44,679 nucleotides of DNA. It comes from Escherichia phage vB_EcoS_UALMA_PCEc3. Positions 1 to 44,679 of this stretch are shown one piece after another. The stretch is taken from the sequence record PQ314493; one strand, given 5' to 3'. The notes under the pieces are model-generated. The model worked only from the letters and a program-made list of their open reading frames with translations. It did no database searches and was not told the origin of the DNA. How positions within the stretch are numbered: position 1 is the first letter of the stretch; every line of letters begins with the position of its first letter. Made by a program: the position numbers and the translations under genes.

Positions 1-261
1 ATGAGCAAGTACGACCGCGAGATTATTGGTATTGATGGCACAGTAACAACAGTAGATGTTTATCGCGTTCTTGATGCGTTCAGCGTATCTTACCCAGCCA
101 CTCAGCATGCGGTAAAGAAGATGCTTTGTATGGGGTTGCGTGGACACAAGGATTACATAACCGACCTTAACGACTCAATCGAGTCATTACAGAAAGCCAA
201 GGAGCTTTACGGGCAAAAGATGATTCATCAATCAGATAAATCAAATCTGCGTGGTAAATAG
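1..261 (+). CDS. hypothetical early protein (86 aa)
   Basis: ORF from track; TAG stop (259-261) lies inside box copy 1. Confidence 0.45.
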   Translation: MSKYDREIIGIDGTVTTVDVYRVLDAFSVSYPATQHAVKKMLCMGLRGHKDYITDLNDSIESLQKAKELYGQKMIHQSDKSNLRGK

Positions 262-276
262 CACGAATTGCTAAAC
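256..276 (+). promoter_or_regulatory. palindromic box copy (aaaTAGCACGAATTGCTAAAc); -10 TATAGT at 296-301
   Basis: TAGCA-N5-TGCTA inverted repeat; 22-nt spacer to -10. Confidence 0.6.
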
Positions 277-330
277 CATCTCCGCAGGGTTTTGTTATAG
301 TTAGTTCACACCAAACGAGAGGAAAAAAAG

Positions 331-561
331 ATGATTACAATTAACCTGTCAGAGAAAGATGCGTCAACACTCAAGCAGCTTCTTTCAGGAAATCCGGTGC
401 ACACTAATGTTTATAACTTTGGTGAAGTAGAAAGGGAGGTTATCGCACAAATAAACAACCAGCAATTCGACGTAAGTGACTTCGAAAGTTCTAGACAATA
501 CGAGGCGATGAGCGTCAATGCTGCATACCTGACCAACTGGGATAAGGCGACTAATAAATGA
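331..561 (+). CDS. hypothetical protein (76 aa)
   Basis: ORF preceded by box/-10/leader cassette and RBS gagagg; stop overlaps next start (ATGA). Confidence 0.5.
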   Translation: MITINLSEKDASTLKQLLSGNPVHTNVYNFGEVEREVIAQINNQQFDVSDFESSRQYEAMSVNAAYLTNWDKATNK

Positions 562-884
562 TTTACATCCACACATATGGCGTAGGCAAGTTCGGAAAAG
601 AGATTCATCGCACTGTTCACGATACGAAGGAATCAGCCGAAGCAGCACAAAAAGTTCTAGGCGGTGAGTTCAAGGCTTACCGCGAATCCGATGACTCAGT
701 TGATTGCTGGCGTGTAGAGCACATGCGAAACGTGCTTGAAAGTGAAGTATCCGAGCTTATAGACAACATGACATGTCACGGCCCAGGCGGTCCATGGGAG
801 GAGCCAGGATCACCGGAATGGGATTGCGAAAAAGTTGAAACTATGAACAAGATTAGCGATATAATTGATGGTGTTTATCAGTGA
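558..884 (+). CDS. hypothetical protein (108 aa)
   Basis: ORF translationally coupled to upstream gene (ATGA overlap at 558-561). Confidence 0.5.
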   Translation: MIYIHTYGVGKFGKEIHRTVHDTKESAEAAQKVLGGEFKAYRESDDSVDCWRVEHMRNVLESEVSELIDNMTCHGPGGPWEEPGSPEWDCEKVETMNKISDIIDGVYQ

Positions 885-975
885 TTTTTTGATAAAATGA
901 TGCATCCTTAACGCCTCTTGGCAGCAGAAGGTGCTCGGTGGCACAATCAAGGTTTGCGAGATAATTAAAGAATAC

Positions 976-996
976 AAATAGCACTAATTGCTAAAC
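976..996 (+). promoter_or_regulatory. palindromic box copy; -10 TATAGT ~1016-1021
   Basis: aaatagcactaattgctaaac. Confidence 0.55.
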
Positions 997-1051
997 CATC
1001 ATTGGGGTAATTTGTTATAGTTACCACACCCAAACTAACGAGGTTATAAGA

Positions 1052-1156
1052 ATGAGTGAATTAATTAAAACTATCGCGGACTATCCATTTGCTTCGCTTT
1101 TTCTTGCTCTTGCAATATATGAAATTGTAAAGATTATTGTAAAATGTATTAAATAG
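1052..1156 (+). CDS. small hydrophobic peptide (34 aa, MSELIKTIADYPFASLFLALAIYEIVKIIVKCIK)
   Basis: ATG after RBS gagg; downstream of box copy 2 cassette; TAG stop inside box copy 3; below track size cutoff. Confidence 0.3.
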   Translation: MSELIKTIADYPFASLFLALAIYEIVKIIVKCIK

Positions 1157-1171
1157 CACGAATTTCTAAAA
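1151..1171 (+). promoter_or_regulatory. palindromic box copy; -10 TATAGT ~1191-1196
   Basis: aaatagcacgaatttctaaaa. Confidence 0.55.
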
Positions 1172-1226
1172 CATTATCGGGGTATCTTGCTATAGTTACC
1201 CCATCAAAACGAAACAGGAAGCAGAA

Positions 1227-1406
1227 ATGAAATTTCAACAAGGCGAGCCAAAGCTACAAGCCAACCACTTCGACGGCTACGCAACATTCATCATTGCTCA
1301 GGCTTTCGGAATGCGTGAAGACCCACAGGTTCACACCATTCACATGACTGAAGAGCAGGCCCGAGAGTTGGCATACGAAATTCTAGAGCAATTGAATAAG
1401 ATTTAA
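1227..1406 (+). CDS. small protein (59 aa)
   Basis: ATG after RBS aggaag following box copy 3 cassette. Confidence 0.35.
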   Translation: MKFQQGEPKLQANHFDGYATFIIAQAFGMREDPQVHTIHMTEEQARELAYEILEQLNKI

Positions 1407-1457
1407 CGCGCACAAAACGCATTCTTACGAACAATAATTTAAGTAAGGTGATTAATC

Positions 1458-1583
1458 ATGGAAGTGCAAGAGAGCGCCGTAGAGTGGTGCAAGAGAATGC
1501 AGGACGAAGCTAAGACGGGTGAAGAGGCGATGGCTTACTACGAGATGGCGCAAATGTGGATGGAGCGGGAGAAGAAAGAATGA
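1458..1583 (+). CDS. small protein (41 aa)
   Basis: ATG after RBS aaggtg; stop overlaps next start. Confidence 0.3.
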   Translation: MEVQESAVEWCKRMQDEAKTGEEAMAYYEMAQMWMEREKKE

Positions 1584-1723
1584 GTTTCACTGAATACGTG
1601 ATCGCATGCGAGCGACTGGTCTTTGATATGAAAACCTTCCACTGGTTCATCATTAAGGATTTAATCAAGCCTTATAAGCAGGGCGTTACGCCGGGGCGGT
1701 TTGTTAAGTCATTTTATAAATAG
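1580..1723 (+). CDS. small protein (47 aa)
   Basis: ATGA overlap with upstream ORF; TAG stop inside box copy 4. Confidence 0.3.
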   Translation: MSFTEYVIACERLVFDMKTFHWFIIKDLIKPYKQGVTPGRFVKSFYK

Positions 1724-1738
1724 CACGAATTGCTCAAC
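1718..1738 (+). promoter_or_regulatory. palindromic box copy; -10 TATAAT ~1758-1763
   Basis: aaatagcacgaattgctcaac. Confidence 0.55.
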
Positions 1739-1793
1739 GCAGTCGACACGGATGGCATATAATCACCTTACCAACACAACGAGAGATTGAGAC

Positions 1794-1934
1794 ATGAAGA
1801 ACACATATAAATTTTATTATGAAGAAGAGTTTGTGGATGATTTAATTTACTTCAATGAGAAATATGGCGACGAGTTCGTCTGCAATGGGGATGAAATGGA
1901 AGTGACTGCAAGCTTCAGCAGGGGGTTGAATTAA
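1794..1934 (+). CDS. small protein (46 aa)
   Basis: ATG after box copy 4 cassette and RBS gagag; stop overlaps start of next ORF. Confidence 0.3.
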   Translation: MKNTYKFYYEEEFVDDLIYFNEKYGDEFVCNGDEMEVTASFSRGLN

Positions 1935-2173
1935 TGTTCGGATTATCAGAAGCGCACTTTAACGCAGTTAAACGTCAGGCTGCAAAGTTGAACGAAGAGT
2001 ACAGCAAGTTATCGCCAAAGCAGCGCAATGATGATAAGCAGGTTGCAGCATTGATTTCGAAGATGTGGGAGCCAGTTTTTACAATCATTAGTCGGGACCG
2101 TTTTGTTTGGACTAGCGGATATCTTAAGGGACGTGTTGGTCATGACGAGAATGGGAATAGCCTTTATGAGTAA
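1934..2173 (+). CDS. hypothetical protein (79 aa)
   Basis: ORF from track, coupled to upstream small ORF. Confidence 0.45.
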   Translation: MFGLSEAHFNAVKRQAAKLNEEYSKLSPKQRNDDKQVAALISKMWEPVFTIISRDRFVWTSGYLKGRVGHDENGNSLYE

Positions 2174-2273
2174 GTTCATCGATTGCGTTATTTACACGCT
2201 ATGCGTAGCGCTGGCTTCGGCTTCGGTTATGTTAATCATTGCGGCGATTATGATGATGTTGGGGTATGTATGA
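2166..2273 (+). CDS. small membrane peptide (35 aa, hydrophobic core CVALASASVMLIIAAIMMMLG)
   Basis: short ORF overlapping stop of 1934..2173; single hydrophobic segment. Confidence 0.3.
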   Translation: MSKFIDCVIYTLCVALASASVMLIIAAIMMMLGYV

Positions 2274-2334
2274 GTGAGTTAACAATCTGGTTTATCGCGG
2301 GGTTGATTACTTGGGCTTATTTTATGGTGGTTGC

Positions 2335-2643
2335 ATGAGAACATTGAGACAGATTTTGCACTGTTGCAAGAAGCATCATTATGTTTACTTTCGTGATATT
2401 AAATGGTTCGAGGAGGCTCATTGCAAGTATGGTTTTAAAACAAAGTTAAAATGTACAAAATGTATGCACGTTGCTAACAGCAAGATTGACATGATGATTT
2501 GCCGCAGCACACTTTACGAAATCGCATATTGGAAACTCGAGTCACTGAAATCAGAGAGGCGGGAACCAAAGGATCTGTTCGGATACCAGCCTAAAGAATA
2601 TCCGCACATTTGGGTGATTGGAAAACCACCAGTTAAACCGTAA
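2335..2643 (+). CDS. Cys/His-rich small protein (possible zinc-binding)
   Basis: track ORF 2311..2643; likely ATG at 2335 (MRTLRQILHCCKKHH...); multiple Cys/His. Confidence 0.4.
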   Translation: MRTLRQILHCCKKHHYVYFRDIKWFEEAHCKYGFKTKLKCTKCMHVANSKIDMMICRSTLYEIAYWKLESLKSERREPKDLFGYQPKEYPHIWVIGKPPVKP

Positions 2644-2657
2644 TTGTTAAAAAGAGC

Positions 2658-2686
2658 TTGCATCACTGACTGGAATTATCTAATAT
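2658..2686 (+). promoter_or_regulatory. sigma70-like promoter for tRNA locus (TTGCAT-17 nt-TAATAT)
   Basis: -35 TTGCAT 2658-2663, 17-nt spacer, -10 TAATAT 2681-2686. Confidence 0.5.
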
Positions 2687-2852
2687 TAACCAAGTAGACA
2701 AACGAGGCCACTAAGTGGCAACGGCGCACGGAGCGCAACTACTAAGTCCGTTGCTCATTAAGTAGCGTATGCGGCATTAAGACCTAGCGCAAATAGGCAG
2801 ATTAATCGGCTGTATCAGGCAGCCCCGGAGCCGTAACCGGGAATCATTAAAA

Positions 2853-2929
2853 GCTCTGCTAGCTCAACAGGACAGCAGCAACGACCTTCTAAGTCGTAGG
2901 TTACTGGTTCGAATCCAGTGCGGAGCGCC
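2853..2929 (+). tRNA. tRNA-Arg (anticodon TCT)
   Basis: 7-bp acceptor stem GCTCTGC/GCGGAGC, U8, D-loop with GG, anticodon stem acgac/gtcgt with loop cTTCTaa, T-arm actgg-TTCGAAT-ccagt, discriminator G and encoded CCA. Confidence 0.8.
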
Positions 2930-2936
2930 AAATTAA

Positions 2937-3038
2937 CGTCGCGTTGCTAATGTTGGCCAAAGGGTGGAGCTTATACCTCCATAAAGCAATCTCCAGATAA
3001 GAGATGTAACGCAGGTTCGATTCCTGCCGCGACGACCA
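2937..3038 (+). tRNA. atypical tRNA-like RNA (~99 nt + CCA; anticodon unresolved, candidates GAT or TAT)
   Basis: perfect 7-bp acceptor pairing cgtcgcg/cgcgacg, canonical T-arm gcagg-TTCGATT-cctgc, encoded CCA; ~25 extra nt relative to a standard tRNA. Confidence 0.35.
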
Positions 3039-3053
3039 ATAAAGGAGTTCATT

Positions 3054-3236
3054 ATGTGGGATGTGAAGTTGTCCATTCGCTTAATGGGCCGCTCGTGCAA
3101 GAATTGCACTCAAGATTATATCGCGTCAGTTGCCGCAATCAGCGCTGAGGATGCGGTAGCGAAAGTAAAGGATATGTCAGGCGCTGACCCTGACACCCAC
3201 AAATTCCTGGTAGCTTACGTTCGTGAGCAAAAGTAA
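3054..3236 (+). CDS. hypothetical protein (60 aa)
   Basis: ORF immediately after tRNA locus with RBS aaaggag. Confidence 0.45.
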   Translation: MWDVKLSIRLMGRSCKNCTQDYIASVAAISAEDAVAKVKDMSGADPDTHKFLVAYVREQK

Positions 3237-3280
3237 AAAGTGTTATACCCTCGTTAAGTTTCGTTTCTCTCGTTGTTTTT

Positions 3281-3305
3281 AGCCCTCGCTTGAGGGCTTT
3301 TTTTC
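3281..3305 (+). terminator. rho-independent terminator
   Basis: hairpin agccctcgcttgagggct followed by T-run. Confidence 0.6.
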
Positions 3306-3315
3306 GTCTGCAATA

Positions 3316-3324
3316 TGGTATAAT
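3316..3324 (+). promoter_or_regulatory. extended -10 promoter (TGgTATAAT) upstream of terminase genes
   Basis: TG at 3316-3317, TATAAT 3319-3324, RBS aaggagg then ATG 3348. Confidence 0.45.
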
Positions 3325-3347
3325 CTGACCTCAACAAAGGAGGATTT

Positions 3348-3854
3348 ATGAGCAAAGCAGCATTAAAGATGGGCGAGGGAAATTTCAAGGCGCTCTACAA
3401 CAAGAAGTATGGCGATATTGCTATGGTGGCAATCAACCGCAAGTACACACCTGAGGAAGTTTTCGATTTCGCAGTGAGATACTTCTCCTGGGCTGAGAGT
3501 GAGGCAATAAAAGCTATTGAGACGGCGGCATATCATGGCGTGGTTAGCGAGAACTTAGTGTACAAGCCGAGAGTGTTCACCCTAACGGGTTTGGCGCTCT
3601 TCATGGGTGTTAACATCAATAGATTCGCTCGCTGGCGTACTGAGGCTGGATACTCTGATGTGATGGAATTTATTGATAACGTAATCTACGAGCAAAAATA
3701 TCAACTTGGCGTTGCAGGTATCATCAACTCTACTATCGTTGGTAAAGAGCTTGGCATTGATAAGCCGCAGGAGATTAAGATTAGCAACAACTCTACAGCT
3801 AACGACGTTGATAGTATGAAGGAAGCGCTGGAGTCAGTGATTAGTAAGCTATAA
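3348..3854 (+). CDS. putative terminase small subunit
   Basis: 168-aa ORF immediately upstream of large terminase; position/size only. Confidence 0.45.
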   Translation: MSKAALKMGEGNFKALYNKKYGDIAMVAINRKYTPEEVFDFAVRYFSWAESEAIKAIETAAYHGVVSENLVYKPRVFTLTGLALFMGVNINRFARWRTEAGYSDVMEFIDNVIYEQKYQLGVAGIINSTIVGKELGIDKPQEIKISNNSTANDVDSMKEALESVISKL

Positions 3855-3963
3855 CAATAAGAGGGTATAACATGATTATTTGCACATTTCTTGGTTGGTG
3901 GATGATAACCAGGAATCTTAACGCAGGACTGCTATATATAGCTATTAATCTGGGGGTTTCTCA

Positions 3964-5529
3964 ATGTCTTTAGTATGGGAAGAAATGACCATTCAGGAAA
4001 AGATGGCTGTCAAGGCGATATCAGAACACAGCTTCGAGGGTTTCCTTCGCTGCTGGTTCCAGATCACGCAAGGCGAGCGATACATCCCCAACTGGCATCA
4101 CAAGTACTTGTGCAGAATTATCGACGAGATTATCGCAGGGGAGCGCAAAGACACCATCATTAACATAGCGCCAGGTAGCGGGAAGACGGAAATCACATCA
4201 ATCCACTTCCCCGTCTACTCGATGCTAAAGCTAAAGAAGGTTCGCAACCTTAATATCTCGTTTTCCGACTCAAACGTGAAACGCAATTCAAAGCGAGTCC
4301 GGGACCTGATATCGTCAAAGGAGTTCCAGGAGCTATGGCCTTGCAAGTTCGGAACAAATAAGGATGACGAAATTCAGATCGTCGACGACGGCGGAAAGGT
4401 TAGATTCGAGTCCATATCAGCATCAAAAGGAGGTAGAATTACCGGTACGCGTGGTGGATACATCACCGACACATACAGTGGGGCGGTAATGCTGGATGAC
4501 TTCGATAAGCCCGACGAGATGTTTTCATCTGTATACAGAGCTAAGAGTCACACGTTACTTGGGAACACAATTCGCTCACGTCGCGCAAGTTCGGTAAAAG
4601 GGAAGGCAACTCCAATTATCCAGATTCAACAGCGACTTCACGTCAATGACTCAACATGGTTCATGCTTAGCGGCGGTATGGGGATTGATTTTGATTTGGT
4701 GAAAATACCCGCACTGGTTACTGAGGATTACGTTGACACACTACCTGACTGGATTAAGCAGCAATTCATTGATGATGTGTTATCAAGCGAATACGTTGAG
4801 CGTGACGGAGTGAAGTATTACAGCTACTTTCCTGGGAAGGAGTCTGTACATGACTTAATCGCCATGTGGGATGCTGACCAATACACGTTCCTTAGTCAGT
4901 ACCAGCAGGAACCTGTAGCTCTGGGCGGTAATCTTATTAATGTGGATTGGTTCCAGCGCCTTAGTGATACATTTAGGCCCCCAGCTAAGTACGATTATAG
5001 ATTCATAACTTGCGATACTGCGATGACCACTAAAAGTTACAGCGACTTCTCAGTTCTGCAGCTATGGGGCTATAAGGATGCTAAGATTTACCTTATAGAC
5101 CAGCGCAGAGGTAAATGGGAGGCACCAGAGTTGGAAGCTGAACTACTGGACTTCGAGAGGAAATCAAGGGCAACCAGTCAGTCAGATGGCATCCTCCGTA
5201 AAATCATCATCGAGAAAAAGGCATCTGGTATCGGCCTAATTCAATCGGCAGGTAGAGTGATGCGAACACCGATAGAGCCATACGTTCCGGATAACGACAA
5301 GCTTACTCGCGTAATGAGCTCATTGCCTCAGATTAAGGCTGGCAATGTAGTTCTTCCAGAGTCATCGCCGTGGCTAAACGGATTGCTCACTGAGGTTGCG
5401 GCTTTTACGGCAGATGACTCGCATAAGCACGACGACCAAATTGACTGTCTAACAATGGCGGTAAACCTTGTACTTAACATCGCTGATGATCCTAAGGCGA
5501 GACTGATGCGCATAGCGGGAATGAAATAG
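3964..5529 (+). CDS. terminase large subunit
   Basis: 521 aa; P-loop-like NIAPGSGKTEIT near N-terminus; position before portal; TAG stop inside box copy 5. Confidence 0.8.
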   Translation: MSLVWEEMTIQEKMAVKAISEHSFEGFLRCWFQITQGERYIPNWHHKYLCRIIDEIIAGERKDTIINIAPGSGKTEITSIHFPVYSMLKLKKVRNLNISFSDSNVKRNSKRVRDLISSKEFQELWPCKFGTNKDDEIQIVDDGGKVRFESISASKGGRITGTRGGYITDTYSGAVMLDDFDKPDEMFSSVYRAKSHTLLGNTIRSRRASSVKGKATPIIQIQQRLHVNDSTWFMLSGGMGIDFDLVKIPALVTEDYVDTLPDWIKQQFIDDVLSSEYVERDGVKYYSYFPGKESVHDLIAMWDADQYTFLSQYQQEPVALGGNLINVDWFQRLSDTFRPPAKYDYRFITCDTAMTTKSYSDFSVLQLWGYKDAKIYLIDQRRGKWEAPELEAELLDFERKSRATSQSDGILRKIIIEKKASGIGLIQSAGRVMRTPIEPYVPDNDKLTRVMSSLPQIKAGNVVLPESSPWLNGLLTEVAAFTADDSHKHDDQIDCLTMAVNLVLNIADDPKARLMRIAGMK

Positions 5530-5544
5530 CACAAATTGCTAAAC
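5524..5544 (+). promoter_or_regulatory. palindromic box copy; -10 TATAGT 5564-5569
   Basis: aaatagcacaaattgctaaac; contains TAG stop of terminase large subunit. Confidence 0.6.
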
Positions 5545-5598
5545 ACTAAAGCCACGGATGGCGTATAGTTACCTCACACAAACGAGAGGAGAAGAAAG

Positions 5599-5931
5599 AT
5601 GAAGGCAGTATTTAAAGGTTATAAAAAAGCTGGTTATTTGGAATTTACTATTGGTAAGATTTATGAGTTATCAGAAACACGCGGAGTGGGTGGATATATG
5701 GGGGTGACTGATGATAGTGGCTTTCAGGCGCTATTGATCCCAGGCAACATCTATGATTTCGAGGTGTTGATCCCAGATAATTTTATCGGTAAAGAAAAGC
5801 AATTCAAATACTATATCAATGGCGAAGCTGTTTCTAAAGTCAAGTTCGATGATACGCTGTTATGCGTCAAGGAATTTAAATCTGATGGCATTGACACATC
5901 ATCAATCAAGTTCGAAGTAAAATTCGAGTAA
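5599..5931 (+). CDS. hypothetical protein (110 aa) in a moron-like unit
   Basis: own box/-10/leader cassette upstream and strong terminator downstream, inserted between terminase and portal. Confidence 0.5.
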   Translation: MKAVFKGYKKAGYLEFTIGKIYELSETRGVGGYMGVTDDSGFQALLIPGNIYDFEVLIPDNFIGKEKQFKYYINGEAVSKVKFDDTLLCVKEFKSDGIDTSSIKFEVKFE

Positions 5932-5952
5932 CCACAAAAGCTATGATAAACT

Positions 5953-5977
5953 AGCCCCCTACATGGGGCTTTTTTTA
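5953..5977 (+). terminator. rho-independent terminator
   Basis: hairpin agccccctacatggggct + T7 run. Confidence 0.65.
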
Positions 5978-5989
5978 TTGGAGAAAAAC

Positions 5990-7258
5990 ATGGTCAAGAC
6001 AGACAGCTACGCCAATATCTTTCTAGGCGGTGGTGATGGTAGTGAGATTTACGGAAGCTTACATAATCAGGCGCCTACAGTTCTGGCTTCTCTTTATGCG
6101 GATAACGCGCTGGTGCGTAGAATTATCGACACAATCCCGGAGACGGCATTGGCGGCAGGGTTCCACATTGATGGTATTGATGATGAGCCAGCATTTTGGT
6201 CGCGCTGGGACTACTTAGAGCTAACAAAACACATCAATGAAGCCTGGTCGTGGGCTAGATTGTTCGGAGGCTCTGCAATTGTTGCTATCGTTAAGGATAA
6301 TAGAGCATTAACAAGTCCGGTCAGAGAAGGTGCAGAACTTGAAACTGTTCGCGTATACGATCGTACACAAGTAAAAGTGGAGACTAGAGAAGAGAATCCA
6401 CGTAACGCACGTTTTGGTAAGCCACTGACCTATCGCATTACCACTAACGAAAGCGATATGTTCTACGACGTGCACTACAGCCGCATTCACATTATTGATG
6501 GCGAGCGAGTTCCTAACGCAATGCGTCGGCAGAATGATGGCTGGGGTCGCAGCGTTCTCTCCAGTGACATTCTTTACTCAATCAAGGATTACACCAACTG
6601 CGAAAGGCTGGCGACTCAACTGCTCAAGCGTAAACAGCAAGCGGTCTGGAAAGTCAAGGACCTGGCATTGCTTTGTGATGATAGTGAAGGAGTTGGCGCG
6701 GCTCGTTTACGTCTCGCTCAAGTTGATAACAACAGCGGAGTTGGTCAGGCAATTGGCATTGATGCGGAATCGGAAGAATACAGCATTCTGAACTCTGATA
6801 TTGGTGGGATTGATGCGTTCCTGGATAAGAAGTTCGACAGAATCGTTGCTCTGAGCGGCATCCATGAAATAATCCTGAAGAACAAGAACGTCGGCGGCTT
6901 ATCATCAAGCCAGAATACAGCGCTTGAGACATTCCATAAGCTAGTCGATCGCAAGCGTAACGCTGAGCTACTGCCGATTCTAGGGTTCCTGATTCCGTTC
7001 ATTTCAGACGAGCAAGAATGGTCAGTTGAGTTTAATCCCTTAGCTCATGAGTCAGGCAAGGATAAAGCTGAGATTCTGGAGAAGAACGTAAGCAGCATTG
7101 CGACGCTAATTGCATCTGGCGCCATGGATAAGAACGAAGCACGTGATACACTACGCACTATCGCACCAGAGATTAAGATTGGTGATAATGATATTCAGGC
7201 CGAGGAATCGGAGTTAATTACAGAGACAGAGGTTGTTAATGAAGAAATTGCGATATGA
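5990..7258 (+). CDS. portal protein (putative)
   Basis: ~420 aa ORF after terminase; track start 5963 is an ATG inside the terminator hairpin, likely true start ATG 5990 after RBS ggagaaa. Confidence 0.6.
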   Translation: MVKTDSYANIFLGGGDGSEIYGSLHNQAPTVLASLYADNALVRRIIDTIPETALAAGFHIDGIDDEPAFWSRWDYLELTKHINEAWSWARLFGGSAIVAIVKDNRALTSPVREGAELETVRVYDRTQVKVETREENPRNARFGKPLTYRITTNESDMFYDVHYSRIHIIDGERVPNAMRRQNDGWGRSVLSSDILYSIKDYTNCERLATQLLKRKQQAVWKVKDLALLCDDSEGVGAARLRLAQVDNNSGVGQAIGIDAESEEYSILNSDIGGIDAFLDKKFDRIVALSGIHEIILKNKNVGGLSSSQNTALETFHKLVDRKRNAELLPILGFLIPFISDEQEWSVEFNPLAHESGKDKAEILEKNVSSIATLIASGAMDKNEARDTLRTIAPEIKIGDNDIQAEESELITETEVVNEEIAI

Positions 7259-8327
7259 CAGTGCGAAGGTGAAAGCCAGATTTGATGAAAACGGCTTTCT
7301 GGTTGATACCCCTATCGTTGCGCGTATCGGGGTGCAAACCTATTACCTTCCAGACGGCACGGAACGGAGAGAATTTAGACCAGCCTCAGAGGTCTTTAAG
7401 CCTGATTCTCTGGCTAGTTATCAGGGTAAGCCAATTACATTAGGTCATGTGTTTGTTAACTCAGATAATGCTAAAGAGGTCGTTGTAGGCGCGGTATCTG
7501 GATCAGCGATGCGCGAAGATTCAAATGTGATTGTTCCACTAACTGTTTACGACAAGGAATCAATCGAGAAGGCCAAAAATGGAATTGCTGGTGAGCTGTC
7601 TGTTGGGTACTCAACTGTTGACGTTGAGTCTAAAGGATGGGGCAGTAACGAAACTGGTGAGTATAAGCTAGATGGCGAGTATCAATCACAGGATGAAATT
7701 CCTTCTGACTGGGTTAGATTCGATGCGTTGCAAACTGAAATTAAAGTAAACCATGTCGCGCTGGTATACAAAGGGAGAGCCCAAGTAGCAAAGTTAAATT
7801 TTGACGCTCAACAGGAAAACCCGTATACTACTGACGTTGATATCAATAAAGAGGATAAACAGGAAATGATTAAGATTAAACTCGACGGCGCGAAGGAATT
7901 TGAAGTCGCCCCGGAAGTCGCTTCTCACATCGAAGCGCTGAACGCAAAGGCTGACACCGCAATCGCAGAGCGCGATTCTCTGAAAGCTAAAGTAGATGCA
8001 ATGCCAGCTGAAATCGAAGCTGCCGTTGCTAAAGCGAAAGCTGATGCTGATGCCCTAGCCGCTCTGGTTGCTGTTGCTGCTGAGGCTGGTGTTAAGGCTG
8101 ACGGTCTGGATGCTAAAGGCATTAAAGTTTCTTACGTTAAAGAAGTCTCCGGTCTTGATGTTAGTGAGAAGTCTGACGCATACATCGACGCGGCATTCGA
8201 CATTGCCAAAGAATCTGATAAAATGGCTGAAGTGCGTAAAGCGACTACCGCTTCCGACAAATCTGACAGCGCCGATGAGCCTAAGAAATTAGACCCGCGT
8301 GCTCGTTTAGCTAAAATTAAGAAATAA
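7239..8327 (+). CDS. head maturation protease/scaffold-like protein (putative)
   Basis: follows portal; C-terminal Ala/Lys/Asp/Glu-rich coiled-coil-like region typical of scaffolds; ATG 7239 (track start is TTG 7233). Confidence 0.45.
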   Translation: MKKLRYDSAKVKARFDENGFLVDTPIVARIGVQTYYLPDGTERREFRPASEVFKPDSLASYQGKPITLGHVFVNSDNAKEVVVGAVSGSAMREDSNVIVPLTVYDKESIEKAKNGIAGELSVGYSTVDVESKGWGSNETGEYKLDGEYQSQDEIPSDWVRFDALQTEIKVNHVALVYKGRAQVAKLNFDAQQENPYTTDVDINKEDKQEMIKIKLDGAKEFEVAPEVASHIEALNAKADTAIAERDSLKAKVDAMPAEIEAAVAKAKADADALAALVAVAAEAGVKADGLDAKGIKVSYVKEVSGLDVSEKSDAYIDAAFDIAKESDKMAEVRKATTASDKSDSADEPKKLDPRARLAKIKK

Positions 8328-8339
8328 GGAGTTATAAAC

Positions 8340-8849
8340 ATGGCAATTCGTTCCGTAGCACTGGCTGGTATGGTTTCTGATACTTCTCTGTATAACATCG
8401 ACGGCGCTTGTGTAGTTGGTGGTGCAACAGCAATTCCGGCTGGCACTGTTGTTGGTGTAACGGCTGCTCAGCCTGTAGATGGACACAAAGTTGTTGGCCT
8501 CCCTGCTGTAACTGGTACACCAGTTAAACCTTATGGTGTTGTTGTTAAATCTCATTACGAGACTCCAGATGGCACAGCTCGCGTAAATGAAGCAGTTAAC
8601 GTAATGACTCATGGTCGCATCTGGGTACGCACCACTCTAGCAGCTGCTCCAGTTTTTGGTAGCAAGGTTTTCGTAAACGCAAGTGGCGTCGTTGTTGCTG
8701 AGGCGGCTACTACTACTTGGGAAACTGGTTTTACATTTGCTGGCGGTTACATCGCAAACACTGGCACAGACCCACAAAACCTGAGCGTTGATGGTGCCCT
8801 AGTTGAGGTTCAGCTTATCCAATCCGCGGACTCAACCGTTGCAGCATAA
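8340..8849 (+). CDS. head structural/decoration-like protein (putative)
   Basis: 169 aa, Gly/Val/Ala-rich, between scaffold-like gene and major capsid gene, followed by terminator. Confidence 0.4.
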   Translation: MAIRSVALAGMVSDTSLYNIDGACVVGGATAIPAGTVVGVTAAQPVDGHKVVGLPAVTGTPVKPYGVVVKSHYETPDGTARVNEAVNVMTHGRIWVRTTLAAAPVFGSKVFVNASGVVVAEAATTTWETGFTFAGGYIANTGTDPQNLSVDGALVEVQLIQSADSTVAA

Positions 8850-8865
8850 TAGTTAAGACTAAACT

Positions 8866-8888
8866 AACCCGCTTCGGCGGGTTTTTTA
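8866..8888 (+). terminator. rho-independent terminator
   Basis: hairpin cccgcttcggcggg (UUCG-type loop) + T-run. Confidence 0.65.
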
Positions 8889-8906
8889 TTGCCTATCATC
8901 TCATCA

Positions 8907-8934
8907 TTGCGTGGTCTAAAAACTCGTGTATAAT
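8907..8934 (+). promoter_or_regulatory. sigma70-like promoter (TTGCGT-16 nt-TATAAT) upstream of major capsid gene
   Basis: -35 TTGCGT 8907-8912, -10 TATAAT 8929-8934 preceded by TG. Confidence 0.5.
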
Positions 8935-8972
8935 GAACCCGTAGACACCTAACTGAAAAGGAACAATAAAGA

Positions 8973-9917
8973 ATGGCCATTAAATTTGATGCAGAACAAG
9001 CAAAAATCACCGCTCACCTCGAGCAAATGGGCGTAGAGAAAGCTGATGCCGCTGGCATCTGGACCGTTAAGCAGCTTACCGCAACTCTGAATCGTGCTTA
9101 CGAAAAAGAGTATGCAGACAATTCTGTTGTTAATATCTTCCCTGTAACCAATGAAATTCCTGGTCACGCGAAGTATTTCGAATACCCAGAGTTTGATGGT
9201 GTTGGTATCGCGCAGATTATCGCTGATTACTCTGATGACCTGCCGCTGGTTGATGCTTTCATGACTGAGAAGCAAGGTAAAGTGTTCCGTTTCGGTAACG
9301 CATTCCTAATTTCTACTGATGAAATTAAAGCGGGCGCCGCAACTGGTCAGTCTCTGTCAACTCGCAAACAGGCTCTGGCTTTCGAAGCGCACGACAACCT
9401 GCTGGATAAACTGGTTTGGTCTGGTTCCACTCCTCACGGTATCGTAAGCGTATTCGATCAGCCTAACATCAACAACGTTGTTGCAACGCCAGACTGGAGC
9501 GAGCCTCTTAACGCAATCAATGACGTAACCGCGATGATTGATGCAGTTGAGACTTCAACTCAGGGTATCCATCATGTGACTGATATTCTGCTTCCGGCAT
9601 CCGCTCGTCGAGTAATGCAGCGCCTGGTTCCGAACACAACCCTGAGCTATGGTGAGTTGTTCACTCGTAACAACCCTGGCCTGACTATTCGTTTCCTGCA
9701 GTTCCTGGATAACTACGATGGCGCAGGTGGTAAAGCCGCTCTGGCGTTTGAGAAAAACCCGCTGAACATGTCTATCGAGATTCCAGAAGCTACAAATGTA
9801 CTTCCTGGTCAACCGAAAGATTTGCACTTTAAGTACCCGGTAACTTCTAAAGCGACAGGTTTGATTGTTTATCGTCCTCTGACGATGGCTGTAATCAAAG
9901 GAATCACCTTCGCGTAA
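8973..9917 (+). CDS. major capsid protein (putative)
   Basis: 314 aa; own promoter and strong terminator; position in head module. Confidence 0.6.
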   Translation: MAIKFDAEQAKITAHLEQMGVEKADAAGIWTVKQLTATLNRAYEKEYADNSVVNIFPVTNEIPGHAKYFEYPEFDGVGIAQIIADYSDDLPLVDAFMTEKQGKVFRFGNAFLISTDEIKAGAATGQSLSTRKQALAFEAHDNLLDKLVWSGSTPHGIVSVFDQPNINNVVATPDWSEPLNAINDVTAMIDAVETSTQGIHHVTDILLPASARRVMQRLVPNTTLSYGELFTRNNPGLTIRFLQFLDNYDGAGGKAALAFEKNPLNMSIEIPEATNVLPGQPKDLHFKYPVTSKATGLIVYRPLTMAVIKGITFA

Positions 9918-9923
9918 TAAATC

Positions 9924-9946
9924 GCCCTCTTCGGAGGGCTTTTTTA
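9924..9946 (+). terminator. rho-independent terminator
   Basis: hairpin gccctcttcggagggc + T-run. Confidence 0.65.
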
Positions 9947-10009
9947 CGTCTGTACCAAATGGATTTGTTCGGTTATAATCACTCAATCAGATAAACAAAG
10001 GAGACAAAA

Positions 10010-10255
10010 ATGATTCGTTTAGAACACACTGGTGCTTGCCTTATCGTTTACAAAGGTGAGAAATATTTACCTGGTGACGCTTTCGAGGTTGATGTAATTT
10101 GCGACGGACTAAAGCGCTTAATCGCAGAGGGCAAACTCACGATTGAGGGTGACGCCACAGCAACCAAACAGATCGCGCAAGAAATTGTTAGCAAGAAAAA
10201 GCGCAAAGAACCTAAAACCATCTCCGAAGCTGAGATTGGCAACGAGTACAAATAG
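10010..10255 (+). CDS. hypothetical protein (81 aa)
   Basis: ORF with RBS aaaggag. Confidence 0.45.
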   Translation: MIRLEHTGACLIVYKGEKYLPGDAFEVDVICDGLKRLIAEGKLTIEGDATATKQIAQEIVSKKKRKEPKTISEAEIGNEYK

Positions 10256-10281
10256 CAAACAGGGCGCTTCGGCGTCCTTTA

Positions 10282-10698
10282 TTGTATGGAGCTAATATGA
10301 ATGATGCAATTTTGGCGTTTATGCGCTCGCTTGTTCCTGCTCTCAAATCGGTGGATGACGAATCAATTAATGTATGGATTGATTTGGCACGTCTATACGT
10401 ATGCGAAAGCAAGTTTGGCGCAGACAAAGATAAGGCAGTGGGACTTTACGCATTACACTTGATGCTTGCTGATGGCGCGTTTAAGGGTGAGAGTGAAGGC
10501 CTGGAAACATACAGCCGTAGAATGGCAAGTTATGCACTGAGCGGTGAATTCTCTATAACTTATGATAACCAATCAGCAATCAAGGGTGAATTATCATCCT
10601 CCTCATGGGGTCGCATGTACAAGGCGCTTCTCCGCAAGAAAGGTGGCGGCTTTGGATTGATTACTTCCGCTGGTGGCGGTGGGTGCGGCTGCCTATGA
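10282..10698 (+). CDS. head-tail connector/adaptor (putative)
   Basis: position between capsid and tail genes; coupled (ATGA) to next gene. Confidence 0.4.
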   Translation: MYGANMNDAILAFMRSLVPALKSVDDESINVWIDLARLYVCESKFGADKDKAVGLYALHLMLADGAFKGESEGLETYSRRMASYALSGEFSITYDNQSAIKGELSSSSWGRMYKALLRKKGGGFGLITSAGGGGCGCL

Positions 10699-11066
10699 AC
10701 TACAGCGAAATAGAATCAATCACTCGCGCTGGAATTAACTTCTTTAGTGATGCTAATGGCGTTTACGAGATGAGTACTGGCGCTGGATATGTTGAAATAG
10801 TCAACGGCGTTGAAGTTGAAGTGCCAGCGCAAATATTCCAGCTAAAAGGCTTGGTGCGAGAAATCAAGACGCGCGATATTGATGGTGAGTTCATCCAGTT
10901 TGGCGATAAGCGCGGAATCTTCACGGCACAGGTGGAAATCAAACAGGGTTATCAGATTAAAGTCGATGGCGAGACTTTTGTTGTTGTTGACCCGAGCCCA
11001 GTTAAACCAACCGGCACAGTCGTTGGTTATAGGCCGATTCTTCGTAGGGTGGCTACTTATGGCTAG
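10695..11066 (+). CDS. head-tail joining protein (putative)
   Basis: in-frame ATG 10695 overlapping upstream stop (track ORF 10605..11066). Confidence 0.4.
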   Translation: MNYSEIESITRAGINFFSDANGVYEMSTGAGYVEIVNGVEVEVPAQIFQLKGLVREIKTRDIDGEFIQFGDKRGIFTAQVEIKQGYQIKVDGETFVVVDPSPVKPTGTVVGYRPILRRVATYG

Positions 11067-11496
11067 AAATATTGGAAGCGTGGCTACTTTTGAGAAATCT
11101 ATTGCCGACTGGATTAACAGAGCAGATAAGGGATTTGAAATTGTAGTCTCCAACACGGTTACCAAGACAGCCAACGCAATTGTGGACTTATCCCCGGTCG
11201 ATACTGGTAGGTTCAAGGCTAACTGGCAAATCACCGCAAACTCACCAGCTCAGCAATCACTGAATGAGTACGATCAGACTGGTGGGCAGACAAAAACATA
11301 TCTCGCCAGACAGGCTAGAGCTGTCGCTAACTCAAAAGCTACGAGTGTTATTTATATAACCAACCGACTTGATTACGCAGCAGATCTTGAGTACGGAGCT
11401 TCAAATCAGGCTCCAGCTGGCGTTTTGGGAGTGGTGCAAGCAAGGTTGGGCAGGTATTTCCAGGAAGCGGTAGAGGAGGCTCGTCGTGCAATATGA
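11059..11496 (+). CDS. HK97 gp10-like tail completion/neck protein
   Basis: motif SPVDTGRFKANW resembles HK97 gp10-family signature; ATG 11059 overlaps upstream stop (track ORF 10879..11496). Confidence 0.5.
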   Translation: MARNIGSVATFEKSIADWINRADKGFEIVVSNTVTKTANAIVDLSPVDTGRFKANWQITANSPAQQSLNEYDQTGGQTKTYLARQARAVANSKATSVIYITNRLDYAADLEYGASNQAPAGVLGVVQARLGRYFQEAVEEARRAI

Positions 11497-11887
11497 ATTA
11501 TCATTAGCAGCAAGGAAATTCGTCGACGATTTGTTGGTAAATGAATTTCCGGTCAGGTATCCAGTTGCGTGGGAGAATTGTAAGTTTACCCCCCCTGCCG
11601 ATGGCTCAATATGGCTTAAGTACGACTACACGGAAGTTGACACCGTAACTTACGGATTAAGCAGGAAGTGCAAATACTACGTAGGCATGGTGCAGGTTTC
11701 TGTTTTCTTCAGTCCTGGAACTGGAATTGACAGGCCCAGACAGATCGCTAATCAATTGGCAGAATCTATCGTTGATGGTACAATGCTTGACAGCGGGACC
11801 ATTTATGAGTCTGGAATTGTTAACCCCGTTATCAAATCCAAGTCTGGGTGGTTTATCCCGGTTCGTTTTTATGTTCGTCTAGACTAA
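11486..11887 (+). CDS. tail terminator-like protein (putative)
   Basis: 133 aa between gp10-like and major tail protein. Confidence 0.4.
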   Translation: MQYELSLAARKFVDDLLVNEFPVRYPVAWENCKFTPPADGSIWLKYDYTEVDTVTYGLSRKCKYYVGMVQVSVFFSPGTGIDRPRQIANQLAESIVDGTMLDSGTIYESGIVNPVIKSKSGWFIPVRFYVRLD

Positions 11888-11902
11888 CAAAAGGAAAAAT
11901 AC

Positions 11903-12559
11903 ATGGCTCATTTATCAAACGGCACCCAGGTGTTTGTAGAAGGCTCTCGCGGAACTGCAATTGACGTAACTGCAATTTCCAACGCAGCTACCCCTGTTTT
12001 AACTGTATCTGACGCATCCGGCGTGGCTGAGGGTGATTACCTGCTTTTCACCTCCTCAGCCTCTACGCTTCTGGCTGACAAGCAAGTTCGCGTAACCGCA
12101 GTCTCTGGCACCTCGGTAACTGTTGAGGGTATTGATACCTCAAGCACTACCAAATTCCCTGCTGGTTTAACTGGTGAGGTTGTCAAGATTACTTCATGGT
12201 TCGAAGTTCCGTGCGTTCAGGACGTATCTACTGACGGCGGCGAGCAGCAGTTCGTTAACTTCCAGTGTCTTTCTGATGACCGTGAACAGCAGATTCCGAC
12301 TTATAAATCTGCCGTAACAAACACCTTTACCTTTGCTCACGAGTACACCAACCCGGTTTATCCGGTTCTGCGTAACTACGATGAGTCTGGCCAGGTTGTT
12401 GCGATTCGCCTGTTCGTACCTCGCGCTCAGGAAATGCGCTTGCAGTCAGGCACTATCGCTTTCAACGACACTCCTACCATTGGTGTTAACGAAATCGAAA
12501 CGGTATCCATCGCAGTATCCATTCGTGGTCGACTGTCCTCTGTGGCAGCTGAAGTTTAA
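11903..12559 (+). CDS. major tail protein (putative)
   Basis: 218 aa, RBS aaaggaaaaa, strong terminator downstream; position before chaperones and tape measure. Confidence 0.55.
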   Translation: MAHLSNGTQVFVEGSRGTAIDVTAISNAATPVLTVSDASGVAEGDYLLFTSSASTLLADKQVRVTAVSGTSVTVEGIDTSSTTKFPAGLTGEVVKITSWFEVPCVQDVSTDGGEQQFVNFQCLSDDREQQIPTYKSAVTNTFTFAHEYTNPVYPVLRNYDESGQVVAIRLFVPRAQEMRLQSGTIAFNDTPTIGVNEIETVSIAVSIRGRLSSVAAEV

Positions 12560-12565
12560 AATACA

Positions 12566-12588
12566 AACCCTCTTCGGAGGGTTTTTTA
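12566..12588 (+). terminator. rho-independent terminator
   Basis: hairpin ccctcttcggaggg + T-run. Confidence 0.65.
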
Positions 12589-12590
12589 TT

Positions 12591-12613
12591 GCATAGCATT
12601 TTTTGCTAAAGAT
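12591..12613 (+). promoter_or_regulatory. degenerate box copy; -10 TATAGT ~12631-12636
   Basis: gcatagcattttttgctaaag. Confidence 0.45.
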
Positions 12614-12669
12614 ATTATTAAACTTTGCTGTATAGTTATCTCATCGAAACGAAATGAGAGACTAAAGAA

Positions 12670-12918
12670 ATGAATAACGCTAAAAACATCATCAAGCTTG
12701 CTGCGGTTCTGGTTGCTTTTTATGCAGTAGTTCAGATTGTCAACCCAACTGGTGAGGCTGATGCCAATAGCAAGGCAAACAAATATACTGTTGAATTTGC
12801 TAAGGCTGAGCGAGAATGTCAGGAGCTTGTAGGTGGCAAAGTTGACCAAATCATGAAATACGGCAAAGAGGTTTGTAAGGACTCGGCTGCTAAGATTGCA
12901 AAAGAAAACACTAAGTAA
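12670..12918 (+). CDS. small secreted Cys-containing protein (moron-like)
   Basis: N-terminal signal-peptide-like segment (MNNAKNIIKLAAVLVAFYAVVQIV, then ADA); own degenerate box cassette; inserted in tail module. Confidence 0.45.
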   Translation: MNNAKNIIKLAAVLVAFYAVVQIVNPTGEADANSKANKYTVEFAKAERECQELVGGKVDQIMKYGKEVCKDSAAKIAKENTK

Positions 12919-12956
12919 TAGAATACATACTCACAAACAATAAGAGGATTAACAAA

Positions 12957-13271
12957 ATGGCAAAGTTCAAACTTTCACTGGCAGCACTCCCAGACTTTAA
13001 GCTACCAGTAAAATTTAAGCTGGCTAACGACCAGGATGTAGAGGTTATCTTTACAGTCAAGCATAAGAAAACATCTGAGTTGCAGGAGCTGCTTAGCAAG
13101 GAAGACTTGAGCACAAAAGAGCTTATTATGGCAATTGCTTCTGATTGGGATCTGGAAGAAGAATACAACGAAGATAACGTTAATGAGTTCTCAGACCTTT
13201 TCCCGGCCTCAACTGTTGCACTGACAACTGCTTACATGCAAGCGCTTGCTGGTCAGCGAGTAAAAAACTAA
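12957..13271 (+). CDS. tail assembly chaperone (gpG-like)
   Basis: 104 aa between major tail protein and tape measure; ends with slippery A_AAA_AAC. Confidence 0.6.
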   Translation: MAKFKLSLAALPDFKLPVKFKLANDQDVEVIFTVKHKKTSELQELLSKEDLSTKELIMAIASDWDLEEEYNEDNVNEFSDLFPASTVALTTAYMQALAGQRVKN

Positions 13272-13591
13272 AACGAGCGGTGTATCTACAGTACCAGTCA
13301 GAGCCAACTGATGCAGAACTGGAAGCTATTGGGATGCGCCGCTCTGATTACGAAGATGAAGAGCCTGAGGTTTTACACTTCGACGACAACATGATGAAAG
13401 CGTGGGACATTTATTGTTCAATGGCTACGCAGTGGAGAGTCGGAGCTAATGGAGCAACAGGACTTGATTACAACGTGCTAAATTTCCTCTTTAGAGTGTA
13501 TAATGTTTCTGAAGAAGAATTGGTGCTCAGCGATTTACGCATCCTTGAAGCTAAGGCTCTAGAGATGATGGATAACCTGAGAAAAAAATAA
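12957..13591 (+). CDS. tail assembly chaperone G-T fusion via -1 programmed frameshift (predicted)
   Basis: slippery heptamer AAAAAAC at 13262-13268; -1 frame is open from slip site through track ORF 13280..13591. Confidence 0.5.
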
Positions 13592-13626
13592 CCCGCTTCG
13601 GCGGGTTTTCTATTATGGAGGCTTAG

Positions 13627-16605
13627 ATGGCAACAAATGAATTAGCCGGAATCACACTAGCCGTAGACGTATCTCAGGTAGACAGGGGTACGCAATCCCT
13701 ACAGAAGTTCAGACAGGCCAACCAGCAAGCCGCTTCCGGTATTAGTGAGTTCGTCAATGCTGAGCAGGTTGCGAAAAACCAGGCTAGAGATACCGCTCAC
13801 GCACTTGCTGAGCAACAAGCATCTTTAGCTAAATTGCAAACTGCTATTGATCCAACTGCGGCAAAGTTCCGTAAGCTGCAAGAGGCGGCTGTAGGACTTG
13901 ATAAGGCATTTGCTGCTGGCGTAGTTCCTGATGAGGAGTTTTTCCGCTTAGGCGAGGCTCTTGAAACGCAGAATGCAAAGCTCGCCCGTTCACGTGCGGC
14001 GCTAACTGAAGAGGGTAGGGCGGCAGCTCAATCCGCAAAGGATAAGGCAAAGGCAAAGGCTGAATCTGATAGATTCATTGCTTCACTTGAGCGACAGGCT
14101 CAAGCGGCAACATTGACGCGTGAGGAGTACTTAAAGTTACAGGCTGCTCAGCTTGGTGTAAGCTCTCAGGCAGCACCTATTATTGACAGAATCGCAGAGG
14201 CTTCAGAGAGGGCTAATGTTCAATTAGCAAACCAAAGTAAGGCGTTTCTGAGATCAGGATTAAGTGCCGGTCAATACAGGAATGCTATCAGGATGCTTCC
14301 GGCACAGATAACTGATATTACCACGTCATTAGCTAGCGGCATGCCTGTTTGGCTTATTGCAATCCAGCAGGGTGGGCAGATTAAGGATAGCTTTGGCGGT
14401 ATTGGCAACACATTTAGATTCGCGCTTGCAGCCTTAAATCCATTCAATGTTGCTGTTGGTGTTTTGGGTGGGGCGCTTGTAGCTCTTGGTGTTGGTGCGG
14501 CTCAGGCTGAAAGTGAATTCAGGGCGTTAAACTCCGCAATTGCGTTCTCCAACAACTCTACAATAGCATCAATCTCGCAGGTTAGAGAGTTGGTTAGTTC
14601 TGTTTCTGATGCAACAGGAGCCACCAGGGGACTTGTGACTAGCATCGCAACGAGCCTTGTTGAGCAAGGAAACCTTACGCTGACGCAGATTGACAAGATT
14701 ACTAAATCGACCGCAAGATGGGCACAGCTGACAGGTAAGGATGCGAAGGAGATTACTGGTTACTATAACCAGATTGCAAGCGACCCAATACAGGGATTGG
14801 TTGATTTGGATAAGCGCTTTAACTTCCTCACGCAGGGGCAGTTGACGACAATCGAAAACCTGAGAAAGACAAAGGGAGAGGTTGAGGCCGTAACTGCTGC
14901 TATTGATATATTTAGCAAATCACAGGAAGCGAACCTTAACGATATTGCGGCCCAACTTACTCCTCTTGAATTGGCGTGGAATGACTTCAGGAAGTACATA
15001 TCTGATGTATGGGATGCAATTAGTCGCAGAACGGTTGGGGCGCTAAACCTGTTTGTTGATGTAATAGCTGGAACAATTGAACAGATTAAGGTCTTCATTA
15101 ATCAAGGTGACGTGCTGATCGGTGAGTTTGTAATTAGTGCGACACAAGCGCTGCAAAACATCCCTGGCCTTGGTGATACTGGGAATAATGTAATCTCTGA
15201 GCAGCAGAAGATTATCGATGCAGCCAAGAAGCAAAACCTTGAGTTAGAAAAGTCTATCAGAGAGCGAGATGCCAGAATCAGAGAAGGAGAGCTTGGTTAC
15301 GTTACTCGCAGGGAAAATCAGAATACGAATGAGCAATCGGGTACTGATGAGGAATTTGCGAAAAGGAGGAAGGCACTTAAGGACGAGCTTGACGCGATCA
15401 AGAAGAACAGGAAAGAGGAGAATGGGAGGGTTAAGGAGCAAAGGGATTTAACAATAGGTTATGAATCTGGCGTTTTAGCACTTCAGGCTCAACTCAAAGT
15501 TCTTCAGGAAAATAGGGATATTGGCGCAGTAATAAGCAACGAGCGAAAGCAGTACCTTCAGGAGGAAGCCAAATTCAGGATTCTTGAGCAGAGGCAACTT
15601 GATGGATCAATAACCAAAGAGCAGGCAAGGCTTCTAATTGAAAAGGATAAAGTTCTTGAGTTGGCAAGGCAGAAGGCTGAGCTAGGTGATCAGATTGTCT
15701 TGCAGGAGCGCGCCAATAAGTTAGCTGAAGATAACCGTAAGAAGATTCTTCAGATTAACAATGAGGCAAGCAATATTAATTTGGGTGCTGGCCTGTCTTC
15801 TCGGGAACAGCAGAGAGCCAAAGAGATTCAGGCTCTTCAGTCCAATCAGGTTAATGCTGGTGGTTCTGTTGATGATGTTGATTTCCAGCAATTACTGGAA
15901 GCAAGAAAGGAATATTACAAGCAGGAGGATAATCTTAGATCAGACTGGCAATCCGGTGTAACATCCACTCTCGCCGACTTGACAGAGAAGTACACTGACT
16001 ACAACCAGATTGCTAAGGACTTAACCGTTGCGGCATTCGATGGAATTACAGAACAGATTACAAACCTTGTAACCACTGGTGAGACTAATTTCAGAGATTT
16101 CACAGCAAGCATCCTCAAAATGATTGCGAAGATTGCAACTCAGTTACTTTTGGTTAAGGCTATAGAATCAACATTAACTAGTTTTGGCGGTGGGGGAGGT
16201 AATGCGTTTGGCTCTTTTGCATCTGCTATAGGCTTTGCTGGTGGCGGCTATACTGGTGATGGTGGGAAGTATCAGCCAGCAGGAACGGTGCACCGCGGTG
16301 AGTTTGTATTCACAAAAGAAGCGACAAGCAGAATTGGCGTGAAAAACCTTTACGCGCTGATGAAGGGTTATGCGAATGGCGGCGCTGTTGGTGGTCCTTC
16401 CGGTTATGCGAATGGTGGTTTGGTTTCTGGTGGAACTGATGTTAATGTTAGCGGCATCACTGTTAACGTAAACTCAGGTGTAGGTAGCGACCCAGAGCAA
16501 GCTAAGGCATTGCAGAACGGCGTTAAAGCTATCGTAGCGGAAGAGATTGCTCAATCATTCCAGCAAGGCGGAAAAGCTTACCAGTACCTGCGAGGATTCA
16601 ACTAA
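13627..16605 (+). CDS. tape measure protein
   Basis: 992 aa, coiled-coil-rich with Gly-rich C-terminal region; position after chaperones. Confidence 0.8.
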   Translation: MATNELAGITLAVDVSQVDRGTQSLQKFRQANQQAASGISEFVNAEQVAKNQARDTAHALAEQQASLAKLQTAIDPTAAKFRKLQEAAVGLDKAFAAGVVPDEEFFRLGEALETQNAKLARSRAALTEEGRAAAQSAKDKAKAKAESDRFIASLERQAQAATLTREEYLKLQAAQLGVSSQAAPIIDRIAEASERANVQLANQSKAFLRSGLSAGQYRNAIRMLPAQITDITTSLASGMPVWLIAIQQGGQIKDSFGGIGNTFRFALAALNPFNVAVGVLGGALVALGVGAAQAESEFRALNSAIAFSNNSTIASISQVRELVSSVSDATGATRGLVTSIATSLVEQGNLTLTQIDKITKSTARWAQLTGKDAKEITGYYNQIASDPIQGLVDLDKRFNFLTQGQLTTIENLRKTKGEVEAVTAAIDIFSKSQEANLNDIAAQLTPLELAWNDFRKYISDVWDAISRRTVGALNLFVDVIAGTIEQIKVFINQGDVLIGEFVISATQALQNIPGLGDTGNNVISEQQKIIDAAKKQNLELEKSIRERDARIREGELGYVTRRENQNTNEQSGTDEEFAKRRKALKDELDAIKKNRKEENGRVKEQRDLTIGYESGVLALQAQLKVLQENRDIGAVISNERKQYLQEEAKFRILEQRQLDGSITKEQARLLIEKDKVLELARQKAELGDQIVLQERANKLAEDNRKKILQINNEASNINLGAGLSSREQQRAKEIQALQSNQVNAGGSVDDVDFQQLLEARKEYYKQEDNLRSDWQSGVTSTLADLTEKYTDYNQIAKDLTVAAFDGITEQITNLVTTGETNFRDFTASILKMIAKIATQLLLVKAIESTLTSFGGGGGNAFGSFASAIGFAGGGYTGDGGKYQPAGTVHRGEFVFTKEATSRIGVKNLYALMKGYANGGAVGGPSGYANGGLVSGGTDVNVSGITVNVNSGVGSDPEQAKALQNGVKAIVAEEIAQSFQQGGKAYQYLRGFN

Positions 16606-16635
16606 TTAACAGGGCTTCGGCCCCTAAGGATTTTT

Positions 16636-16986
16636 ATGGCTATTGATACATTTAATTACTGCACTCAAGTCCAAAATGGAGGCGGCTCTTTCTCTAACAC
16701 GAACAACGTGCGAATTGTTAGCTTCGGAAATGGTTACACCCAAAGGGGTACTGGTGGGTACAGGAGCAACACCAGAAGCTACCAGATGACCTACACTAAC
16801 AAGGACTGGCGCGAGGTTATGGAGTTTTGTTTCAACCACATCATTACCCCCTTCTTCTGGACTACGCCGCAGGGTGACACATCAATGTTTGTGATTCAGC
16901 AAGATAGCATTAGCGTCACACCGCTCAGTAAGGAGATTCAGACTGTAAACATGCAATTCGTAGAAGTATTTAGCTCAATGCGTTAA
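16636..16986 (+). CDS. minor tail protein (lambda gpM-like)
   Basis: 116 aa directly after tape measure. Confidence 0.5.
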   Translation: MAIDTFNYCTQVQNGGGSFSNTNNVRIVSFGNGYTQRGTGGYRSNTRSYQMTYTNKDWREVMEFCFNHIITPFFWTTPQGDTSMFVIQQDSISVTPLSKEIQTVNMQFVEVFSSMR

Positions 16987-16990
16987 ACTA

Positions 16991-17014
16991 AGCCCCTATA
17001 TGGGGCTTTTTTTG
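16991..17014 (+). terminator. rho-independent terminator
   Basis: hairpin agcccctatatggggct + T-run. Confidence 0.6.
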
Positions 17015-17026
17015 TTGGAGAAATAT

Positions 17027-17782
17027 ATGTTAAGTCCAAAGTTTGAAAATCAGTTGCAAAGCCTTTTCCCTGGCGAGATTGTGACACTTATCCAGGTTGA
17101 CGGGACCTCCTTCGGAAGTCTCGTTTACAATTTCCATAATGAGAACATTTCATACACGCCAGAAGAGATTATGCTGGCCCAAATGAATGGCGAGCCACTA
17201 CCAGAGAAGACCATCACATTCCGTGGTGAAGAGTACGGCCCAAGACCTTTTGGTATCTCGGGCATCAATATGACCTCTGACGGAAAGGCCAATAAGGTTA
17301 CACTAACAGTATCAAACGTAGACCAGCGCATTAGCTCCTTGATTAGAACATACAACGGACTTGTTAAAGCTAAGGTTACCATCTGGATTACTACGAGAGA
17401 CAACATCAATGGGGACGGAAGCATTGCTGATGGTGACTATCGCAGATTCGTTTACTTCATTGAGCGACCAAAGCAAGTTGATTACAAGACGGCATCATTT
17501 GAGCTTAACTCACCGATGGATATGGATGGCATTTACATCCCAGCGAGACTTGTTCAGTCTGTTTGCTACTTCGCTTCTCGCGGATGGTATCGAAGTGGTA
17601 ATGGTTGTGCTTATGCTGGTAATAGATATTTCAACAAGGATGATGAGCCAGTGTCAGACCCTTCATTGGATTTCTGCGCCGGAACGGTAAATAGTTGCAA
17701 GATTAGGTTTGGTGAGAATAATCAGTTGGACTTTGGTGGTTGCGCGGCAGCAAGCCTTCAGGCTAAAGCGAATCAGAGTTAA
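17027..17782 (+). CDS. minor tail protein (lambda gpL-like)
   Basis: Cys cluster near C-terminus; track start 17000 is an ATG within terminator hairpin, likely start ATG 17027. Confidence 0.55.
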   Translation: MLSPKFENQLQSLFPGEIVTLIQVDGTSFGSLVYNFHNENISYTPEEIMLAQMNGEPLPEKTITFRGEEYGPRPFGISGINMTSDGKANKVTLTVSNVDQRISSLIRTYNGLVKAKVTIWITTRDNINGDGSIADGDYRRFVYFIERPKQVDYKTASFELNSPMDMDGIYIPARLVQSVCYFASRGWYRSGNGCAYAGNRYFNKDDEPVSDPSLDFCAGTVNSCKIRFGENNQLDFGGCAAASLQAKANQS

Positions 17783-17792
17783 GGAGAGATAA

Positions 17793-18551
17793 ATGTTAAC
17801 ACCAAAAGTTAAACTGGAAATCTTCCAGCACGCAAAGGAAGTTTACCCTCATGAGTGCTGTGGGGTTGTTACCCAGAAGGGGCGGGCGCAGAAGTATCAC
17901 AGAATCAAAAATGCAAGCAAAGATCCTGAGAAAGAGTTCATCCTTGATTCAAATGAGTATGCAGATGTTCTCTTTGAGTTGGCTCACAATGAGTCAATTG
18001 TTTATGTAGTTCACTCTCATACAGGTGATGGAGCCACAACCAGGCCCAGCCCTGCGGATATTTGCAGCTGCAACGAGTGCGAGATTCCGTATGTTATCGT
18101 AAGCATACCAGAGGGAGATATGAGAATCATTGAACCATCAACCATGCCGCTGATTGGTCGCCCGTGGGGCCTTGGTAGCTTTGACTGCTGGGAGATAGTT
18201 ATGTCATTCCACAAGAAATATGGCGTCAAGCTGAATGACTACCGCGTTAATTACCCGTGGTGGGAGAAACGGTACAATGAAAATATCTATGACGACAATT
18301 GGATTAGGGAAGGATTTGTGATGGTAAAAACTTCAGATATCCCAATTGGCTCAATGATTATGATGCAAGTGCAAAGCGAGGTGACAAACCACGCCGGAAT
18401 CTATATTGGCAATAACAGATTCATCCACCATCTATATGGTAAAATGAGTTCCGTTGATATCTACTCCGATTACTGGCGCGAGCGCACGGTGCGAATAGTT
18501 CGCCACAAAGATTTACCAGAGGATGTAATTTATGACCCAGAAACTGATTGA
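17793..18551 (+). CDS. tail assembly protein (lambda gpK-like, MPN/JAMM + NlpC/P60)
   Basis: HSHTGDG...SPAD JAMM-like segment and DCWE...H Cys/His peptidase-like segment. Confidence 0.7.
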   Translation: MLTPKVKLEIFQHAKEVYPHECCGVVTQKGRAQKYHRIKNASKDPEKEFILDSNEYADVLFELAHNESIVYVVHSHTGDGATTRPSPADICSCNECEIPYVIVSIPEGDMRIIEPSTMPLIGRPWGLGSFDCWEIVMSFHKKYGVKLNDYRVNYPWWEKRYNENIYDDNWIREGFVMVKTSDIPIGSMIMMQVQSEVTNHAGIYIGNNRFIHHLYGKMSSVDIYSDYWRERTVRIVRHKDLPEDVIYDPETD

Positions 18552-19104
18552 TATTAAGTTAGGATTATCGCTAGGCCGCAAGTTTGGCAAGATTCACCAA
18601 ATGGCAGTGAGTAGCGTGCCCGAGGCAATGCGAGCGCTTTGCTCTCAGATTCCTGCATTCAAGGAGTTCATGAATAGCCACGTTGGGCAAAATACAAAGT
18701 ACGCGGTCTTTGTGGATGGTAAAAATGTGAACGAGCATCGAATCTCTGATTTTAGTGCCGTTCAGGAGATACGAATCTTACCAATTCCCCAGGGGCGTAA
18801 GTCTGGCGGTTTGTTTCAGACAATTCTAGGTGCCGCGCTTATCACGGTTGGTATCTTCACCGGGCAGATTTATCTTGTTGGCGCTGGTGTGTCTTTAGCG
18901 GCGGGTGGTATTGCTCAGCTACTATCGCCGCAAGCAACAGGACTGAAGACTCAGAACAACCAAACAAGCAATCGCGCATCATATGCATTCGGTTCCGCTG
19001 TAAACACGGTAGCTGCTGGTTATCCAGTCTGCCTACCATATGGCTACAGAACGGTTGGTGGCTCGGTATTTAGTGCCGGCAGCTACGCCGAAGACAATGC
19101 TTAA
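18532..19104 (+). CDS. tail assembly protein (lambda gpI-like)
   Basis: 190 aa, overlaps gpK-like end, hydrophobic C-terminal half. Confidence 0.5.
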   Translation: MTQKLIDIKLGLSLGRKFGKIHQMAVSSVPEAMRALCSQIPAFKEFMNSHVGQNTKYAVFVDGKNVNEHRISDFSAVQEIRILPIPQGRKSGGLFQTILGAALITVGIFTGQIYLVGAGVSLAAGGIAQLLSPQATGLKTQNNQTSNRASYAFGSAVNTVAAGYPVCLPYGYRTVGGSVFSAGSYAEDNA

Positions 19105-19111
19105 ATATCAT

Positions 19112-19135
19112 ACCCGCCTAGTGCGGGTTTTTTAT
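19112..19135 (+). terminator. rho-independent terminator
   Basis: hairpin cccgcctagtgcggg + T-run. Confidence 0.6.
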
Positions 19136-19145
19136 TTAGTGTAGA

Positions 19146-22100
19146 ATGGCACAAATGATCAAAACAAACATGGGGCTTTTTGATATGGCTGAAGAGATTA
19201 AGATTTATGGTGCTAAGGGTGGTAGCCAGAAGCAGCACCAACCAGTGGAACAAGAAGACAACCTGATTTCATTAAACAAGGTTAAGGTATTACTTGCTGT
19301 CGCTGACGGAGAGGTGGATTCAAACTTCTCAATGAAGGATTTATACCTTGCTGACGTTCCCGTGCAAAATCAGGATGGTAGCTACAACTATGAAGGTGTT
19401 CGCGCTGAGTTTCGAGCTGGTACTCAGTATCAGGACTATATCGCTGGCCTTGATGGTGCAAATTCAGAGATTCAGGCATCCAGAGAGATCACGAACGATA
19501 CCCCGTATATCATCGCGGTTAACAATACCCAGCTATCAGCAATTCGAGTTAAGCTATTTTGGCCTCGACTTGTTAAGCAAGAAAGCAACGGCGACCTGAA
19601 CGGAACAACCTGCGAGTATGCGATTGACCTTTCTGTTAATGGCGGTGCTTACCAGGAATACACTCGCGGAGTTGCTAACGGGAAGACAACCACAGGTTAC
19701 GACCGCAGCATTCGTGTAAACCTCCCTGCTGAATTTGATAGCGCATTGGTTCGCATCCGCAAGATTACACCCGATTCAACAATCAGTACGCTGGTAAATG
19801 GTATGCAGATTACAACCTATCAGGAAGTAATCGACGCCAAATTCCGCTACCCGCTTACAGCGCTTGTTTATGTTGAGTTCGGCTCCGACTTGTTCCCCAA
19901 CGGAATCCCAACAATCTCAATCAAGAAGCGATGGAAGTTAATTCAGGTCCCAACGAACTATGATCCTGAGACTAGAACCTACAGCGGCACGTGGAATGGC
20001 CTGTTCAAGATTGCATGGTCAAACAACCCGGCGTGGGTTCTCTATGACTTAGTGACAAACCGCCGATATGGTCTTGATCAGCGAGAGCTTGGTGTAGAGA
20101 TTGATAAATGGGGACTGTATGAAGCTGCGCAATTCTGCGACCAGATGGTGCCGGATGGTAAGGGTGGAATGGAACCTCGATATCTATGCGACATGGTTGT
20201 ACAGAACAAGGTTGAGGCCTACACACTAATTCGTGACATTTGCTCAATCTTTCGTGGACTGACTTTCTATGATGGAGAAAAGATTGGTATCGTGGTTGAT
20301 AAACCTCGCAATCCATCTTACATCTTCACTAATGATAACGTTGTAAACGGATTATTCAGCCGCACTTTTGCCAGCGATAAAAGCCTTTACACTACGGCAA
20401 ACGTTCAGTTTGATGATGTGGAGAACAACTATCAGCAGGATGTTGAGCCAGTATTTGAGCTCGAGGCTACTCGCCGATTTGGTTTTAACCCGGTCGACCT
20501 AACGGCAATTGGATGTACGCGAAGAAGTGAAGCAAACAGACGCGGAAGATGGCTACTGAAAACCAACCTGAGAAGCGAAACTATCAGCTTCACTACCGGG
20601 TTGGAAGGCATGATTCCGATGATTGGTGAGGTTATTGCGGTTAATGACGCTGCATGGTCGAGCAACTACCAGTTAAACCTTTCCGGTCGTATTGAATCAG
20701 TTCAGGGATTGCAGGTTTTCACCCCGTTCAAAGTTGACGCGGCACCGGGTGACAGAATTCTTCTGAACAAGCCTGACGGAAGCCCGGAAGCAAGAACTAT
20801 CGCCAGCGTTTCGGAAGATGGTAGAACTATCAACCTGAATACTGCTTTTAGTTTTGTAGCTCAGCCTGACACTGTATTCGCAATCGATAAGGATAATCTG
20901 GCGCTTCAGCAGTATGTTGTGACAGGGATTCAAAAAGCAGATTCTGATGGTTCGGATTCATTCCAGTATACGATTACCGCGGTGGAGTATGACCCGAACA
21001 AGTATGACGAGATTGACTACGGCGTTAACATTGTTGACCGTCCAACTTCAATTGTGGAACCTGACAGATTATCGCCACCAGAAAACCTGACCGTGTCAAG
21101 TTATAGTAAGGTTGTTCAGGGCTTGTCGGTTGAGACGATGGTTATCGGATGGGATAAGGCTCCATACGCTAAAACCTACAATGTTCAATGGAGGAAAGAA
21201 AATGGTAACTGGATTAACGTACCCAGAACAGCAAGTACAGAGGTTGATATCGAAGGTATTTACGCAGGAATCTATGACGTTAGGGTTCGCAGCGTATCAG
21301 ATACTGAAAACGTGTCTGCCTGGTCTGACATTGTAACTGTATCACTAACTGGCAAGATTGGTCGTCCCTCTGCACCTACGGTTATCACGGCATCAAATGA
21401 TGAAGTATTTGGTATCCGTGTTAAGTGGGGTTTCCCTTATGGCTCTGGCGATACTGCTTATACTGAACTTCAGCAGGTTCCTGATAATGGTGACGGTACT
21501 TACAATCCTGACAATGCAAGTTTGCTTACATTACTTCCGTATCCAGCTTATGAATACTGGCACACGCCAATTCAGCCAGGTAAGGTTATCTGGTATCGGG
21601 CGAGACTGATTGACAGAATCGGAAATACGTCTGATTGGTCTAATTTCTCAAGAGGCATGAGTACTGACGACGCCAACATTATCAATGATTACATCAAGGT
21701 TGATATTGAGGGTTCTGAAGGATTCAAATACCTCGAGCAGAATGCGATTCAAAAGAATCAGGACATTCAGAATCAGGCAGAGTCAATTCTTGAGAACGCA
21801 TTAGCTAATGATACTGATGTTCGCCGCATGACTAAGGAGAATGGCAAACGTAAGGCTGAATATGTTCAGGCGGTGAATCTCATAGCTGATGAAACTCAGG
21901 CGCGTGTAGAAGCTCTAACGCAGCTTAAGGCGCAAATTGATGATGAGGTCGTTGCATCAATTACTGAAGTTCAGACAGCGTTAGCAACCGAGACGGAGGC
22001 AAGAACTACCTCCGACACTCAGCTATCAGCAAGAATTGGTGATAACGAGGCAGCGTTAAACCAGAAGCTGGACGCTTTTGCTAACGCCACATCGACTGGC

Positions 22101-22571
22101 GTACAGTACGGGATTAGCCTTGGCCTGAAATACAATGGGCAGACTTATTCATCCGGGATGAGCATGGAGCTTGTTGGCACCGGTGGGAATGTTCGCAGCC
22201 AGTTCATTTTTGACGCAAACAGATTCGCGATCAGTAACGGCATTGGCTCTGGTTCCGGTCAGTGGCAGCTCCCCTTCGTTGTCGAGAACGGAAACGTAAT
22301 CATCCAGAGCGCAGTTATCGGTGATGGTTCAATCAGCAACGCGAAGATTGGTAACTTTATTCAGTCGAATAACTATGTGGCAGGAACTACGGGTTGGAGG
22401 ATTGATAAATCAGGAAGTGCAGAGTTAAGCAACGCCACTGTAAGAGGTAATCTTTACGCTAACAATGGCAACTTCGCATTTAACGGAACCAATAACACGG
22501 TTCAGATTAACAATAACGGAATCACTGTAAACTTACCGAACGGAGGAAGAGTGGTAGTTGGAGTGTGGTAA
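19146..22571 (+). CDS. central tail fiber / host specificity protein (lambda gpJ-like)
   Basis: 1141 aa, position after K/I-like genes. Confidence 0.75.
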   Translation: MAQMIKTNMGLFDMAEEIKIYGAKGGSQKQHQPVEQEDNLISLNKVKVLLAVADGEVDSNFSMKDLYLADVPVQNQDGSYNYEGVRAEFRAGTQYQDYIAGLDGANSEIQASREITNDTPYIIAVNNTQLSAIRVKLFWPRLVKQESNGDLNGTTCEYAIDLSVNGGAYQEYTRGVANGKTTTGYDRSIRVNLPAEFDSALVRIRKITPDSTISTLVNGMQITTYQEVIDAKFRYPLTALVYVEFGSDLFPNGIPTISIKKRWKLIQVPTNYDPETRTYSGTWNGLFKIAWSNNPAWVLYDLVTNRRYGLDQRELGVEIDKWGLYEAAQFCDQMVPDGKGGMEPRYLCDMVVQNKVEAYTLIRDICSIFRGLTFYDGEKIGIVVDKPRNPSYIFTNDNVVNGLFSRTFASDKSLYTTANVQFDDVENNYQQDVEPVFELEATRRFGFNPVDLTAIGCTRRSEANRRGRWLLKTNLRSETISFTTGLEGMIPMIGEVIAVNDAAWSSNYQLNLSGRIESVQGLQVFTPFKVDAAPGDRILLNKPDGSPEARTIASVSEDGRTINLNTAFSFVAQPDTVFAIDKDNLALQQYVVTGIQKADSDGSDSFQYTITAVEYDPNKYDEIDYGVNIVDRPTSIVEPDRLSPPENLTVSSYSKVVQGLSVETMVIGWDKAPYAKTYNVQWRKENGNWINVPRTASTEVDIEGIYAGIYDVRVRSVSDTENVSAWSDIVTVSLTGKIGRPSAPTVITASNDEVFGIRVKWGFPYGSGDTAYTELQQVPDNGDGTYNPDNASLLTLLPYPAYEYWHTPIQPGKVIWYRARLIDRIGNTSDWSNFSRGMSTDDANIINDYIKVDIEGSEGFKYLEQNAIQKNQDIQNQAESILENALANDTDVRRMTKENGKRKAEYVQAVNLIADETQARVEALTQLKAQIDDEVVASITEVQTALATETEARTTSDTQLSARIGDNEAALNQKLDAFANATSTGVQYGISLGLKYNGQTYSSGMSMELVGTGGNVRSQFIFDANRFAISNGIGSGSGQWQLPFVVENGNVIIQSAVIGDGSISNAKIGNFIQSNNYVAGTTGWRIDKSGSAELSNATVRGNLYANNGNFAFNGTNNTVQINNNGITVNLPNGGRVVVGVW

Positions 22572-22577
22572 TAAATA

Positions 22578-22605
22578 AAGCCCCTTAATTGGGGCTTTTC
22601 TTTTA
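22578..22605. terminator. bidirectional terminator between gpJ-like (+) and minus-strand operon
   Basis: hairpin agccccttaattggggct flanked by A-run and T-run. Confidence 0.55.
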
Positions 22606-23565
22606 GTAGAAGTTTGGGATAAATGGAAGTGCCATTGATATGTTCGTGTCGAAAGGAAACTGAGCGCCAGTCTGAGTTGAGTAGTTACCTATTACAGAAC
22701 CAGGAACAGCCCTAACAGAGCCTCCAGACATGCAAACCCCCTTGTACCTTAAGTTGTTATAACCTCCAGTAACTCTAGTAGTGGCGCCGCATCTAAGAAG
22801 CGGGAAGAATCCACCATTTATTGACTGGTATCCATTATTGATCTGAATGAATCCACCAAGAACAAATGGGCGGCGAACACTTGAAAAAACAATCTGACCA
22901 GAGCTATTTGACATTGTGAGTCCAGGCCCGGCCGGTGGGGGTTCATTCCTGAATATCACCAGCTGAACATAAGTGCTTGCCGCAACATCATCTGTACCTC
23001 CGTAGGTTATATCCCTACACCATATTGTTGATCCATCTGATTCAAGTGATACGTTTGGATTATCCCACTTGCCGAATGGTATGCCGCTAACTGGTAGTGA
23101 TGCTGATCCGTTAACCTGAATACCACCAACCCATGCCGCAGACATTAGTCTTGAGTTGCTTGATATTGCCAGAAAGTCAGTTGAATTCTCAACAAGTATT
23201 CCAGGACTTGATGAAGATGAAGCTGGTAGTATCTCAAAGCAGTTCCCAGTAAAGTCAATTATTCGACCCTTGGCTCCGTTGAAGTTACTAAGTGTTATCC
23301 TGCCAGTTCCGTCATTAACCTTTTGGAATCCGTTCATATAATAAACTTCAGGTACAACATCGTAAGCATCAACGTGGACTGCCTTCGTTGGTAGGCAGAA
23401 AGCCGTAGAGCCAGGTGACATTATCAATCCAAAATCCCACGAACTTGCCGGAGTTGAAAGCCCATTGGTGTTTATTGAACCGGTCACTGCTGGTGCCCTT
23501 AATCCCGCAGTAATCTCCATTGCCGGCCTTCCATCATTCAAGTCTATCAGAATACCCTGAGGCAT
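22603..23565 (-). CDS. Gly/Ser/Thr-rich protein, possible receptor-binding/tail-associated protein
   Basis: ATG at 23565 after RBS aaggag, TAATG overlap with upstream lipoprotein gene; function is inference from context. Confidence 0.35.
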   Translation of the reverse strand: MPQGILIDLNDGRPAMEITAGLRAPAVTGSINTNGLSTPASSWDFGLIMSPGSTAFCLPTKAVHVDAYDVVPEVYYMNGFQKVNDGTGRITLSNFNGAKGRIIDFTGNCFEILPASSSSSPGILVENSTDFLAISSNSRLMSAAWVGGIQVNGSASLPVSGIPFGKWDNPNVSLESDGSTIWCRDITYGGTDDVAASTYVQLVIFRNEPPPAGPGLTMSNSSGQIVFSSVRRPFVLGGFIQINNGYQSINGGFFPLLRCGATTRVTGGYNNLRYKGVCMSGGSVRAVPGSVIGNYSTQTGAQFPFDTNISMALPFIPNFY

Positions 23566-23810
23566 TATTTCCACTCCTTACTTCCGTGATCTGCAACTGA
23601 GCCACCGTAACCTCCTCCAGCCTTGCTTTCAATTCCGGCGTAACGAATATCTACATCACCAGCAGGAACTACTGCGCCACCCTTCCATTTAGCAACGCAC
23701 ACGCCGTTTGCTTGCGTTGCGCACCAACCATCAGGGCGAGGACCAGAGGAACAACCTACCATCATGATTGCTGTCGCCGCGATGATTGAAAGTTTGATTA
23801 AGTTAGTCAT
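23565..23810 (-). CDS. Cor/Llp-like lipoprotein (putative superinfection exclusion)
   Basis: signal peptide with lipobox-like MVGC followed by SS; 81 aa; location next to tail fiber genes as for cor/llp. Confidence 0.5.
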
Positions 23811-23874
23811 TTTGAATTCCTCATTAAGTTGTTTCGTTTCGATGGAGTAATAGTACCGTATCCTTGCGATCAGT

Positions 23875-23895
23875 GTTTAGCAATTAGTGCTATTC
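23875..23895 (-). promoter_or_regulatory. palindromic box copy (minus orientation) upstream of Cor-like gene
   Basis: minus-sense gaatagcactaattgctaaac; -10-like TACTAT and leader ccatcgaaacgaaac follow. Confidence 0.55.
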
Positions 23896-24137
23896 AACCA
23901 TCTGTTATATTTATCCCTCTCATTGATTGCCTTTTCAAGTGACTTGAATCTTAAAAGTAGATGCATGCAGTCAACACCCATAGTTAAGGATTCGTCACAG
24001 CTACTAGCACCTGTCAGCCAAAGTGAGAAGTATTGTTGATCAAGGCCGTAGTTCCTGTCTTTATTAACTCTAACGCTAACAACTTTAAATTCTAAACCAG
24101 CCAGCTTAACCTTATCTATAAATTCTGACTTATTCAT
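23877..24137 (-). CDS. hypothetical protein (C-terminus NSTNC encoded by box)
   Basis: track ORF 23877..24182; likely start at ATG 24137 after RBS aaaagggga; TAA stop inside box copy. Confidence 0.4.
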   Translation of the reverse strand: MNKSEFIDKVKLAGLEFKVVSVRVNKDRNYGLDQQYFSLWLTGASSCDESLTMGVDCMHLLLRFKSLEKAINERDKYNRWLNSTNC

Positions 24138-24190
24138 CTTGTTTCCCCTTTTGAGTTTACCTGGAAATAGTACATCACCCATGAGCTTTT

Positions 24191-24213
24191 TCTTTAGCTA
24201 TTTGTGCTATTGC
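24191..24213 (-). promoter_or_regulatory. box variant (minus orientation)
   Basis: minus-sense aatagcacaaatagctaaag. Confidence 0.45.
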
Positions 24214-24299
24214 ATACACGTAACCGATGTAACTCTATGTATACAATCTCATCCGCGGAAAATGATATACGCGCTGTTACGCCAATTTACGCATTGGTT

Positions 24300-24530
24300 A
24301 CATTAAAATATCTATATATATCAACCTTTTACTCTTATTATTATTATTATATATATTATTATGTATATCGTGTAACTACTTCTATAGAGTGTTCCGGTTA
24401 TAATTTTAATATCATGTGGATTTATACAGTATATAGCAACCAACATAGCAACGCACCATCCGCAATAAATGATATACACGATATACACGATGGTTACATT
24501 GAGCTATAGCTGGGCTTGGATGCCAAGAAG
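24300..24530. repeat. AT-rich intergenic repeat region A (TTA-repeat tract, GTTACGC-type iterons, AGCTATAGCT palindrome)
   Basis: shares ~40-nt and ~30-nt blocks with region 42660-42885. Confidence 0.5.
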
Positions 24531-24671
24531 CGTAACAGGTGCTAATGTCCACACGTAATTACAATGATTCACGCGTAAGTTGAATCAACGATTGGTAAAA
24601 CCAATTGGACTTGTTACGGTGTCGAATATATAGTTAACCCATAGAAAGCAAGCAACCAGAGAGATATAGAA

Positions 24672-24866
24672 ATGACCTACTACATTATCAAAGAGAAAAA
24701 CAATGCACTGTTCGGCGACTGCTACTTTGGCGGGCCTGCTGGATACACCACAGATAAGAATGAGGCAGACCGATTCGATACCAAAGAAGAAGCCCGAGAT
24801 GTTCTGACCGGGTACTTCACTGAGGAAGATTTGAAGTCTGTTAAAGTGGTTAAGGTCAAGGGGTAA
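24672..24866 (+). CDS. hypothetical protein (64 aa)
   Basis: ORF from track, first gene of plus-strand recombination operon. Confidence 0.45.
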   Translation: MTYYIIKEKNNALFGDCYFGGPAGYTTDKNEADRFDTKEEARDVLTGYFTEEDLKSVKVVKVKG

Positions 24867-24869
24867 GTT

Positions 24870-25835
24870 ATGAGCTTTACTGTTTACACACGAGAAGAAC
24901 TATCAAACTCTGAGTACCACTCTGAGACTGATCACATCTCCGGTAGCTCGCTTGTCGAGATTATCCATGGTTCGCCAGCTAAGTGGAAATTCAAACAGCG
25001 CAATAATGATAGTAAGGCTCTTAAATTTGGCACGCTGTCACATACTTACATCCTAGAAGGTGACATGTTTGATAAAGAATTCCTTCGAGCCACAGACCTT
25101 GACGCGATTGAAGGCTTAATTACAAGCCAGACCGGATTATCGGCAGCGCTGAAAAAAGTTGGCGTTGCTGGCACGTCTGGGAAGGGCTATAGCGAACTTG
25201 TAGAGATGATGTATCGCTCCGGTGAGGATTGGCCTGTTAAGTGGCTAATTGAACAGCAGGAGAGTGCTCAGGCGCTTGTGGAGGGTAGGGAGCTAGTTAG
25301 CGCGGCAGACTATGACAAAGTGGTGGCGATGCGTGAGGTTCTTTGTAATATTCCAGCATATAATGCAATAGTGAACAGCGAGACAGCGCAGAAAGAGCTA
25401 TCAATCTTTGGTGAGATTCTCGGCGTCGGCGTGAAGATTCGAATTGACCACGTTGATGTTGTTGATGGTGTGGTGTGTATTACCGATCTGAAAACGACAG
25501 CCAGCGCATCACCTCAGGAGTTTGGGAGACTTGCATTCAAGCATGGGTATCTTGCAAAAATGGCTCTACAGCACGATGTTTTTGTTATGGCTTTTAATGA
25601 AAAAAGAAAAACAAAAGTAAGGCTACTTGCAATCGAGAAAGAGGAGCCTTACCTACCAATGCTTTACAGCATTACAGAAGAGCAACTGAAGGTTGGTCGC
25701 AGAATGTATTTAGAGGCGCTTGCCACTTACAAAAAGTGCAAAGAGAATGATGTGTGGCCCGGTTATGCAATGGGCGCAACAGAGATCGACCTAGATGTTC
25801 CTGAGTGGGATATGAGGAAGTATAAAGAAATTTAA
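24870..25835 (+). CDS. PD-(D/E)XK recombination exonuclease (RecE/YqaJ-like, putative)
   Basis: nuclease-like D...ITDLKT motif; adjacent to Erf-like and SSB genes. Confidence 0.55.
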   Translation: MSFTVYTREELSNSEYHSETDHISGSSLVEIIHGSPAKWKFKQRNNDSKALKFGTLSHTYILEGDMFDKEFLRATDLDAIEGLITSQTGLSAALKKVGVAGTSGKGYSELVEMMYRSGEDWPVKWLIEQQESAQALVEGRELVSAADYDKVVAMREVLCNIPAYNAIVNSETAQKELSIFGEILGVGVKIRIDHVDVVDGVVCITDLKTTASASPQEFGRLAFKHGYLAKMALQHDVFVMAFNEKRKTKVRLLAIEKEEPYLPMLYSITEEQLKVGRRMYLEALATYKKCKENDVWPGYAMGATEIDLDVPEWDMRKYKEI

Positions 25836-25854
25836 ATAGCACGAATCGCTAAAG
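25834..25854 (+). promoter_or_regulatory. palindromic box copy; -10 TATGAT ~25874-25879
   Basis: aaatagcacgaatcgctaaag. Confidence 0.55.
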
Positions 25855-25908
25855 ACAAAATTAAAAGGTGGGGTATGATTACCCCATCAACAACGAACGA
25901 GGTTAAAG

Positions 25909-26559
25909 ATGCAAATTTCAGAATCATGCAAATCAATTTTAAACGCGCTACACACTGCCAAGTCGCTATTTGCGAAGGCTGAAAAGTCGAAGCAGAACTC
26001 GCACCTTAAGAATAAATACGCCACCCTAGAGGATGTTTTGGCTGCCGTTGAGCCTGGACTGGATGAGTGCGGGCTGGTGATGTTCCAGAGTGTGCTTGAT
26101 GACGAACAAACAAACCGCATGAAGGTTGAGACAAAGCTGTTCCATGCGGAGTCGGGCGAATGGGTTAGCTTCTTAATGATTGTCCCAATCAGCAAGAATG
26201 ATGCTCAGGGTTACGGCTCAGCTTTAACATACGCTCGACGTTATGGAATCACGGCGGCATTAGGACTTAGCCAGGCAGATGATGATGGCAATCTGGCAGC
26301 TAAGGGTGTTAAAGACTTCAAGCGAGAACTTGAGAAGTGCAATACGCTCGATGAGCTTCGCAATGTCTGGAAAGAAGCTAAGCAGTCACTCGACGCGGCA
26401 GGGTGGAAGGTCTTTGAGCCTCACATTATCGAGCGCAAGGCGGAGATTGAAGCAAATGCGATGACTGGCTTCAACCCGGCAACACCAAAGAAAGTTGCAG
26501 AAAAAAGTAGTCCTGAAGAAAAGATTGAAGTAGAATCACAACAAATCGACACATTCTAA
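25909..26559 (+). CDS. Erf-like single-strand annealing protein (putative)
   Basis: N-terminal segment KNKYATLEDVLAAV resembles ERF family; context between exonuclease and SSB. Confidence 0.5.
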   Translation: MQISESCKSILNALHTAKSLFAKAEKSKQNSHLKNKYATLEDVLAAVEPGLDECGLVMFQSVLDDEQTNRMKVETKLFHAESGEWVSFLMIVPISKNDAQGYGSALTYARRYGITAALGLSQADDDGNLAAKGVKDFKRELEKCNTLDELRNVWKEAKQSLDAAGWKVFEPHIIERKAEIEANAMTGFNPATPKKVAEKSSPEEKIEVESQQIDTF

Positions 26560-26601
26560 TTTAAGAGGGGCATCGGCCCCAACAAAAAAGAGAGATAAAA
26601 T

Positions 26602-27030
26602 ATGCACGTAATTACTGGTCAGATTCGCCGCGCTCCGTTCACTAAAGAAGGCGCAAACGCCAATGGTACATGGAAAATGTTTGCGGTTGACTTAAGTGAA
26701 CGATACAAGGATAAAGATGGGCAAAATCAGTACACCAACTATCGTGCCGTTTTTTTCGCTAAAGAGTCAATGCTAGATTGGTACAATGAGGCATTTCAAG
26801 AAGGTAAAGTTGTTAGCGTTAGTGCTGAAAGCATTGCTGTAGATGTTCGAGATAAAGATGGCAAGACTTATGTGACTATCAACATGAATAACCCTAGGCT
26901 TGAATTTAGTCAGCGTGGTGATGCGGCACCACAACAGAAGCAAAGACAACAACAGCAAGCCCAGCAACAGCAGCGTCAACAACAGCAACCTCAGCAGCAA
27001 CAGAACTTCGAGGACGACATTCCCTTCTAA
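26602..27030 (+). CDS. ssb: single-stranded DNA-binding protein
   Basis: OB-fold-sized N-terminal domain, Gln-rich linker, acidic C-terminal tail ending DDIPF. Confidence 0.8.
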   Translation: MHVITGQIRRAPFTKEGANANGTWKMFAVDLSERYKDKDGQNQYTNYRAVFFAKESMLDWYNEAFQEGKVVSVSAESIAVDVRDKDGKTYVTINMNNPRLEFSQRGDAAPQQKQRQQQQAQQQQRQQQQPQQQQNFEDDIPF

Positions 27031-27060
27031 AGAAAAGGCCCCTTTCGGGGCCTTTTTTAT
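27031..27060. terminator. bidirectional rho-independent terminator
   Basis: hairpin aggcccctttcggggcct flanked by A-run and T-run; convergent genes on both sides. Confidence 0.7.
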
Positions 27061-29867
27061 GAAGCTGTATTTACCTGAAGATATGCACCATTAGTTGCAC
27101 CAAACCATGCGTAAGCAGATCCGTAAGTTGTTGGGTTATCATTTAAGATGAAGTCACCCGCTCTAATTACGCACTTTTCTCCATATTTATCAGTTGGCCT
27201 TGCACTAAAACCATAATCAACATATCTAAAACCAACCTTCGTTACGTTATCGTTAAGAGGAAAAATATCCGAGAAGCTAGAAGCCCTAAAGTCATTGTTC
27301 CTGAAAATTCCTCCTGTAAAGTTATCCATATCAAACATTGTGGTTAAACTTGAAGCAACAGTATTCATGAACTTGTTGCCTTCATATGTCGGAGCTACTA
27401 CTTCATAGCCAACTCTTAGCTGAACAAATCCCCCATCAATAATATTGTCCTTGACTATTGGATATTGCCCGCCGATTGCTAAGCCACCAAACCCAGGTGT
27501 AAATTTGCAACTATTATTACTAAATATAGTGCCAACCCACGCCTGATTTGTAAGGTATGGTGCCTTAGTATCTGTCATGGTGTTCCCGGTGATAATCAAT
27601 CCATTCTTGGCCTGAATTCCCTCCTGGTAGCCCTGAATCGCTACGCCGCCACCAATCATAATGTTGCTGGATATAATAATGTTGCTCAACCCCTCATTAA
27701 CACCCCAATCACTTTCTGCATCATTTGTTATCAGTAAGTAGTGAGAAGAAGCCCTGCCAGTAGCGTCTGTAGTTATGATGCTTGTATTCCCTTTGCATAT
27801 AACATTGTTTGCCGCAAAAACCTCAACAAATATACCAGAGCCTTCGTAGTAGTTATCAGTAACCGTTACGTTATTGCCAGCCGGGGTTATCCTTGACTGG
27901 ATAGATATTGGATAATAGAACTTGTTGGCGTGAGCGTAAGACCTTCGGCTTCTCTCGGATATTGCATAATCCTCCGCGAAAGTATGCCATGCCCTTCCTG
28001 ACTGTTTTGTTGTGTTTCCTATAAACTCTGAGTAGTCACAGTTTCTTGTGATTAAGCAGTAGTTAGCGTTGTATCTGAAGCTTGAATTTCTAAGAGATAC
28101 GAATGCATTAGGTAAGCCATTAAGAGCATCGGCATTAACAAAGGCCCTCGAGGCATTAACCTCCATACCCTCGATCACAACTGATGCGCATCCTTCAACC
28201 ATAAAACCAAACCAGTCTTCTCTTGGTTTATGCTCTGTATCCGTTGGTTGGATTGAGTAATCTGAAAAGTCAGTATTCCAGTTGAGTCCGCTAGCTTTAA
28301 ATGTGCAACCTTTAAGCCCGAAAACAACCCTCTCTGGTGATGTGCTTCCAGAGATATCAATATCAACATCATTATTGGCAAAAATGTCAACAGTAAGTCC
28401 ATTGAGGAAGAATGCCGTTTGCCTTAACACTCTGTACTTATCATTGTACTGAACACCATCGGAGAATGAGACTTTCAGTCTTCCAGCGCTAATTCTTACC
28501 TTCCTGTTTGTATTGTGACCAAGGTTTATACATGCCATAACCGAGGCGTTTGATTCATTAACTCCAGACACATCATGACCAGCCCATTCGGTATGGATAT
28601 CATCAACACCTCCCGTAAACCTAACCCAGCAACCATTTTCACCTGGTGATGTCTCACCCGCTCCGCTAAGGAAGTCTGAAAGAGTGGAATATGTACCATC
28701 AAATGGAACCGTTGGGCTAAAAACAGTAATCCCGTTATGTTCGCTCTTACTTACTAATGGACTCCAGTAGAACAGACCGCCACCAGAGTTTGATCCAGAA
28801 ATGTAAGACCTTACATTTGCTAAATTTTTATTCTCATTTGTTTGTTTGATTAGTTCGTAAATTGAATCAACTGAAGATAGTCCTAAATTACTCCTGGCAA
28901 GGCTTTTATCCGCAACATCAGAGAAATTCAATGATTTTTGAAAAGTCTCATTTTTTGAGTAAACATCAAGTAAACCTCTTACTCGCTGGGCGTTAGCGCC
29001 TCCAGCTTCATTTCCGCCAGGCAAGTAGATTGACTCTCTAACATAGTATTTCCTAACACCACCGGAAGTATTGTAACTGATGTGATAACGTCTAAAGCTG
29101 CCATCGATACCGGTGTAGGTTGACACTTGAATATTTCTTGATCCAGTCCCAGTTGCTCCGCCCTCTACAGATATAACAAGCGTAGCATTGCTTGGTACTT
29201 TTAATGCTTCTGGTGCATTTGTGCAAGCAGAGAAAGCAACCCTATAATGACCGCCAACAACAAAATTAAAAGTTTGGAAATCAAGTTCACTTAAAATATT
29301 GCTACCATTACCGATACCCCAACCAGAAAGTGTAACTAGTGTTCCAGCATCACCAGCACTATTAATTGCCTCAATAGTAGCATCTCTCGCTGATGTGGTT
29401 GTATCTCTTGCACTAACGGCAGTAGCTGCGCTCTCTGCGGCAGCAATCTGGCTAGCTAAAGCATCCGCTGCACCTTGCACTGACTGGCTTGCCAATTGCT
29501 CAAAGCGAGGCCAATCAAAAGAATCCTGACCAATGAAATCAATCAGGCTCTGAATGCTAGTTTCCCTACTCTGATAATAACGAAGTGTCTCCGCTACATT
29601 TTGAGCCAAACCCTGAACGCTAATCCCATCATGAGCAAGAATGGCATATCCAGTACCAGCAGGAACAGTTTCGCCATTTGGGTTATATACAGACAATGAA
29701 GTGTCGCTGGTGATTTCAGAGATAGTGTAAATCTGTACTGGCTCTGTTTTGAATACAATTGTAGCACCAACGCGAATAAGTGTTAGTGGCATGGTCCATT
29801 GAGTGCCAACTCCAGTAACCTGACCGTTCGCTGCTAAACTGGCAGTGCCAGTATCATAAATTGCCAT
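27057..29867 (-). CDS. tail fiber / tailspike-like protein with beta-helix-like repeats
   Basis: track ORF 27057..29897; probable ATG 29867 after RBS ggag; Asn/Gly-rich repeats suggest parallel beta-helix (inference). Confidence 0.6.
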   Translation of the reverse strand: MAIYDTGTASLAANGQVTGVGTQWTMPLTLIRVGATIVFKTEPVQIYTISEITSDTSLSVYNPNGETVPAGTGYAILAHDGISVQGLAQNVAETLRYYQSRETSIQSLIDFIGQDSFDWPRFEQLASQSVQGAADALASQIAAAESAATAVSARDTTTSARDATIEAINSAGDAGTLVTLSGWGIGNGSNILSELDFQTFNFVVGGHYRVAFSACTNAPEALKVPSNATLVISVEGGATGTGSRNIQVSTYTGIDGSFRRYHISYNTSGGVRKYYVRESIYLPGGNEAGGANAQRVRGLLDVYSKNETFQKSLNFSDVADKSLARSNLGLSSVDSIYELIKQTNENKNLANVRSYISGSNSGGGLFYWSPLVSKSEHNGITVFSPTVPFDGTYSTLSDFLSGAGETSPGENGCWVRFTGGVDDIHTEWAGHDVSGVNESNASVMACINLGHNTNRKVRISAGRLKVSFSDGVQYNDKYRVLRQTAFFLNGLTVDIFANNDVDIDISGSTSPERVVFGLKGCTFKASGLNWNTDFSDYSIQPTDTEHKPREDWFGFMVEGCASVVIEGMEVNASRAFVNADALNGLPNAFVSLRNSSFRYNANYCLITRNCDYSEFIGNTTKQSGRAWHTFAEDYAISERSRRSYAHANKFYYPISIQSRITPAGNNVTVTDNYYEGSGIFVEVFAANNVICKGNTSIITTDATGRASSHYLLITNDAESDWGVNEGLSNIIISSNIMIGGGVAIQGYQEGIQAKNGLIITGNTMTDTKAPYLTNQAWVGTIFSNNSCKFTPGFGGLAIGGQYPIVKDNIIDGGFVQLRVGYEVVAPTYEGNKFMNTVASSLTTMFDMDNFTGGIFRNNDFRASSFSDIFPLNDNVTKVGFRYVDYGFSARPTDKYGEKCVIRAGDFILNDNPTTYGSAYAWFGATNGAYLQVNTAS

Positions 29868-29888
29868 TGTGTAAAGTCTCCATTTGTA

Positions 29889-29909
29889 AAGTAGCACTAA
29901 TTGCTAAAG
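29889..29909. promoter_or_regulatory. palindromic box copy between primase terminator and tail fiber start
   Basis: aagtagcactaattgctaaag; only ~25 nt from tail fiber ATG in minus sense. Confidence 0.45.
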
Positions 29910-29932
29910 TGGATTGTATCATCTTTCATGTA

Positions 29933-29955
29933 TAAAAAAACCTCCCGAAGGAGGT
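29933..29955 (-). terminator. rho-independent terminator (minus strand) after primase gene
   Basis: minus-sense hairpin aacctccttcgggaggtt followed by T-run. Confidence 0.6.
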
Positions 29956-30878
29956 TAGTCTAGTAATTCGCTTGCTTTGTATATTCGCTTTCTTATGCCT
30001 GACTTGAAAAAATTATCATCATTTGGCATTACCACATCAAGATTGCGATCGTCAGCAACAGCGAGTAAATCAAAATCGTGGCGAGTACAAGCGACGCGTA
30101 ACTTGTAGTTTCTAAGCGCATAAGCAACCATTTCCATGTTGTAGCTGGAGTGGCAAACAAGCACGCAGCGGTTGCCAGTAGCAATGTGAACGCGATAGCC
30201 GTCAATGAGATTATCGACCAGATAAGCGTACTCATCATCTTTAAAGGCGCCAATAATAGAAACAGACTGGCGAGTATAATCTTTTGCAGCATAGCTAACA
30301 TCTCCATCTTCATTGATAAACATTACATTGCACATATCATCTGATATGCCGTCACTATAAGCCATAAAGCACGGTACTGCGTGTATTAGTTCGCCTGATT
30401 TAGTCCTGCCAACATCAAAACCAAATTCGCTATAGATACCCTCGTATATACTGAGCGGTGTTGATTCTACTCTTTCCGTCCTTTCCATTATCTCAAGGCA
30501 TCTTTCGTGGTCAATCTGCGCGCCCATTTTATAAAGCTTAGTTCTTGATGCTTGCTTGTTTGCCTTGTTGACAACCTCTACAGGAATGAGGTTTAACCAC
30601 TCACCTAGAGTGTCAATACATTCACTGAATGACTCCCCTCGCATCTTCTGCAGCCACAAAATTCCATCGCCTGAGCCGCACTGGTTGCAGATAATGCCAC
30701 CATCACCTTCTTCGCTAACCTTGTTGGTCCACCTGGCCCTGTCGTTACCGCCGCAATAAATGCATGGTTGATGCTTTTTGGTCTGGAAAAACCTAGGGTC
30801 TGCTCCGCAAATGTTTATAAGCGCCTTATCCCACATGCCGCGCATTCTTGGTAGAACCTCTTTCTTATCGTAGTGCAT
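29955..30878 (-). CDS. DNA primase (zinc-ribbon + TOPRIM-like, putative)
   Basis: CIYCGG...CNQCGSG zinc-binding motif; acidic DD cluster downstream. Confidence 0.55.
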   Translation of the reverse strand: MHYDKKEVLPRMRGMWDKALINICGADPRFFQTKKHQPCIYCGGNDRARWTNKVSEEGDGGIICNQCGSGDGILWLQKMRGESFSECIDTLGEWLNLIPVEVVNKANKQASRTKLYKMGAQIDHERCLEIMERTERVESTPLSIYEGIYSEFGFDVGRTKSGELIHAVPCFMAYSDGISDDMCNVMFINEDGDVSYAAKDYTRQSVSIIGAFKDDEYAYLVDNLIDGYRVHIATGNRCVLVCHSSYNMEMVAYALRNYKLRVACTRHDFDLLAVADDRNLDVVMPNDDNFFKSGIRKRIYKASELLD

Positions 30879-30936
30879 ATCAATCCATCTCTTAACAAAT
30901 AAAAAAGGATGTACCGATTATGGCACATCCAATTAT

Positions 30937-31410
30937 TTACTCTTTAGCTTTTCGTGCTGCTTCGTTAGCCGCCTTAATCTTGCGCCAGGAGCGACACTCT
31001 GGCTTGGTTGCTAGCTCCGCCTCAGTAACCACGCGCAGCATGTGACGCTTTTTGCAGCGCAGGGTTAGAGGCTTTCCGTTGCCATCGAATTGCAGATCTG
31101 GTCGGCAGAATGTAGCGCGAAAACCTTTTCCATTTCGCTTATAGTAGTTGTGCGACAACTGAGCGCCACGCGCAGAAATCATCCCACGCTTAAACCATTC
31201 TTCTACAGCCTGAGGTGTCACCTTTAACTGCTTTGCGATATTTGCCTTTGTGCCGAAGAAATCAAGAACAATCTCTAGCCGCGAGCGTAGCCCGGCTCTT
31301 ACTTCATCTTTTAAAACATAGTAGCCTGAAGGTCGTTTACGTTGCTTTTTGTCTTCGGTGCGGATGGTTCCGTTATTGCCGTTAATGGTTCGCTTGTCAA
31401 CTGCACTCAT
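30937..31410 (-). CDS. HTH DNA-binding protein (putative transcriptional regulator)
   Basis: HTH-like segment NIAKQLKVTPQAVEEWFKRG; basic; first gene of minus-strand operon. Confidence 0.5.
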   Translation of the reverse strand: MSAVDKRTINGNNGTIRTEDKKQRKRPSGYYVLKDEVRAGLRSRLEIVLDFFGTKANIAKQLKVTPQAVEEWFKRGMISARGAQLSHNYYKRNGKGFRATFCRPDLQFDGNGKPLTLRCKKRHMLRVVTEAELATKPECRSWRKIKAANEAARKAKE

Positions 31411-31421
31411 TTCATTACCTC

Positions 31422-31440
31422 AATAGCATTTTTTGTTAAA
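31422..31440 (+). promoter_or_regulatory. degenerate box variant in divergent HTH/helicase intergenic region
   Basis: aatagcattttttgttaaa. Confidence 0.35.
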
Positions 31441-31511
31441 AGTCATTATGATTTGATGGTAGTATTGTACTCAATTAAACGCTACAAGACAATTTTTATA
31501 GGAATTTAGAT

Positions 31512-33722
31512 ATGTTGCCTATCGAGAAGCTGGTTGCAAACTTCGATAAAGAAAGAATCAAGCAGATTCAGAAAGACTATCAGTTTGGTGAGATAACCCC
31601 TTACGAGTTTCAGTGCGTGACATTTGATGCAATCGGAAAGGCTATTGGGAAGTACGAAGCACCATTTATCGCAGACCTTTCCGTATCGGCTGGTAAGACA
31701 ATCATCCTGGCTATGATTGGAAAGCGTATGGAGCAGCTTGGTCTTCCTTATATGGTTCTATCTCGACAGTCAGAGATAATCAGCCAGAACTCAGAAGAGC
31801 TTCGTAATTTCGGCATCCGTAACAGCGTCTATTGCGCTGGCCTTAACGTTAAATCGGTTTACTATCCAACCATAGTTGCCAGCGAGGGTACGGCTGCTAA
31901 CGGATTGTTTAAGGGGCTTGGTGACTATGTTCCGGCTGTTATAGCTATCGATGAGTGTCATATGGTGGACCACATGGATATCGTGGAAGCCGAAGAGAAC
32001 GAAGAAACATTTGAGCAAATGAGCACAAAGAAAGGCGAGATGGTTTTCAAGGATGGTGTTAACACTGGATTAATTGGCACTGGTCGAGCTCAGTACACGC
32101 TAATTATCACTGAGATGAAACGTCGCTGCCGTGAGAAATACGGGAGGGAGCTTAGGATTTTTGGACTAACTGGTAGCCCGTATCGTAACAACGATCATAT
32201 CGTCGTTAGCAACCCAAACATCCGTGGATTCTGGCGCAAGACGGTTATTCAGGTTCCAACCAATTACCTGGTTGATTTAGGTTTCGTTGTTCCCACTGTT
32301 TACGGTGAGGTTGGCGATTTGGGTTATGACCTTGCTGAGTTCGCGCCGGATGGCAGCGATGGTGTGAAAGACTTCAGCAAAAAAGAAATGGATGCTATGC
32401 AGGAAAAAATTCATCAAAACCAGTCCATGACTCAAAAGATTATGCAGTTCGCAGCCAAGTTTATGGAAACTCGTAACGCAGCACTAGTAACTTGCTCAGG
32501 CAAGCGGCATTGCGAGGAAGCAGCCGCGGCGCTTCCTGAGGGTGTAACCTGGGCTATAGTAACTGACTCGACTGGTGAGAAAAAGCGTCGTGAGATTCTT
32601 TCTGACGCAGCTGAAGGTAAGTATACATTCATCTTTCAGATTGGTTGCCTCACAACCGGCGTGAACGTTCCGCCATGGGACACGTCAATAATTCTTCGAA
32701 AGGTTGGTAGCATCACGTTACTGATTCAGCTTTTGGGGCGAGGTATGCGAATCCTTAAGAAGAAACATAAAGAGATGGGGATGGTTAAAAATGACCACGT
32801 AGTTTTAGATTTCGCTGGCACTCTTGATGACATGGCAGAATTATACTTTGACCCAATCATAGAGAAGGTTCAGGATCAGAAATTCAAGTTATCAATGATG
32901 CTTAGTGATAAGCCAAGAGTGTGCCCAGAGTGTTCTTACGAAAATCCTCATTCTGCAGGTCGCTGTAATAATGTGATTTCCGGTAAGCGATGCGAGCACT
33001 TCTTTAAGTTTAAATTATGTGAAGATGTAGTTGACCCGAAGACAAAAGTTATCATTAAGAAGGGTTGCGGAGCGAAGAATGATGTTAAGGCAAAGAGTTG
33101 TCGATGCTGTGGAGAGATGCTTGCGGAGCCGAGAATTTGCCCAGCTTGTTCTTATGAGAACTTCCCATCCGCACGCCGTTGCAATAACTTAATTGAAGGT
33201 AAACGATGTGAGCACTTCTTTCAGTTCACAACTTGCGAAGACATTAAGGACCCGCAAACTAAATCGGTAATTAAAAAGGGATGTGGCGCTCGTAACGATA
33301 TAGCAGCAAAGGCTTGTCGGGAGTGTGGTGAGATGCTTAAAGACCCGAATGTTAACCTGACTGGCAAGATGTATCGTCGTGGTGATTACCTTCGTGTTTA
33401 TGATTTTCAAGTTGGGTTAAGTAAGAATCAGACAGGCGTTGTAGTTAAGTACAATATCATGGCTCATAACGGAGAGAGATTTAACGCTTGGGAGTTCTTT
33501 AATCCAGAATCAGACCATAGAGTTTGCAGTGTGCTGTGGAAAAACTTTTGCCTTGCTCACATTGAAAATCGCGCTGAAGCTGCACGGATTGGTAGGCTGA
33601 AAAATTCTAGGATGATTATGACTAACGTAGATAAGTTTCGCACCCCTGTTCAGGTAACGCACCGCAAGAATAGCAAAGGAAAGGACGTGATAGCTTTTAA
33701 GAACTTTGGAGAATTGTTATGA
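31512..33722 (+). CDS. SF2 DECH-box helicase with tandem C-terminal zinc-ribbon modules
   Basis: Walker A SAGKT, DECH box (AIDECHMV), two ~72-aa Cys-rich repeats. Confidence 0.75.
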   Translation: MLPIEKLVANFDKERIKQIQKDYQFGEITPYEFQCVTFDAIGKAIGKYEAPFIADLSVSAGKTIILAMIGKRMEQLGLPYMVLSRQSEIISQNSEELRNFGIRNSVYCAGLNVKSVYYPTIVASEGTAANGLFKGLGDYVPAVIAIDECHMVDHMDIVEAEENEETFEQMSTKKGEMVFKDGVNTGLIGTGRAQYTLIITEMKRRCREKYGRELRIFGLTGSPYRNNDHIVVSNPNIRGFWRKTVIQVPTNYLVDLGFVVPTVYGEVGDLGYDLAEFAPDGSDGVKDFSKKEMDAMQEKIHQNQSMTQKIMQFAAKFMETRNAALVTCSGKRHCEEAAAALPEGVTWAIVTDSTGEKKRREILSDAAEGKYTFIFQIGCLTTGVNVPPWDTSIILRKVGSITLLIQLLGRGMRILKKKHKEMGMVKNDHVVLDFAGTLDDMAELYFDPIIEKVQDQKFKLSMMLSDKPRVCPECSYENPHSAGRCNNVISGKRCEHFFKFKLCEDVVDPKTKVIIKKGCGAKNDVKAKSCRCCGEMLAEPRICPACSYENFPSARRCNNLIEGKRCEHFFQFTTCEDIKDPQTKSVIKKGCGARNDIAAKACRECGEMLKDPNVNLTGKMYRRGDYLRVYDFQVGLSKNQTGVVVKYNIMAHNGERFNAWEFFNPESDHRVCSVLWKNFCLAHIENRAEAARIGRLKNSRMIMTNVDKFRTPVQVTHRKNSKGKDVIAFKNFGELL

Positions 33723-34138
33723 ATATTAAAGATAAAGAAGATTACATTGAGTTCTACCCGGGTCCTGTTAAATCATGCCCAAAGGAGGATGACGAACAAA
33801 TCTTTTGCTCTGATTGGGTTAAGTATAACTACCCGGAGATGGTATTTTTCCACTGCGTAAATGAGGGGAAGAAAACCATTGGACAGGCAAGAAAGGACCA
33901 GGCTAAAGGGCTACTTAAAGGCGTGTCAGACTGCATGTTTCTTATTCCCGAGTCTCTGCGAGGCAAATACCCTTTCGGAGCTATAGAGCTGAAGAGGGCT
34001 GGCAAAACTCAGGCTAGCCCAGTCAGTGACGAGCAGAAGTCTTTCCTTAAAAGCGTGAGAGAATCAGGGGGTTTCGCTGGGGTTGCCTACGGTAGAGAGG
34101 GTTTTCTGGCAGCGTTTAGAGAAATGATTTCAAAATAG
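33719..34138 (+). CDS. VRR-NUC-like PD-(D/E)XK nuclease (putative)
   Basis: D...IELK...SDEQ motif arrangement; ATGA overlap with helicase stop. Confidence 0.5.
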   Translation: MNIKDKEDYIEFYPGPVKSCPKEDDEQIFCSDWVKYNYPEMVFFHCVNEGKKTIGQARKDQAKGLLKGVSDCMFLIPESLRGKYPFGAIELKRAGKTQASPVSDEQKSFLKSVRESGGFAGVAYGREGFLAAFREMISK

Positions 34139-34153
34139 CACTAATTGCTAAAC
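34133..34153 (+). promoter_or_regulatory. palindromic box copy; -10 TATAGT 34173-34178
   Basis: aaatagcactaattgctaaac; contains TAG stop of VRR-NUC gene. Confidence 0.6.
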
Positions 34154-34216
34154 ACTTATCGCAGGGATGCGATATAGTTACTCCATCGAAACGAAACGCA
34201 CAAAGAGAGAAAGAAA

Positions 34217-34417
34217 ATGGCTACTATCTTTACTGGTAAATTCTACGAATCACGCAAGACTGGTTACATTTACGAACTGCAAGTAACTGAAGATGGTTAT
34301 GTTCTGGTTGATATCGAAGACTGTACATACGCATTCGAAGTTAGCCCAACCTACAAAGACGACCTAGAAACTGTTAAAAACGCATTTGGCGAAAAATTTG
34401 ATGAGGTATCGGAATAA
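34217..34417 (+). CDS. hypothetical protein (66 aa)
   Basis: ORF after box copy cassette with RBS. Confidence 0.45.
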   Translation: MATIFTGKFYESRKTGYIYELQVTEDGYVLVDIEDCTYAFEVSPTYKDDLETVKNAFGEKFDEVSE

Positions 34418-34638
34418 TGGAAATTTTTAAGTTTGAAGAGCAGTGGGATTATTTCAAAGCTATGGCTGTACAGGAACTGCATAAGTCAGGATACAAGGGA
34501 GACAAATGGTTTTTAGCTGACTGCCTAGACATGAGTTTTGAGGAAGACTACTTAAACACCGATATCGAAACATGGCGCGACCGCATGGTTGCTGATATCG
34601 AAGAAATGAAGAAAGATTGCCCAGAGGATTTTGAATAA
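34417..34638 (+). CDS. hypothetical protein (73 aa)
   Basis: translationally coupled ORF. Confidence 0.45.
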   Translation: MEIFKFEEQWDYFKAMAVQELHKSGYKGDKWFLADCLDMSFEEDYLNTDIETWRDRMVADIEEMKKDCPEDFE

Positions 34639-34763
34639 TGAAAATCGTAGACAAAGAGATGTTCGAAATTGCACAGACTTACGCAAATGATGCTGTAAAA
34701 ACTGGCTCAGAATGGTCATGGATGTGTGCTAAAGAATACCTAAAAATGGCTTGCGGATTATGA
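34638..34763 (+). CDS. small protein (41 aa)
   Basis: ATGA-coupled short ORF, below track cutoff. Confidence 0.3.
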   Translation: MKIVDKEMFEIAQTYANDAVKTGSEWSWMCAKEYLKMACGL

Positions 34764-35008
34764 TAGTTGAAACAGGACGCGCCGCTGTTTGGGCGCATTG
34801 TGGAGAGGCTGGGCTGCAAGATGACATTAAGCAGATATCCCGATTCTTTGACATAAAAGATATCAGCGTTGTGTTCAATGGTAAACTCTCTTACATGGAT
34901 GAGCTCCCAAGAAAATACGTAAGAGTTAAGCCAGGTGTCAGGATTGATGTTAACGAGTTCCTTAAATCTGAGGGATTCAAGTTTAAGATAACGAAGCCTA
35001 AGGATTAA
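34760..35008 (+). CDS. hypothetical protein
   Basis: track ORF 34751..35008; ATG 34760 overlaps upstream stop. Confidence 0.4.
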   Translation: MIVETGRAAVWAHCGEAGLQDDIKQISRFFDIKDISVVFNGKLSYMDELPRKYVRVKPGVRIDVNEFLKSEGFKFKITKPKD

Positions 35009-35010
35009 GT

Positions 35011-35262
35011 ATGTTGGGTTTAGATTTTCAGCCAGGGCATTACGATTTAGTGCATGGGCAAAGTGGAACCAAGTTTAGAGCGATACCTATTGCTGATTGG
35101 TTCCCTCCTGATTATGTGGATGTTAATGCAAAAACTAAAGACGGGAAGTGGGTTCAGATTTACTACTCCCCAGCATGCGGAAACCTTTGCATGACTGACC
35201 TTGATCAGAAATTAGCAATTAGTGCGGAAGTTATCGACTACTGGTTGAAAGAAGTTGAATGA
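35011..35262 (+). CDS. hypothetical protein (83 aa)
   Basis: ORF from track. Confidence 0.4.
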   Translation: MLGLDFQPGHYDLVHGQSGTKFRAIPIADWFPPDYVDVNAKTKDGKWVQIYYSPACGNLCMTDLDQKLAISAEVIDYWLKEVE

Positions 35263-35345
35263 AGAGCCTGATACTAGTAGCATTAGTCCCACTGTTTAGC
35301 TTTACTATCTTATACTTTATCGTAATGAATTAAGGAACTTATATA

Positions 35346-36476
35346 ATGGCAACTGCAAAAATTACCAACGAAGAGCTGCGCGAAGAACTGGCAAATGGCA
35401 TGACCAACAAGGCAATCGCAGAGAAGTACGGAATGAACATTCGCAATGTTGAGTTGCGTCGCAGTAAATTGGCAAAATCAGGCGAGCTTCATGGAAACCC
35501 TGGTATCAAGAAGTTAGTCCCTGACGGTTATATGGTCAAAGGAACTTCAACGATGATTGACGCGGCGGGTAATGAAAAGCTTCGCTGGGTTAAAACCTCT
35601 GTAGATAATGAGCGCCTTGAGGTTTTAATGGAGCAAGCTAGAGAGGCATTTTGTTCTGAGCTGCCAAAAGCAGATGCGGTCAGCCACTCAGGCAACGAAG
35701 TTAACTCTGAATTAATGACTCTTTACCCTATTTTCGATATCCATATCGGCATGATGGCGCATCGCCATGAATCTGGTGAGAATTATGACACTAACACGGC
35801 AGAGAAATTAATGGAATCATATTTCGACCATGCAATTTCTGTATCACCTGCGTCAGAGAAAGCCGTTGTTTTAGTTGGCGGCGACTTCCTTCACTCTGAC
35901 GGACTGGAGGCAGTAACTCCAGCAAGTGGTCACTGCCTTGATCAAGATAGTAGATATGCTAAGTTAGTTTATGTTGCAATTCGCTCAATTCGTGGTGCCA
36001 TAGAGAAGATGCTTAAGAAGCATAAGAATGTCGAGATTCAGATTATAGAGGGAAATCATGACCAAAGCGGCATGATCTGGCTTCGCGCTGCAATGGCTGC
36101 ATTTTATGAAAACGAGAATCGCGTGTTTGTTGATACCAGTCCAGCAATCATGCACAAGACGCGATTTGGCTCAACGTTACTTGGTTACACACACGGTCAC
36201 ACGATGAAGAAAGCCGAGGGTCGACTTGCGGCAATGGCGACTGACTACCGTAAAGACTTTGGTGAATGTGAATTTGTTTACTGCCACTCAGGACATTTCC
36301 ATCATGCAACTGTTACAGAGTGCACACTTGGTATTGACGAGGTTCACCCAGCACTGGCCAGTAAGGACGCATATGCCGCACGTGGAGGTTGGCGCTCATA
36401 CCGTCAAGCGGCTGCGATAGTTTACCACAAGAATTTTGGCGAGGTTGGTCGCCATATTTACCGCCCAGGCATGTAA
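35346..36476 (+). CDS. HTH-containing metallophosphoesterase (calcineurin-like, putative)
   Basis: N-terminal HTH-like segment; phosphoesterase motifs GDFLHSDG and GNHDQSG with downstream His-rich segments. Confidence 0.5.
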   Translation: MATAKITNEELREELANGMTNKAIAEKYGMNIRNVELRRSKLAKSGELHGNPGIKKLVPDGYMVKGTSTMIDAAGNEKLRWVKTSVDNERLEVLMEQAREAFCSELPKADAVSHSGNEVNSELMTLYPIFDIHIGMMAHRHESGENYDTNTAEKLMESYFDHAISVSPASEKAVVLVGGDFLHSDGLEAVTPASGHCLDQDSRYAKLVYVAIRSIRGAIEKMLKKHKNVEIQIIEGNHDQSGMIWLRAAMAAFYENENRVFVDTSPAIMHKTRFGSTLLGYTHGHTMKKAEGRLAAMATDYRKDFGECEFVYCHSGHFHHATVTECTLGIDEVHPALASKDAYAARGGWRSYRQAAAIVYHKNFGEVGRHIYRPGM

Positions 36477-36496
36477 ATAGCACATTTTGTTAATAA
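36475..36496 (+). promoter_or_regulatory. degenerate box variant followed by hairpin
   Basis: aaatagcacattttgttaataa then gcctcaaaggattgaggc. Confidence 0.4.
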
Positions 36497-36550
36497 AGCC
36501 TCAAAGGATTGAGGCAAAATGAATAAACGATAACGAGATGAGGAGTTATA

Positions 36551-37024
36551 ATGATTTACGTATTTGATATTGACGGAACTATAGCTAATAATGAGCATAG
36601 AAATCACCTTTTACCATCCAGTGACCTTCACTTGACTTCAAGTTGGAAGTATTACAATAAAGCCTGTTCTGGAGACTCACCAATAATCCCAATGATAAAC
36701 ATGATGAACAAACTTGCGGAATTATGTCCTGTTTACATAATGACATCCAGAAGTGATGAAGTTGAATGGAGAACCCTTGAGTGGCTTCAGGATAATAAGG
36801 TTGAGTATGATTCGATATACATGAGAAGTCGACATGACAACCGAAAGGATTACAAAATAAAAGAGGGATGGCTTAATGAAATCAGTGGTGGCGATAAAGG
36901 AAGTGTGGTTATTTTTGAAGATAACCCACAAGTAATTAAGCACCTAAGAAGTTGCGGATACACCGTTATGGCTGTATGTGAATATGAAGAACTACCTAAA
37001 GATTGCGAATCTCACGGAGAATGA
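36551..37024 (+). CDS. HAD-superfamily phosphatase (putative)
   Basis: N-terminal DIDGT motif; box copy upstream. Confidence 0.5.
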   Translation: MIYVFDIDGTIANNEHRNHLLPSSDLHLTSSWKYYNKACSGDSPIIPMINMMNKLAELCPVYIMTSRSDEVEWRTLEWLQDNKVEYDSIYMRSRHDNRKDYKIKEGWLNEISGGDKGSVVIFEDNPQVIKHLRSCGYTVMAVCEYEELPKDCESHGE

Positions 37025-37581
37025 AAATGACTAAATTATTTATCCTTAATGGCCCCGCTGGAGTTGGCAAGGACACTATAGCGGATATCATGGTTGAGAC
37101 TGGTGTAGCCAAAGAAAAGGTATCATTCAAGTCACCAATTTTTAACGTTGCAAAAGGAATGCTATCAAGCGATGAATTTGATGGATTCATCAAGAATTAC
37201 GACAATAGAGACTATAAGGAATCACCTCATGGATTTCTTGGAGGTATGACAGTTCGTGAATTTATGATTTGGATTAGCGAGTCTGTAATGAAGCCAGTCT
37301 TTGGTGATGATATTTTCGGTAAAAGGCTAGCCCAGTCACTTGGTTATGGTTGCTACATTTGCGCTGATGGTGGATTTGCTAGCGAGATTAAGCCACTGAT
37401 CTACGCTGGTGTTGAGGTCACGTTAATCAGATTGCATAGGGCAGGGTACACATTTGATGGCGATAGTCGCTCATACATTCACGGGGTGTGCGCAAGAGAA
37501 ATTGATGTTCGTGTTGTTGATTGTGATATTGATGGAACATCAGCATTTGTAAGGCACGTAATAAATAGCACGAATTGCTAA
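37021..37581 (+). CDS. P-loop nucleotide/nucleoside kinase (putative)
   Basis: Walker A NGPAGVGKDT; ATG 37021 overlaps upstream stop (track start TTG 37003); C-terminus NSTNC encoded by box. Confidence 0.55.
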   Translation: MKMTKLFILNGPAGVGKDTIADIMVETGVAKEKVSFKSPIFNVAKGMLSSDEFDGFIKNYDNRDYKESPHGFLGGMTVREFMIWISESVMKPVFGDDIFGKRLAQSLGYGCYICADGGFASEIKPLIYAGVEVTLIRLHRAGYTFDGDSRSYIHGVCAREIDVRVVDCDIDGTSAFVRHVINSTNC

Positions 37582-37583
37582 AG
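37563..37583 (+). promoter_or_regulatory. palindromic box copy; -10 TATCAT 37603-37608
   Basis: aaatagcacgaattgctaaag; encodes C-terminal NSTNC + TAA of kinase gene. Confidence 0.6.
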
Positions 37584-37649
37584 ATAATAATAAAAACTGA
37601 GTTATCATTAACACATCGAAACGAGATGAAACAAAAGAGGAAGCACAAA

Positions 37650-37826
37650 ATGACTAAAATGATTTATTGCACCAAAAACAACTCCAAGACGCTGCCATTT
37701 ACAGTTAACCAGCCGTACAATGCAGAGTATCAAGGTGACGGATACTACAAGATTTATGGCGACGATATGACGTGGATTTTAGCGCCGATTGATGGTTCGC
37801 TGGTTGAATTTATTATCGCAGACTAG
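37650..37826 (+). CDS. hypothetical small protein
   Basis: track ORF 37575..37826; likely start ATG 37650 after cassette leader and RBS. Confidence 0.4.
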   Translation: MTKMIYCTKNNSKTLPFTVNQPYNAEYQGDGYYKIYGDDMTWILAPIDGSLVEFIIAD

Positions 37827-37851
37827 CGCATCTAAAACATAGCTTTACAAG

Positions 37852-37880
37852 TGGGGGGCCTTTTGGCTCCCCTTTTTTAT
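37852..37880 (+). terminator. rho-independent terminator
   Basis: hairpin ggggggccttttggctcccc + T-run. Confidence 0.6.
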
Positions 37881-37945
37881 GCTTCTTTTCCGAGCGGTGC
37901 TAATGTATCATTCTTTTACTAACTTAAACATTGACAAATACACAA

Positions 37946-38173
37946 ATGGAGGATCACATGAGGGAAGTAATCAACGCTGCTACGGCGTCAACTGGAGGGG
38001 CAGCGGTAACTGGAGCGGCAACTGGTCAGATGACTATAGCAATAATCAGCCTTATCGCTTTAATCATTTTTGGTGCGTGGGGTGCTTACTGGAAGTTTAA
38101 GGATAGCCAGGCGATTCGGCGCGCTCTTGAATCAGGAGACTTAAAAACAGCAATCAAGATAAGGAGTAAGTAA
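37946..38173 (+). CDS. pinholin-like holin (two TMDs, possible dual start)
   Basis: Gly/Ala-rich weakly hydrophobic TMD1 and strongly hydrophobic TMD2; two in-frame ATGs (37946, 37958) after RBS; immediately upstream of SAR endolysin. Confidence 0.55.
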   Translation: MEDHMREVINAATASTGGAAVTGAATGQMTIAIISLIALIIFGAWGAYWKFKDSQAIRRALESGDLKTAIKIRSK

Positions 38174-38659
38174 ATGAAGCAGAAGCTGCTAATTAGCGCG
38201 GCTACGGCTGCGGCAATATACATCGCAGCACCGCTTATTGAGCTCGTAGAGGGTGTGGAAAACAAGCCTTACATGGACATTGCTGGAATCCCTACTGTTT
38301 GCTCTGGCGTTACTGGCCCTGACGTAATTTGGGGTAAGACTTACAGCAACAGGGAGTGCCGTAACCTGCTGGAGAAGCACATCCAGATTCATGCTAAGTA
38401 TGTTCAGGATGCGGTCACCTACCCAATTGCACCGCAGACAAGGGCGGCGTTAATCAGCTTTAGCTATAACGTTGGTGGTAATGCTATGAGGAAATCTACT
38501 GCCGTTAAGTTAATTAACCAGGGTAAGATTGAGCGGGGTTGCAAGGCTCTCGGGATGTGGACAAAGGCTACCATTAATGGCAAAAAGGTTGTAGTTAAGG
38601 GTTTGGTTAATCGCAGGAATGAGGAGATTAAGTTATGTTTAAGCGGATTGCAGCGTTAG
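38174..38659 (+). CDS. SAR endolysin (T4/lambda-type lysozyme fold)
   Basis: N-terminal signal-anchor-release-like segment; catalytic E-x8-D-x5-T spacing (VEGVENKPYMDIAGIPT). Confidence 0.8.
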   Translation: MKQKLLISAATAAAIYIAAPLIELVEGVENKPYMDIAGIPTVCSGVTGPDVIWGKTYSNRECRNLLEKHIQIHAKYVQDAVTYPIAPQTRAALISFSYNVGGNAMRKSTAVKLINQGKIERGCKALGMWTKATINGKKVVVKGLVNRRNEEIKLCLSGLQR

Positions 38660-39024
38660 TAATGTGCGCAGCTTTATCTGGGTGCTCAGCAACCTCTGCT
38701 CTGACAGGATTAATTGGCAGTAAGCCAGAGATTAGCGCTCAAGCTGGTGCAGAAAACAATAAGGTTGGTGTTGGTTTAACGAACAGGGTTGACTCAAGTA
38801 ACTCCAGCGATGCCACAGTTAAGGATTCCAGCGTGGGCTCACTGGATAGTTCTAGCGGGAAAAAGACTGCTGATAATTCGATTAAGGCCTCTACAATCAC
38901 TGCCGAAAAGATTGAGATTACCAATAACGACTCATCAGCGCTTCCGTGGATTGGAACAGGAGCGATGGGTTTGCTGGTTATGATTCTCCTTGCCTTAATC
39001 TTAAGACGTAAAAAAGCCTCCTAA
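38635..39024 (+). CDS. unimolecular spanin (T1 gp11-like)
   Basis: lipobox LSGC near N-terminus plus C-terminal transmembrane helix followed by RRKKAS. Confidence 0.65.
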   Translation: MFKRIAALVMCAALSGCSATSALTGLIGSKPEISAQAGAENNKVGVGLTNRVDSSNSSDATVKDSSVGSLDSSSGKKTADNSIKASTITAEKIEITNNDSSALPWIGTGAMGLLVMILLALILRRKKAS

Positions 39025-39038
39025 TGGAGGCTATATTT

Positions 39039-39374
39039 TTAGCTAAATAACTCTTCGTCAGTCATTGTCCCTATGTTCATCATCTCTTTTATGTACTGGC
39101 TTTCATACCCGTTAAGCGCCTCAAAGTTGAAACCAAATGGCCTCTTCAAGCTACCCTTACTAACAAACTCACCGCACTTGCCATCAATGTATCCGGCACT
39201 CAACATCTTTGCGCAGAACTCCTTTGAAGCTGCGATGCAAAAATCTCGATGCGATAACCCCGCCGCCTTACTGAATCTCTGAGAGTCCTTATGCTTGTAG
39301 ATGAATCGCGCCAAATGCTGGCGCGTGAAGTATGAATACGACTCACAGAAGCGGTATAAATCCAAAATAAACAT
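39039..39374 (-). CDS. hypothetical protein (111 aa)
   Basis: ORF from track, last gene of minus-strand operon. Confidence 0.4.
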   Translation of the reverse strand: MFILDLYRFCESYSYFTRQHLARFIYKHKDSQRFSKAAGLSHRDFCIAASKEFCAKMLSAGYIDGKCGEFVSKGSLKRPFGFNFEALNGYESQYIKEMMNIGTMTDEELFS

Positions 39375-39462
39375 TTCAACCTCAAGGTAGCGTGATTGCT
39401 AAAATGTATGGCCCAAAAACCAAGCAGAGAGCAATAAAAACCCACAAATATTCATTCATAAA

Positions 39463-41046
39463 TCACCCCAGCAATCTCGGATTAATGTAAACTTTATCAC
39501 CAATCAGGCACGTATAGTTTTTCTCATCAAGCATTGGCAGTAGGTGATCTTTAATCTTCGTCATTACTCCAGCCTGAGCCTCGAATGGCTTAACCTTTCG
39601 CGCCGCTTCATACAATGAGCGAATGCCAACAACACCCTTACCGTTTTTACCCTGCTTGATCAGGATATCAATCAGCTTATTCATCTCGGCATTGTCGCCA
39701 GCGTGACCAGCCGCGTTGGCAGATGACAGATAAGTCTTGCTAAGTTCCTGGAACATGATTACAGCTTCCTGCATGGTGTCGAGTTCAATTTCTCTGGACT
39801 TCTGCGGGCTACCGCCGTTAGGGTTGAACCAGTTACGAACAGTATGGAGAACCGCCGCAATCCTGATTGCCTGTTTATCGAACTTACCAAGCGCGCCGCG
39901 CAACATTGTGTGTGAATACTTACCGCCGTCAGCAAGGTGCGGCTCCATTTCCTGACGCGCTCTGTTGAGGTATTTCATTGCCGAGTTACTCACTGTCAAT
40001 TTTACATCTTGCTCATTCATTATTTCGTGAACAAGACGGAAGTAGTCAGCCTTCAGGCAACCATCAATTGGCTCATACGTTGATTCGCCATTTTCATCAA
40101 CGAATACACGCTCACCCAAGAATGACTTTTCACGCACAAGCAGGAAGCGCTCCGATACACCGATACCACGTGCGCCAGCATTCATGATTGCATTGATTGT
40201 TTCATCCTGCGCAATTACCGATATGCAACCCATAGCAACGAAGCTCATGTTGTTCTCTGCGTTCGCACGCGCAATAGATACGTTACCAGCATCCCACGCT
40301 TTAAGCACAAGTTCGCTGTTCGTCTTCTTCGAGCCGTCACCGTAAGTCATTCCCAATAGTGAGTTAACACTCGTTGCCTCATCAGAGATGACCGCGAAGT
40401 TGCCCTGACGGTTGTTTATTCGTGCAAGACCTTCCGGTGTGGTATCTGATACCGGGAATACGATATCGCACAGTTTCTCGAGCTTCTCCTCTAACTCCTC
40501 TTTCTCCTCAAAAAGTGAGGCCATCTCTGATGGTGACTTTTCCTGTTTCATCTCTTTTGATAATGCAGACAGCTTTGCCATAATCTTTTTGCGCTCACGC
40601 TTCCGCACTTCATTAAGCCGCTCAGTCTCAGCGATCATTGGAGCAATTGAGAGCGAGTTAATTGCTGATTTACCTGTCGATGGCGGCTGGCTTGTTACGA
40701 CGTATAGCGAAGTCGGTTGCTGGGTTCCGTGATACTCTACTGTAAAACGTCCCAGCATGGCGGCAGAAATACACCCCATAAAGTGCATATAAGCTGAAGA
40801 CTCTGGAAATTGGACAGAACGGGCAATATTGGCTGACAGCTTACCAACAACATCAATGTCATTACCGAGTGAGATTACGGGATACTTGTCATTAGCCGCA
40901 TCAATCTCGACTGGTGCTTTCCAGAATGATTGAGACTGGCGATAGCCATTGGCATTAATGGCGACTCGCAGTGGCGGGAGGTTGTCTGCGGCAGCAATTG
41001 CCATAACCTGTTCAACAGATAGTTTATCTTCGTTGAAATCAAACAT
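39463..41046 (-). CDS. P-loop NTPase-like protein (deviant Walker A PSTGKS, Walker B VISDE); long paralogue
   Basis: 527 aa; N-terminal ~45 aa and C-terminal ~70 aa homologous to ORF 43459..43983. Confidence 0.55.
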   Translation of the reverse strand: MFDFNEDKLSVEQVMAIAAADNLPPLRVAINANGYRQSQSFWKAPVEIDAANDKYPVISLGNDIDVVGKLSANIARSVQFPESSAYMHFMGCISAAMLGRFTVEYHGTQQPTSLYVVTSQPPSTGKSAINSLSIAPMIAETERLNEVRKRERKKIMAKLSALSKEMKQEKSPSEMASLFEEKEELEEKLEKLCDIVFPVSDTTPEGLARINNRQGNFAVISDEATSVNSLLGMTYGDGSKKTNSELVLKAWDAGNVSIARANAENNMSFVAMGCISVIAQDETINAIMNAGARGIGVSERFLLVREKSFLGERVFVDENGESTYEPIDGCLKADYFRLVHEIMNEQDVKLTVSNSAMKYLNRARQEMEPHLADGGKYSHTMLRGALGKFDKQAIRIAAVLHTVRNWFNPNGGSPQKSREIELDTMQEAVIMFQELSKTYLSSANAAGHAGDNAEMNKLIDILIKQGKNGKGVVGIRSLYEAARKVKPFEAQAGVMTKIKDHLLPMLDEKNYTCLIGDKVYINPRLLG

Positions 41047-41101
41047 TACTTCTCTCCGTGTTGTTTCTGAGCGGCCATTATATCAACGACCGCTTATAAT
41101 T

Positions 41102-41122
41102 CATTATCAATTTGTGCTATTT
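41102..41122 (-). promoter_or_regulatory. box variant (minus orientation) upstream of NTPase-like gene
   Basis: minus-sense aaatagcacaaattgataa. Confidence 0.45.
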
Positions 41123-41471
41123 ACAGGTACTGGGCCTCAAAATGGTACGTCTGGCAAAGAGTGTAAAATCCAACATCCTCGCTACGGTAGAGCTGCCAGG
41201 CATTACCATCCTCATCGTAAATGTAACCAGCGGATTGACCTAGTCCAGCGTGAAGGTTAACCTGGTAACGTTTCTCTTCTTTAAAGTCTTTTTTAACTCC
41301 TGATTTATGGTTAACCTTAGTACAGTAAATAGTTTTGGTCTTAATGTATTTGCCGCGCTCTTCCAGGTTAATCCATTTGCCATCTTTCTTGATTTGTTCT
41401 ACACCATCTTTAACTCGAGCTTTGTATAATACGTTATCGTTGCTAATGAAGTTTTTAGTAATCGTTGTCAT
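41121..41471 (-). CDS. hypothetical Lys-rich protein (116 aa)
   Basis: ORF from track; stop overlaps box copy. Confidence 0.45.
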   Translation of the reverse strand: MTTITKNFISNDNVLYKARVKDGVEQIKKDGKWINLEERGKYIKTKTIYCTKVNHKSGVKKDFKEEKRYQVNLHAGLGQSAGYIYDEDGNAWQLYRSEDVGFYTLCQTYHFEAQYL

Positions 41472-41532
41472 TTTGTTTGCCTTTTTGTGTTTCGTTTCGA
41501 TGAGATGAATATACAGGAAAAGCCCCGAAGGG

Positions 41533-41553
41533 CTTTAGCAATTCGTGCTATTG
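41533..41553 (-). promoter_or_regulatory. palindromic box copy (minus orientation) followed by hairpin and conserved leader
   Basis: minus-sense aatagcacgaattgctaaag then gcccttcggggc then ctcatcgaaacgaaac. Confidence 0.5.
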
Positions 41554-41696
41554 CGGGCTTTTTCTATCGCCTTAAGCATAATTTCATGACTCTCCAGCAA
41601 GTCTTCGCGAAACCAATCACCGCAAGGCCAGCCCTTTCCGCTATAGGCACTTATGACCTCAAGATCGAAATAATTTATCTCAGATGGTAGAAGCAT
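41535..41696 (-). CDS. small protein (53 aa) ending NSTNC
   Basis: short ORF whose last codons are the box; not in track. Confidence 0.25.
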   Translation of the reverse strand: MLLPSEINYFDLEVISAYSGKGWPCGDWFREDLLESHEIMLKAIEKARNSTNC

Positions 41697-41698
41697 CA

Positions 41699-41935
41699 CT
41701 ACACCTCGTCAAAAGTTGCAATTCCAGGAATAAACATTCCAACCTTCCAGCCTGCAATGGAAATCCATCCAGAATTGTGCTTGTGCGGTCGCTCAGCGCC
41801 ATTAATCACCCACTCGTTCGGGATTGTCTTCCCGTTAATGATTAGTGGCTCAGCGTCGTATACATAGCCTTTTACGAATGGCGTTAAGACTTTCTTGTCG
41901 GTACTGGTGATGCAATTAGTGCAGCGAATTTTCAT
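41699..41935 (-). CDS. hypothetical protein (78 aa)
   Basis: ORF from track. Confidence 0.4.
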   Translation of the reverse strand: MKIRCTNCITSTDKKVLTPFVKGYVYDAEPLIINGKTIPNEWVINGAERPHKHNSGWISIAGWKVGMFIPGIATFDEV

Positions 41936-42120
41936 ATTTGAACCTCGACCTCATCCTCGAAAACTGTAGCTGGCTTACCAACTGAGTTAATAATGTCAAA
42001 TGATTTAAGTTCAGTATCCCTATCAACAACATCGTAGACCTTGCCAATGAAAAGGCCATAATCAATTTCATCTGACCCGTCCATGTCAATATCTTTAAAC
42101 TTAACTAACTTGATTTTCAT
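41932..42120 (-). CDS. hypothetical protein (62 aa)
   Basis: ORF from track, coupled to neighbours. Confidence 0.4.
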   Translation of the reverse strand: MKIKLVKFKDIDMDGSDEIDYGLFIGKVYDVVDRDTELKSFDIINSVGKPATVFEDEVEVQI

Positions 42121-42130
42121 ATCTCAATCC

Positions 42131-42310
42131 TCAAACAAATGGCAGGCATTCTGCGCAGCCAAGTCCATCGCAGCACAGGAATTCATCTTCTGACTGGAAT
42201 TGCCTGGCAATGTCAATATCAATCTTGTCGAGCAGAACAAGTGCGGTGTAAATCTCATTCAACCCAATCAGTGCGCATTCGTGGCGTAACTCGTCTTTAT
42301 CAATCTTCAT
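42131..42310 (-). CDS. small Cys-rich protein (59 aa, C-terminal CCDGLGCAEC)
   Basis: short ORF, first gene of minus-strand operon downstream of operator-like array; not in track. Confidence 0.3.
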   Translation of the reverse strand: MKIDKDELRHECALIGLNEIYTALVLLDKIDIDIARQFQSEDEFLCCDGLGCAECLPFV

Positions 42311-42399
42311 ATCTATCTCCTCGTTTTGATGAGTTAACTATATCCTCCATGACCCCCAATGTCTTTAGCAAAAAGTGCTACTCGTTAGATTTATGTATT

Positions 42400-42462
42400 G
42401 TTGCAGATATTGCAATGATTCACATGATTATTGCACATATGGCAATATTGCTTCAGATGCAA
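42400..42462. promoter_or_regulatory. array of operator-like palindromes (TTGCA/ATTGC half-sites)
   Basis: TTGCAgatatTGCAA (42400-42414), ATTGCacatatgGCAAT (42429-42445), ATTGCttcagatGCAAT (42446-42462). Confidence 0.45.
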
Positions 42463-42659
42463 TGATGTTTTTGATTGTTGCGAAAAGTGAAATGAAGTGG
42501 TGAGTGAGTGAATGAAAGATGGATGGACTACCATACAAGTTGATTTTGATTCCCGCTGAGCCATTTCTAAGCTGACACGTAACGCCTGTAGCGCGATGTA
42601 AGCCAATGCCTATCGTTACGCTAGTTACGCGAAGCTACGCCCAGACTTACACTATAAGT

Positions 42660-42885
42660 GCCTAATATATATATATATCTTCTTTCTATTATTATTATTA
42701 TTATTAATATTATTGTATGTAAGTCATGTAACAGGGGTCCTGGCGATATCTATATGTTTTTTCCTATCAGTTATAGCCGAGGCTATAATTTAGGGTATGG
42801 TGGGGGTGTTTTGGGGATGTTTGCCTCGTTACACGCACGACACGCTACTCACATTGAGCTATAGCTGGGCTGGCATGCCATTTCG
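42660..42885. repeat. AT-rich intergenic repeat region B (paralogous to 24300-24530)
   Basis: shared acattgagctatagctgggc block and (tta)n tract; multiple cgtaacg/gttacgc copies nearby. Confidence 0.5.
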
Positions 42886-42979
42886 CGTAACGACCCCCAA
42901 AAGTTACCAAGAATTACACTTGACTACACGTGTAAGTCGGGATATTATGGACTCAACTTAAACGAGAGGAGTGATAGAG

Positions 42980-43459
42980 ATGAGCGAGAAGGTAACATTA
43001 GGCCAAGTGATTCGTGAGATGGTAAAAGCAGCGCTTAAGTCTGAGGATAAGCAGATCAGCGTGACACTCAACAAGATTGAGAGCCTTATTGGTGCCGAAG
43101 ATGGTGGCCTACACAAGCTTAAGAGCTCATACATCTATAATACAACGGCTCGCATGCCTGAGTTGAGAGATGCAGGACTGAAGGCAACTCACCATTATGA
43201 TGAGGATGAGGGTGATAGTGAGTTTGGTGAAACCACTCTGGCTGGAGACAAGAAGCTGGTTATTAAGCTTATTCCCGGCACGGCAAACATTGGAATCAGA
43301 AAGAAGACCAACGACGCGGTCAAGGATGAGGCAATCACTGAGTTCAAGGCCAGGATCTGCAAGTTGATGCCAGACCTATCTGAGTATGAGGGTGAAGCGC
43401 TTGCAGCCGCTATGAAGGCCATTAAGGATTACCGTTTAATTATTGAGGAGATTAAGTAA
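42980..43459 (+). CDS. hypothetical protein
   Basis: track ORF 42971..43459; ATG 42980 after RBS gagagga. Confidence 0.45.
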   Translation: MSEKVTLGQVIREMVKAALKSEDKQISVTLNKIESLIGAEDGGLHKLKSSYIYNTTARMPELRDAGLKATHHYDEDEGDSEFGETTLAGDKKLVIKLIPGTANIGIRKKTNDAVKDEAITEFKARICKLMPDLSEYEGEALAAAMKAIKDYRLIIEEIK

Positions 43460-43983
43460 TGTTTGACTTTAACGAGGATAAACTGACAGAAGAGCAGGTA
43501 ATAGAGATAGCCAAGCAAGATGGAATGCCTCCGCTGCGAATTGCAATCAATGCTAACGGGTATCGACAGTCAACGGCGTTTTGGGGCTCGATTGATATCT
43601 CAGAGGTGTATAGTGGTGATGAGCTTGGTGTACTGATTAAAATCATCAGGAAGATAGGAGTTAACGGCAAAGTAGTTGTCGGCATCAGATCTCTATATGA
43701 AGGCGCTCGCAAGTTAAAGCCATTTGCTGGGCGCGATGGAATGATGCTAGTGATCAAGGACAAGCTAATTCCAGAGCTCGATAAGATGAATGTTACCTGT
43801 CTAATTGGAGATAAGGTTTACTTCAACCCCTCCTTGACGGATTTAAGCTGGCAACCAAACTTCAAAACTTGCGAAGGTGAGCATGTTAGTAGACTACCAT
43901 ACCACTTGCGGTACAGAGAGGAAGAGGTGGAGATGGCGATTGAGTTCCACCGGAAAGCTAAACCACTCCTGAACGGTGAATAG
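43459..43983 (+). CDS. short paralogue of the P-loop NTPase-like protein (lacks NTPase core)
   Basis: MFDFNEDKL...INANGYRQS N-terminus and VVGIRSLYE...TCLIGDKVY C-terminal block shared with 39463..41046. Confidence 0.55.
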   Translation: MFDFNEDKLTEEQVIEIAKQDGMPPLRIAINANGYRQSTAFWGSIDISEVYSGDELGVLIKIIRKIGVNGKVVVGIRSLYEGARKLKPFAGRDGMMLVIKDKLIPELDKMNVTCLIGDKVYFNPSLTDLSWQPNFKTCEGEHVSRLPYHLRYREEEVEMAIEFHRKAKPLLNGE

Positions 43984-43998
43984 CACGGATTGCTAAAC
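43978..43998 (+). promoter_or_regulatory. palindromic box copy; -10 TATAAT 44018-44023
   Basis: gaatagcacggattgctaaac; contains TAG stop of short paralogue. Confidence 0.6.
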
Positions 43999-44047
43999 AA
44001 TGGATCGGGTAGTCAGCTATAATTACCACATCGACAACAAAGAGGAA

Positions 44048-44254
44048 ATGAAGATGAAAACTATGATTATCGAAGATTTCTCAGGTGACATCACTGAGGT
44101 GTCTGCTTCAGTATATTACGACGGCATCGTGAGCATTGACATTGACACGGATAACTTAGGCGATGAAATTACTATGTCTCACTATACACCAGAGCAAGCG
44201 CGCAAACTGGCGGCGGCATTAATCATGGCGGCGGAAGAGTCAGAGAAGCAATGA
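44048..44254 (+). CDS. hypothetical protein
   Basis: track ORF 44000..44254; likely ATG 44048 after cassette leader and RBS agaggaa. Confidence 0.4.
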   Translation: MKMKTMIIEDFSGDITEVSASVYYDGIVSIDIDTDNLGDEITMSHYTPEQARKLAAALIMAAEESEKQ

Positions 44255-44267
44255 ATGAGAAATTATA

Positions 44268-44486
44268 ATGCAAGTATATACGAATAGTAATGGCGTCGAG
44301 TATTGTGTTGTTTACGGAGTGGTTCTTCGCACTGTTGGTGGCCTCGGGATCATCAACATTTCAGTGATCAAGCCTGAATTACTGGTGAAAGGAATCCAGG
44401 CCGGAATCTTCAGCTTTCACTCAACGCTGACGGCTAAGCAGTATGTTACCCTCGCCAACGCGGTTAAGTACGGTTTTATCAAATAG
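44268..44486 (+). CDS. hypothetical protein (72 aa)
   Basis: ORF from track; TAG stop inside box copy. Confidence 0.4.
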   Translation: MQVYTNSNGVEYCVVYGVVLRTVGGLGIINISVIKPELLVKGIQAGIFSFHSTLTAKQYVTLANAVKYGFIK

Positions 44487-44501
44487 CACTTTTTGTTAAA
44501 A
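44481..44501 (+). promoter_or_regulatory. degenerate box variant
   Basis: aaatagcactttttgttaaaa. Confidence 0.4.
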
Positions 44502-44679
44502 AGGGGATTCATCCTGACTGGTGTAATCCCCACATCAACCAAACAAATGGAAGTTAAGTGACCATATACGAACATAAATTCATCAGTAGGGGTATTGATA
44601 TGCTCCTGCACTATTTAGACGAAAAATACGCAAATCTAATACTTAAGACGCATGGCGGCACAATAACGAGGATTGAGAT

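What the first reader, a model, noticed from the sequence alone, without database searches (positions are those of the whole stretch)
256..331. Genome-wide palindromic box fused to a -10 element and a conserved leader (at least 18 copies)
The box aaaTAGCACGAATTGCTAAAc (inverted repeat TAGCA-N5-TGCTA) recurs on both strands at about 256, 976, 1151, 1718, 5524, 12591, 23875, 24191, 25834, 29889, 31422, 34133, 36475, 37563, 41102, 41533, 43978 and 44481. In most copies a -10-like hexamer (TATAGT/TATAAT/TATGAT/TATCAT) sits exactly 22 nt after TTGCTA, followed by a conserved leader (TTACCnCATCgAAACGArA), an RBS and an ATG. The 22-nt spacing is too long for TTGCTA to be a canonical -35. It would put the palindrome centre near -42, the position of class II activator sites, so the box may be the operator of a phage- or host-encoded dimeric regulator driving a whole regulon. 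I do not recognise this element from described T1-like phages.
Basis: seen in the sequence. Interest (0 to 1): 0.85.

Follow-up and report, generated by a model that had tools for sequence, protein, structure and literature searches.

The report
Phage promoters carrying the host marbox
About 19 promoter cassettes in this T1-like phage carry, at the activator position, a box identical to the published E. coli consensus binding site for MarA/SoxS/Rob, so the phage probably couples most of its transcription to these host stress and antibiotic-resistance regulators.

Summary
The window is phage PsgS01F, an Rtp/T1-like Drexlerviridae genome. It holds 19 oriented copies of aaATAGCACnnnTTGYTAAA. In 15 of them an extended -10 (TGnTATAGT-like) lies exactly 18 bp after the 20-bp box. 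A start codon follows 71-89 nt after the first base of the box in 18 of them.

The palindrome is incidental. The box is asymmetric. Its 15-nt core is the published ChIP-seq consensus marbox GCACTAATTGCTAAA: 4 exact copies, 9 with at most one mismatch, 15 with at most two, against 0.18 expected. It also fits AYnGCACnnWnnRYYAAAY. Orientation and the spacing to the -10 (18 bp) are the same as at E. coli micF, the model class II MarA/SoxS/Rob promoter. The predicted centre is -40.5, and there is no usable -35.

The repeat was already described, without explanation, in phage TLS in 2024. I found no paper linking it to the marbox.

No phage examined encodes an AraC-family protein. The same box and spacing recur in T1, Rtp and Klebsiella Webervirus. 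They also recur in two podophage genera that lack the T1-type Cro-like regulator.

Best reading (about 0.65): these are sigma70 promoters activated by host MarA/SoxS/Rob/RamA. Binding and transcription starts are inferred, not shown.

The parts
258..319 (+). Cassette 1 (the reported one). Marbox ATAGCACGAATTGCTAAACC at 258-277, -10 TATAGT at 296-301 preceded by TG at 293-294, predicted +1 at 308, ATG at 331. The TAG at 259-261 is the stop codon of the upstream gene.
978..1039 (+). Cassette with an exact consensus marbox core GCACTAATTGCTAAA (981-995). -10 TATAGT at 1016-1021, predicted +1 at 1028, ATG at 1052.
1153..1214 (+). Cassette (core GCACGAATTTCTAAA). -10 at 1191-1196, predicted +1 at 1203, ATG at 1227. 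Inverted repeat GGGGTA..TACCCC encloses the -10.
1720..1781 (+). Cassette. -10 TATAAT at 1758-1763, predicted +1 at 1770, ATG at 1794.
5526..5587 (+). Cassette after the terminase large subunit gene, ahead of the virion-structural, portal and head genes. -10 at 5564-5569, predicted +1 at 5576, ATG at 5599.
12593..12654 (+). Cassette inside the tail module (core GCATTTTTTGCTAAA). -10 at 12631-12636, predicted +1 at 12643, ATG at 12670.
23832..23893 (-). Cassette with an exact consensus core. -10 TACTAT at 23855-23850, predicted +1 at 23843, start codon at 23810.
24149..24210 (-). Cassette (core GCACAAATAGCTAAA). -10 TACTAT at 24172-24167. The likely true ATG is near 24137, because the annotated start at 24182 lies inside the cassette.
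25836..25897 (+). Cassette ahead of the Erf recombinase gene. -10 TATGAT at 25874-25879, predicted +1 at 25886, ATG at 25909. Hairpin GGTGGGGTA-tgat-TACCCCATC, -15.5 kcal/mol, z = -4.5.
29891..29910 (+). Orphan consensus box with no -10 and no downstream gene. It points the opposite way to the tail-fibre gene (ATG at 29867, minus strand). It lies just downstream of a TGaTACAAT -10-like element on the minus strand, so it may be a repressive site. The same arrangement is present in T1 and Rtp.
31423..31484 (+). Variant cassette ahead of the helicase gene (core GCATTTTTTGTTAAA; -10 TAGTAT at 17 bp). It starts 12 nt from the divergent start codon of the regulator gene.
34135..34196 (+). Cassette with an exact consensus core. 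-10 at 34173-34178, predicted +1 at 34185, ATG at 34217.
36477..36538 (+). Degenerate cassette ahead of the polynucleotide kinase gene (GCACATTTTGTTAAT; -10 CAAAAT). A GC-rich hairpin fills the spacer.
37565..37626 (+). Cassette ahead of the small gene that precedes the lysis genes. -10 TATCAT at 37603-37608, predicted +1 at 37615, ATG at 37650.
41059..41120 (-). Cassette ahead of the ATPase/helicase gene (T1 gp09-like). -10 TATAAT at 41082-41077. An 11-bp stem encloses the -10 (z = -3.6).
41490..41551 (-). Cassette. -10 TATATT at 41513-41508, predicted +1 at 41501. A terminator-like hairpin AAGCCCttcgGGGCTTTT sits in the spacer.
42320..42381 (-).
43980..44041 (+). Cassette. -10 TATAAT at 44018-44023, predicted +1 at 44030, likely ATG near 44053. 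The annotated start at 44000 lies inside the cassette.
44483..44544 (+). Cassette (GCACTTTTTGTTAAA; -10 TGTAAT at 19 bp). Inverted repeat GGGGATT..AATCCCC. GTG start at about 44558 of a gene that wraps round the window end.
30937..31410 (-). Gene for the 157-aa single-HTH Cro/C2-like regulator (= Rtp52 = T1 gp23). It is the only clear DNA-binding protein in the window and is the rival candidate for reading the box.

Best explanation
Each cassette is a sigma70 promoter of the class II MarA/SoxS/Rob type.

Proposed anatomy:
- A near-consensus 20-bp marbox (ATAGCACnnnTTGYTAAAnn) lies in forward orientation at about -50 to -31 and replaces the -35 hexamer.
- An extended -10 (TGnTATAGT-like) follows 18 bp after the box.
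- Transcription is predicted to start at a conserved CA, 7 nt after the -10.
- The transcript has an A/C-rich, G-poor leader (AUCGAAACGAA...), a Shine-Dalgarno sequence and a start codon about 74 nt after the first base of the box.

Proposed mechanism: a monomeric dual-HTH host activator of the MarA family docks on the box and recruits RNA polymerase in place of a -35 contact. Candidates are Rob, which is always present, MarA or SoxS when induced, and RamA in Klebsiella or Salmonella. About 18 such promoters drive the small early genes, the replication, recombination and lysis genes, and two entry points into the structural genes. Phage expression would therefore follow the host's mar/sox/rob state.

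Shown here: sequence identity to the published marbox, asymmetry, orientation, spacing, lack of a -35, and conservation across phage lineages.

Inferred: the transcription starts, binding by the host proteins, and dependence of promoter activity on them.
For: 1. Sequence. The box core equals the published ChIP-seq consensus marbox 5'-gcactaattgctaaa-3' (PMC5684230). The window has 4 exact copies, 9 with at most 1 mismatch and 15 with at most 2, against 0.18 expected. AYnGCACnnWnnRYYAAAY (PMC3709825) gives 6 exact matches against 0.05 expected. gcannwwntgnnaaa (PMC12052159) gives 12 exact matches against 0.99 expected. GCAHWWWWTGYYAAA (PMC6900184) gives 15 matches with at most 1 mismatch against 1.7 expected.

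2. Asymmetry. Conserved A0, A1, C7, T11, A17 and A18 violate the palindrome. Position 14 is Y (C 43, T 18 of 72), while position 4 is strictly G. This is what RYYAAAY predicts.

3. Geometry. E. coli micF reads ACAGCACTGAATGTCAAAAC, then 18 bp, then TAGAAT, with the annotated RNA 5' end 8 nt further on. The phage reads ATAGCACGAATTGCTAAACC, then 18 bp, then TATAGT. GCAC is distal and AAA proximal in both. Class II is defined as forward orientation overlapping the -35. Forward sites cluster near -41 and class II promoters lack a -35 (PMC10268841). RamA sits at about -41 at micF.

4. Core promoter. The -35 position reads AAA(A/C)n, at most 3 of 6 matches. Canonical sigma70 sites in the window are no more frequent than in shuffles (66 found, about 80 expected) and none exceeds 10 of 12. 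TLS likewise has only three sigma70-like intergenic promoters.

5. No phage-encoded reader is evident. No AraC-family ORF was found in the window, T1, Rtp, KL, IME_EC2 or C130_2.

6. Conservation. The same box and spacing occur 12-17 times per genome in Rtp, T1 and Klebsiella Webervirus KL. They occur 6-8 times in IME_EC2 (Murrayvirus) and C130_2 (Hungariovirus). These two have P22-like virion genes and no homologue of the T1-type regulator (best E-values 0.45 and 1.9). All credible hosts are Enterobacterales, which have MarA-family proteins with a conserved marbox.

7. Availability. Rob is constitutive and binds marboxes more tightly than MarA or SoxS.
Against: - No binding or expression data exist for these promoters. 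The transcription starts are predictions.
- In unstressed cells MarA and SoxS are scarce and Rob is largely sequestered. T1-like phages nevertheless grow very well in ordinary laboratory cultures (my own knowledge). The extended -10 may therefore give substantial activator-independent activity, and the box may only modulate it.
- The box is more constrained than host marboxes (T2 and A3 nearly invariant), and 10 of its positions do form TAGCA/TGCTA arms one helical turn apart. A second reader with a dimeric HTH is not excluded.
- The T1-type regulator is a core gene of the family (824 records).
- Murrayvirus and Hungariovirus share a replication module with T1-like phages. The cassettes, and an unidentified small phage factor, could have moved together with that module.
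- I know of no host-factor screen that has implicated rob, marA or soxS for T1-like phages. Redundancy among the three could hide this.
Confidence: 0.65

Rival explanations
1. A phage-encoded protein reads the box. The obvious candidate is the Cro/C2-like regulator (window 30937-31410, minus strand), binding as a dimer to TAGCA-N5-TGCTA. It could act as a class II activator of middle genes, or as a repressor shutting the cassettes off (a 'stoperator'-like role, as the TLS authors speculated).
For: - The arms TAGCA/TGCTA lie 10 bp apart centre to centre, which suits an HTH dimer.
- The regulator is a core family gene (824 records).
- It is expressed from a region without a box. Its own transcript must cross the box at 31423, which would allow autoregulation.
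- The reversed box at 29891 lies just downstream of the tail-fibre -10-like element, as an operator would.
- The TLS paper raises stoperators as one possibility.
Against: - Six strongly conserved box positions break the symmetry, and 26-30% of copies have TGTTA instead of TGCTA.
- The regulator's recognition helix differs between the window, T1 and KL (TPQAVEEWFKR, SNQTVQGWKER, SIQVVQQWRKR), while the box does not change.
- IME_EC2 and C130_2 have the same cassettes and no homologue of the regulator.
- If a phage protein were required, nearly all early genes would lack a usable promoter at the moment of infection.
- Exact identity to the host consensus marbox and to the micF spacing would then be a coincidence.
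Confidence: 0.15
2. No trans-acting factor is involved. The box is an upstream promoter element contacted directly by RNA polymerase (UP-element-like contacts by the alpha C-terminal domain, or an unusual sigma region 4 contact). It would boost -35-less, extended -10 promoters.
For: - Extended -10 promoters can work without a -35 (general knowledge).
- The box is flanked by A-tracts and lies at -52 to -31, overlapping the region where UP elements act. The TLS authors suggested UP elements.
- T1-like phages grow well in unstressed cells (my own knowledge).
Against: - UP elements are A/T-only tracts. Here the most conserved bases are G4, C5, A6, C7 and G13 (1.7-2.0 bits).
- TTGCTA lies 22 bp from the -10, beyond the reach of sigma region 4.
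- This reading does not explain base-for-base identity to the MarA consensus.
Confidence: 0.1
3. The main selected role is not promoter activation. One version: the boxes are high-affinity decoys that titrate MarA/SoxS/Rob off host promoters as phage DNA replicates. Another version: the roughly 60-bp cassettes act as recombination junctions that shuffle gene modules, like PeSL cassettes in T4-type phages.
For: - About 20 near-consensus sites per genome, multiplied by many replicating copies, would exceed the cell's supply of these proteins (inference).
- Homology with related phages starts or stops at 252/253, 1715 and 5530, next to the boxes at 256, 1718 and 5524.
- The cassettes also occur in structurally unrelated podophages.
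Against: The rigid 18-bp link to a -10, the single orientation with the downstream gene and the fixed distance to the start codon are what a promoter needs. A decoy or a recombination site needs none of them. These roles could be secondary rather than alternative.
Confidence: 0.05

Closest known systems
Class II marbox promoters of the E. coli/Salmonella mar-sox-rob regulon (micF as the model; also lpxC, lpxL, rfaY)
   Same: The 15-nt consensus core is identical. Both are asymmetric, in forward orientation, and overlap and replace the -35. Both have 18 bp between the 20-bp box and the -10. The centre is near -41. Both have a good -10, often with TG.
   Different: - The phage sites are far closer to consensus than host sites.
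- They occur about 20 times in 45 kb of a virulent phage.
- They are fused to a conserved leader and often to a hairpin around the -10.
- Binding and activation have not been tested.
The 21-nt direct repeat aaATAGCACnnnTTGnTAAAA of phage TLS (PMC11447400)
   Same: It is the same element. It has the same consensus, points in the direction of transcription, lies about 76 nt upstream of start codons, and occurs about 20 times per genome. T1, Rtp and Rogue1 are said to have it too.
   Different: That paper left the function open (stoperator, enhancer-binding site or UP element). It did not note the fixed -10 or the match to the marbox.
T4 middle promoters (MotA box with AsiA-remodelled sigma70)
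   Same: It works in a similar way. A conserved box replaces the -35 in front of a good -10, and an activator supplies the missing contact across a whole phage regulon (general knowledge).
   Different: The MotA box (consensus TTTGCTTTA, from memory) is centred near -30 and is read by phage-encoded MotA together with AsiA. Here no phage activator is evident, and the box is a host transcription-factor site centred near -41.
Mycobacteriophage L5 stoperators
   Same: Both are short asymmetric sites repeated many times, in one orientation relative to transcription, in short intergenic gaps. The comparison was made by the TLS authors.
   Different: Stoperators bind the phage repressor and block elongation in a temperate phage. 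Here the site is locked 18 bp upstream of a -10 in virulent phages.
PeSL (promoter-early stem-loop) cassettes of T4-type phages
   Same: Both are repeated compact promoter-plus-hairpin cassettes at gene-module boundaries. Homology breakpoints coincide with cassettes here.
   Different: As I recall them, PeSLs are ordinary sigma70 early promoters with no activator box. The comparison rests on my own knowledge and was not tested here.

Membership tests
marbox (MarA/SoxS/Rob/RamA binding site) | Match to the published consensus (gcactaattgctaaa; AYnGCACnnWnnRYYAAAY; GCAHWWWWTGYYAAA) | tested here: met
   Against gcactaattgctaaa the window has 4 exact copies, 9 with at most 1 mismatch and 15 with at most 2, with 0.18 expected. 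The 19-nt degenerate consensus gives 6 exact matches against 0.05 expected. Other forms were checked.
marbox (MarA/SoxS/Rob/RamA binding site) | Non-palindromic, with a defined orientation (GCAC element, then A/T-rich spacer, then YYAAA element) | tested here: met
   Conserved A0, A1, C7, T11, A17 and A18 break the symmetry. Position 14 is Y while position 4 is strictly G. Apart from the orphan box at 29891, every copy points towards its downstream gene.
marbox (MarA/SoxS/Rob/RamA binding site) | Bound by MarA, SoxS, Rob or RamA | not testable with these tools
   This needs EMSA, footprinting or ChIP. The only support here is sequence identity to sites derived from ChIP-seq.
Class II MarA/SoxS/Rob-dependent promoter | Forward orientation, overlapping the -35, centred about -36 to -55 (cluster near -41) | tested here: met
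   The box is followed by 18 bp and then the -10, in 15 of 19 copies exactly. This equals the micF spacing. The centre is -40.5 relative to the predicted start. The transcription start itself is predicted, not mapped.
Class II MarA/SoxS/Rob-dependent promoter | No recognisable -35 hexamer, and a canonical -10 | tested here: met
   The -35 position reads AAA(A/C)n, at most 3 of 6 matches. The scan tool picks up some cassettes only as TAAACA-18-TATAGT or TAAACA-18-TATAAT, 9-10 of 12. The family -10 logo is TATAaT with G at -14. Class II promoters match the -35 at no more than 3 positions.
Class II MarA/SoxS/Rob-dependent promoter | Transcription is activated by the regulator and lost when the box is mutated | not testable with these tools
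   This needs reporter fusions in a marA soxS rob deletion background and in vitro transcription.
   Only 10 of about 17 strongly conserved positions are symmetric, and 6 are anti-symmetric. The right arm varies (TGCTA or TGTTA) while the left arm does not.
   IME_EC2 and C130_2 carry 6-8 cassettes each. The best tblastn matches to the T1-type regulator have E-values of 0.45 and 1.9.
UP element | A/T-only tract at -38 to -59 contacted by the alpha C-terminal domain | tested here: not met
   The most informative box positions are G and C (G4, C5, C7, G13). The UP consensus was recalled from memory, not looked up.

The most novel reading that the evidence does not exclude
A whole family of virulent enterobacterial phages (T1, Rtp, TLS and Webervirus relatives) has placed most of its promoters under the host's MarA/SoxS/Rob/RamA activators. 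At least two unrelated podophage genera have done the same. Phage gene expression would then read the host's antibiotic, oxidative and bile stress state. It would be favoured in mar-constitutive multidrug-resistant cells. Hundreds of replicating genomes, each carrying about 20 consensus sites, could also drain these regulators from the host resistance regulon.
Probability: 0.5. Interest if true: 0.85.

Novelty: new variant of a known kind. Interest (0 to 1): 0.75.

Why it matters
- It would give a concrete, testable mechanism for a repeat that T1-family annotators have reported without explanation. It would also explain why these genomes seem to lack ordinary sigma70 promoters.
- I know of no other virulent phage family that builds nearly its whole promoter set on binding sites for a host stress regulator.
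- MarA, SoxS, Rob and RamA drive clinical multidrug resistance through AcrAB-TolC, porins and LPS. Phages whose promoters respond to them could perform better in exactly the resistant or stressed cells that antibiotics miss. Some relatives (TLS, U136B) use TolC, itself a mar-regulon product, as their receptor.
- This bears on phage-antibiotic synergy, on the choice of therapeutic phages, and on the use of these 60-bp cassettes as compact stress-responsive promoters.

Tried and rejected
- **Phage-encoded MarA-like protein.** A marginal hit in IME_EC2 gp22 (E 0.001) has no AraC/HTH_18 support in Pfam. Pfam and PHROGs scans of the larger unknown ORFs found no AraC domain.
- **Canonical sigma70 promoters as the real promoters.** They are not enriched over shuffles.
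- **TTGCTA as the -35.** The 22-bp spacer rules it out.
- **CCCCAT in the leader as a sigma32 -10.** There is no CTTGAAA-like element at the right distance. The C-run is better explained as the 3' arm of a stem.
- **Known RNA family in the leaders.** Rfam finds only the two tRNAs.
- **30942-30960(-) as a 20th cassette.** Rejected. It lies in the 3' end of the regulator gene, and its apparent -10 is the loop of a terminator hairpin.
- **Literature.** The Rtp genome paper could not be retrieved. The T1 genome paper is also not in the library. Searches for marbox with phage, and for phage T1 with SoxS, MarA and Rob, found no paper linking them.
- **Independent weight matrix.** I did not build one from experimentally bound host sites. 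The supplement I opened had no sequences. The published consensus strings and the micF and mar loci were used instead.
Full report
**What the window is.** The 44,679-bp window is the complete genome of 'Pseudomonas phage PsgS01F' (PP134917.1), reverse-complemented and rotated (100% identity; mapping verified). It is an Rtp-like member of the T1 family (Drexlerviridae). It is 92% identical to E. coli phage vB_EcoS_CEB_EC3a and 83% to Rtp. The gene order matches Rtp and T1.

**Check of the observation.**
- TAGCA-N5-TGCTA occurs 11 times exactly, against 0.04 expected.
- Allowing degenerate copies gives 19 oriented cassettes.
- Counting from the A of ATAGCAC as position 1, the 20-bp box is followed by 18 bp and then a -10 hexamer at positions 39-44.
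- The -10 is in exactly that place in 15 of 19 copies and one base off in three more. The copy at 29891 has no -10 and no gene downstream.
- The -10 is usually extended (TGnTATAGT).
- A start codon lies 71-89 nt after box position 1 in 18 of 19 copies. This requires correcting two annotated starts that fall inside cassettes (44000 and 24182).

**The palindrome is not the signal.**
- I pooled 484 distinct cassettes from the window, Rtp, T1 and IMG/VR relatives. The box positions in this set are biased by how the copies were found. The flanks and degenerate positions are not.
- Conserved A0, A1, C7, T11, A17 and A18 have no symmetric partner.
- I then anchored on one half-site only, in four complete genomes. 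Position 14 is C 43 times and T 18 times out of 72, while its mirror position 4 is always G.
- About 30% of real copies, and many in T1, read TGTTAAAA. This breaks the TAGCA/TGCTA pairing.
- The element is therefore oriented and asymmetric.

**What the box is.**
- It fits every published form of the marbox, the binding site of the monomeric dual-HTH activators MarA, SoxS, Rob and RamA.
  - AYnGCACnnWnnRYYAAAY (PMC3709825): 6 exact matches against 0.05 expected.
  - gcannwwntgnnaaa (PMC12052159): 12 exact matches against 0.99 expected.
  - GCAHWWWWTGYYAAA (PMC6900184): 15 matches with at most one mismatch against 1.7 expected.
[quoted passage not shown] Nine sites match it at 14 or more of 15 positions and fifteen at 13 or more, against 0.18 expected.
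- The partial palindrome GCA-N5-TGC is a property of the marbox itself.

**Geometry.**
[quoted passage not shown] In Salmonella such sites cluster near -41, and these promoters lack a recognisable -35. RamA sits at about -41 at micF.
- I read the micF promoter from MG1655. It is ACAGCACTGAATGTCAAAAC, then 18 bp, then TAGAAT, with the annotated RNA 5' end 8 nt after the hexamer.
- The phage cassette is ATAGCACGAATTGCTAAACC, then 18 bp, then TATAGT. The order is the same, with GCAC distal and AAA proximal.
- The family logo shows a conserved C-A at positions 50-51, 7 nt after the -10. This is the expected start and puts the box centre at -40.5.
- The bases at the -35 position are AAA(A/C)n.
- Canonical sigma70 promoters are no more frequent in the window than in shuffled sequence (66 against about 80). 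None exceeds 10 of 12 matches.
- The mar operon's own site, ATGCCACGTTTTGCTAAATC, differs from some phage boxes by only two or three bases. An example is KL 8098(-), ATAGCACGTTTTGCTAAAAC.

**Who reads it.**
- No AraC-family protein is encoded in the window, T1, Rtp, Webervirus KL, IME_EC2 or C130_2.
- The only clear DNA-binding protein in the window is a 157-aa protein with a single Cro-like HTH (window 30937-31410, minus strand; = Rtp52 = T1 gp23). It is a core gene of the family.
- Its recognition helix differs between the window, T1 and KL, while the box is unchanged.
- An exact-pattern scan of IMG/VR found the box in T1, Rtp, TLS and Shfl1-sized contigs, and in two contigs of about 41.5 kb.
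- Those two are IME_EC2 (Murrayvirus) and C130_2 (Hungariovirus). They are virulent phages with P22-like virion genes. They share only the helicase, primase, exonuclease VIII and Erf genes with T1-like phages.
- They carry 6-8 cassettes each with the same 18-bp spacing, and they have no homologue of the T1-type regulator (best E-values 0.45 and 1.9).
- IME_EC2 uses a different leader, so box-plus-(-10) is the portable unit.
- The simplest common reader is a host protein.
- Rob is constitutive and binds marboxes more tightly than MarA or SoxS, but it is largely sequestered without inducers. MarA and SoxS are induced by stress.

**What is known already.**
- The repeat itself is not new. The 2024 re-annotation of TLS reports 21 copies of aaATAGCACnnnTTGnTAAAA. 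[quoted passage not shown]
- That paper mentions similar repeats in T1, Rtp and Rogue1 as unpublished observations. It reports only three sigma70-like promoters in TLS.
- It leaves the function open, suggesting stoperators, enhancer-binding sites or UP elements (PMC11447400).
- The T1 and Rtp GenBank records do not annotate the element.
- Full-text searches for marbox with phage, and for phage T1 with SoxS, MarA and Rob, found no paper making the connection. The library is incomplete, and the original T1 and Rtp genome papers could not be read.

**Mechanism and confidence.**
- I put about 0.65 on the cassettes being class II promoters at which a host MarA-family protein substitutes for the -35 contact.
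- The sequence, asymmetry, orientation, spacing, missing -35 and cross-lineage conservation are shown. The transcription starts, the binding and the dependence on the activator are inferred.
- The main caveat is that T1-like phages thrive in unstressed laboratory cultures. The extended -10 may therefore give useful basal activity, with the activator modulating rather than gating expression.
- The rivals are a phage-encoded reader (0.15), a factor-independent upstream element (0.1), and a primary decoy or recombination role (0.05).

**Other anatomy.**
- *Stop codons.* In at least 12 cassettes the stop codon of the upstream gene is the TAG of aTAGcac, or the TAA of gcTAAa, or directly abuts the box. 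Transcription units are packed end to start.
- *Hairpins.* Positions 19-58 fold much better than shuffles across the family (mean -11.6 against -5.1 kcal/mol, mean z = -3.1, 69% below -2). This was confirmed with dinucleotide shuffles for several window cassettes.
  - The commonest stem pairs positions 27-35 with 42-50, so the start of the -10 sits in the loop. The arm sequences differ between cassettes (GGGGTA/TACCCC, GGGGATT/AATCCCC, GGGCAT/ATGCCC).
  - Others have a complete GC hairpin in the spacer, followed by the T-rich -10.
  - Part of the 'conserved leader' (TTACCCC) is therefore a stem arm.
  - Only about 8 of the 19 window cassettes show the hairpin strongly, and its role is open.
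- *Leader.* The rest of the leader (AUCGAAACGAA) is A/C-rich and G-poor. I read it as an unstructured 5' UTR that favours ribosome loading. This is inference only.

**Verdict.**
- The element is real.
The palindrome and dimer reading, and the claim that the element is unknown in this family, are not supported.
- The match to the consensus marbox is, as far as I could find, unreported. It turns a known but unexplained repeat into a specific hypothesis that standard strains and proteins can test.

Noticed in passing
window cassettes, positions 19-58 from each box start; e.g. 1169-1212, 25852-25895, 41061-41104(-), 44499-44542, 36493-36536: Inverted repeats of varying sequence flank or precede the -10, so the start of the -10 sits in a hairpin loop. 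In some cassettes a GC hairpin in the spacer is followed by the T-rich -10, like a terminator overlapping the promoter. Family-wide mean MFE is -11.6 against -5.1 kcal/mol for shuffles. Only about 8 of the 19 window cassettes show it strongly. The function is unknown (RNA processing or termination of read-through, or DNA cruciform).
   Followed up: partly
window 29891-29910 (+), with 29867-29960: An exact consensus box points away from any gene. It lies between the primase terminator and the tail-fibre start codon (29867, minus strand), just downstream of a TGaTACAAT -10-like element on the minus strand. A protein bound there would be placed to repress the tail-fibre gene. The same arrangement is present in T1 (34902) and Rtp (33762).
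   Followed up: partly
window 31408-31512: The Cro-like regulator gene starts 12 nt from the helicase-gene box (31423). The regulator's only promoter-like sites (TTGAGT-18-CATAAT, TTGTCT-17-TACAAT, minus strand) overlap the helicase -10. The two divergent promoters overlap, and the regulator transcript must cross an occupied box.
   Followed up: partly
window 259-261, 1154-1156, 1721-1723, 5527-5529, 34136-34138, 43981-43983, 44484-44486; 37579-37581, 41537-41535(-), 23879-23877(-): The stop codon of the upstream gene is very often the TAG inside aTAGcac or the TAA inside gcTAAa of the box. Genes end inside the next promoter's activator site.
   Followed up: yes
window 44000 (record CDS0021) and 24182 (record CDS0057): Two annotated start codons lie inside cassettes, between the box and the -10. 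Starts preceded by a Shine-Dalgarno sequence lie about 74 nt after the box, near 44053 and 24137. The deposited starts are probably mis-called.
   Followed up: partly
whole window; record PP134917.1: The record names Pseudomonas syringae pv. garcae as host. The genome is 44.4% G+C, 92% identical to an E. coli phage, and built on marbox promoters typical of Enterobacterales, so the host label looks doubtful. Similar oddities: about 20 'Campylobacter' records among relatives, and a 'Stutzerimonas' phage 94.5% identical to Escherichia phage C130_2.
   Followed up: no
window 252/253, 1715, 5530: Homology with many related phages begins or ends within a few bases of the boxes at 256, 1718 and 5524. 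This suggests that cassettes are junctions of mosaic gene modules.
   Followed up: no
window 35211-35225 (-): A near-consensus marbox core (GCACTAATTGCTAAT, 14 of 15) lies antisense inside a small gene. It has no ATA prefix and no obvious -10. It may be chance or a relic.
   Followed up: no
L127 (IME_EC2) 59, 28267(-), 36230(-), 37538(-); L128 (C130_2) 3760, 10710(-): The podophage cassettes share the box and the -10 spacing. IME_EC2 has its own leader with a hairpin (CACCGGGCG..CGCCCAC). C130_2 partly keeps the T1-type leader (CCCATCGAAACGAAC). The modules of the cassette therefore travel separately.
   Followed up: partly
window 2853-2927 and 2937-3035: Two adjacent tRNA genes, annotated Arg and Ile. 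The second is unusually long at 99 nt and scores weakly (39 bits). It may carry an insertion or be degenerate.
   Followed up: no

What the first reader, a model, noticed from the sequence alone, without database searches (positions are those of the whole stretch)
1052..2338. Dense early-region array of tiny ORFs, several below the ORF-track cutoff, each behind its own box cassette
Between 1 and 2.6 kb there are at least six ORFs of 22-59 aa (1052..1156, 1227..1406, 1458..1583, 1580..1723, 1794..1934, 2166..2273, 2270..2338) with RBSs, ATGA-type coupling or upstream box cassettes; two are single-TMD membrane peptides. Such early small proteins in T-odd and T1-like phages are often host-takeover or anti-defence factors, and most here are missing from the six-frame track.
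Basis: partly seen in the sequence, partly recalled or inferred. Interest (0 to 1): 0.4.

Follow-up and report, generated by a model that had tools for sequence, protein, structure and literature searches.

The report
Conserved tiny genes, T1-like phage
The stretch holds real, conserved tiny genes of unknown function in a T1-like coliphage, arranged in short operons behind a repeated promoter box already described for this phage family. This is ordinary for the family, except that one 22-residue membrane peptide has been missed or mis-called in about a hundred related genomes.

Summary
The window is the whole genome of 'Pseudomonas phage PsgS01F' (PP134917.1), a Braunvirinae/Drexlerviridae (T1-like) phage. 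This region is 99.6% identical to coliphage vB_EcoS_CEB_EC3a.

- **ORFs:** All seven listed ORFs exist at the stated coordinates. They tile the + strand with SD sites or 1-, 4- or 8-nt overlaps. Substitutions against relatives are mostly synonymous in the called frame (pN/pS 0.08-0.32; o2166 0.47) but not in the other two frames.
- **Annotation:** GenBank already lists most as hypothetical proteins, and four fall in PHROG families of unknown function.
- **Boxes:** The 'box cassette' is the published 21-nt direct repeat of TLS/T1/Rtp (ATAGCAC-N3-TTGnTAAAA). It occurs 12 times genome-wide, always 19 nt upstream of a site that is -10-like in 11 of the 12. It heads four mini-operons here, not every ORF, and is not specific to this region.
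- **Mosaicism:** Breaks in homology to relatives fall at boxes and gene junctions, so whole genes are swapped as cassettes.
- **New detail:** The 22-aa peptide MSELTIWFIAGLITWAYFMVVA is conserved from its Met in 106 phage records and is un-annotated in 10 of the 12 relatives whose annotation I read (fused in EC3a, too short in IME542).
- **Function:** No function could be assigned. 'Early' and 'anti-defence' remain untested.

The parts
976..1051 (+). Box cassette 1: 21-nt direct repeat AAATAGCACTAATTGCTAAAC (976-996), 19-nt spacer, TATAGT, conserved leader, SD
   Evidence: Matches the TLS repeat consensus aaATAGCACnnnTTGnTAAAA (PMC11447400).
1052..1156 (+). o1052: 34-aa predicted single-TMD peptide. 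Its stop codon TAG lies inside the next box.
   Evidence: ORF. KD19 1.99. Found only in PsgS01F, EC3a, G8 and phiEB49 gp67 (79% aa). pN/pS 0.19 against phiEB49. Un-annotated in EC3a and G8.
1151..1226 (+). Box cassette 2 (repeat 1151-1171, TATAGT 19 nt downstream)
   Evidence: Relatives have a single box where the window has boxes 976 and 1151 flanking o1052.
1227..1406 (+). o1227: 59-aa acidic protein, PHROG 7411
   Evidence: 107 phage records. 86 protein clusters, 84 of them at least 75% identical over 92% or more of the query. pN/pS 0.14. AF2 pLDDT 72, three strands plus a helix, no PDB neighbour.
1458..1583 (+). o1458: 41-aa acidic protein, PHROG 1312, own SD (AAGGTGA) after a 51-nt spacer
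   Evidence: 240 phage records including Salmonella phages. pN/pS 0.25.
1580..1723 (+). o1580: 47-aa basic protein, PHROG 22596. Its ATG overlaps the o1458 stop (ATGA). Its stop TAG lies inside box 3.
   Evidence: 69 phage records. pN/pS 0.08.
1718..1793 (+). Box cassette 3 (repeat 1718-1738, TATAAT 19 nt downstream)
1794..1934 (+). o1794: 46-aa acidic protein in a variable slot
   Evidence: 22 phage records. Absent in AugustePiccard and replaced by unrelated genes in Rtp, 2004IV and FP. pN/pS 0.32.
1934..2173 (+). o1934: 79-aa protein found across the family, PHROG 303 (the Rtp record calls rtp15 similar to T1 gp59). Its ATG overlaps the o1794 stop by 1 nt.
   Evidence: 826 phage records. AF2 pLDDT 89.6, helical, no PDB fold match. 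pN/pS 0.32.
2166..2273 (+). o2166: 35-aa single-TMD peptide with an 8-nt overlap on o1934, in a variable slot
   Evidence: KD19 2.57. By sequence found only in PsgS01F and EC3a. TMD peptides in the same position with the same overlaps occur in 2725-N35 (31 aa, 39% id) and IME542 (30 aa). Not annotated in GenBank.
2270..2338 (+). o2270: 22-aa single-TMD micropeptide MSELTIWFIAGLITWAYFMVVA. ATGA overlap with o2166 upstream and with o2335 downstream.
   Evidence: (106 phage records). pN/pS 0.31 against 0.80 and 3.70 in the off frames. GenBank calls a 45-aa ORF 2201..2338 instead.
2335..2643 (+). o2335: 102-aa basic, Cys-rich protein. Last gene of the coupled operon. Absent from EC3a.
   Evidence: 70% aa identity to AugustePiccard bas01_0076. 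pN/pS 0.27.
256..330 (+). Box cassette 0, which heads the preceding mini-operon o331-o558 (context)

Best explanation
The interval is part of the small-gene region that lies upstream of the tRNA and terminase genes in T1-like (Drexlerviridae) phages.

It is built from short operons. Each starts with the family's 21-nt direct-repeat box. A -10-like hexamer follows exactly 19 nt downstream, then a conserved leader and an SD site. The operon continues through genes whose stop and start codons overlap.

The units are: box 976 -> o1052; box 1151 -> o1227, o1458-o1580; box 1718 -> o1794-o1934-o2166-o2270-o2335.

All of these ORFs encode real small proteins kept by purifying selection. Three are single-pass membrane peptides.

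The region is a mosaic. Whole genes, or one box plus one gene, are gained, lost or replaced between relatives. The exchange points lie at the conserved boxes and at the conserved overlapping gene junctions, which probably serve as recombination homologies.

Shown: coding status, operon layout, conservation and the cassette boundaries.

Inferred:
- The box cassettes are host-RNA-polymerase promoters.
- The variable-slot genes (o1052, o1794, o2166, o2335) are dispensable host-interaction factors.
- The conserved genes (o1227, o1458, o1580, o1934 and its coupled 22-aa peptide) serve a function common to the phage lineage. That function is still unknown.
For: - **Identity and annotation:**
- **ORFs, SD sites, overlaps:**
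- **Conservation in 10 relatives:**
- **Frame-specific excess of synonymous change:**
- **PHROG membership of four ORFs:**
- **Distribution counts:**
- **Box:** 12 copies against 0 expected. The spacer to a TAnnnT hexamer is a fixed 19 nt in 11 of 12 copies, and the box starts 75-76 nt before the ATG at the four boxes here. It matches the published TLS repeat, which lies about 76 nt upstream of start codons in the direction of transcription (PMC11447400).
- **Cassette DNA:** conserved in 583 phage records.
- **Cassette boundaries:** 34 of 62 homology endpoints lie within 5 nt of a gene or box edge, against 8.7% expected.
- **Box-flanked insertion:** o1052 plus one box is a 175-bp unit between two boxes, where relatives have one box.
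Against: - No transcript, ribosome or peptide data exist for this phage or were found for its relatives.
- The box sits 5 bp upstream of a canonical -35 position. TTGCTA is 22 nt from the -10-like hexamer, so promoter function is not proven. The TLS authors also consider 'stoperator' or enhancer-site roles.
- One box (29889) points against local transcription.
- pN/pS was computed on alignments chosen by tblastn in the called frame, and the pairs are not independent.
- o2166 rests on only one weak sequence homologue plus positional analogues.
- No function could be tied to any ORF.
Confidence: 0.75

Rival explanations
1. The tiny ORFs are chance reading frames in a non-coding regulatory region full of repeated boxes. 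Their conservation reflects DNA or RNA elements, not proteins.
For: The ORFs are very short (22-59 aa). Four of them have no PHROG, Pfam or NCBIfam match. The adjacent non-coding stretch 2644-2852 really is conserved as structured RNA, so non-coding conservation does occur here.
Against: Substitutions are mostly synonymous only in the called frame. Start, stop and length are kept across subfamilies even at 52-70% nucleotide identity. Amino-acid changes in the TMD peptides keep them hydrophobic. SD sites or overlapping coupling are present at every ORF.
Confidence: 0.03
2. The GenBank parse is right: 2201..2338 is one 45-aa membrane protein, and 2166..2273 is not a gene.
For: Both PsgS01F and EC3a are annotated this way. 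An in-frame ATG exists at 2201.
Against: - Similarity to all relatives begins exactly at the Met of MSEL...
- The in-frame upstream extension differs in sequence and length in 13 genomes. e4/1c has a stop two codons upstream, and FP has no upstream start.
- No SD precedes 2201.
- The fused reading finds only EC3a's own protein among 5.8 billion clusters.
- 2166..2273 has positional TMD-peptide counterparts with the same 8-nt and 4-nt overlaps in 2725-N35 and IME542.
Confidence: 0.07
3. The array is an anti-defence or host-takeover island expressed first after infection. Each small protein would inhibit a host defence or a host process.
For: Slots for o1052, o1794, o2166 and o2335 vary between close relatives. 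By its record's annotation, Rtp carries an Stp-like peptide (rtp6) and a polynucleotide kinase in the same region. From my own knowledge, not checked here, T4 Stp and PNK act on the PrrC/EcoprrI system. The proteins are small and restricted to phages.
Against: There is no Stp homologue in this window and no match to any known family. o1934 occurs in 826 records, and o1227 and o1580 are 75-98% identical across relatives, which is unlike arms-race genes. The timing of expression is unknown, and the box is shared with operons elsewhere in the genome.
Confidence: 0.3
4. The membrane peptides (o1052, o2166, o2270) are lysis-timing or superinfection-exclusion factors acting at the inner membrane.
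For: All three are predicted single-pass TMD peptides. Up to two such peptides recur at the end of the o1934 operon in several lineages.
Against: They lie about 8 kb from the endolysin and spanin genes at 38174-39024. They lack the charged C-terminal tail typical of holins. o2270 is absent in SCS31 and truncated in IME542, so it is dispensable.
Confidence: 0.15

Closest known systems
21-nt direct repeats of phage TLS (also reported for T1, Rtp and Rogue1), consensus aaATAGCACnnnTTGnTAAAA (PMC11447400)
   Same: The core sequence is the same. The repeat lies in the direction of transcription, in intergenic positions, about 76 nt upstream of start codons, in many copies per genome (12 here, 21 in TLS).
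   Different: Two points are made here that the section of the paper I read does not mention. The repeat lies a fixed 19 nt from a site that reads TAnnnT in 11 of 12 copies. It also marks the boundaries of gene cassettes exchanged between relatives. Its function is unresolved both in the paper and here.
PeSL mobile regulatory cassettes of T4-type phages (PMC2839356, PMC4122927)
   Same: In both, repeated promoter-containing intergenic cassettes flank small variable genes. Insertions, deletions and replacements between close relatives are bounded by the cassettes.
   Different: By the title of PMC4122927, PeSLs are composite promoter-terminator motifs; I did not read the papers further. No terminator-like hairpin is part of the boxes here. 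The sequences are unrelated and the phage family differs. Many junctions here are overlapping stop/start codons rather than cassettes.
PHROG families 7411, 1312, 22596 and 303 (unknown function)
   Same: o1227, o1458, o1580 and o1934 match over their full length with E-values from 1e-14 to 1e-37.
   Different: These families carry no function. o1052, o1794, o2166, o2270 and o2335 match no PHROG.
T4 Stp / Rtp rtp6, a small anti-restriction peptide
   Same: It is a peptide of about 30 aa, encoded in the same small-gene region of the relative Rtp directly behind a box cassette.
   Different: No ORF in this window resembles it. Stp is soluble and basic, whereas the tiny peptides here are hydrophobic.

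Membership tests
T1/TLS-family 21-nt direct repeat | Sequence matches aaATAGCACnnnTTGnTAAAA | tested here: met
   12 matches with at most 3 mismatches to AAATAGCACGAATTGCTAAAC, against 0 expected. Consensus from PMC11447400.
T1/TLS-family 21-nt direct repeat | Oriented with transcription and about 76 nt upstream of a start codon | tested here: met
   Box start to ATG is 75-76 nt at 256, 976, 1151 and 1718. 11 of 12 copies point toward a downstream ORF. The copy at 29889 does not.
Sigma-70 promoter | -35 and -10 hexamers at 16-18 nt spacing | tested here: inconclusive
   A -10-like TATAGT or TATAAT is present. TTGCTA lies 22 nt upstream. Only a weak TAAAC(A) sits at 18 nt. The consensus scan did not call the four boxes in 1-4000.
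PeSL-type mobile regulatory cassette | Composite of promoter plus stem-loop terminator | tested here: not met
   No terminator-like site at any of the four boxes in 1-4000. Only a 5-bp palindrome TAGCA-N5-TGCTA lies inside the box.
PeSL-type mobile regulatory cassette | Cassettes bound the indels and replacements between close relatives | tested here: met
   o1052 plus one box is flanked by two boxes where relatives have one. Homology endpoints cluster at boxes and gene edges.
PHROG 7411 / 1312 / 22596 / 303 | Full-length HMM match | tested here: met
   E-values 1.1e-34, 4.1e-14, 1.9e-37 and 5.6e-28.
Stp-like anti-restriction peptide | Sequence similarity to Stp / Rtp rtp6 | tested here: not met
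   tblastn of rtp6 against the whole window gives no hit at E<=0.01.
Holin | TMD protein encoded next to endolysin and spanin genes, with a charged C-terminus | tested here: not met
   Endolysin and spanin lie at 38174-39024. The peptides end in hydrophobic residues.
Early-expressed host-takeover or anti-defence genes | Expression in the first minutes of infection, and a host target | not testable with these tools
   No expression data were found for this phage or for Drexlerviridae.

The most novel reading that the evidence does not exclude
The 22-aa peptide (2270..2338) is a previously unrecognised family of phage membrane micropeptides.

It is translated by termination-reinitiation from the end of the 79-aa family-wide gene (o1934 family), or from a second TMD peptide inserted between them. 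It works together with that protein at the inner membrane.

More broadly, the T1-family repeat box would double as a promoter element and as the recombination linker that moves single small genes between phages.
Probability: 0.3. Interest if true: 0.45.

Novelty: new member of a known kind. Interest (0 to 1): 0.28.

Why it matters
The KanT1 paper (PMC13164509) states that about half of T1's proteins, mostly small ORFs, have no known function. This analysis gives a clean, selection-tested gene list for one such region. It corrects one annotation: two overlapping-coupled TMD peptides replace a single 45-aa ORF. It identifies a 22-aa peptide conserved in about 100 genomes that is un-annotated in 10 of the 12 relatives checked. 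It also sorts the slots into conserved and swappable. That sorting is the practical starting point for deletion or anti-defence screens in tractable relatives such as EC3a or BASEL phage AugustePiccard. None of this changes what is known about the phage family.

Tried and rejected
**Family and structure searches that gave nothing**
- Pfam, NCBIfam and PHROGs give no named function for any ORF.
- PDB sequence search with o1934, o1227 and o1580 found nothing below E = 0.5.
- AlphaFold models of o1934 (pLDDT 89.6) and o1227 (72.0) followed by Foldseek found no PDB neighbour at E <= 0.001. BFVD returned only an uncharacterised T1-like homologue.

**Searches for the 22-aa peptide**
The 45-aa fused reading found only EC3a.

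**Searches that were negative in this window**
- Rfam on 1-3400 found only the two tRNAs.
- An Stp-like peptide as in Rtp is absent.

**Literature**
- Nothing was found on PsgS01F, on Drexlerviridae transcriptomes, or on tested functions of these ORFs.

**Ideas rejected**
- I considered that o1227's C-terminal half and o331's N-terminus form a ribbon-helix-helix that could bind the box. The o1227 model shows three strands and one helix, and o331 matches only DUF7180.
- I considered that the small peptide follows o1934 throughout the family. It does not in Webervirus, Tempevirinae, Tunavirinae or Nouzillyvirus.
Full report
**What the window is.** The window matches Pseudomonas phage PsgS01F (PP134917.1, 44,679 bp) at 100% identity over the stretch queried (900-2700), and record and window have the same length; relative to the record it is reverse-complemented and rotated. 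Window 1-2323 is 99.6% identical to Escherichia phage vB_EcoS_CEB_EC3a (Guelphvirus, Braunvirinae, Drexlerviridae). The finding lies in the run of small genes that precedes the tRNA gene(s), terS (3348..3854) and terL (3964..5529).

**Checking the observation.** All seven ORFs are at the stated coordinates. Together with 1934..2173 (79 aa) and 2335..2643 (102 aa) they tile the + strand. Coding sequence fills 88% of 1052..2643. The only gaps are three roughly 70-nt box cassettes and one 51-nt spacer.
- Every ORF has an SD-like site (GAGG, AGGAAG, AAGGTGA, GAGAG) or overlaps its predecessor.
- The overlaps are ATGA at 1580, 2270 and 2335, 1 nt at 1934, and 8 nt (ATGAGTAA) at 2166.
- Kyte-Doolittle 19-residue maxima of 1.99, 2.57 and 1.97 mark o1052, o2166 and o2270 as single-TMD peptides. 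That makes three, not two.

**Are they genes?** I fetched the same region from 17 related phages and ran tblastn locally on ten of them.

| ORF | Local result against relatives | Phage records (of 50,697) |
|---|---|---|
| o1052 | EC3a 100%, phiEB49 gp67 79% | 6 records, 4 phages |
| o1227 | all seven Braunvirinae, 85-100% aa | 107 |
| o1458 | all ten relatives, 50-100% aa | 240 |
| o1580 | six of the seven Braunvirinae (not SCS31), 85-98% aa | 69 |
| o1794 | three relatives at 62-100%, plus Sf12 at 36% | 22 |
| o1934 | all ten relatives, 48-99% aa | 826 |
| o2166 | EC3a 100%, 2725-N35 39% | 3 records, 2 phages |
| o2270 | nine of the ten relatives (not SCS31), 59-91% aa | 106 |

A Nei-Gojobori count on the ungapped alignments gave pN/pS of 0.19 (o1052), 0.14 (o1227), 0.25 (o1458), 0.08 (o1580), 0.32 (o1794), 0.32 (o1934), 0.47 (o2166), 0.31 (o2270) and 0.27 (o2335) in the called frame. 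The same alignments read in the other two frames gave about 0.8-4.3.

Two caveats apply. tblastn picks alignments in the called frame, and the pairs share ancestry. The off-frame control and the conserved starts, stops and lengths nevertheless make chance ORFs very unlikely. Four ORFs fall in PHROG families 7411, 1312, 22596 and 303, all of unknown function. The PsgS01F record already lists all but one of the finding's seven ORFs unchanged as hypothetical proteins; the exception, o2166, is not annotated, and o2270 appears only inside the 45-aa call.

**The one place where annotation and reader disagree.** GenBank calls a 45-aa ORF at 2201..2338 (44 aa in EC3a).
- Similarity to every relative starts exactly at the Met of MSELTIWFIAGLITWAYFMVVA.
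- In 13 genomes the in-frame upstream extension differs in sequence and length. e4/1c has a stop two codons upstream, and FP has no upstream start.
- Peptide length is 22 aa in seven genomes, 21 in four, 18 in FP and 14 in IME542.
- Codon changes are often synonymous, or swap one hydrophobic residue for another.
- The fused 45-aa reading retrieves only EC3a's own protein from 5.8 billion clusters.

In most relatives the peptide's ATG overlaps the stop of the o1934 homologue by 8 nt (..TATGAGTGA..). In the window, a second TMD peptide (o2166) is inserted with the same 8-nt overlap upstream and an ATGA overlap downstream.

TMD peptides in the same position with the same junctions occur in 2725-N35 (31 aa, 39% identical) and IME542 (30 aa). 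FP has a different 38-aa TMD ORF there.

The 22-aa ORF is not annotated in 10 of the 12 relatives that carry it and whose annotation I read: Rtp, 2725-N35, 2004IV, FP, AugustePiccard, phiEB49, Rogue1, Sf12, e4/1c and Sd1. In EC3a it is fused, and in IME542 it is truncated.

It is restricted to Braunvirinae and Rogunavirinae. It is absent after the o1934 homologue in Webervirus, Tempevirinae, Tunavirinae and Nouzillyvirus, absent in SCS31, and cut to 14 aa in IME542. It is therefore conserved but dispensable.

**The box cassettes.** The repeat AAATAGCACGAATTGCTAAAC occurs 12 times in the genome on both strands, against 0 expected. In every copy, a hexamer lies exactly 19 nt after the box. It reads TAnnnT in 11 of 12 copies: TATAGT five times, TATAAT twice. 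A conserved C(A/C)CATCGAAACGA leader and an SD site follow.

At the four boxes in 1-2 kb, the box starts 75-76 nt before the ATG. The stop codon of the upstream gene is often the TAG inside the box, as with o1, o1052, o1580 and terL.

This is the 21-nt direct repeat that the TLS re-annotation paper describes: aaATAGCACnnnTTGnTAAAA, at 21 sites, about 76 nt upstream of start codons, and also seen in T1, Rtp and Rogue1. That paper leaves its function open among stoperator, enhancer site and UP-like element (PMC11447400).

If the hexamer is the -10, the box covers about -52 to -32. Its palindrome TAGCA-N5-TGCTA is centred near -42, and TTGCTA lies 5 bp upstream of a canonical -35. The fixed spacing argues that box and hexamer work as one promoter unit, but this is inference.

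The box is not specific to this region. It also precedes the operon downstream of terL that runs into the 431-aa ORF 5963..7258 (box 5524) and other operons, so it cannot be used to call these genes 'early'. Only three boxes lie in the finding's interval, and they head operons rather than single ORFs.

**Mosaic structure.** BLASTN of window 1-3400 against nine relatives shows that homology starts and stops at boxes and gene junctions: about 253, 331, 561-577, 976, 1052, 1151, 1226, 1454-1482, 1715, 1786-1806, 1932-1934, 2171-2176, 2269, 2323 and 2643. Of 62 endpoints, 34 lie within 5 nt of a gene or box edge, against 8.7% expected.
- o1052 plus one box forms a 175-bp unit between two boxes, where AugustePiccard, FP, Rtp, 2725-N35, 2004IV and SCS31 have a single box.
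- In phiEB49 the o1052 homologue instead follows the o1458 homologue by an ATGA overlap.
- The o1794 slot is empty in AugustePiccard and holds unrelated genes in Rtp, 2004IV and FP.
- o2335 is present in AugustePiccard but not in EC3a.

This behaves like the PeSL cassettes of T4-type phages (PMC2839356, PMC4122927). The boxes, however, lack the terminator stem-loop implied by the 'promoter-terminator' name of PeSLs, so it is an analogy and not membership.

**Function.** Nothing could be assigned.
- Pfam and NCBIfam gave no significant hit.
- PDB sequence searches gave nothing below E = 0.5.
- The AlphaFold model of o1934 is confident (pLDDT 89.6, helical) but has no PDB neighbour (best E 2.6). 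In BFVD it finds only an uncharacterised T1-like protein.
- The o1227 model (pLDDT 72, three strands plus a helix) also has no neighbour.

Contextual support for an anti-defence role is limited. It rests on the swappable slots, and on Rtp, whose record annotates an Stp-like 30-aa peptide (rtp6) and a polynucleotide kinase in the same region. The window has no Stp homologue.

o1934 in particular is found in 826 phage records, which is not what arms-race genes usually look like. The TMD peptides are about 8 kb from the endolysin and spanin genes, so they are not obviously lysis genes.

**Verdict.** The arrangement of box-headed mini-operons of tiny genes is the known layout of T1-like genomes, and the box is already published. 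The interpretation as early anti-defence or takeover genes is plausible for the variable slots but untested.

The modest new points are these:
- The corrected two-peptide parse at 2166-2338.
- The recognition of a 22-aa membrane micropeptide conserved in about 100 genomes and largely un-annotated.
- The fixed 19-nt spacing from the box to the -10-like hexamer.
- The coincidence of recombination boundaries with boxes and overlapping gene junctions.

Noticed in passing
window 2644-2852: This non-coding stretch between o2335 and tRNA-Arg is more conserved than most of the variable ORFs next to it (89-94% identity over its first ~130 nt in six of seven Braunvirinae). It opens with TTGCAT-N17-TAATAT. 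It then folds into several hairpins with compensatory changes across 7 phages (44 pairs, 7 with both sides changed). Relatives carry 60-130 nt insertions inside it. There is no Rfam match. It is possibly a structured leader or small RNA transcribed with the tRNA(s).
   Followed up: partly
window 2937-3035: A second tRNA-like gene of 99 nt follows tRNA-Arg. Rfam tRNA scores it 39.4 bits and GenBank calls it tRNA-Ile, but ARAGORN does not call it. It is unusually long, which suggests an insertion or a long extra arm.
   Followed up: no
whole window: The record names Pseudomonas syringae pv. garcae as host. Yet the genome is a Guelphvirus-like coliphage. The small-gene region is 99.6% identical to E. 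coli phage EC3a and the structural module 92.7%. Nearly all related records name E. coli or Shigella as host (a few carry Campylobacter or Klebsiella labels). Either the host range is unusual or the host label is doubtful. The unequal identity also shows that the genome is mosaic.
   Followed up: partly
window 558-981: o558 (108 aa) has the N-terminus of the 48-aa rtp9 / T1 gp04-like protein, then about 70 unrelated residues. The displaced C-terminus of an rtp9-like gene (..QQKVLGGTIKVCEIIKEYK*) survives out of frame at 913-981 and ends at the TAG inside box 976. This looks like an insertion at a repeated KVLGG motif.
   Followed up: partly
window 29889-29909: One copy of the box points against the local genes (both neighbours are on the - strand). 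It is followed by a hairpin that reads as a terminator on the - strand. Because the box core is palindromic, it could still bind a factor in this orientation.
   Followed up: no
window 43978-44254: The annotated start of the 84-aa ORF 44000..44254 lies inside box cassette 43978. An in-frame ATG with a good SD site about 50 nt downstream, at the usual distance from the box, is the more likely start.
   Followed up: no
window 1016-1046, 1178-1204, 25862-25882: In a subset of cassettes an inverted repeat brackets or abuts the -10-like hexamer. It reads GGGGTA(A)...(T)TACCCC. It is well kept at this locus across relatives.
   Followed up: no
window 1-261: o1 (86 aa) matches only the C-terminal third of longer PHROG families, one of them labelled ATPase. 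AugustePiccard has a 204-aa P-loop NTPase nearby. EC3a labels the homologue 'terminase large subunit', which is almost certainly a mis-annotation.
   Followed up: no
window 2335-2643: o2335 is a basic (+11), Cys- and His-rich 102-aa protein. It is absent from EC3a but 70% identical to AugustePiccard bas01_0076. It has no family match, and the Cys/His pattern suggests metal binding.
   Followed up: no

Follow-up and report, generated by a model that had tools for sequence, protein, structure and literature searches.

The window, that is, the whole 44,679-nucleotide stretch of Escherichia phage vB_EcoS_UALMA_PCEc3 DNA analyzed here (record PQ314493), carries two neighboring RNA genes on its plus strand. 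The upstream gene, at positions 2853 to 2930, is a canonical tRNA-Arg(TCT) that reads AGA; it was called by ARAGORN and scored 55.5 bits with Rfam. An earlier note on this DNA, made from the sequence alone, had described it properly except for its end, which is 2930 rather than 2929. Next to it, at 2937 to 3038 on the same strand, lies a complete gene of 102 nt, encoded CCA included, which exceeds the usual tRNA length of about 70 to 95 nt. We refer to it as a two-headed tRNA-Ile gene. Both genes are located between a promoter-like site and a terminator. The weak sigma-70-like site TTGCAT-17-TAATAT (2658 to 2686, plus strand), which the earlier note had taken as a shared promoter, is present, and relatives keep its position, the aligned sequence in Opt-79 being a stronger TTGACT-17-TAGTAT; however, the window site agrees with the consensus at 7 of 12 positions and was not called by the promoter scan, and we regard it as a weak candidate for a tRNA operon promoter. 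The leader (2694 to 2852), said to be structured, proved to be conserved but only weakly structured (fold z = -1.14). Downstream, the unit is closed by an intrinsic-terminator-like hairpin with a T run (3281 to 3298, plus strand; terminator scan), which is preceded by a small ORF annotated in GenBank (3054 to 3236). A sub-threshold sRNA match in the Rfam search overlies the terminator.

The element at 2937 to 3038 is a genuine tRNA-family gene. The Rfam tRNA model (RF00005) matched it over the full model length (1 to 71) with a score of 39.4 bits, above the gathering score of 29, and with E values of 5.6e-5 for the whole window and 1e-6 in a local search. The Infernal check proposed earlier was therefore positive; the ARAGORN check was not, as the program made no call for 2937 to 3038 in the window. 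Membership of another Rfam family was rejected, since tRNA alone was above threshold when the window was searched at the gathering threshold and positions 2550 to 3350 at E values up to 1. In GenBank, the gene is annotated as tRNA-Ile in PP134917.1, and other records label it in the same way. With a covariance model built for the family (R1), the window gene scored 119.5 bits and family members 72 to 125 bits; no ordinary tRNA from these loci exceeded 51 bits.

Conservation of the parts of the RNA

Covariation statistics were computed from 81 sequences of the family, and loop and end counts were taken from 83 distinct sequences. All four helices of the RNA covary across the family. Paired cells make up 97.3% of the helical alignment, compared with 72% in shuffles, double changes are found at 22 pairs, and the observed covariation score was reached by none of 500 shuffles. 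This covariation, together with the invariant loops described below, led us to reject a chance fold or a pseudogene.

The acceptor stem is formed by 2937 to 2943 (CGTCGCG) and 3028 to 3034 (CGCGACG), which pair at 7 of 7 positions, as previously noted; compensatory changes occur at all seven pairs, and pairing extends to 99.8% of cells in the 81 sequences. The two strands are 84 nt apart, and the figure of about 99 nt given for this distance corresponds instead to the span from base 1 to the discriminator. The 3' strand continues into A73 (3035; 83/83) and the encoded CCA (3036 to 3038; 81/83), so that the 3' end occupies 3028 to 3038. The acceptor 5' strand is followed by a block near-invariant in the 83 sequences, UUGCUAAUGUUGG (2944 to 2956), which comprises U8, U9, the D-stem 5' strand G10-C11-U12 (2946 to 2948), A13, A14, a position-15-like purine (G2952), and the invariant G18 G19 (2955 and 2956). 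A purine-rich joiner, CCAAAGGG (2957 to 2964), includes AAGG, the first of two possible D-stem 3' strands.

Hairpin 1 (2965 to 2981; TGGAG-CTTATAC-CTCCA) is an anticodon-type arm with U33, TAT at 2972 to 2974, and A37. Four of its stem pairs are 99 to 100% canonical, with three to five pair types each, and the loop-closing pair is mismatched in 47 of 81 sequences, mostly as C·A. Its loop conforms to YUUAUAN in all 83 sequences, including 29 that were retrieved with a pattern leaving the loop unspecified. After a linker, TAAAGCA (2982 to 2988), in which A23-G24-C25 (2985 to 2987) forms a second, better-supported D-stem 3' strand and 2988 is A26, there is hairpin 2 (2989 to 3005; ATCTC-CAGATAA-GAGAT). 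This is also an anticodon-type arm, with A33 (2995), GAT (2996 to 2998), A37, and A38; all five of its pairs show compensatory changes, and 99.3% of its cells are paired. The hairpin 2 loop reads YAGAUAA in 83/83 sequences, again including those retrieved with the loop unspecified, and A33 is accordingly invariant (83/83). Both internal stem-loops of the earlier note are thus present, and their stems covary at every position. Whereas a tRNA has a single anticodon arm, this RNA has two arms of 5 bp with a 7-nt loop, and only hairpin 1 combines U33 with A37.

The variable loop, GTAAC, has 5 nt (3006 to 3010) and ends in C3010, a Y48-like partner of G2952. This 15:48-type pair covaries, being purine-pyrimidine in 81/81 sequences (A:U in 52, G:C in 29), and it is the top non-helix pair by mutual information. 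The T arm (3011 to 3027; GCAGG-TTCGATT-CCTGC) has its strands at 3011 to 3015 and 3023 to 3027 and its loop at 3016 to 3022; 99.8% of cells are paired, three pairs show compensatory changes, and the loop is TTCGATT in 80/83. The canonical T arm and the CCA had both been recognized earlier. A search of every pair of alignment columns for mutual information brought out the four helices and the 15:48-type pair alone, and no covarying contact was found for the purine-rich joiner.

Candidate D-stem partners

The D-stem 5' strand G10-U12 has three mutually exclusive partners, namely, the AGC next to hairpin 2, the AGG next to hairpin 1, and a local hairpin that uses the GG. With the AGC located 5' of hairpin 2, G10:C, C11:G, and U12:A are each paired in 81/81 sequences; U12:A23 is present as such in 79/81, and there is one double compensatory change from U:A to C:G. 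With the AAGG located 5' of hairpin 1, C11:G is found in 81/81, while 12:23 is U:A in 71, compensatory C:G in 2, and mismatched in 8; furthermore, when the RNA is drawn as in Rfam, with a long variable arm, 10:25 is a G:purine mismatch in 81/81. In one clade, U12 is changed to C and matched by a change from A to G in both candidate partners.

Judged from these alignments, the RNA holds two overlapping tRNA-Ile cloverleaves, each anticodon-type arm having a separate candidate D-stem 3' strand on its 5' side. In the first (cloverleaf A), hairpin 1 with its CUUAUAC sequence would be a normal decoding loop, and its UAU is complementary to the rare codon AUA. In the second (cloverleaf B), the D stem is closed by AGC and hairpin 2 is the predicted anticodon arm; this is the best-supported secondary structure. 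Deletions made in silico bring out both: after removal of the joiner and hairpin 1, ARAGORN called tRNA-Ile(gat) in 79/83 sequences, and after removal of the linker and hairpin 2, it called tRNA-Ile(tat) in 75/83, compared with 2/83 for the full-length sequences. By nearest-neighbor energies, the two cloverleaves differ by 0.5 kcal/mol on average, and RNAalifold and these energies prefer the third option, a local D hairpin that would sequester G18G19. The earlier note had left the choice between a long extra arm and an insertion of about 25 nt. The RNA can indeed be drawn both ways; however, because all three pairs with AGC are present in 81/81 sequences, the comparative data favor hairpin 1 as a D-loop insertion accompanied by a normal 5-nt variable loop.

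Distribution and mobility of the family

The family comprises at least 83 distinct sequences of 101 to 105 nt (four are 121 to 124 nt). About 100 viral contigs carry it, as do unrelated phage isolates that infect Escherichia, Klebsiella, Vibrio, Pectobacterium, and Xanthomonas. One subfamily has a true long variable arm besides hairpin 2. Bacterial or archaeal carriers were limited to 4 of 185,579 species-representative genomes, and no family member was found in 5,426 E. coli genomes and 72,556 plasmids. A host-derived gene or prophage cargo was rejected on the basis of these searches. Single-headed relatives, with the same D block and one hairpin, were sought in two scans of IMG/VR, and neither gave a match. 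Alignment with relatives delimits a presence/absence cassette of 108 nt at 2932 to 3039 (plus strand), consisting of a 6-nt spacer and the gene, with CCAA repeats at both ends; the close relatives SU57 and BEK2 lack it. The family is therefore phage restricted and has cassette-like mobility.

Full-text literature searches returned no published description of the family, and it is apparently previously undescribed. Two PhiM1-group papers mention merely "a single tRNA-Ile," and a "mirror tRNA" preprint is unrelated. The earlier note was correct in recognizing a tRNA-family gene. It overlooked that both hairpins are of anticodon type with the isoleucine anticodons UAU and GAU, that hairpin 2 has an invariant A33, that a candidate D-stem 3' strand precedes each hairpin, and that the gene belongs to a widespread, mobile, phage-restricted family rather than being a one-off.

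Neighboring genes and codon usage

A survey of 85 family loci yielded 526 ordinary tRNAs. The commonest neighbor is tRNA-Arg(tct), as in the window (33/85 loci). Canonical tRNA-Ile(gat) co-occurs in 21/85, including WD615, where it is directly adjacent, Pylo, KP13-26, and Arno162. No canonical tRNA-Ile(tat) was present among the 526 tRNAs, the lone "tat" call by ARAGORN being an aberrant 89-nt gene. The CAU tRNAs of carrier phages are ambiguous between Met, fMet, and Ile2. BLAST clustering of ORFs within 3 kb of the 85 loci revealed no conserved neighbor protein, which suggests that the RNA must work with host machinery. The largest ORF cluster near family genes covers 11 loci and resembles antisense tRNA translation. 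In the window, 14% of the codons for Ile are ATA, and 25% of those for Arg are AGA.

Isoleucine identity and a proposed split between charging and decoding

The identity set of E. coli IleRS consists of the discriminator, the anticodon, t6A37, C4-G69, the 12-23 pair, and C29-G41 (PMC9976931). Its anticodon-loop part (G34 A35 U36 A37 A38, with lysidine as an alternative to G34) is found in hairpin 2, along with A73, in 83/83 sequences, while hairpin 1 has U34, which is poorly recognized by E. coli IleRS. In the hairpin-2 cloverleaf of the window gene, C4:G69, U12:A23, and C29:G41 are all present. Across the family, C29:G41 of hairpin 2 occurs in 34/83 sequences, including all isolated enterobacterial and Vibrio phage members, and C4:G69 occurs in 17/83. 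Tentatively, and somewhat short of an even chance, we read the element as coding for a working, non-canonical isoleucine tRNA of a phage-restricted family, with aminoacylation by isoleucine itself inferred from these sequence features.

The best explanation that we can offer, likewise a tentative one, is a two-armed tRNA-Ile in which the GAU arm would serve for charging and the UAU arm for reading AUA, a division of labor that, with its switch, we infer from the conserved sequences. E. coli IleRS charges UAU-anticodon tRNAs poorly (PMC3575796), and it is for this reason that charging through the GAU arm is proposed: host IleRS would recognize hairpin 2 and charge the RNA through it. The invariant A33 should prevent the U-turn that hairpin 2 would need for decoding. 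Hairpin 1 would then read AUA on the ribosome, with no need for lysidine synthetase, and the D stem would probably have to change partners between the two cloverleaves. Together with tRNA-Arg(UCU), the RNA might thus serve AUA and AGA, the two codons that enterobacterial hosts use least and this phage uses to excess. A stricter form of this proposal, which we consider doubtful, is a bistable "two-in-one" tRNA: the non-decoding GAU arm would be the sole handle for any bacterial IleRS, and after the D-stem strand swap the UAU arm would read AUA in the A site, independently of the host and of TilS.

Several observations speak against such a split. In the best-supported cloverleaf, hairpin 1 would sit on the D loop by the elbow, from where it could not reach the decoding center; decoding by hairpin 1 would therefore need a conformational switch, for which the comparative support comes from one lineage. 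The mismatched closing pair of hairpin 1 (47/81) would be unusual for a decoding arm, the AAGG D stem would contain the conserved G10:purine mismatch (81/81), and the predicted energies favor the local D hairpin over either cloverleaf. On E. coli ribosomes, AUG too is read by a UAU anticodon that lacks modification (PMC3575796). Finally, a block to decoding would not by itself account for A33, as any non-U base should serve.

Alternative explanations

The RNA could be a non-decoding mimic of tRNA-Ile (a decoy, sponge, or regulator). It would adopt the hairpin-2 cloverleaf, expose hairpin 1 at the elbow, and bind, without being consumed, a host factor targeting isoleucine tRNAs. The target might be an abortive-infection anticodon nuclease or acetyltransferase toxin, or else IleRS, TilS, or another tRNA-binding protein; with A33, the GAU loop would be both resistant to cleavage and unable to decode, and the UAU loop would mimic a minor tRNA-Ile. 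Such a role would fit an invariant A33 in an otherwise perfect tRNA-Ile(GAU) loop, the placement of hairpin 1 where decoding is impossible in the best-supported structure, its often mismatched closing pair, the frequent presence of a normal tRNA-Ile(GAU) in carriers, and a phage-only distribution with mobility among unrelated phages, as is seen for anti-defense genes. We nevertheless consider it unlikely. We know of no tRNA-Ile-specific defense system in these hosts, and a stoichiometric decoy would be inefficient against an enzyme; the encoded CCA, A73, and near-complete IleRS identity set suggest an RNA meant for charging; U34 instead of C34 makes hairpin 1 a poor mimic of a lysidine tRNA; and the minimal tRNA sets of small carriers (Arg-UCU plus the gene, or Ile-GAU plus the gene) resemble codon supplementation. 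A distinctly unlikely reading, which follows Rfam and tRNAscan, takes the RNA as a tRNA-Ile(UAU) with hairpin 1 always as its anticodon arm and hairpin 2 as an oversized variable-region arm that has no role in anticodon recognition by IleRS and might act in folding, stability, modification, or tuning of EF-Tu or the ribosome. The Rfam alignment and the GenBank tRNA-Ile labels agree with it, the hairpin 1 loop is a textbook decoding loop, and the extra arms of class II tRNAs are evidence that ribosomes accept an arm in the variable region. However, the D stem so drawn would have two constant pairs and the G10:purine mismatch in 81/81 sequences, and this drawing gives no reason for the conserved AGC that can pair with G10-U12. 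A mere structural arm would not be expected to hold GAUAA, the anticodon-loop determinants of IleRS, in 83/83 sequences; moreover, UAU tRNAs are poorly charged by E. coli IleRS, and in one subfamily a true long variable arm exists alongside hairpin 2.

If hairpin 2 is instead the decoding arm, the RNA would be a tRNA-Ile(GAU) for AUC and AUU, and hairpin 1 would be a non-decoding D-loop appendage that might act in nuclease protection, in altering IleRS editing, or in recognition by processing enzymes. We find this improbable. U33 is near-universal in decoding tRNAs, whereas A33 is invariant here; carriers frequently encode a normal tRNA-Ile(GAU) as well, adjacent to the gene in WD615; a bulky arm at the elbow should hinder ribosomal contacts; and the invariant UAU loop would be left unexplained. 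On the other hand, this explanation matches the best-supported cloverleaf, the acceptor and T stems resemble those of canonical phage tRNA-Ile(GAU) genes, and the insertion site coincides with the D-loop determinants of IleRS editing (16, 20, and 21; PMC9976931). It is highly improbable that the RNA is a recoding or mischarging tRNA, in which the extra arm would redirect charging to, e.g., LeuRS or SerRS, and AUA would be read as another amino acid. A73 is also the LeuRS discriminator, which would be compatible with such a change. There is also a precedent in the nematode nev-tRNAs (PMC3333845), V-arm tRNAs with a UAU anticodon that are reported to be charged with leucine. Nevertheless, with ATA making up 14% of the Ile codons in the phage's own genes, recoding would damage those genes, the extra arm bears Ile determinants and not those of Ser or Leu, and both anticodons are isoleucine anticodons.

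Implications

In all systems known to us, the ribosome and the synthetase, where it uses the anticodon, read the same anticodon arm. A tRNA whose two anticodon-type arms stay unchanged among unrelated phages infecting several bacterial orders would found a new class of tRNA architecture. If the division of labor is true, phages would possess a portable RNA-only answer to the AUA problem, namely, that the host IleRS rejects UAU and that lysidine synthesis depends on the host, and this would offer synthetic biology a template for codon reassignment without synthetase engineering. If the RNA is a decoy, it would point to an unrecognized host attack on isoleucine tRNAs. In either case, phage tRNA censuses and codon-usage analyses misread the gene, which ARAGORN misses and annotators label as an ordinary tRNA-Ile.

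Comparison with known systems

Archaeal tRNAs with non-canonical introns, e.g., in the D loop, share with the family an insertion of about 25 nt in the D-loop region. These introns are flanked by bulge-helix-bulge motifs and excised by the splicing endonuclease, an enzyme of a type that bacteria, to our knowledge, lack. The invariant anticodon-like loop in the inserted hairpin argues that the hairpin is retained and not spliced. For a group I intron, an insertion of 25 to 28 nt is far too short.

When drawn as in Rfam, the RNA shares with class II tRNAs (Leu, Ser, and bacterial Tyr) and nev-tRNAs an extra stem-loop between the anticodon and T arms, and nev-tRNA-Ile(UAU) likewise combines UAU with an extra arm (PMC3333845). 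In class II tRNAs, however, the extra arm follows position 44/45 directly, has a loop of only 3 to 5 nt, and takes the place of the short variable loop. None of this holds for hairpin 2, which has 5 bp and a 7-nt anticodon-like loop, is preceded by a 6- to 7-nt linker complementary to the D-stem 5' strand, and leads into a normal 5-nt loop whose last base is Y48.

The canonical bacterial and phage tRNA-Ile(GAU), e.g., the major E. coli species and those of phages Pylo, KP13-26, Arno162, and WD615, has in common with the family the 7-bp acceptor stem, A73, the encoded CCA, G10-C11-U12 with A23-G24-C25, the 5-nt variable loop, the T arm, and the loop N-N-G-A-U-A-A; some family members share acceptor and T-stem sequences with the phage genes. 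In contrast, every family member has A33 instead of U33 and about 25 to 28 extra nucleotides after G18G19, which form the second anticodon-type arm. With tRNA-Ile2 (CAU modified to lysidine; host ileX/ileY type and phage arrays), the family shares the presumed job of AUA decoding and a place in phage tRNA clusters, but tRNA-Ile2 needs host TilS and C34, whereas hairpin 1 always has U34 and is accompanied by a second arm. Mycoplasma mobile, which has no lysidine synthetase, reads AUA without lysidine through a tRNA-Ile(UAU) with the same unmodified-type UAU, U33, and A37 (PMC3575796). There, a normal cloverleaf is combined with an adapted IleRS (Arg865), whereas the phage family would rely on the ordinary host IleRS and an extra GAU arm.

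Identity of the element and its genomic setting

The GenBank record PP134917.1 ("Pseudomonas phage PsgS01F"), a siphophage genome of 44.7 kb, is the window in reverse complement. When bases 2600-3300 were used as a query, the segment 2643-3300 was 98.6% identical to Escherichia phage vB_EcoS_CEB_EC3a and matched about 80 E. coli phages at lower identity (91-96%); the three matching phages that were fetched (SU57, BEK2, and BEK6) are Drexlerviridae of the Braunvirinae. The host label of PP134917.1 (P. syringae pv. garcae) looks doubtful given this closeness to E. coli phages and the 44% G+C of the window.

The element at 2937-3038 starts six bases 3' of a canonical tRNA-Arg(TCT) (2853-2930; ARAGORN; Rfam, 55.5 bits). 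Each feature that the earlier note had read in it was found in the sequence: a perfect 7-bp acceptor stem (2937-2943 with 3028-3034), a T arm with the loop TTCGATT (3011-3027), the discriminator A73 (3035), an encoded CCA (3036-3038), and two internal hairpins, hairpin 1 (2965-2981) and hairpin 2 (2989-3005). The Rfam tRNA model likewise recognized the element (39.4 bits; gathering score, 29), ARAGORN left it unreported, and the depositors of PP134917.1 annotated it as tRNA-Ile. We refer to it as the two-headed tRNA-Ile gene.

The shared promoter that had been proposed, TTGCAT-17-TAATAT at 2658-2686, is present and conserved in position, but it is weak, matching the consensus at 7 of 12 positions, and was not called by the promoter scan; a better TTGACT-17-TAGTAT occupies the aligned site in Opt-79. 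The leader upstream of tRNA-Arg (2688-2852, 165 nt), previously described as structured, is conserved among Braunvirinae and holds one compensated hairpin (approximately 2706-2719; GCCAC/GUGGC versus CCAUC/GAUGG), but its overall fold is unremarkable (z = -1.14). It has no Rfam match. Its CCGUAACCG motif (near 2831-2839) does not vary, even when the more distant phages Opt-79 and ETEP102 are included. The tRNA pair is immediately followed by a conserved hypothetical ORF of 60 codons (3054-3236, GenBank annotation), which is kept with or without the two-headed tRNA cassette; downstream of it, a scan found a strong terminator-like hairpin (3281-3298).

The family is essentially phage-restricted

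A blastn search with a 116-nt region returned copies at 75-98% identity in taxonomically unrelated phages: Drexlerviridae of E. coli and Klebsiella (Opt-79, Phleasolo, ESCO41, and ETEP102), Vibrio phages (Pylo and River4, 128 kb; 12VC501, Schitoviridae; and WD615), Klebsiella phage KP13-26 (144 kb), the Xanthomonas jumbo phage Xoo-sp13 (309 kb), and Pectobacterium phages (PhiM1, Autographiviridae; Arno162 and Wc4, Ounavirinae). Scanning IMG/VR with three patterns, each anchored on a different part of the molecule, brought the family to 83 distinct sequences on about 100 viral contigs. A covariance model built from 41 members set the family cleanly apart from ordinary tRNAs, with scores of 72-125 bits for members (one per locus) versus at most 51 bits for hundreds of ordinary tRNAs of the same loci.

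A specific pattern run against 185,579 bacterial and archaeal species, one genome each, yielded true members in only four (a Sulfurovum MAG, Gallibacterium faecale, Actinobacillus vicugnae, and a gammaproteobacterial MAG), and a pattern search of 5,426 complete E. coli genomes and 72,556 plasmids found none. The family is thus essentially restricted to phages. DNA-pattern matches in Lachnospiraceae and Eubacterium genomes (loci L215, L221, L222, L223, L232, and L236) were false positives that resemble one another over extended sequence; they look like one conserved sequence, probably protein-coding, and not a two-headed tRNA.

In phage lineages, the element comes and goes as a presence/absence cassette: a stretch of exactly 108 bases between two CCAA repeats in the window (approximately 2932-3039) is missing from SU57 and BEK2, and PhiM1 is alone among four Phimunavirus phages in having a tRNA gene (PMC6115819). 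The usual setting is inside a tRNA array, directly 3' of another tRNA's CCA.

Both hairpins are conserved anticodon-type arms

The same picture emerged from our own parse, which was anchored on loops rather than pairs, and from an 82-sequence model alignment. Changes on both sides with pairing kept were seen at 7/7 pairs of the acceptor stem, 4/5 of hairpin 1, 5/5 of hairpin 2, and 3/5 of the T stem. Paired cells amounted to 97.3%, versus 72% in column shuffles and 40-55% with slid partners, and none of 500 shuffles reached the observed covariation score. Furthermore, unbiased mutual information over all column pairs recovered exactly these helices and one tertiary pair, and nothing else.

The loop of hairpin 1 is YUUAUAN in all 83 sequences (CUUAUAA in 41, CUUAUAC in 34); U33, the anticodon UAU, and A37 thus make it a textbook anticodon loop. 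Hairpin 2 carries YAGAUAA, also in 83 of 83, in which GAU is followed by A37 and A38; this is the loop of the major E. coli tRNA-Ile, save for an A at position 33 in place of the near-universal U. The invariance of each loop was also seen in the subset retrieved by a pattern leaving that loop unspecified. The discriminator is A throughout (83/83), and CCA is encoded in 81 of the 83. An invariant 5' block, UUGCUAAURYUGG, holds U8, the 5' strand of the D stem (G10 C11 U12), and G18G19. The purine at 2952 covaries perfectly with 3010, the base that ends the short loop 5' of the T stem (81/81; A:U in 52, G:C in 29), which is the pattern of an R15:Y48 Levitt pair.

The D stem has alternative candidate partners

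G10-U12 has three possible, mutually exclusive pairing partners. In cloverleaf (a), the partner is AGC at 2985-2987, directly 5' of hairpin 2; each of the three pairs is canonical in 81/81 sequences, and one double compensatory change (U:A to C:G) is seen. The result is a canonical class I cloverleaf with hairpin 2 as the anticodon arm, one nucleotide at position 26, and a 5-nt variable loop, in which hairpin 1 and an 8-nt purine-rich joiner form a 25-28-nt D-loop insertion after G18G19. In cloverleaf (b), as drawn by Rfam and tRNAscan, the partner is AAGG directly 5' of hairpin 1, and hairpin 2 becomes a giant variable arm. Here C11:G is present in 81/81 and U12:A in 71, with a compensatory C:G in the same clade as in (a); the defects are a purine opposite G10 in 81/81 and 8 mismatches at 12:23. 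The third partner (c), a local hairpin using GG, is preferred by RNAalifold and nearest-neighbour energies, is without compensatory support, and would take G18G19 away from the elbow. Cloverleaves (a) and (b) are nearly isoenergetic in the nearest-neighbour model (mean difference, 0.5 kcal/mol). In one clade, U12 is replaced by C and A by G in both candidate partners, a hint, with this clade as its sole comparative support, that both pairings may matter.

The unit formed by A-A-G-N-N and a 17-nt anticodon-type arm looks tandemly duplicated, and in silico deletion supports this reading directly: ARAGORN called tRNA-Ile(gat) in 79/83 sequences after removal of the joiner and hairpin 1 and tRNA-Ile(tat) in 75/83 after removal of the linker and hairpin 2, while recognizing 2/83 uncut. 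Pattern scans of IMG/VR for the D block plus one hairpin found no single-headed relative with the same D block. Members of a small subfamily of 121-124 nt (contigs L132, 9117-9240; L168, 4302-4423; L174, 496-617; L175, 6287-6407) have an inter-hairpin linker lengthened by 10-11 nt and, 3' of hairpin 2, a genuine long variable arm, which brings the number of arms from D stem to T arm to three; this architecture fits cloverleaf (a) better than (b).

Neighbouring tRNAs and a possible role in codon supply

The two-headed gene is the sole tRNA gene of the small phage PhiM1; it is accompanied by tRNA-Arg(UCU) in the window, Opt-79, ETEP102, and ESCO41, by Arg(UCU) and Pro tRNAs in 12VC501, and by a directly adjoining canonical tRNA-Ile(GAU) in WD615. 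Among the 526 ordinary tRNAs of 85 family loci, the most frequent neighbour is Arg(tct), in 33 loci; canonical Ile(gat) occurs in 21 loci, and canonical Ile(tat) is absent. Pylo, KP13-26, and Arno162, with near-complete tRNA sets, carry both Ile(GAU) and the two-headed gene; the family thus takes the place of an "Ile-UAU" tRNA rather than duplicating the GAU decoder. ATA makes up 14% of Ile codons and AGA 25% of Arg codons in the window ORFs; in E. coli, no sense codons are rarer than these two (roughly 7% and 4%, respectively). The evidence for a codon-supply role is circumstantial.

Other unusual tRNA genes were observed in these arrays. Two class II-like tRNA-like genes of 89-91 nt (L137, 14087-14175; L194, 7450-7540, minus strand) combine imperfect acceptor stems with odd anticodon loops (CCUAUGA and GUUAUAG); one of the two is a tRNA-Ile(tat) according to ARAGORN. 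KP13-26 carries a tRNA with anticodon CTA (L155, 9757-9831), for which both ARAGORN and the record give the label Pyl; within a phage tRNA array, it would represent a tRNA of the amber-suppressor type. CAU-anticodon tRNAs of large carriers (L154, 3869-3945 and 4788-4864; L155, 15604-15764; L156, 3841-3914 and 4827-4903) have the unusual loops UUCAUAA, UUCAUGC, UUCAUAC, UUCAUAU, and CUCAUUA, and their fit to Met, fMet, or Ile2 is ambiguous by inspection.

Possible functions

What the comparison shows is a tRNA derivative that is conserved, mobile, and carried by phages, with two anticodon arms of the isoleucine type, a finding of high interest for tRNA biology and phage biology. A full-text literature search, with most subscription journals outside its scope, did not bring up any tRNA described as having two anticodon arms or an anticodon arm inserted in the D loop, nor any atypical phage tRNA-Ile; the PhiM1 papers list simply "a single tRNA-Ile" (PMC6115819 among them).

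No conserved protein neighbour was found among the ORFs around family loci, and the RNA must therefore use conserved host machinery. E. coli IleRS is poor at charging tRNAs that have a UAU anticodon, and Mycoplasma mobile relies on an adapted IleRS for its UAU-anticodon tRNA-Ile (PMC3575796). In E. coli, isoleucine identity rests on the discriminator, the anticodon, t6A37, and the pairs C4-G69, 12-23, and C29-G41 (PMC9976931); in the window, the hairpin-2 cloverleaf has each of these in its sequence, with A37 at the t6A position. In hairpin 2, C29:G41 is kept in every member from an isolated enterobacterial or Vibrio phage, and the adjacent pairs vary. We tentatively propose that the GAU arm would be the handle through which IleRS charges the RNA, that A33 would stop this arm from decoding, and that the UAU arm would read AUA, a hypothesis to which, as a whole, we give somewhat less than an even chance. 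Because hairpin 1 lies at the elbow in cloverleaf (a), out of reach of the decoding centre, decoding by this hairpin would require the D stem to exchange strands and form (b); this explicit bistable version is doubtful.

A non-decoding tRNA-Ile mimic or decoy would accommodate A33; we regard it as unlikely. A tRNA-Ile(UAU) that is ordinary apart from an oversized extra arm, quite unlikely in our judgement, would correspond to cloverleaf (b) and would share the D-stem defects of that drawing. Very unlikely is a GAU decoder with a D-loop appendage, which would match the well-paired cloverleaf (a) and would have to decode with A33, at times beside a canonical Ile(GAU). A mischarged recoding tRNA would also put the UAU loop to use, sits poorly with the isoleucine identity elements, and is extremely improbable; it can be likened to the nev-tRNAs of nematodes.

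What the first reader, a model, noticed from the sequence alone, without database searches (positions are those of the whole stretch)
5524..5977. Moron-like unit between terminase and portal
A complete cassette (box copy, -10, leader, RBS), a 110-aa gene of unknown function (5599..5931) and a strong terminator (5953-5977) are inserted between the large terminase and portal genes, where siphophages usually have tight coupling. This is the signature of an independently expressed accessory gene.
Basis: partly seen in the sequence, partly recalled or inferred. Interest (0 to 1): 0.45.

Follow-up and report, generated by a model that had tools for sequence, protein, structure and literature searches.

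The report
Mobile accessory gene cassette, T1-like phage
Between the DNA-packaging and portal genes of this T1-like phage sits a small, fast-evolving, dispensable gene with its own family-typical promoter box; it also hops to other gene junctions and other phage types, so it is an accessory ("moron-like") gene and probably not the virion part that databases call it.

Summary
The window is the 44.7-kb genome of 'Pseudomonas phage PsgS01F', a T1-like Drexlerviridae phage. TerL ends at 5529. A copy of the family's 21-nt box (5524-5544) overlaps its stop codon. TATAGT lies 22 nt after the TTGCTA hexamer, then GGAG, a 110-aa ORF (5599-5931) and a hairpin/T-run terminator (5953-5977).

The accessory reading is largely right:
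- About two thirds of sampled relatives lack the gene cleanly, with TerL, terminator and portal directly joined.
- Alleles are 31-78% identical, against 91-96% for the flanking genes.
- The two domains reassort. GC is 37% against 47%, and dN/dS is 0.35-0.42 against 0.04-0.07.
- Paralogous box-gene-terminator cassettes sit between tail genes in two other phages.
- Homologues lie in small-gene arrays beside replication genes (context not classified by function) in rV5-like myophage and ~42-kb podophage contigs.

Three corrections:
- The terminator is not part of the indel. Gene-less relatives and T1 keep one there.
- Terminators punctuate the whole structural block.
- The portal has no promoter of its own, so it needs read-through.

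The protein is predicted as an SH3-like barrel plus a ββαβ domain. The 'virion structural protein' label (PHROG 14592) has no evidence I could find. Function is unknown; a cytoplasmic host- or defence-interaction factor is my best guess. It is a new member of a known kind and moderately interesting.

The parts
3964..5529 (+). Large terminase gene. Its stop codon TAG (5527-5529) lies inside the box.
   Evidence: Pfam Terminase_6C and PHROG 38; annotation of PP134917.1.
5524..5544 (+). Box: a copy of the T1-like 21-nt direct repeat aaATAGCACnnnTTGnTAAAA ('A' subtype). It contains the dyad TAGCA-N5-TGCTA, centred near -42 relative to the inferred transcription start.
   Evidence: 19 copies in the window against 0.56 expected; 20 in T1; geometry; repeat described in phage TLS (PMC11447400).
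5530..5944 (+). Segment that is present or absent between relatives (box remainder + leader + gene + 3'UTR). It is flanked by ...AAATAG on the left and TGATAAACTAG-terminator on the right.
   Evidence: Junction comparison with BEK6, OzMSK, JeanPiccard, Rtp, EC3a and T1; insert lengths; GC 38.1% against 47.1% in the flanks.
5552..5563 (+). Small inverted repeat GCCAcggaTGGC between the box and the -10. It is largely conserved, with substitutions in some phages, across the sequenced cassettes of this slot.
   Evidence: Read directly from the sequence. Function unknown.
5564..5569 (+). -10-like hexamer TATAGT, 22 nt after TTGCTA. The inferred transcription start is around 5576.
   Evidence: TAnnnT is at this fixed distance in 14 of 19 boxes. 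The start site is inferred, not mapped.
5570..5598 (+). Leader with the family-typical ...CACAAACGAGAGGAG motif. Shine-Dalgarno GGAG at 5588-5591, 7 nt before the ATG.
5599..5931 (+). 110-aa gene (12.4 kDa, pI 5.2). Predicted N-terminal SH3-like beta-barrel (residues 1-57), variable linker, and conserved C-terminal beta-beta-alpha-beta domain (residues 68-110).
5932..5952 (+). Conserved 3'UTR CCACAAAAGCTATGATAAACT. The right edge of the indel falls inside it.
5953..5977 (+). Intrinsic terminator (AGCCCC-loop-GGGGCT + T7). It is shared with gene-less relatives and acts as the TerL|portal junction terminator or attenuator.
   Evidence: MFE -12.9 kcal/mol for the folded 41-nt stretch 5940-5980; present in BEK6, JeanPiccard and OzMSK and, with a different stem, in T1.
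5981..7258 (+). Portal RBS (GGAG at 5981-5984) and portal gene (ATG at 5990). No promoter lies between the terminator and the start codon, so expression needs read-through.
   Evidence: Pfam Phage_portal_3 at E = 1.4e-65; annotation; sequence.

Best explanation
The unit is a dispensable, horizontally mobile accessory-gene cassette of the kind T1-like phages use throughout their genomes.

**How it likely works.**
- Transcription probably starts about 7 nt after TATAGT. The 21-nt box lies about 42 bp upstream of the inferred start. It probably helps host RNA polymerase, as an UP-like element or as a site for a dimeric factor.
- A leader of about 22 nt with a strong RBS gives translation of a 12-kDa soluble, acidic, two-domain protein.
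- Transcripts mostly end at the hairpin/T-run at 5953-5977. This terminator belongs to the TerL|portal junction. It must leak, because the portal depends on read-through.

**What the protein most likely is.** It is most likely not a virion component. I think it is a cytoplasmic binding protein. Its conserved C-terminal domain would carry the constant function or partner. Its rapidly diversifying SH3-like N-domain would set target specificity. That fits a host-takeover, counter-defence or exclusion role.

**How it moves.** It probably spreads by recombination at the conserved boundary sequences. These are the box on the left and the 'TAAACTAG-hairpin-TTTTTTATTGGAGAAAA-ATG' terminator/RBS module on the right.

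**Shown versus inferred.**
- Shown: the anatomy, the presence/absence polymorphism, the mosaicism, the relaxed constraint and the multiple genomic contexts.
- Inferred: promoter activity, read-through, cytoplasmic location, the role in conflict and the recombination mechanism.
For: **Presence/absence.** The indel is clean. Relatives with 82-88% nucleotide identity in the flanks have 38-56 nt between TerL and portal, against about 450-495 nt when the gene is present. In the spread sample, 14 records carry the gene, 29 are empty and 1 has only HNH genes.

**Divergence.**
- TerL and portal are 91-96% identical in amino acids within Braunvirinae. The 110-aa protein is 31-78% identical.
- The domains reassort. 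Phage 2725-N35 is 28% identical in the N-domain and 81% in the C-domain. AN_ECEAS is 61% and 49%.
- dN/dS is 0.35-0.42, against 0.04-0.07 for the neighbours. The N-domain reaches 0.8-1.0 in the closest pairs.
- The gene has the lowest GC of the structural block, 36.9% against a median of 44.3%.

**Box.** The box is of the same type that precedes small left-end genes, erf, pnk and the helicases. Only 2 of 19 boxes lie in the structural block.

**Other locations.**
- Paralogous cassettes with a box, a terminator and an RBS lie between tail genes L|K in AugustePiccard and M|L in JulesPiccard.
- The L|K junction in this window has no terminator, so there the terminator travelled with the gene.
- Homologues P0032 and P0035 lie beside DnaB and DNA polymerase in rV5-like contigs. 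In L018 (P0032), T1-type boxes follow the gene. P0024 lies in an array of small genes of unknown function, between the tailspike and the primase/helicase genes, in a ~42-kb podophage contig.

**No virion link.** No significant match to any solved structure was found.

**Frameshift.** Viable phages ACG-M12, ECH1, SCS31 and phiEB49 carry a 1-nt deletion in a poly-A run that frameshifts the gene.
Against: - No transcript, promoter or proteomic data exist for this gene. The role of the box is untested (PMC11447400).
- Every Drexlerviridae copy lies inside a structural operon (TerL|portal or the tail M|L|K junctions). That would also suit a late-expressed virion accessory protein.
- PHROG 14592 is labelled 'virion structural protein', and one depositor calls a homologue 'putative minor outer capsid protein'.
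- The dN/dS values for the N-domain rest on few substitutions.
- The poly-A frameshift could be a sequencing error.
- The census is a sample of 60 of 163 matching records and includes many near-duplicates.
Confidence: 0.6

Rival explanations
1. It is a non-essential virion protein, such as a head or neck decoration or accessory protein. The conserved C-terminal domain would anchor it to the particle. The variable SH3-like domain would be exposed and would diversify, for example for surface adhesion.
For: - PHROG 14592 carries the label 'virion structural protein' in the 'head and packaging' category.
- All Drexlerviridae copies sit among head or tail genes.
- Decoration proteins are typically dispensable and variable. 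That rests on established knowledge (for example T4 Hoc) and was not tested here.
Against: - No proteomic evidence was found. The two T1-like virion proteomes I read concern phages that lack the gene, and they examined only a few gel bands.
- There is no significant match to any solved structure, virion or otherwise.
- Homologues sit in small-gene arrays beside replication genes of unrelated myo- and podophages. Those capsids would not share a binding site.
- The box is of the type used by non-structural genes.
- The label most likely comes from the gene's position.
Confidence: 0.2
2. The cassette persists as selfish or neutral cargo. It would spread because its conserved ends recombine easily, or because it hitch-hikes with the homing endonucleases that use the same junctions. 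The protein would give the phage no benefit.
For: - HNH endonuclease genes occupy the same slot in RobRod40, AugustePiccard and e4/1c. One lies one gene away from the JulesPiccard tail cassette.
- The distribution is patchy.
- One lineage carries a frameshifted copy.
Against: - Purifying selection is evident. dN/dS is 0.15-0.30 in the C-domain, and the last 8 residues are almost invariant across about 30 clusters.
- The protein has no nuclease or other mobility motif.
- Most copies occur without an adjacent HNH gene.
Confidence: 0.12
3. The important part is the promoter, not the ORF. The box/-10 element would be kept to boost transcription of the portal-protease-capsid genes downstream of a leaky terminator.
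For: - The portal has no promoter of its own and needs read-through.
- The promoter region and leader are far better conserved than the coding sequence. They are nearly identical in Rtp and in this phage, while the proteins are 34% identical.
Against: - Many close relatives do without it.
- The ORF is always intact, apart from the poly-A lineage, and it is under purifying selection.
- A terminator lies between the promoter and the portal.
- The same gene occurs elsewhere with no head genes downstream.
Confidence: 0.06

Closest known systems
Morons of lambdoid and HK97-like phages (Juhala, Hendrix and co-workers, 2000; recalled from memory)
   Same: Extra DNA lies between two genes that are adjacent in relatives. 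It has its own putative promoter, is followed by an intrinsic terminator, has lower GC than its neighbours, and holds a single small gene of accessory character.
   Different: The phage is virulent, so there is no prophage-state expression. At this locus the terminator predates the insert, or at least survives its absence. The gene family is almost confined to T1-like phages and uses that family's own box, not a foreign promoter.
21-nt direct repeats and 'transcriptons' of T1-like phages (phage TLS, PMC11447400, citing the T1 genome paper)
   Same: The consensus aaATAGCACnnnTTGnTAAAA is matched, with the same orientation as transcription. The box lies 73 nt upstream of the start codon (about 76 in TLS) and is of the 'A' subtype. 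The units are bounded by terminators.
   Different: That paper describes the repeats only. It does not describe this gene, its presence/absence polymorphism or the portability of the box-gene-terminator unit.
Gp54 of phage Bas11 (PDB 9axb; PMC11578894)
Lambda gene W, a small head-completion gene between terminase A and portal B (recalled from memory)
   Same: It is a small gene in the same position between the large terminase and the portal.
   Different: W is essential and conserved in its group. This gene is absent from most sampled relatives and has a different predicted fold.

Membership tests
Moron (independent accessory transcription unit inserted in a phage operon) | Lies between two genes that are adjacent in related phages | tested here: met
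   TerL and portal are 38-56 nt apart in BEK6, JeanPiccard, OzMSK, FP, DTL, TR1-3, Rogue1, AHP42, T1 and others. The gap is about 450 nt here.
Moron (independent accessory transcription unit inserted in a phage operon) | Own promoter | tested here: inconclusive
   The unit has a box plus TATAGT at the fixed family geometry. Promoter activity of these boxes has never been shown (PMC11447400). The generic sigma-70 score is at chance level.
Moron (independent accessory transcription unit inserted in a phage operon) | Own terminator as part of the inserted DNA | tested here: not met
   The terminator at 5953-5977 and the portal RBS are retained in gene-less relatives, so they lie outside the indel. 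In the paralogous AugustePiccard L|K cassette a terminator does come with the gene.
Moron (independent accessory transcription unit inserted in a phage operon) | Nucleotide composition unlike the neighbours | tested here: met
   GC is 36.9% for the gene and 38.1% for the indel, against 47.1% for TerL and portal. It is the lowest in the structural block and 8th lowest of 75 genes.
Moron (independent accessory transcription unit inserted in a phage operon) | Expressed independently of the surrounding operon, classically from the prophage | not testable with these tools
   The phage is virulent. Transcript mapping is needed.
T1-like 21-nt direct repeat / transcripton | Matches aaATAGCACnnnTTGnTAAAA, in the direction of transcription, about 76 nt before a start codon | tested here: met
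   AAATAGCACAAATTGCTAAAC is at 5524-5544, on the same strand, with ATAGCAC 73 nt before the ATG.
PHROG 14592 'virion structural protein' | Sequence match to the family profile | tested here: met
   E = 4e-35, residues 1-110 against profile positions 2-116 of 116.
PHROG 14592 'virion structural protein' | The protein is present in the virion | not testable with these tools
   No proteomic report was found for a gene-bearing phage. No significant match to any solved structure was found. Homologues occur in non-structural contexts.
SH3-like small beta-barrel phage proteins (Gp54 Bas11 type) | Fold and sequence relationship | tested here: inconclusive
Homing endonuclease cassette | Nuclease domain (HNH, GIY-YIG or LAGLIDADG) | tested here: not met
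   No Pfam, NCBIfam or PADLOC family matched. HNH genes are separate ORFs in the same slot in some relatives.
Intrinsic (rho-independent) terminator | GC-rich hairpin followed by a U-run | tested here: met
   Six-pair stem with 5 GC pairs, 6-nt loop and T7. The folded 41-nt stretch 5940-5980 has an MFE of -12.9 kcal/mol, z -3.0. Termination efficiency was not measured.

The most novel reading that the evidence does not exclude
T1-like phages may carry a portable 'box - gene - terminator - RBS' cassette. It would relocate between gene junctions of structural operons, and into unrelated myo- and podophages, by recombination at its conserved 21-nt box and its terminator/RBS module. Its cargo would be a two-domain protein whose SH3-like domain diversifies in an arms race. 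That would make it a new counter-defence factor, or a defence trigger analogous to Gp54 of Bas11, currently mislabelled as a virion protein.
Probability: 0.25. Interest if true: 0.6.

Novelty: new member of a known kind. Interest (0 to 1): 0.35.

Why it matters
- It corrects a propagated annotation. The label 'virion structural protein' for PHROG 14592 appears to rest on position alone.
- It gives a clean natural experiment. Bas02 (JeanPiccard) lacks the gene. Bas01 and Bas03 each carry it in the TerL|portal slot plus a second, paralogous cassette among the tail genes. These closely related BASEL phages could be compared directly.
- It shows that the T1-family box, terminator and RBS modules mark the ends of exchangeable units. 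That is relevant to how virulent phages shuffle accessory genes.
- If the protein proves to be an anti-defence factor or a defence trigger, it would add a small, tractable family to that catalogue.

As it stands this is a well-behaved example of a known phenomenon, not a surprise.

Tried and rejected
**Searches with no useful result**
- Pfam, NCBIfam and PADLOC gave no family.
- The PDB sequence profile gave only chance-level hits, for example fatty-acid-binding protein at E about 0.01.
- Foldseek against the PDB gave nothing below E = 0.24.
- The AFDB50 library was unavailable.
- BFVD returned only family members and generic small barrels.
- The weak tail of the representative search (P0059-P0068) consists of long repetitive proteins, such as lectin repeats, and is spurious.
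- blastn of the unit against 5,426 complete E. coli genomes gave no match, so it is not a prophage or host gene.

**Literature**
- The virion proteomes of AHP24-type phages and of Rogue1 are uninformative. Those phages lack the gene, and only gel bands were analysed.
- The SU57, DTL and KanT1 papers say nothing about this gene.
- I found no Drexlerviridae transcriptome.
- Nothing is indexed for PsgS01F.

**Ideas rejected**
- *The 110-aa protein is the factor that binds the box.* Rejected because the box is equally abundant in T1 and in gene-less relatives.
- *The terminator is part of the insert.* Rejected on the junction comparison.
- *The generic sigma-70 match is evidence for the promoter.* Rejected because such matches occur at chance frequency.
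- *The empty site can be polarised as a deletion.* The empty junction AAATAG|CCGTGATAAACTAG resembles the 3'UTR of the 2725-N35 allele (…AAAAACCGTGTGATAAACTAG). That hints at loss, but it cannot be decided.
Full report
**Identity of the window.** The window is the complete 44,679-bp genome of 'Pseudomonas phage PsgS01F' (PP134917.1), reverse-complemented and rotated. Across TerL-portal it is 87-88% identical in nucleotides to the E. coli phages CEB_EC3a, G8 and SU57 (Drexlerviridae, Braunvirinae; CEB_EC3a is classified in Guelphvirus). It is about 81% identical to Rtp. It is therefore a T1-like virulent siphophage.

**Observation.**
- TerL runs 3964-5529.
- The box AAATAGCACAAATTGCTAAAC is at 5524-5544, and its TAG is the TerL stop codon.
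- TATAGT is at 5564-5569 and GGAG at 5588-5591.
- The ORF runs 5599-5931 (110 aa).
- The hairpin AGCCCC/GGGGCT is at 5953-5970, with T7 to 5977. The 41-nt stretch 5940-5980 folds at -12.9 kcal/mol.
- The portal starts at 5990 (Pfam Phage_portal_3, E = 1.4e-65).

As a generic sigma-70 promoter the site is unremarkable. It scores 9 of 12, and the scan finds 21 such sites against 21.7 expected.

The box, however, is a real and highly non-random element.
- ATAGCACNNNTTGCTAA with up to 2 mismatches occurs 19 times against 0.56 expected in the window.
- It occurs 20 times against 0.48 expected in phage T1.
- The geometry is fixed. There are exactly 22 nt from TTGCTA to a TAnnnT hexamer in 14 of 19 copies.
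- Sixteen of 19 copies lie 71-89 nt upstream of a same-strand start codon.
- Several upstream genes use the box TAG as their stop codon, as TerL does.

The element has been described. The TLS paper reports a 21-nt direct repeat, aaATAGCACnnnTTGnTAAAA, about 76 nt upstream of start codons. It is also seen in T1, Rtp and Rogue1. Its function is untested; stoperator, enhancer site and UP element were all suggested (PMC11447400).

From the spacing I infer that the dyad TAGCA-N5-TGCTA is centred near -42. That position is typical of an activator or UP-type contact.

**The gene is real but narrowly distributed.**
- It matches PHROG 14592 at E = 4e-35.
- It has no Pfam, NCBIfam or PADLOC family.
- It has 36 homologous clusters among 5.8 billion proteins.
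- A profile search of 1.84 billion representatives finds only 40 proteins, and the weakest are spurious repeat proteins.

**Synteny.** I used a query made of the last 600 nt of TerL joined to 600 nt spanning the portal RBS and the first 591 nt of the portal gene. From that I read the insert length in a spread sample of 163 matching phage records.
- *Gene present (insert about 450-495 nt):* EC3a, 2725-N35, T145P1, Rtp, IME253, ECH1, phiEB49, Sd1, AN_ECEAS, Opt-79 and Sadiya.
- *HNH endonuclease plus the gene (about 1,040 nt):* RobRod40 and AugustePiccard.
- *HNH genes only:* e4/1c.
- *Empty (38-56 nt):* FP, DTL, A110b, BEK6, TR1-3, fifteen vB_EcoS-2004V-type records, Sf12, Rogue1, phiKP26, AHP42, AHS24 and Phagiculus. 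T1 is also empty.

The gene is therefore dispensable in nature and patchily distributed across subfamilies. The refutation criterion is not met.

**Boundaries.** The junction sequences show a clean indel.
- Empty sites read ...GGAATTAAATAG|CCGTGATAAACTAGCCCC(loop)GGGGCTTTTTTATTGGAGAAAAACATG.
- Occupied sites read ...AAATAG|CAC...gene...AAAAGCTA|TGATAAACTAGCCCC....

The terminator and the portal RBS thus lie outside the indel (about 5530-5944). T1 has a different terminator at the same junction. The terminator is a feature of the TerL|portal junction, not of the insert.

Comparable terminators of about -12 kcal/mol follow at 3281, 8866, 9924, 10261, 12565 and 13590. This matches the 'transcripton' description of the T1 late region.

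Only 13 nt separate the T-run from the portal ATG, and they hold no promoter. The terminator must therefore be leaky. This is an inference.

**Evolutionary behaviour.**
- Against Braunvirinae relatives, the TerL C-terminus and portal N-terminus are 91-96% identical. The 110-aa protein is 31-78% identical.
- The two halves reassort. 2725-N35 is 28% identical in the N-domain and 81% in the C-domain. AN_ECEAS is 61% and 49%.
- The promoter/leader, the last eight codons and the 3'UTR are nearly identical even between very different alleles. This suggests exchange by recombination at conserved ends.
- dN/dS is 0.35-0.42, against 0.04-0.07 for TerL and portal. It is 0.8-1.0 for the N-domain in the two closest pairs, based on few changes, and 0.15-0.30 for the C-domain.
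- GC is 36.9%. That is the lowest in the structural block and groups the gene with the small left-end genes.
- ACG-M12, ECH1, SCS31 and phiEB49 carry a 1-nt deletion in an A8 run that frameshifts the gene. This is either a pseudogene or a homopolymer sequencing error.

**Other locations.**
- AugustePiccard and JulesPiccard each carry a second family member between tail genes, at L|K and M|L respectively.
- Both copies have a canonical box, TATAGT or TATATT at 22 nt, the AAACGAGAGGAG leader, and a terminator followed by ATTGGAGAAAA-ATG.
- In this window the L|K junction is 10 nt with no terminator. There the terminator and RBS travelled with the gene.
- In metagenomic contigs, four variants sit in the TerL|portal slot.
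- P0032 and P0035 lie among small genes beside DnaB and DNA polymerase in contigs related to rV5-like Vequintavirinae. In L018 (P0032), T1-type boxes directly follow the gene.
- P0024 lies in a small-gene array, between the tailspike and the primase/helicase genes, in a ~42-kb podophage contig related to vB_EcoP_P64441.
- There is no match in 5,426 complete E. coli genomes.

**The protein.**
- AlphaFold2 on a 30-sequence alignment gives pLDDT 86. It predicts an N-terminal five-stranded barrel (residues 1-57), a disordered variable linker, and a beta-beta-alpha-beta domain (68-110).
- Foldseek against the PDB gives nothing significant.
- The protein is acidic, with pI 5.2. By eye I see no signal peptide or membrane segment in the sequence; this was not tested with a prediction tool.
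- I found no evidence behind the 'virion structural protein' label. The T1-like virion proteomes I could read are from gene-less phages.

**Conclusion.** The unit is a dispensable, mobile accessory-gene cassette built from the T1 family's standard regulatory parts. Calling it 'moron-like' is fair for the insertion, the composition and the putative autonomous promoter. It is not fair for the terminator at this locus. It is also not fair to treat promoter-plus-terminator punctuation as unusual in this family.

The mechanism of expression is inferred. The biological role is unknown. The contexts outside Drexlerviridae, the box type and the pattern of diversification make a cytoplasmic host- or defence-interaction factor more likely than a virion component. 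A non-essential decoration protein is the main rival.

Noticed in passing
whole window: The record names Pseudomonas syringae pv. garcae as host. Yet the genome is 87-88% identical in nucleotides to E. coli Braunvirinae phages (EC3a, G8, SU57), and all other relatives infect E. coli or Shigella. Several 'Campylobacter phage' records (A110b, C4 and others) in the same search are also Drexlerviridae. The host assignments look doubtful, possibly through contaminating coliphage.
   Followed up: no
window 2937-3035: GenBank annotates a 99-nt 'tRNA-Ile' next to tRNA-Arg. ARAGORN finds only tRNA-Arg(tct) at 2853-2930.
   Followed up: partly
window: 258, 978, 1153, 1720, 5526, 12593, 23893(-), 24210(-), 25836, 29891, 31423, 34135, 36477, 37565, 41120(-), 41551(-), 42381(-), 43980, 44483: There are nineteen copies of the T1-family box, with a strict 22-nt gap to a -10-like hexamer. 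The dyad TAGCA-N5-TGCTA is centred near -42. The box TAG often doubles as the stop codon of the upstream gene. Several copies have a hairpin-like inverted repeat between the box and the -10, or spanning the -10 (for example GGGGTA...TACCCC at 1153 and 25836). The binding factor and function are unknown.
   Followed up: partly
window 12593-12918: The only other box in the structural block is a 'T'-type copy, ATAGCATTTTTTGCTAA. It sits just after the major-tail-protein terminator and 77 nt before an 82-aa hypothetical gene (12670-12918). This may be a second accessory cassette in the late region.
   Followed up: no
window 16985-17030 and 5945-5992: The M|L tail junction (AAACTAAGCCCCTATATGGGGCTTTTTTTGTTGGAGAAATATATG) and the TerL|portal junction (AAACTAGCCCCCTACATGGGGCTTTTTTTATTGGAGAAAAACATG) carry almost the same ~45-nt terminator+RBS module. 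This repeated junction element could serve as a recombination site.
   Followed up: partly
L008 (RobRod40) 600-1212; L009 (AugustePiccard) 600-1211; L023 (JulesPiccard) 3700-4265: HNH homing-endonuclease genes use the same junctions. Each is preceded by its own, often degenerate, box copy. The TerL|portal slot and the tail junctions are thus shared landing sites for different mobile genes.
   Followed up: partly
L017 (ACG-M12) about 1835; also ECH1, SCS31, phiEB49: A 1-nt deletion in an A8 run in the linker frameshifts the 110-aa gene in four deposited genomes, three of which have the identical length of 46,054 bp. It is either a true pseudogene or a homopolymer sequencing error copied between records.
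   Followed up: partly
window 3872-3973: An annotated 33-aa ORF lies between TerS and TerL and overlaps the TerL start. Its GC is 37%, and it may be spurious.
   Followed up: no

Follow-up and report, generated by a model that had tools for sequence, protein, structure and literature searches.

The gene orf82 of Escherichia phage vB_EcoS_UALMA_PCEc3 very probably encodes an exported accessory cargo, carried in a slot of the tail gene cluster whose content is swapped among related phages. Among the accessory (moron-like) envelope proteins of phages, it is a new and ordinary-looking case. We lean, with less assurance, towards the fuller explanation in which this exchanged envelope cargo acts after adsorption. 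The window that we analysed (sequence record PQ314493; 44,679 nt) covers the whole genome of a Braunvirinae (Rtp-like) coliphage relative. A preliminary description of this DNA had placed an 82-aa ORF between the major-tail terminator and the tail chaperones, and the ORF lies there, among the following features.

11903..12559, plus strand: major tail protein gene, the left flank of the slot (phrog_584, E 1.9e-87; same annotation in PP134917.1)
12565..12584, plus strand: intrinsic terminator hairpin AAACCCTCTTCGGAGGGTTT with a T run, directly 3' of the major tail gene
12670..12918, plus strand: orf82 coding sequence, 82 aa and a stop codon, ATG start (PHROG 22925)
12896..12924, plus strand: sigma-70-like promoter for the chaperone genes (TTGCAA, 17 nt, TAGAAT)
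12957..13271, plus strand: tail assembly chaperone G, the right flank of the slot (phrog_569 and phrog_17368)
13590..13607, plus strand: next terminator-like hairpin downstream of orf82

The translation of orf82 is MNNAKNIIKLAAVLVAFYAVVQIVNPTGEADANSKANKYTVEFAKAERECQELVGGKVDQIMKYGKEVCKDSAAKIAKENTK. The preliminary description had treated 12591-12918 as a unit, in agreement with our alignment to the empty site of phage SU57, which puts the inserted block at ~12593-12918. The terminator at 12565-12584 was kept in all Braunvirinae compared, including SU57. An antisense ORF at 12586-12849 was rejected as it is broken in several relatives.

Synteny, the comparison by which the preliminary description had proposed to check its reading, marked the slot as polymorphic across Drexlerviridae. 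It was missing in Rogunavirinae, Tempevirinae, Tunavirinae, and Klebsiella phage vB_Kpn_K50, and the major tail gene was followed directly by the chaperone in phiEB49, K50, Stevie, JMPW1, and tonnikala. Within Braunvirinae, the slot was empty in SU57, with a gap of 82 nt between the major tail and chaperone genes. The orf82 family was confined to Braunvirinae, where 81 phage records carried the gene at the same position. An unrelated 128-aa lipoprotein (lipobox LLAGC) occupied the slot in Rtp, AugustePiccard, MM01, and RobRod40, and was found in only 5 records compared to the 81 for orf82. TR3 and Rao1 had an additional 46-aa two-helix membrane ORF there. Every alternative slot cargo was predicted to be envelope-targeted, and in the slot states compared a cargo was always present where the cassette was. 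Scans of IMG/VR with a protein pattern (4 loci) and with the exact terminator (56 loci, of which 8 were Braunvirinae, all with known cargo types) returned no new slot states. A counterpart of orf82 by position is rtp34 of Rtp, the uncharacterised predicted lipoprotein, which shares the slot, terminator, box cassette, leader, and start context and is also envelope-targeted, but is unrelated in sequence and has an LLAGC lipoprotein signal where orf82 has a signal-peptidase-I motif.

The gene is preceded by a promoter cassette with these elements.

12594..12608, plus strand: box palindrome TAGCATTTTTTGCTA, putative binding site of a Cro-like regulator of the phage, with its centre at ~-42 relative to a predicted transcription start near 12643
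12631..12636, plus strand: -10 hexamer TATAGT, exactly 22 nt past the box as in other cassettes
12637..12669, plus strand: transcribed leader, with the conserved CATCGAAACGA at 12642-12652
12654-12665, plus strand: leader mini-ORF ATG AGA GAC TAA
12656-12660, plus strand: leader SD-like GAGAG
30937..31410, minus strand: Cro-like helix-turn-helix regulator, candidate box binder and Rtp52 homolog (PF14549 P22_Cro at E 3.9e-6, below Pfam's cutoff)

The claim that orf82 has its own promoter stood at the level of sequence: the full box cassette is there, with the -10 at fixed spacing, and was kept across cargo types. The cassette at 12593-12670 belongs to a family of ~80-nt direct repeats (D1-D3) with 60-71% identity to other copies, and its palindrome also falls in repeat families D3 and D10. 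The preliminary description had called it degenerate, which applies to the 5-nt spacer only (TTTTT instead of CNAAT), as the palindrome arms are perfect. The motif TAGCA-N5-TGCTA occurred 23 times in the genome versus 2.07 expected, and none of 100 shuffles reached 23. A cassette scan passed 17 sites, ~15 of them convincing, with the strict 22-nt spacing to the -10 and the shared leader CATCGAAACGA; the TAT of the -10 hexamer was invariant in the cassette alignment. The box was conserved at the slot in Rtp, ACG-M12, ES, and TR3. AugustePiccard and MM01 matched the cassette query over its full length, and rtp34, the Rtp lipoprotein gene, likewise stands behind this terminator, box cassette, and leader, with the start context also shared. 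The Rtp52-type regulator is the candidate binder of the box palindromes, a link reportedly drawn for the Rtp genome; the gene at 30937..31410 is annotated ‘transcriptional regulator’. Other genes behind box cassettes included small ORFs, the gene ahead of the portal gene, Erf, and the lysis genes (box at 37566). Since the cassette precedes many unrelated genes, a common promoter type is weak evidence for a common function. Two further candidates in this region were discarded. An RNA element in the leader matched no Rfam family and was predicted to be unstructured (MFE -0.6 kcal/mol, z +1.44), and a second upstream sigma-70-like pair, TTGCAT (12589-12594) and TATTAT (12613-12618) separated by 18 nt, is probably due to chance, with a -10 that was not conserved in relatives.

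The chaperone genes have a promoter of their own that overlaps the last codons and stop of orf82. Its -10 reads TATAAT at the equivalent place in SU57, where the slot is empty, and in TR3 and ES, and the CEB_EC3a record has a promoter annotated at this position. Since the chaperones keep this promoter, the box cassette belongs to the cargo. On the plus strand, 12585-13590 held no terminator-like site and hence none between orf82 and the chaperones, so the orf82 transcript should read through into the chaperone genes. Given this, the orf82 cassette may partly serve to raise transcription of the chaperones and the tape measure gene. In a stronger form of this idea, the cassette itself would be the selected element, restarting transcription past the strong major-tail terminator, with orf82 as a largely neutral passenger or leader ORF. 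The missing terminator is consistent with that form, as is the finding that cassette and leader varied less from one cargo type to another than the cargoes did. We nevertheless consider it quite improbable, as the chaperones retain their own conserved promoter, SU57 manages without the cassette, a slot with a cassette always has cargo, and orf82 itself is under purifying selection (dN/dS 0.05-0.27), its Cys, N-P, Y39, and F43 residues being invariant.

The start, stop, and frame of orf82 were kept in 11 genomes at dS of up to ~2. Its dN/dS was ~0.23 (range 0.05-0.27) versus 0.07-0.10 in neighbouring genes, and its dN was ~3x that of the neighbouring structural genes. Judged from these alignments, orf82 is a real gene under purifying selection. 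In ACG-M12, the flanking genes were near-identical (dS 0.01-0.1) while the orf82 allele was 50%-identical (dS 1.7). The searches for more distant relatives of the gene were uninformative. The sole PHROGs match was phrog_22925, a family of unknown function, and there was no Pfam-A family and none of the PADLOC defence models at E<=10. A word-indexed search of 5.8 billion proteins found 38 relatives, all close, and an exhaustive HMM search of 1.84 billion representative proteins recovered the cluster of orf82 and nothing else. The orf82 profile had no match to PDB sequences at E<=10, and Foldseek had none to PDB with the full-length AlphaFold model, which is of low confidence (pLDDT 65).

The product of orf82 is almost certainly exported to the cell envelope, based on the features of its N-terminus and their conservation.

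12670..12765, plus strand: predicted Sec signal peptide, residues 1-32 (from sequence and hydropathy)
12766..12915, plus strand: predicted exported helical domain of 50 residues (Cys50 at 12817-12819, Cys69 at 12874-12876)

The preliminary description had noted a signal-peptide-like N-terminus and two Cys in the mature part, and both observations were borne out. The n-region contains K5 and K9, the hydrophobic h-region spans the 15 residues L10-V24, and the c-region NPTGEADA ends in A30-x-A32 before N33. Across orf82 alleles, N25-P26 was invariant, position -3 was A, T, S, or E, and position -1 was A (rarely T or S). The small -3/-1 residues and N33 were conserved in alleles of 50-60% identity, and the small-x-small|N-S export pattern as a whole in alleles of 50-100% identity. 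Published predictions point the same way: the MSK paper reported MSK_000011 as positive with both SignalP (a secretory signal peptide) and TMHMM (one helix call). MSK_000011 follows the MSK major tail gene, and this gene order makes it the presumed 96%-identical homolog of orf82. No lipobox (L-[AS]-[GA]-C) was present in orf82, and there was no Cys before residue 50. Both Cys (C50 and C69) lie in the C-terminal part and were invariant in every aligned homolog, along with N-P, Y39, and F43. AlphaFold2 models were helical, with pLDDT 65 for the full length and 83 for the mature part, which was one long helix and so of no use for a fold search. If the helix simply folded back on itself at G55-G56, Cys50 and Cys69 would stay apart. 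In mature numbering, hydrophobic residues fall in symmetric positions (11/44, 14/41, 18/37, 22/33, and 26/29), from which an antiparallel homodimer with Cys18-Cys37' pairs would be expected.

An uncleaved N-terminal segment would instead make orf82 a bitopic inner-membrane protein (N-in, C-out) like HK97 gp15 or T4 Imm, acting, for example, by blocking channel formation by the incoming tape measure protein. We regard this as unlikely, though it accounts for several observations. The best 19-residue window has a mean Kyte-Doolittle hydropathy of 2.1, enough for a membrane helix, and TMHMM called a helix in the presumed MSK homolog. Between allele groups, the N-terminal 32 residues were 72-75% conserved versus 44-50% in the exported C-terminal domain, which is unusual for a disposable signal peptide, and the segment could stay as an uncleaved anchor. 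The position of orf82 next to the tape-measure chaperones also matches that of HK97 gene 15. However, the strongly hydrophobic core is just 12-15 residues long, SignalP called a secretory signal peptide in MSK_000011, and the invariant N-P and the small-x-small|N-S motif after the core were kept even in the ACG-M12 allele with its otherwise rewritten N-terminus. For the cleaved form that we prefer, the Sec system would insert the pre-protein N-in/C-out and signal peptidase I would most probably cut after A32, freeing a basic, all-helical peptide of ~5.6 kDa into the periplasm, where the two invariant Cys would probably be oxidised.

These export features also bear on whether orf82 could be a tail-assembly accessory or a minor virion protein, which we consider very improbable. 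The gene does lie in the tail module, with the major tail gene on one side and the chaperones on the other; as no terminator intervenes, it is probably co-transcribed with the chaperones. However, it is missing in four other Drexlerviridae lineages and in SU57, all of which share the flanking genes; it is replaced by an unrelated lipoprotein in Rtp; and its dN is ~3x that of the neighbouring structural genes. Our literature search found no transcriptome and no real virion proteome of a Braunvirinae phage; the ‘proteome’ of the MSK paper consists of SDS-PAGE with in-silico mass matching. In the infected cell, the orf82 product would act on the envelope rather than in the virion.

The preliminary description had proposed orf82 as a candidate host-interaction or exclusion factor, and this is plausible, since in other phages the slot holds a lipoprotein or a two-helix membrane peptide, and a promoter of this type also stands ahead of the phage's Rtp45-like exclusion lipoprotein gene.

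23565..23810, minus strand: Rtp45-like superinfection-exclusion lipoprotein gene, 78% identical to Rtp45, with a lipobox

This gene is preceded by a box cassette (box at 23878-23892, minus strand). Rtp45 binds LptDE and stops the receptor-binding protein from binding (PMC12685063). Rtp45, Cor, and T5 Llp come from T1-, T5-, and Rtp-like siphophages and are small, exported, and active from the periplasmic side. Like them, orf82 is predicted to be exported, and the Rtp45 homolog in this genome shares its promoter cassette type. Unlike them, orf82 has no lipobox (its first Cys is residue 50) and lies far from the receptor-binding locus, and it had no similarity to the Cor or Rtp45 families in PHROGs, where phrog_22925 was the only match, or in Pfam, where there was none. 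It also spans phages with different receptors: near-identical orf82 copies were found in JeanPiccard (LptD receptor) and IME253 (FepA receptor). Rtp45-type lipoproteins occurred both with and without orf82, for example in SU57 and C119. A receptor-specific, Cor-like role was therefore rejected, as orf82 is common to LptD- and FepA-using phages and uncoupled from Rtp45-type genes.

HK97 gp15 offers a close parallel in genomic setting, as a small envelope-protein gene in a tail operon beside the tape-measure chaperone genes, with its own promoter, and absent from relatives. Exclusion by gp15 leaves the outer-membrane receptor unblocked and depends on the tail of the incoming phage (PMC3594210). 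There are clear differences. HK97 gp15 is a YebO-like inner-membrane protein which orf82 does not resemble in sequence (Pfam-A at E<=10 gave no family, and the HMM search only its own cluster), and orf82 is further set apart by its Cys pair and probable cleavage site. HK97 is temperate, with gp15 expressed from the prophage and equipped with its own terminator, while orf82 belongs to a virulent phage and has no terminator.

T4 Spackle (gp61.3), Imm, and RI are small proteins of a virulent phage that combine an N-terminal signal or anchor with a small periplasmic domain and act in exclusion or lysis inhibition. They differ from orf82 in genomic context, and orf82 had no match to PDB sequences or, with its low-confidence model, to PDB folds. 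An RI-type periplasmic antiholin that regulates lysis timing, by binding the periplasmic part of the holin or by sensing superinfection, would fit the layout of orf82, which like RI has a signal or anchor at its N-terminus followed by a small helical domain predicted for the periplasm, and the lysis genes of this phage use the same cassette type (box at 37566). We judge this role improbable: orf82 is ~25 kb from the lysis cassette, resembles no solved structure (E<=10) or Pfam family, and alternates in Rtp with a lipoprotein that has no obvious link to a holin, and SU57, a phage naturally devoid of orf82, has been described as normal in its infection kinetics.

In the explanation that we favour, orf82 is most probably a non-essential, horizontally exchanged cargo in a Braunvirinae-specific insertion hot-spot between the major-tail terminator and the chaperone promoter. 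With the inserted block at ~12593-12918 comes a copy of the regulator-box promoter and leader that are standard in this phage. The exported product would then protect the infection by a block that acts after adsorption and does not depend on the receptor, in the manner of HK97 gp15, T4 Imm, and T4 Spackle, complementing the phage's own receptor-masking Rtp45-like lipoprotein. That orf82 is specifically a superinfection-exclusion or entry-blocking factor is a possibility that we hold only tentatively. A bolder and rather doubtful extension is that the slot is a dedicated, promoter-equipped docking site where virulent phages swap envelope effectors, with orf82 founding a new periplasmic, probably disulfide-linked, receptor-independent family of exclusion or entry-blocking factors beside Rtp45. 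Such a site would take up a secreted helical peptide with two Cys, a lipoprotein of the outer membrane, or a membrane peptide of two helices.

The preliminary description had also called orf82 a moron, and the term holds in part. We used the published criteria of inserted DNA, own promoter, own terminator, differing GC, and prophage expression that benefits the lysogen (PMC3594210). The DNA is extra relative to related phages and has its own promoter, but not its own terminator. GC was 38.0% for the insert, 41.4% for orf82, 44.4% for the genome, 49.9% for the major tail gene, and 42.5% for the chaperone, which is a small difference. Drexlerviridae are virulent phages, so the prophage-expression sense of the term is inapplicable here; among the 78 annotated features of the genome there was no integrase and no CI-type repressor. 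Lambda lom and bor are likewise extra envelope-protein genes within the late or tail regions of siphophages, and lom has been named as a moron product (PMC3594210). Both are prophage-expressed host-fitness factors of temperate phages, while orf82 is much smaller and its phage is virulent.

Rtp-like Braunvirinae turn up repeatedly as contaminants in E. coli fermentations and laboratories, and they are under study as candidates for therapy. Their sole characterised exclusion factor is the LptDE-binding lipoprotein Rtp45 (PMC12685063). A second, receptor-independent envelope factor, if orf82 is one, would explain cross-resistance patterns among related phages and would provide a small (~50-residue) tool to probe what happens in the periplasm while siphophages deliver their DNA. 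Without a phenotype, orf82 would be one further orphan accessory gene. The conserved cassette could double as an insertion and expression site for engineering Rtp-like phages. Natural variants of the slot on similar backbones, with no cargo (SU57), with orf82 (JeanPiccard, MSK), or with the lipoprotein (Rtp, AugustePiccard), make the locus experimentally convenient.

The 82-aa ORF studied here (orf82) lies in the tail module, in a gap (the slot) between the terminator hairpin of the major tail gene and the promoter of the tail chaperone genes. A gene occupying the slot is termed cargo.

Features of the orf82 region and box-cassette sites in the window
11486-11887, tail terminator gene
11903-12559, major tail protein gene
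12565-12584, terminator hairpin 3' of the major tail gene
12631-12636, -10 hexamer TATAGT of the orf82 box cassette
12670-12918 (+), orf82, between the major tail gene and the chaperone
12896-12901 and 12919-12924, predicted sigma-70-like promoter (TTGCAA, 17 nt, TAGAAT), overlapping the end of orf82
12957-13271, tail chaperone gene
13280-13591, chaperone frameshift partner
13627-16605, tape measure gene
259, 979, 1154, 1721, 5527, 12594, 25837, 34136, 37566, 43981 (+), cassette boxes
23892, 24209, 41119, 41550 (-), cassette boxes
31424, 36478, 44484, variant cassette boxes

orf82 was annotated at the same position in 81 phage records, always as hypothetical, and belongs to PHROG 22925 (function unknown). 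Across 11 genomes that had diverged at synonymous sites by up to ~2, its dN/dS was 0.05-0.27 (0.23 overall), compared with 0.09 for the tail terminator, 0.10 for the major tail protein, and 0.07 for the chaperone. The gene is under constraint, yet its protein changes about three times faster than those of its neighbours. An antisense ORF overlapping orf82 was rejected as a gene because it is interrupted in several relatives. Residue 49 (codon 12814-12816), directly before the invariant Cys50, is Glu in the window, Ala in nearly all close alleles, and Ser, His, Tyr or Ile in divergent ones; residue 4 is Ala in the window vs Val in nearly all other alleles. No relatives outside ~45-kb Braunvirinae-type contigs were found among 5.8 billion clustered proteins or in an exhaustive scan of 1.84 billion proteins. 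There were no Pfam or PADLOC matches at E ≤ 10, and no sequence or fold matches in the PDB. The family has so far been known from hypothetical annotations and one passing SignalP mention, and is otherwise unstudied.

By synteny, orf82 was an extra gene between major tail and chaperone. Other Drexlerviridae lineages (Rogunavirinae phiEB49, Klebsiella phage K50, Tlsvirus Stevie, Tunavirus JMPW1, and Warwickvirus tonnikala) had the chaperone gene ~70-115 nt after the major tail gene. In SU57 (Braunvirinae) the same terminator was followed by 82 nt and the chaperone, an empty slot, and alignment with SU57 placed the inserted block at ~12593-12918. Phage Rtp had the same terminator, cassette, leader, and start context with an unrelated cargo, the 128-aa rtp34, whose lipoprotein signal is textbook (MKAIIAIMATLLLAGC|NSD). 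Cargo of the rtp34 type at 85-89% identity was present in AugustePiccard, MM01, and RobRod40, the first two of which also gave full-length matches to the cassette query. In TR3 and Rao1 the slot order was cassette, a 46-aa two-helix hydrophobic ORF, then orf82; this ORF (1342-1482 in the Rao1 locus, L004; 1657-1797 in the TR3 locus, L020; MILIGMLTAFFYYATGLTFWVSLGAAIG.YFVSA.LALIVIALRNR) weakly matched phrog_16572 (function unknown) and was unannotated in Rao1. A major tail protein of at least 80% identity was present in 88 records, of which 81 had orf82 and five had rtp34-type cargo; the slot was empty in one or more. These comparisons show orf82 to be inserted DNA in a slot whose content is polymorphic. 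Relative to the window, the ACG-M12 tail terminator and major tail genes had dS of 0.01-0.1 and its orf82 allele was 50% identical with a dS of 1.7, which marks a local allele exchange. A modestly interesting extra is the slot itself, which comes with a predicted promoter, exchanges cargoes with predicted envelope targeting, and exists naturally in an empty form.

The terminator expected after the major tail gene was present, and its 24-nt core occurred in 56 IMG/VR contigs, a Braunvirinae-type major tail gene adjoining it in only eight. Near-identical terminators (ACCC[GT]CTTCGG[CA]GGGTTTT) followed several structural genes (8863-8899, 9920-9956, 12563-12599, 13587-13623). The preliminary description had proposed a degenerate box cassette upstream of orf82. 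The cassette was there (12593-12670), as one member of a ~80-nt repeat family, but its palindrome arms were perfect and it departed from most other copies only in the spacer. The palindrome TAGCA-N5-TGCTA occurred 23 times in the window against 2.07 expected by chance, and the cassette places it exactly 22 nt upstream of the -10 hexamer, which is followed by a shared leader, CATCGAAACGA (consensus TACC.CATCGAAACGA). Scanning the window returned 17 sites, of which ~15 were convincing. Downstream of them are small ORFs with no assigned function, the gene preceding portal, erf, the genes for lysis and, notably, the gene of the Rtp45-like lipoprotein; we read the cassette as a predicted general promoter of the phage. 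It looks activator-dependent, resembling a class II activator site, since the palindrome is centred at ~-42 relative to the predicted start with no usable -35 at 17-18 nt. Wietzorrek et al. reportedly proposed in 2006, with the Rtp genome, that such inverted repeats are sites of the regulator Rtp52. The Rtp52 homolog at 30937-31410 (-) had a weak Cro-type helix-turn-helix match and is a likely candidate for binding the boxes. Partial box and leader matches were found in Klebsiella phage VAC2 and some large Enterobacter phages.

The leader was predicted to be unstructured, and no Rfam family matched the orf82 region. It contains a three-codon mini-ORF (ATG AGA GAC TAA, 12654-12665) ending 4 nt upstream of the orf82 start codon, and equivalents encoding M-R-D or M-R-N before the stop also precede rtp34 in Rtp and the orf82 alleles of ACG-M12 and ES. 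The mini-ORF may be fortuitous, as it overlaps the SD-like GAGAG, or it may serve in coupling.

The sigma-70-like promoter at the end of orf82 has TATAAT as its equivalent -10 in TR3, ES, and empty-slot SU57 (preceded by TG in SU57), and the CEB_EC3a record annotates a promoter at the corresponding place. Thus the chaperone genes own a predicted promoter whether or not cargo is present, and the box cassette moves with the cargo, in line with the claim, at sequence level, that orf82 has its own promoter. No terminator was found between orf82 and the chaperones, so cassette transcripts should continue into the chaperone genes.

As described, the ORF encodes a hydrophobic N-terminus and two cysteines (residues 50 and 69). 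The signal-peptide-like character of the N-terminus also held: K5 and K9 precede a hydrophobic core (L10-V24) and an invariant N25-P26, and A30-D31-A32 directly precedes the invariant N33. Small residues at -3/-1 and N-S after the site persist in alleles of 50-60% identity, and the ACG-M12 allele retains the putative cleavage motif although its extreme N-terminus differs. Acidic residues after the hydrophobic segment suggest that the topology should be N-in, C-out; orf82 had no lipobox. The MSK genome paper reported SignalP signal peptides in only two genes, MSK_000011 (also flagged by TMHMM) and the cor-like lipoprotein MSK_000046. MSK_000011 is presumably the 96%-identical orf82 homolog, since it follows the major tail protein MSK_000010 and precedes the 992-aa tape measure MSK_000014. 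Residues 1-32 were better conserved across allele groups (72-75%) than the exported part (44-50%), which leaves room for the hydrophobic segment being an uncleaved membrane anchor instead. With cleavage before N33, the predicted exported part has 50 residues (5.6 kDa, pI 9.0). AlphaFold2 gave three helices for the full-length protein (pLDDT 65) and a single helix for the mature form (pLDDT 83). Both cysteines lie on the hydrophobic face, and a simple hairpin at G55-G56 would leave them unpaired. The hydrophobic positions show symmetry around mature residue 27.5 (counted from N33); read from the sequence, this pattern would be compatible with an antiparallel dimer linked by two disulfides between its subunits.

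We strongly infer that orf82 is cargo that these phages can dispense with and exchange, that it has its own predicted promoter, and that its product has a two-Cys helical C-terminal domain predicted to be periplasmic. Its site of action would be the infected cell's envelope. Near-identical copies occur in JeanPiccard, for which resistance mapped to LptD, and IME253, whose receptor is FepA, which suggests that orf82 is unlinked to any receptor type. The structure of an Rtp45-type lipoprotein shows LptDE binding that keeps the receptor-binding protein from binding (PMC12685063). By analogy, the phage would already mask its receptor with its own Rtp45-like lipoprotein (78% identical to Rtp45). 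This type was found in 384 records, including SU57, where the slot is empty, and Rogunavirinae phage C119; the Rogunavirinae phage examined (phiEB49) had no slot. All cargoes seen in the slot have predicted envelope targeting, and this, together with the resident receptor masker and the lack of tracking with receptor type, points to a receptor-independent step as the place where orf82 would act, rather than receptor masking or virion assembly. Exclusion or an entry block is a tentative proposal for that step; an effect on lysis timing is less probable than this, and a structural role has very little probability. The closest precedent is the original moron, HK97 gp15: gp15 is a small inner-membrane protein encoded in the tail operon beside the tape-measure chaperone, and its exclusion is tail-dependent and leaves the receptor untouched (PMC3594210). 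The label of moron, an extra gene with its own promoter, fits the inserted block and its promoter, whereas the terminator and prophage expression of a classical moron are missing. orf82 is best classed among the moron-like accessory proteins of the envelope that phages encode in their tail modules.

The nearest relatives of the window (90-94% nucleotide identity) were E. coli siphophages of the Drexlerviridae/Braunvirinae, namely the Rtp-like Guelphvirus and Veterinaerplatzvirus together with CEB_EC3a, JeanPiccard, IME253, MSK, and DTL. GenBank PP134917.1, "Pseudomonas phage PsgS01F", was 100% identical to the 44,679-bp window (rotated, reverse complement) and is labelled with the host P. syringae pv. 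garcae, despite that 90-94% identity. The genome so labelled carries the Rtp45 homolog (23565-23810, -), and Rtp45 binds enterobacterial LptDE. The Pseudomonas label may come from contamination or from a coliphage carried along. Labels were odd for some relatives as well: 'Campylobacter phage A110b', and 'Nitratidesulfovibrio liaohensis' for a protein encoded by a 46.7-kb contig. ARAGORN found one tRNA, Arg-TCT (2853-2930), and did not confirm the adjoining 99-nt 'tRNA-Ile' of the GenBank annotation (region 2853-3035). A ~230-nt repeat (24307-24536 and 42664-42891, 77% identity) contains a (TA)n(ATT)n tract and the conserved core CACATTGAGCTATAGCTGGGCT.G.ATGCCA, and both copies lie near annotated switches in transcription direction.
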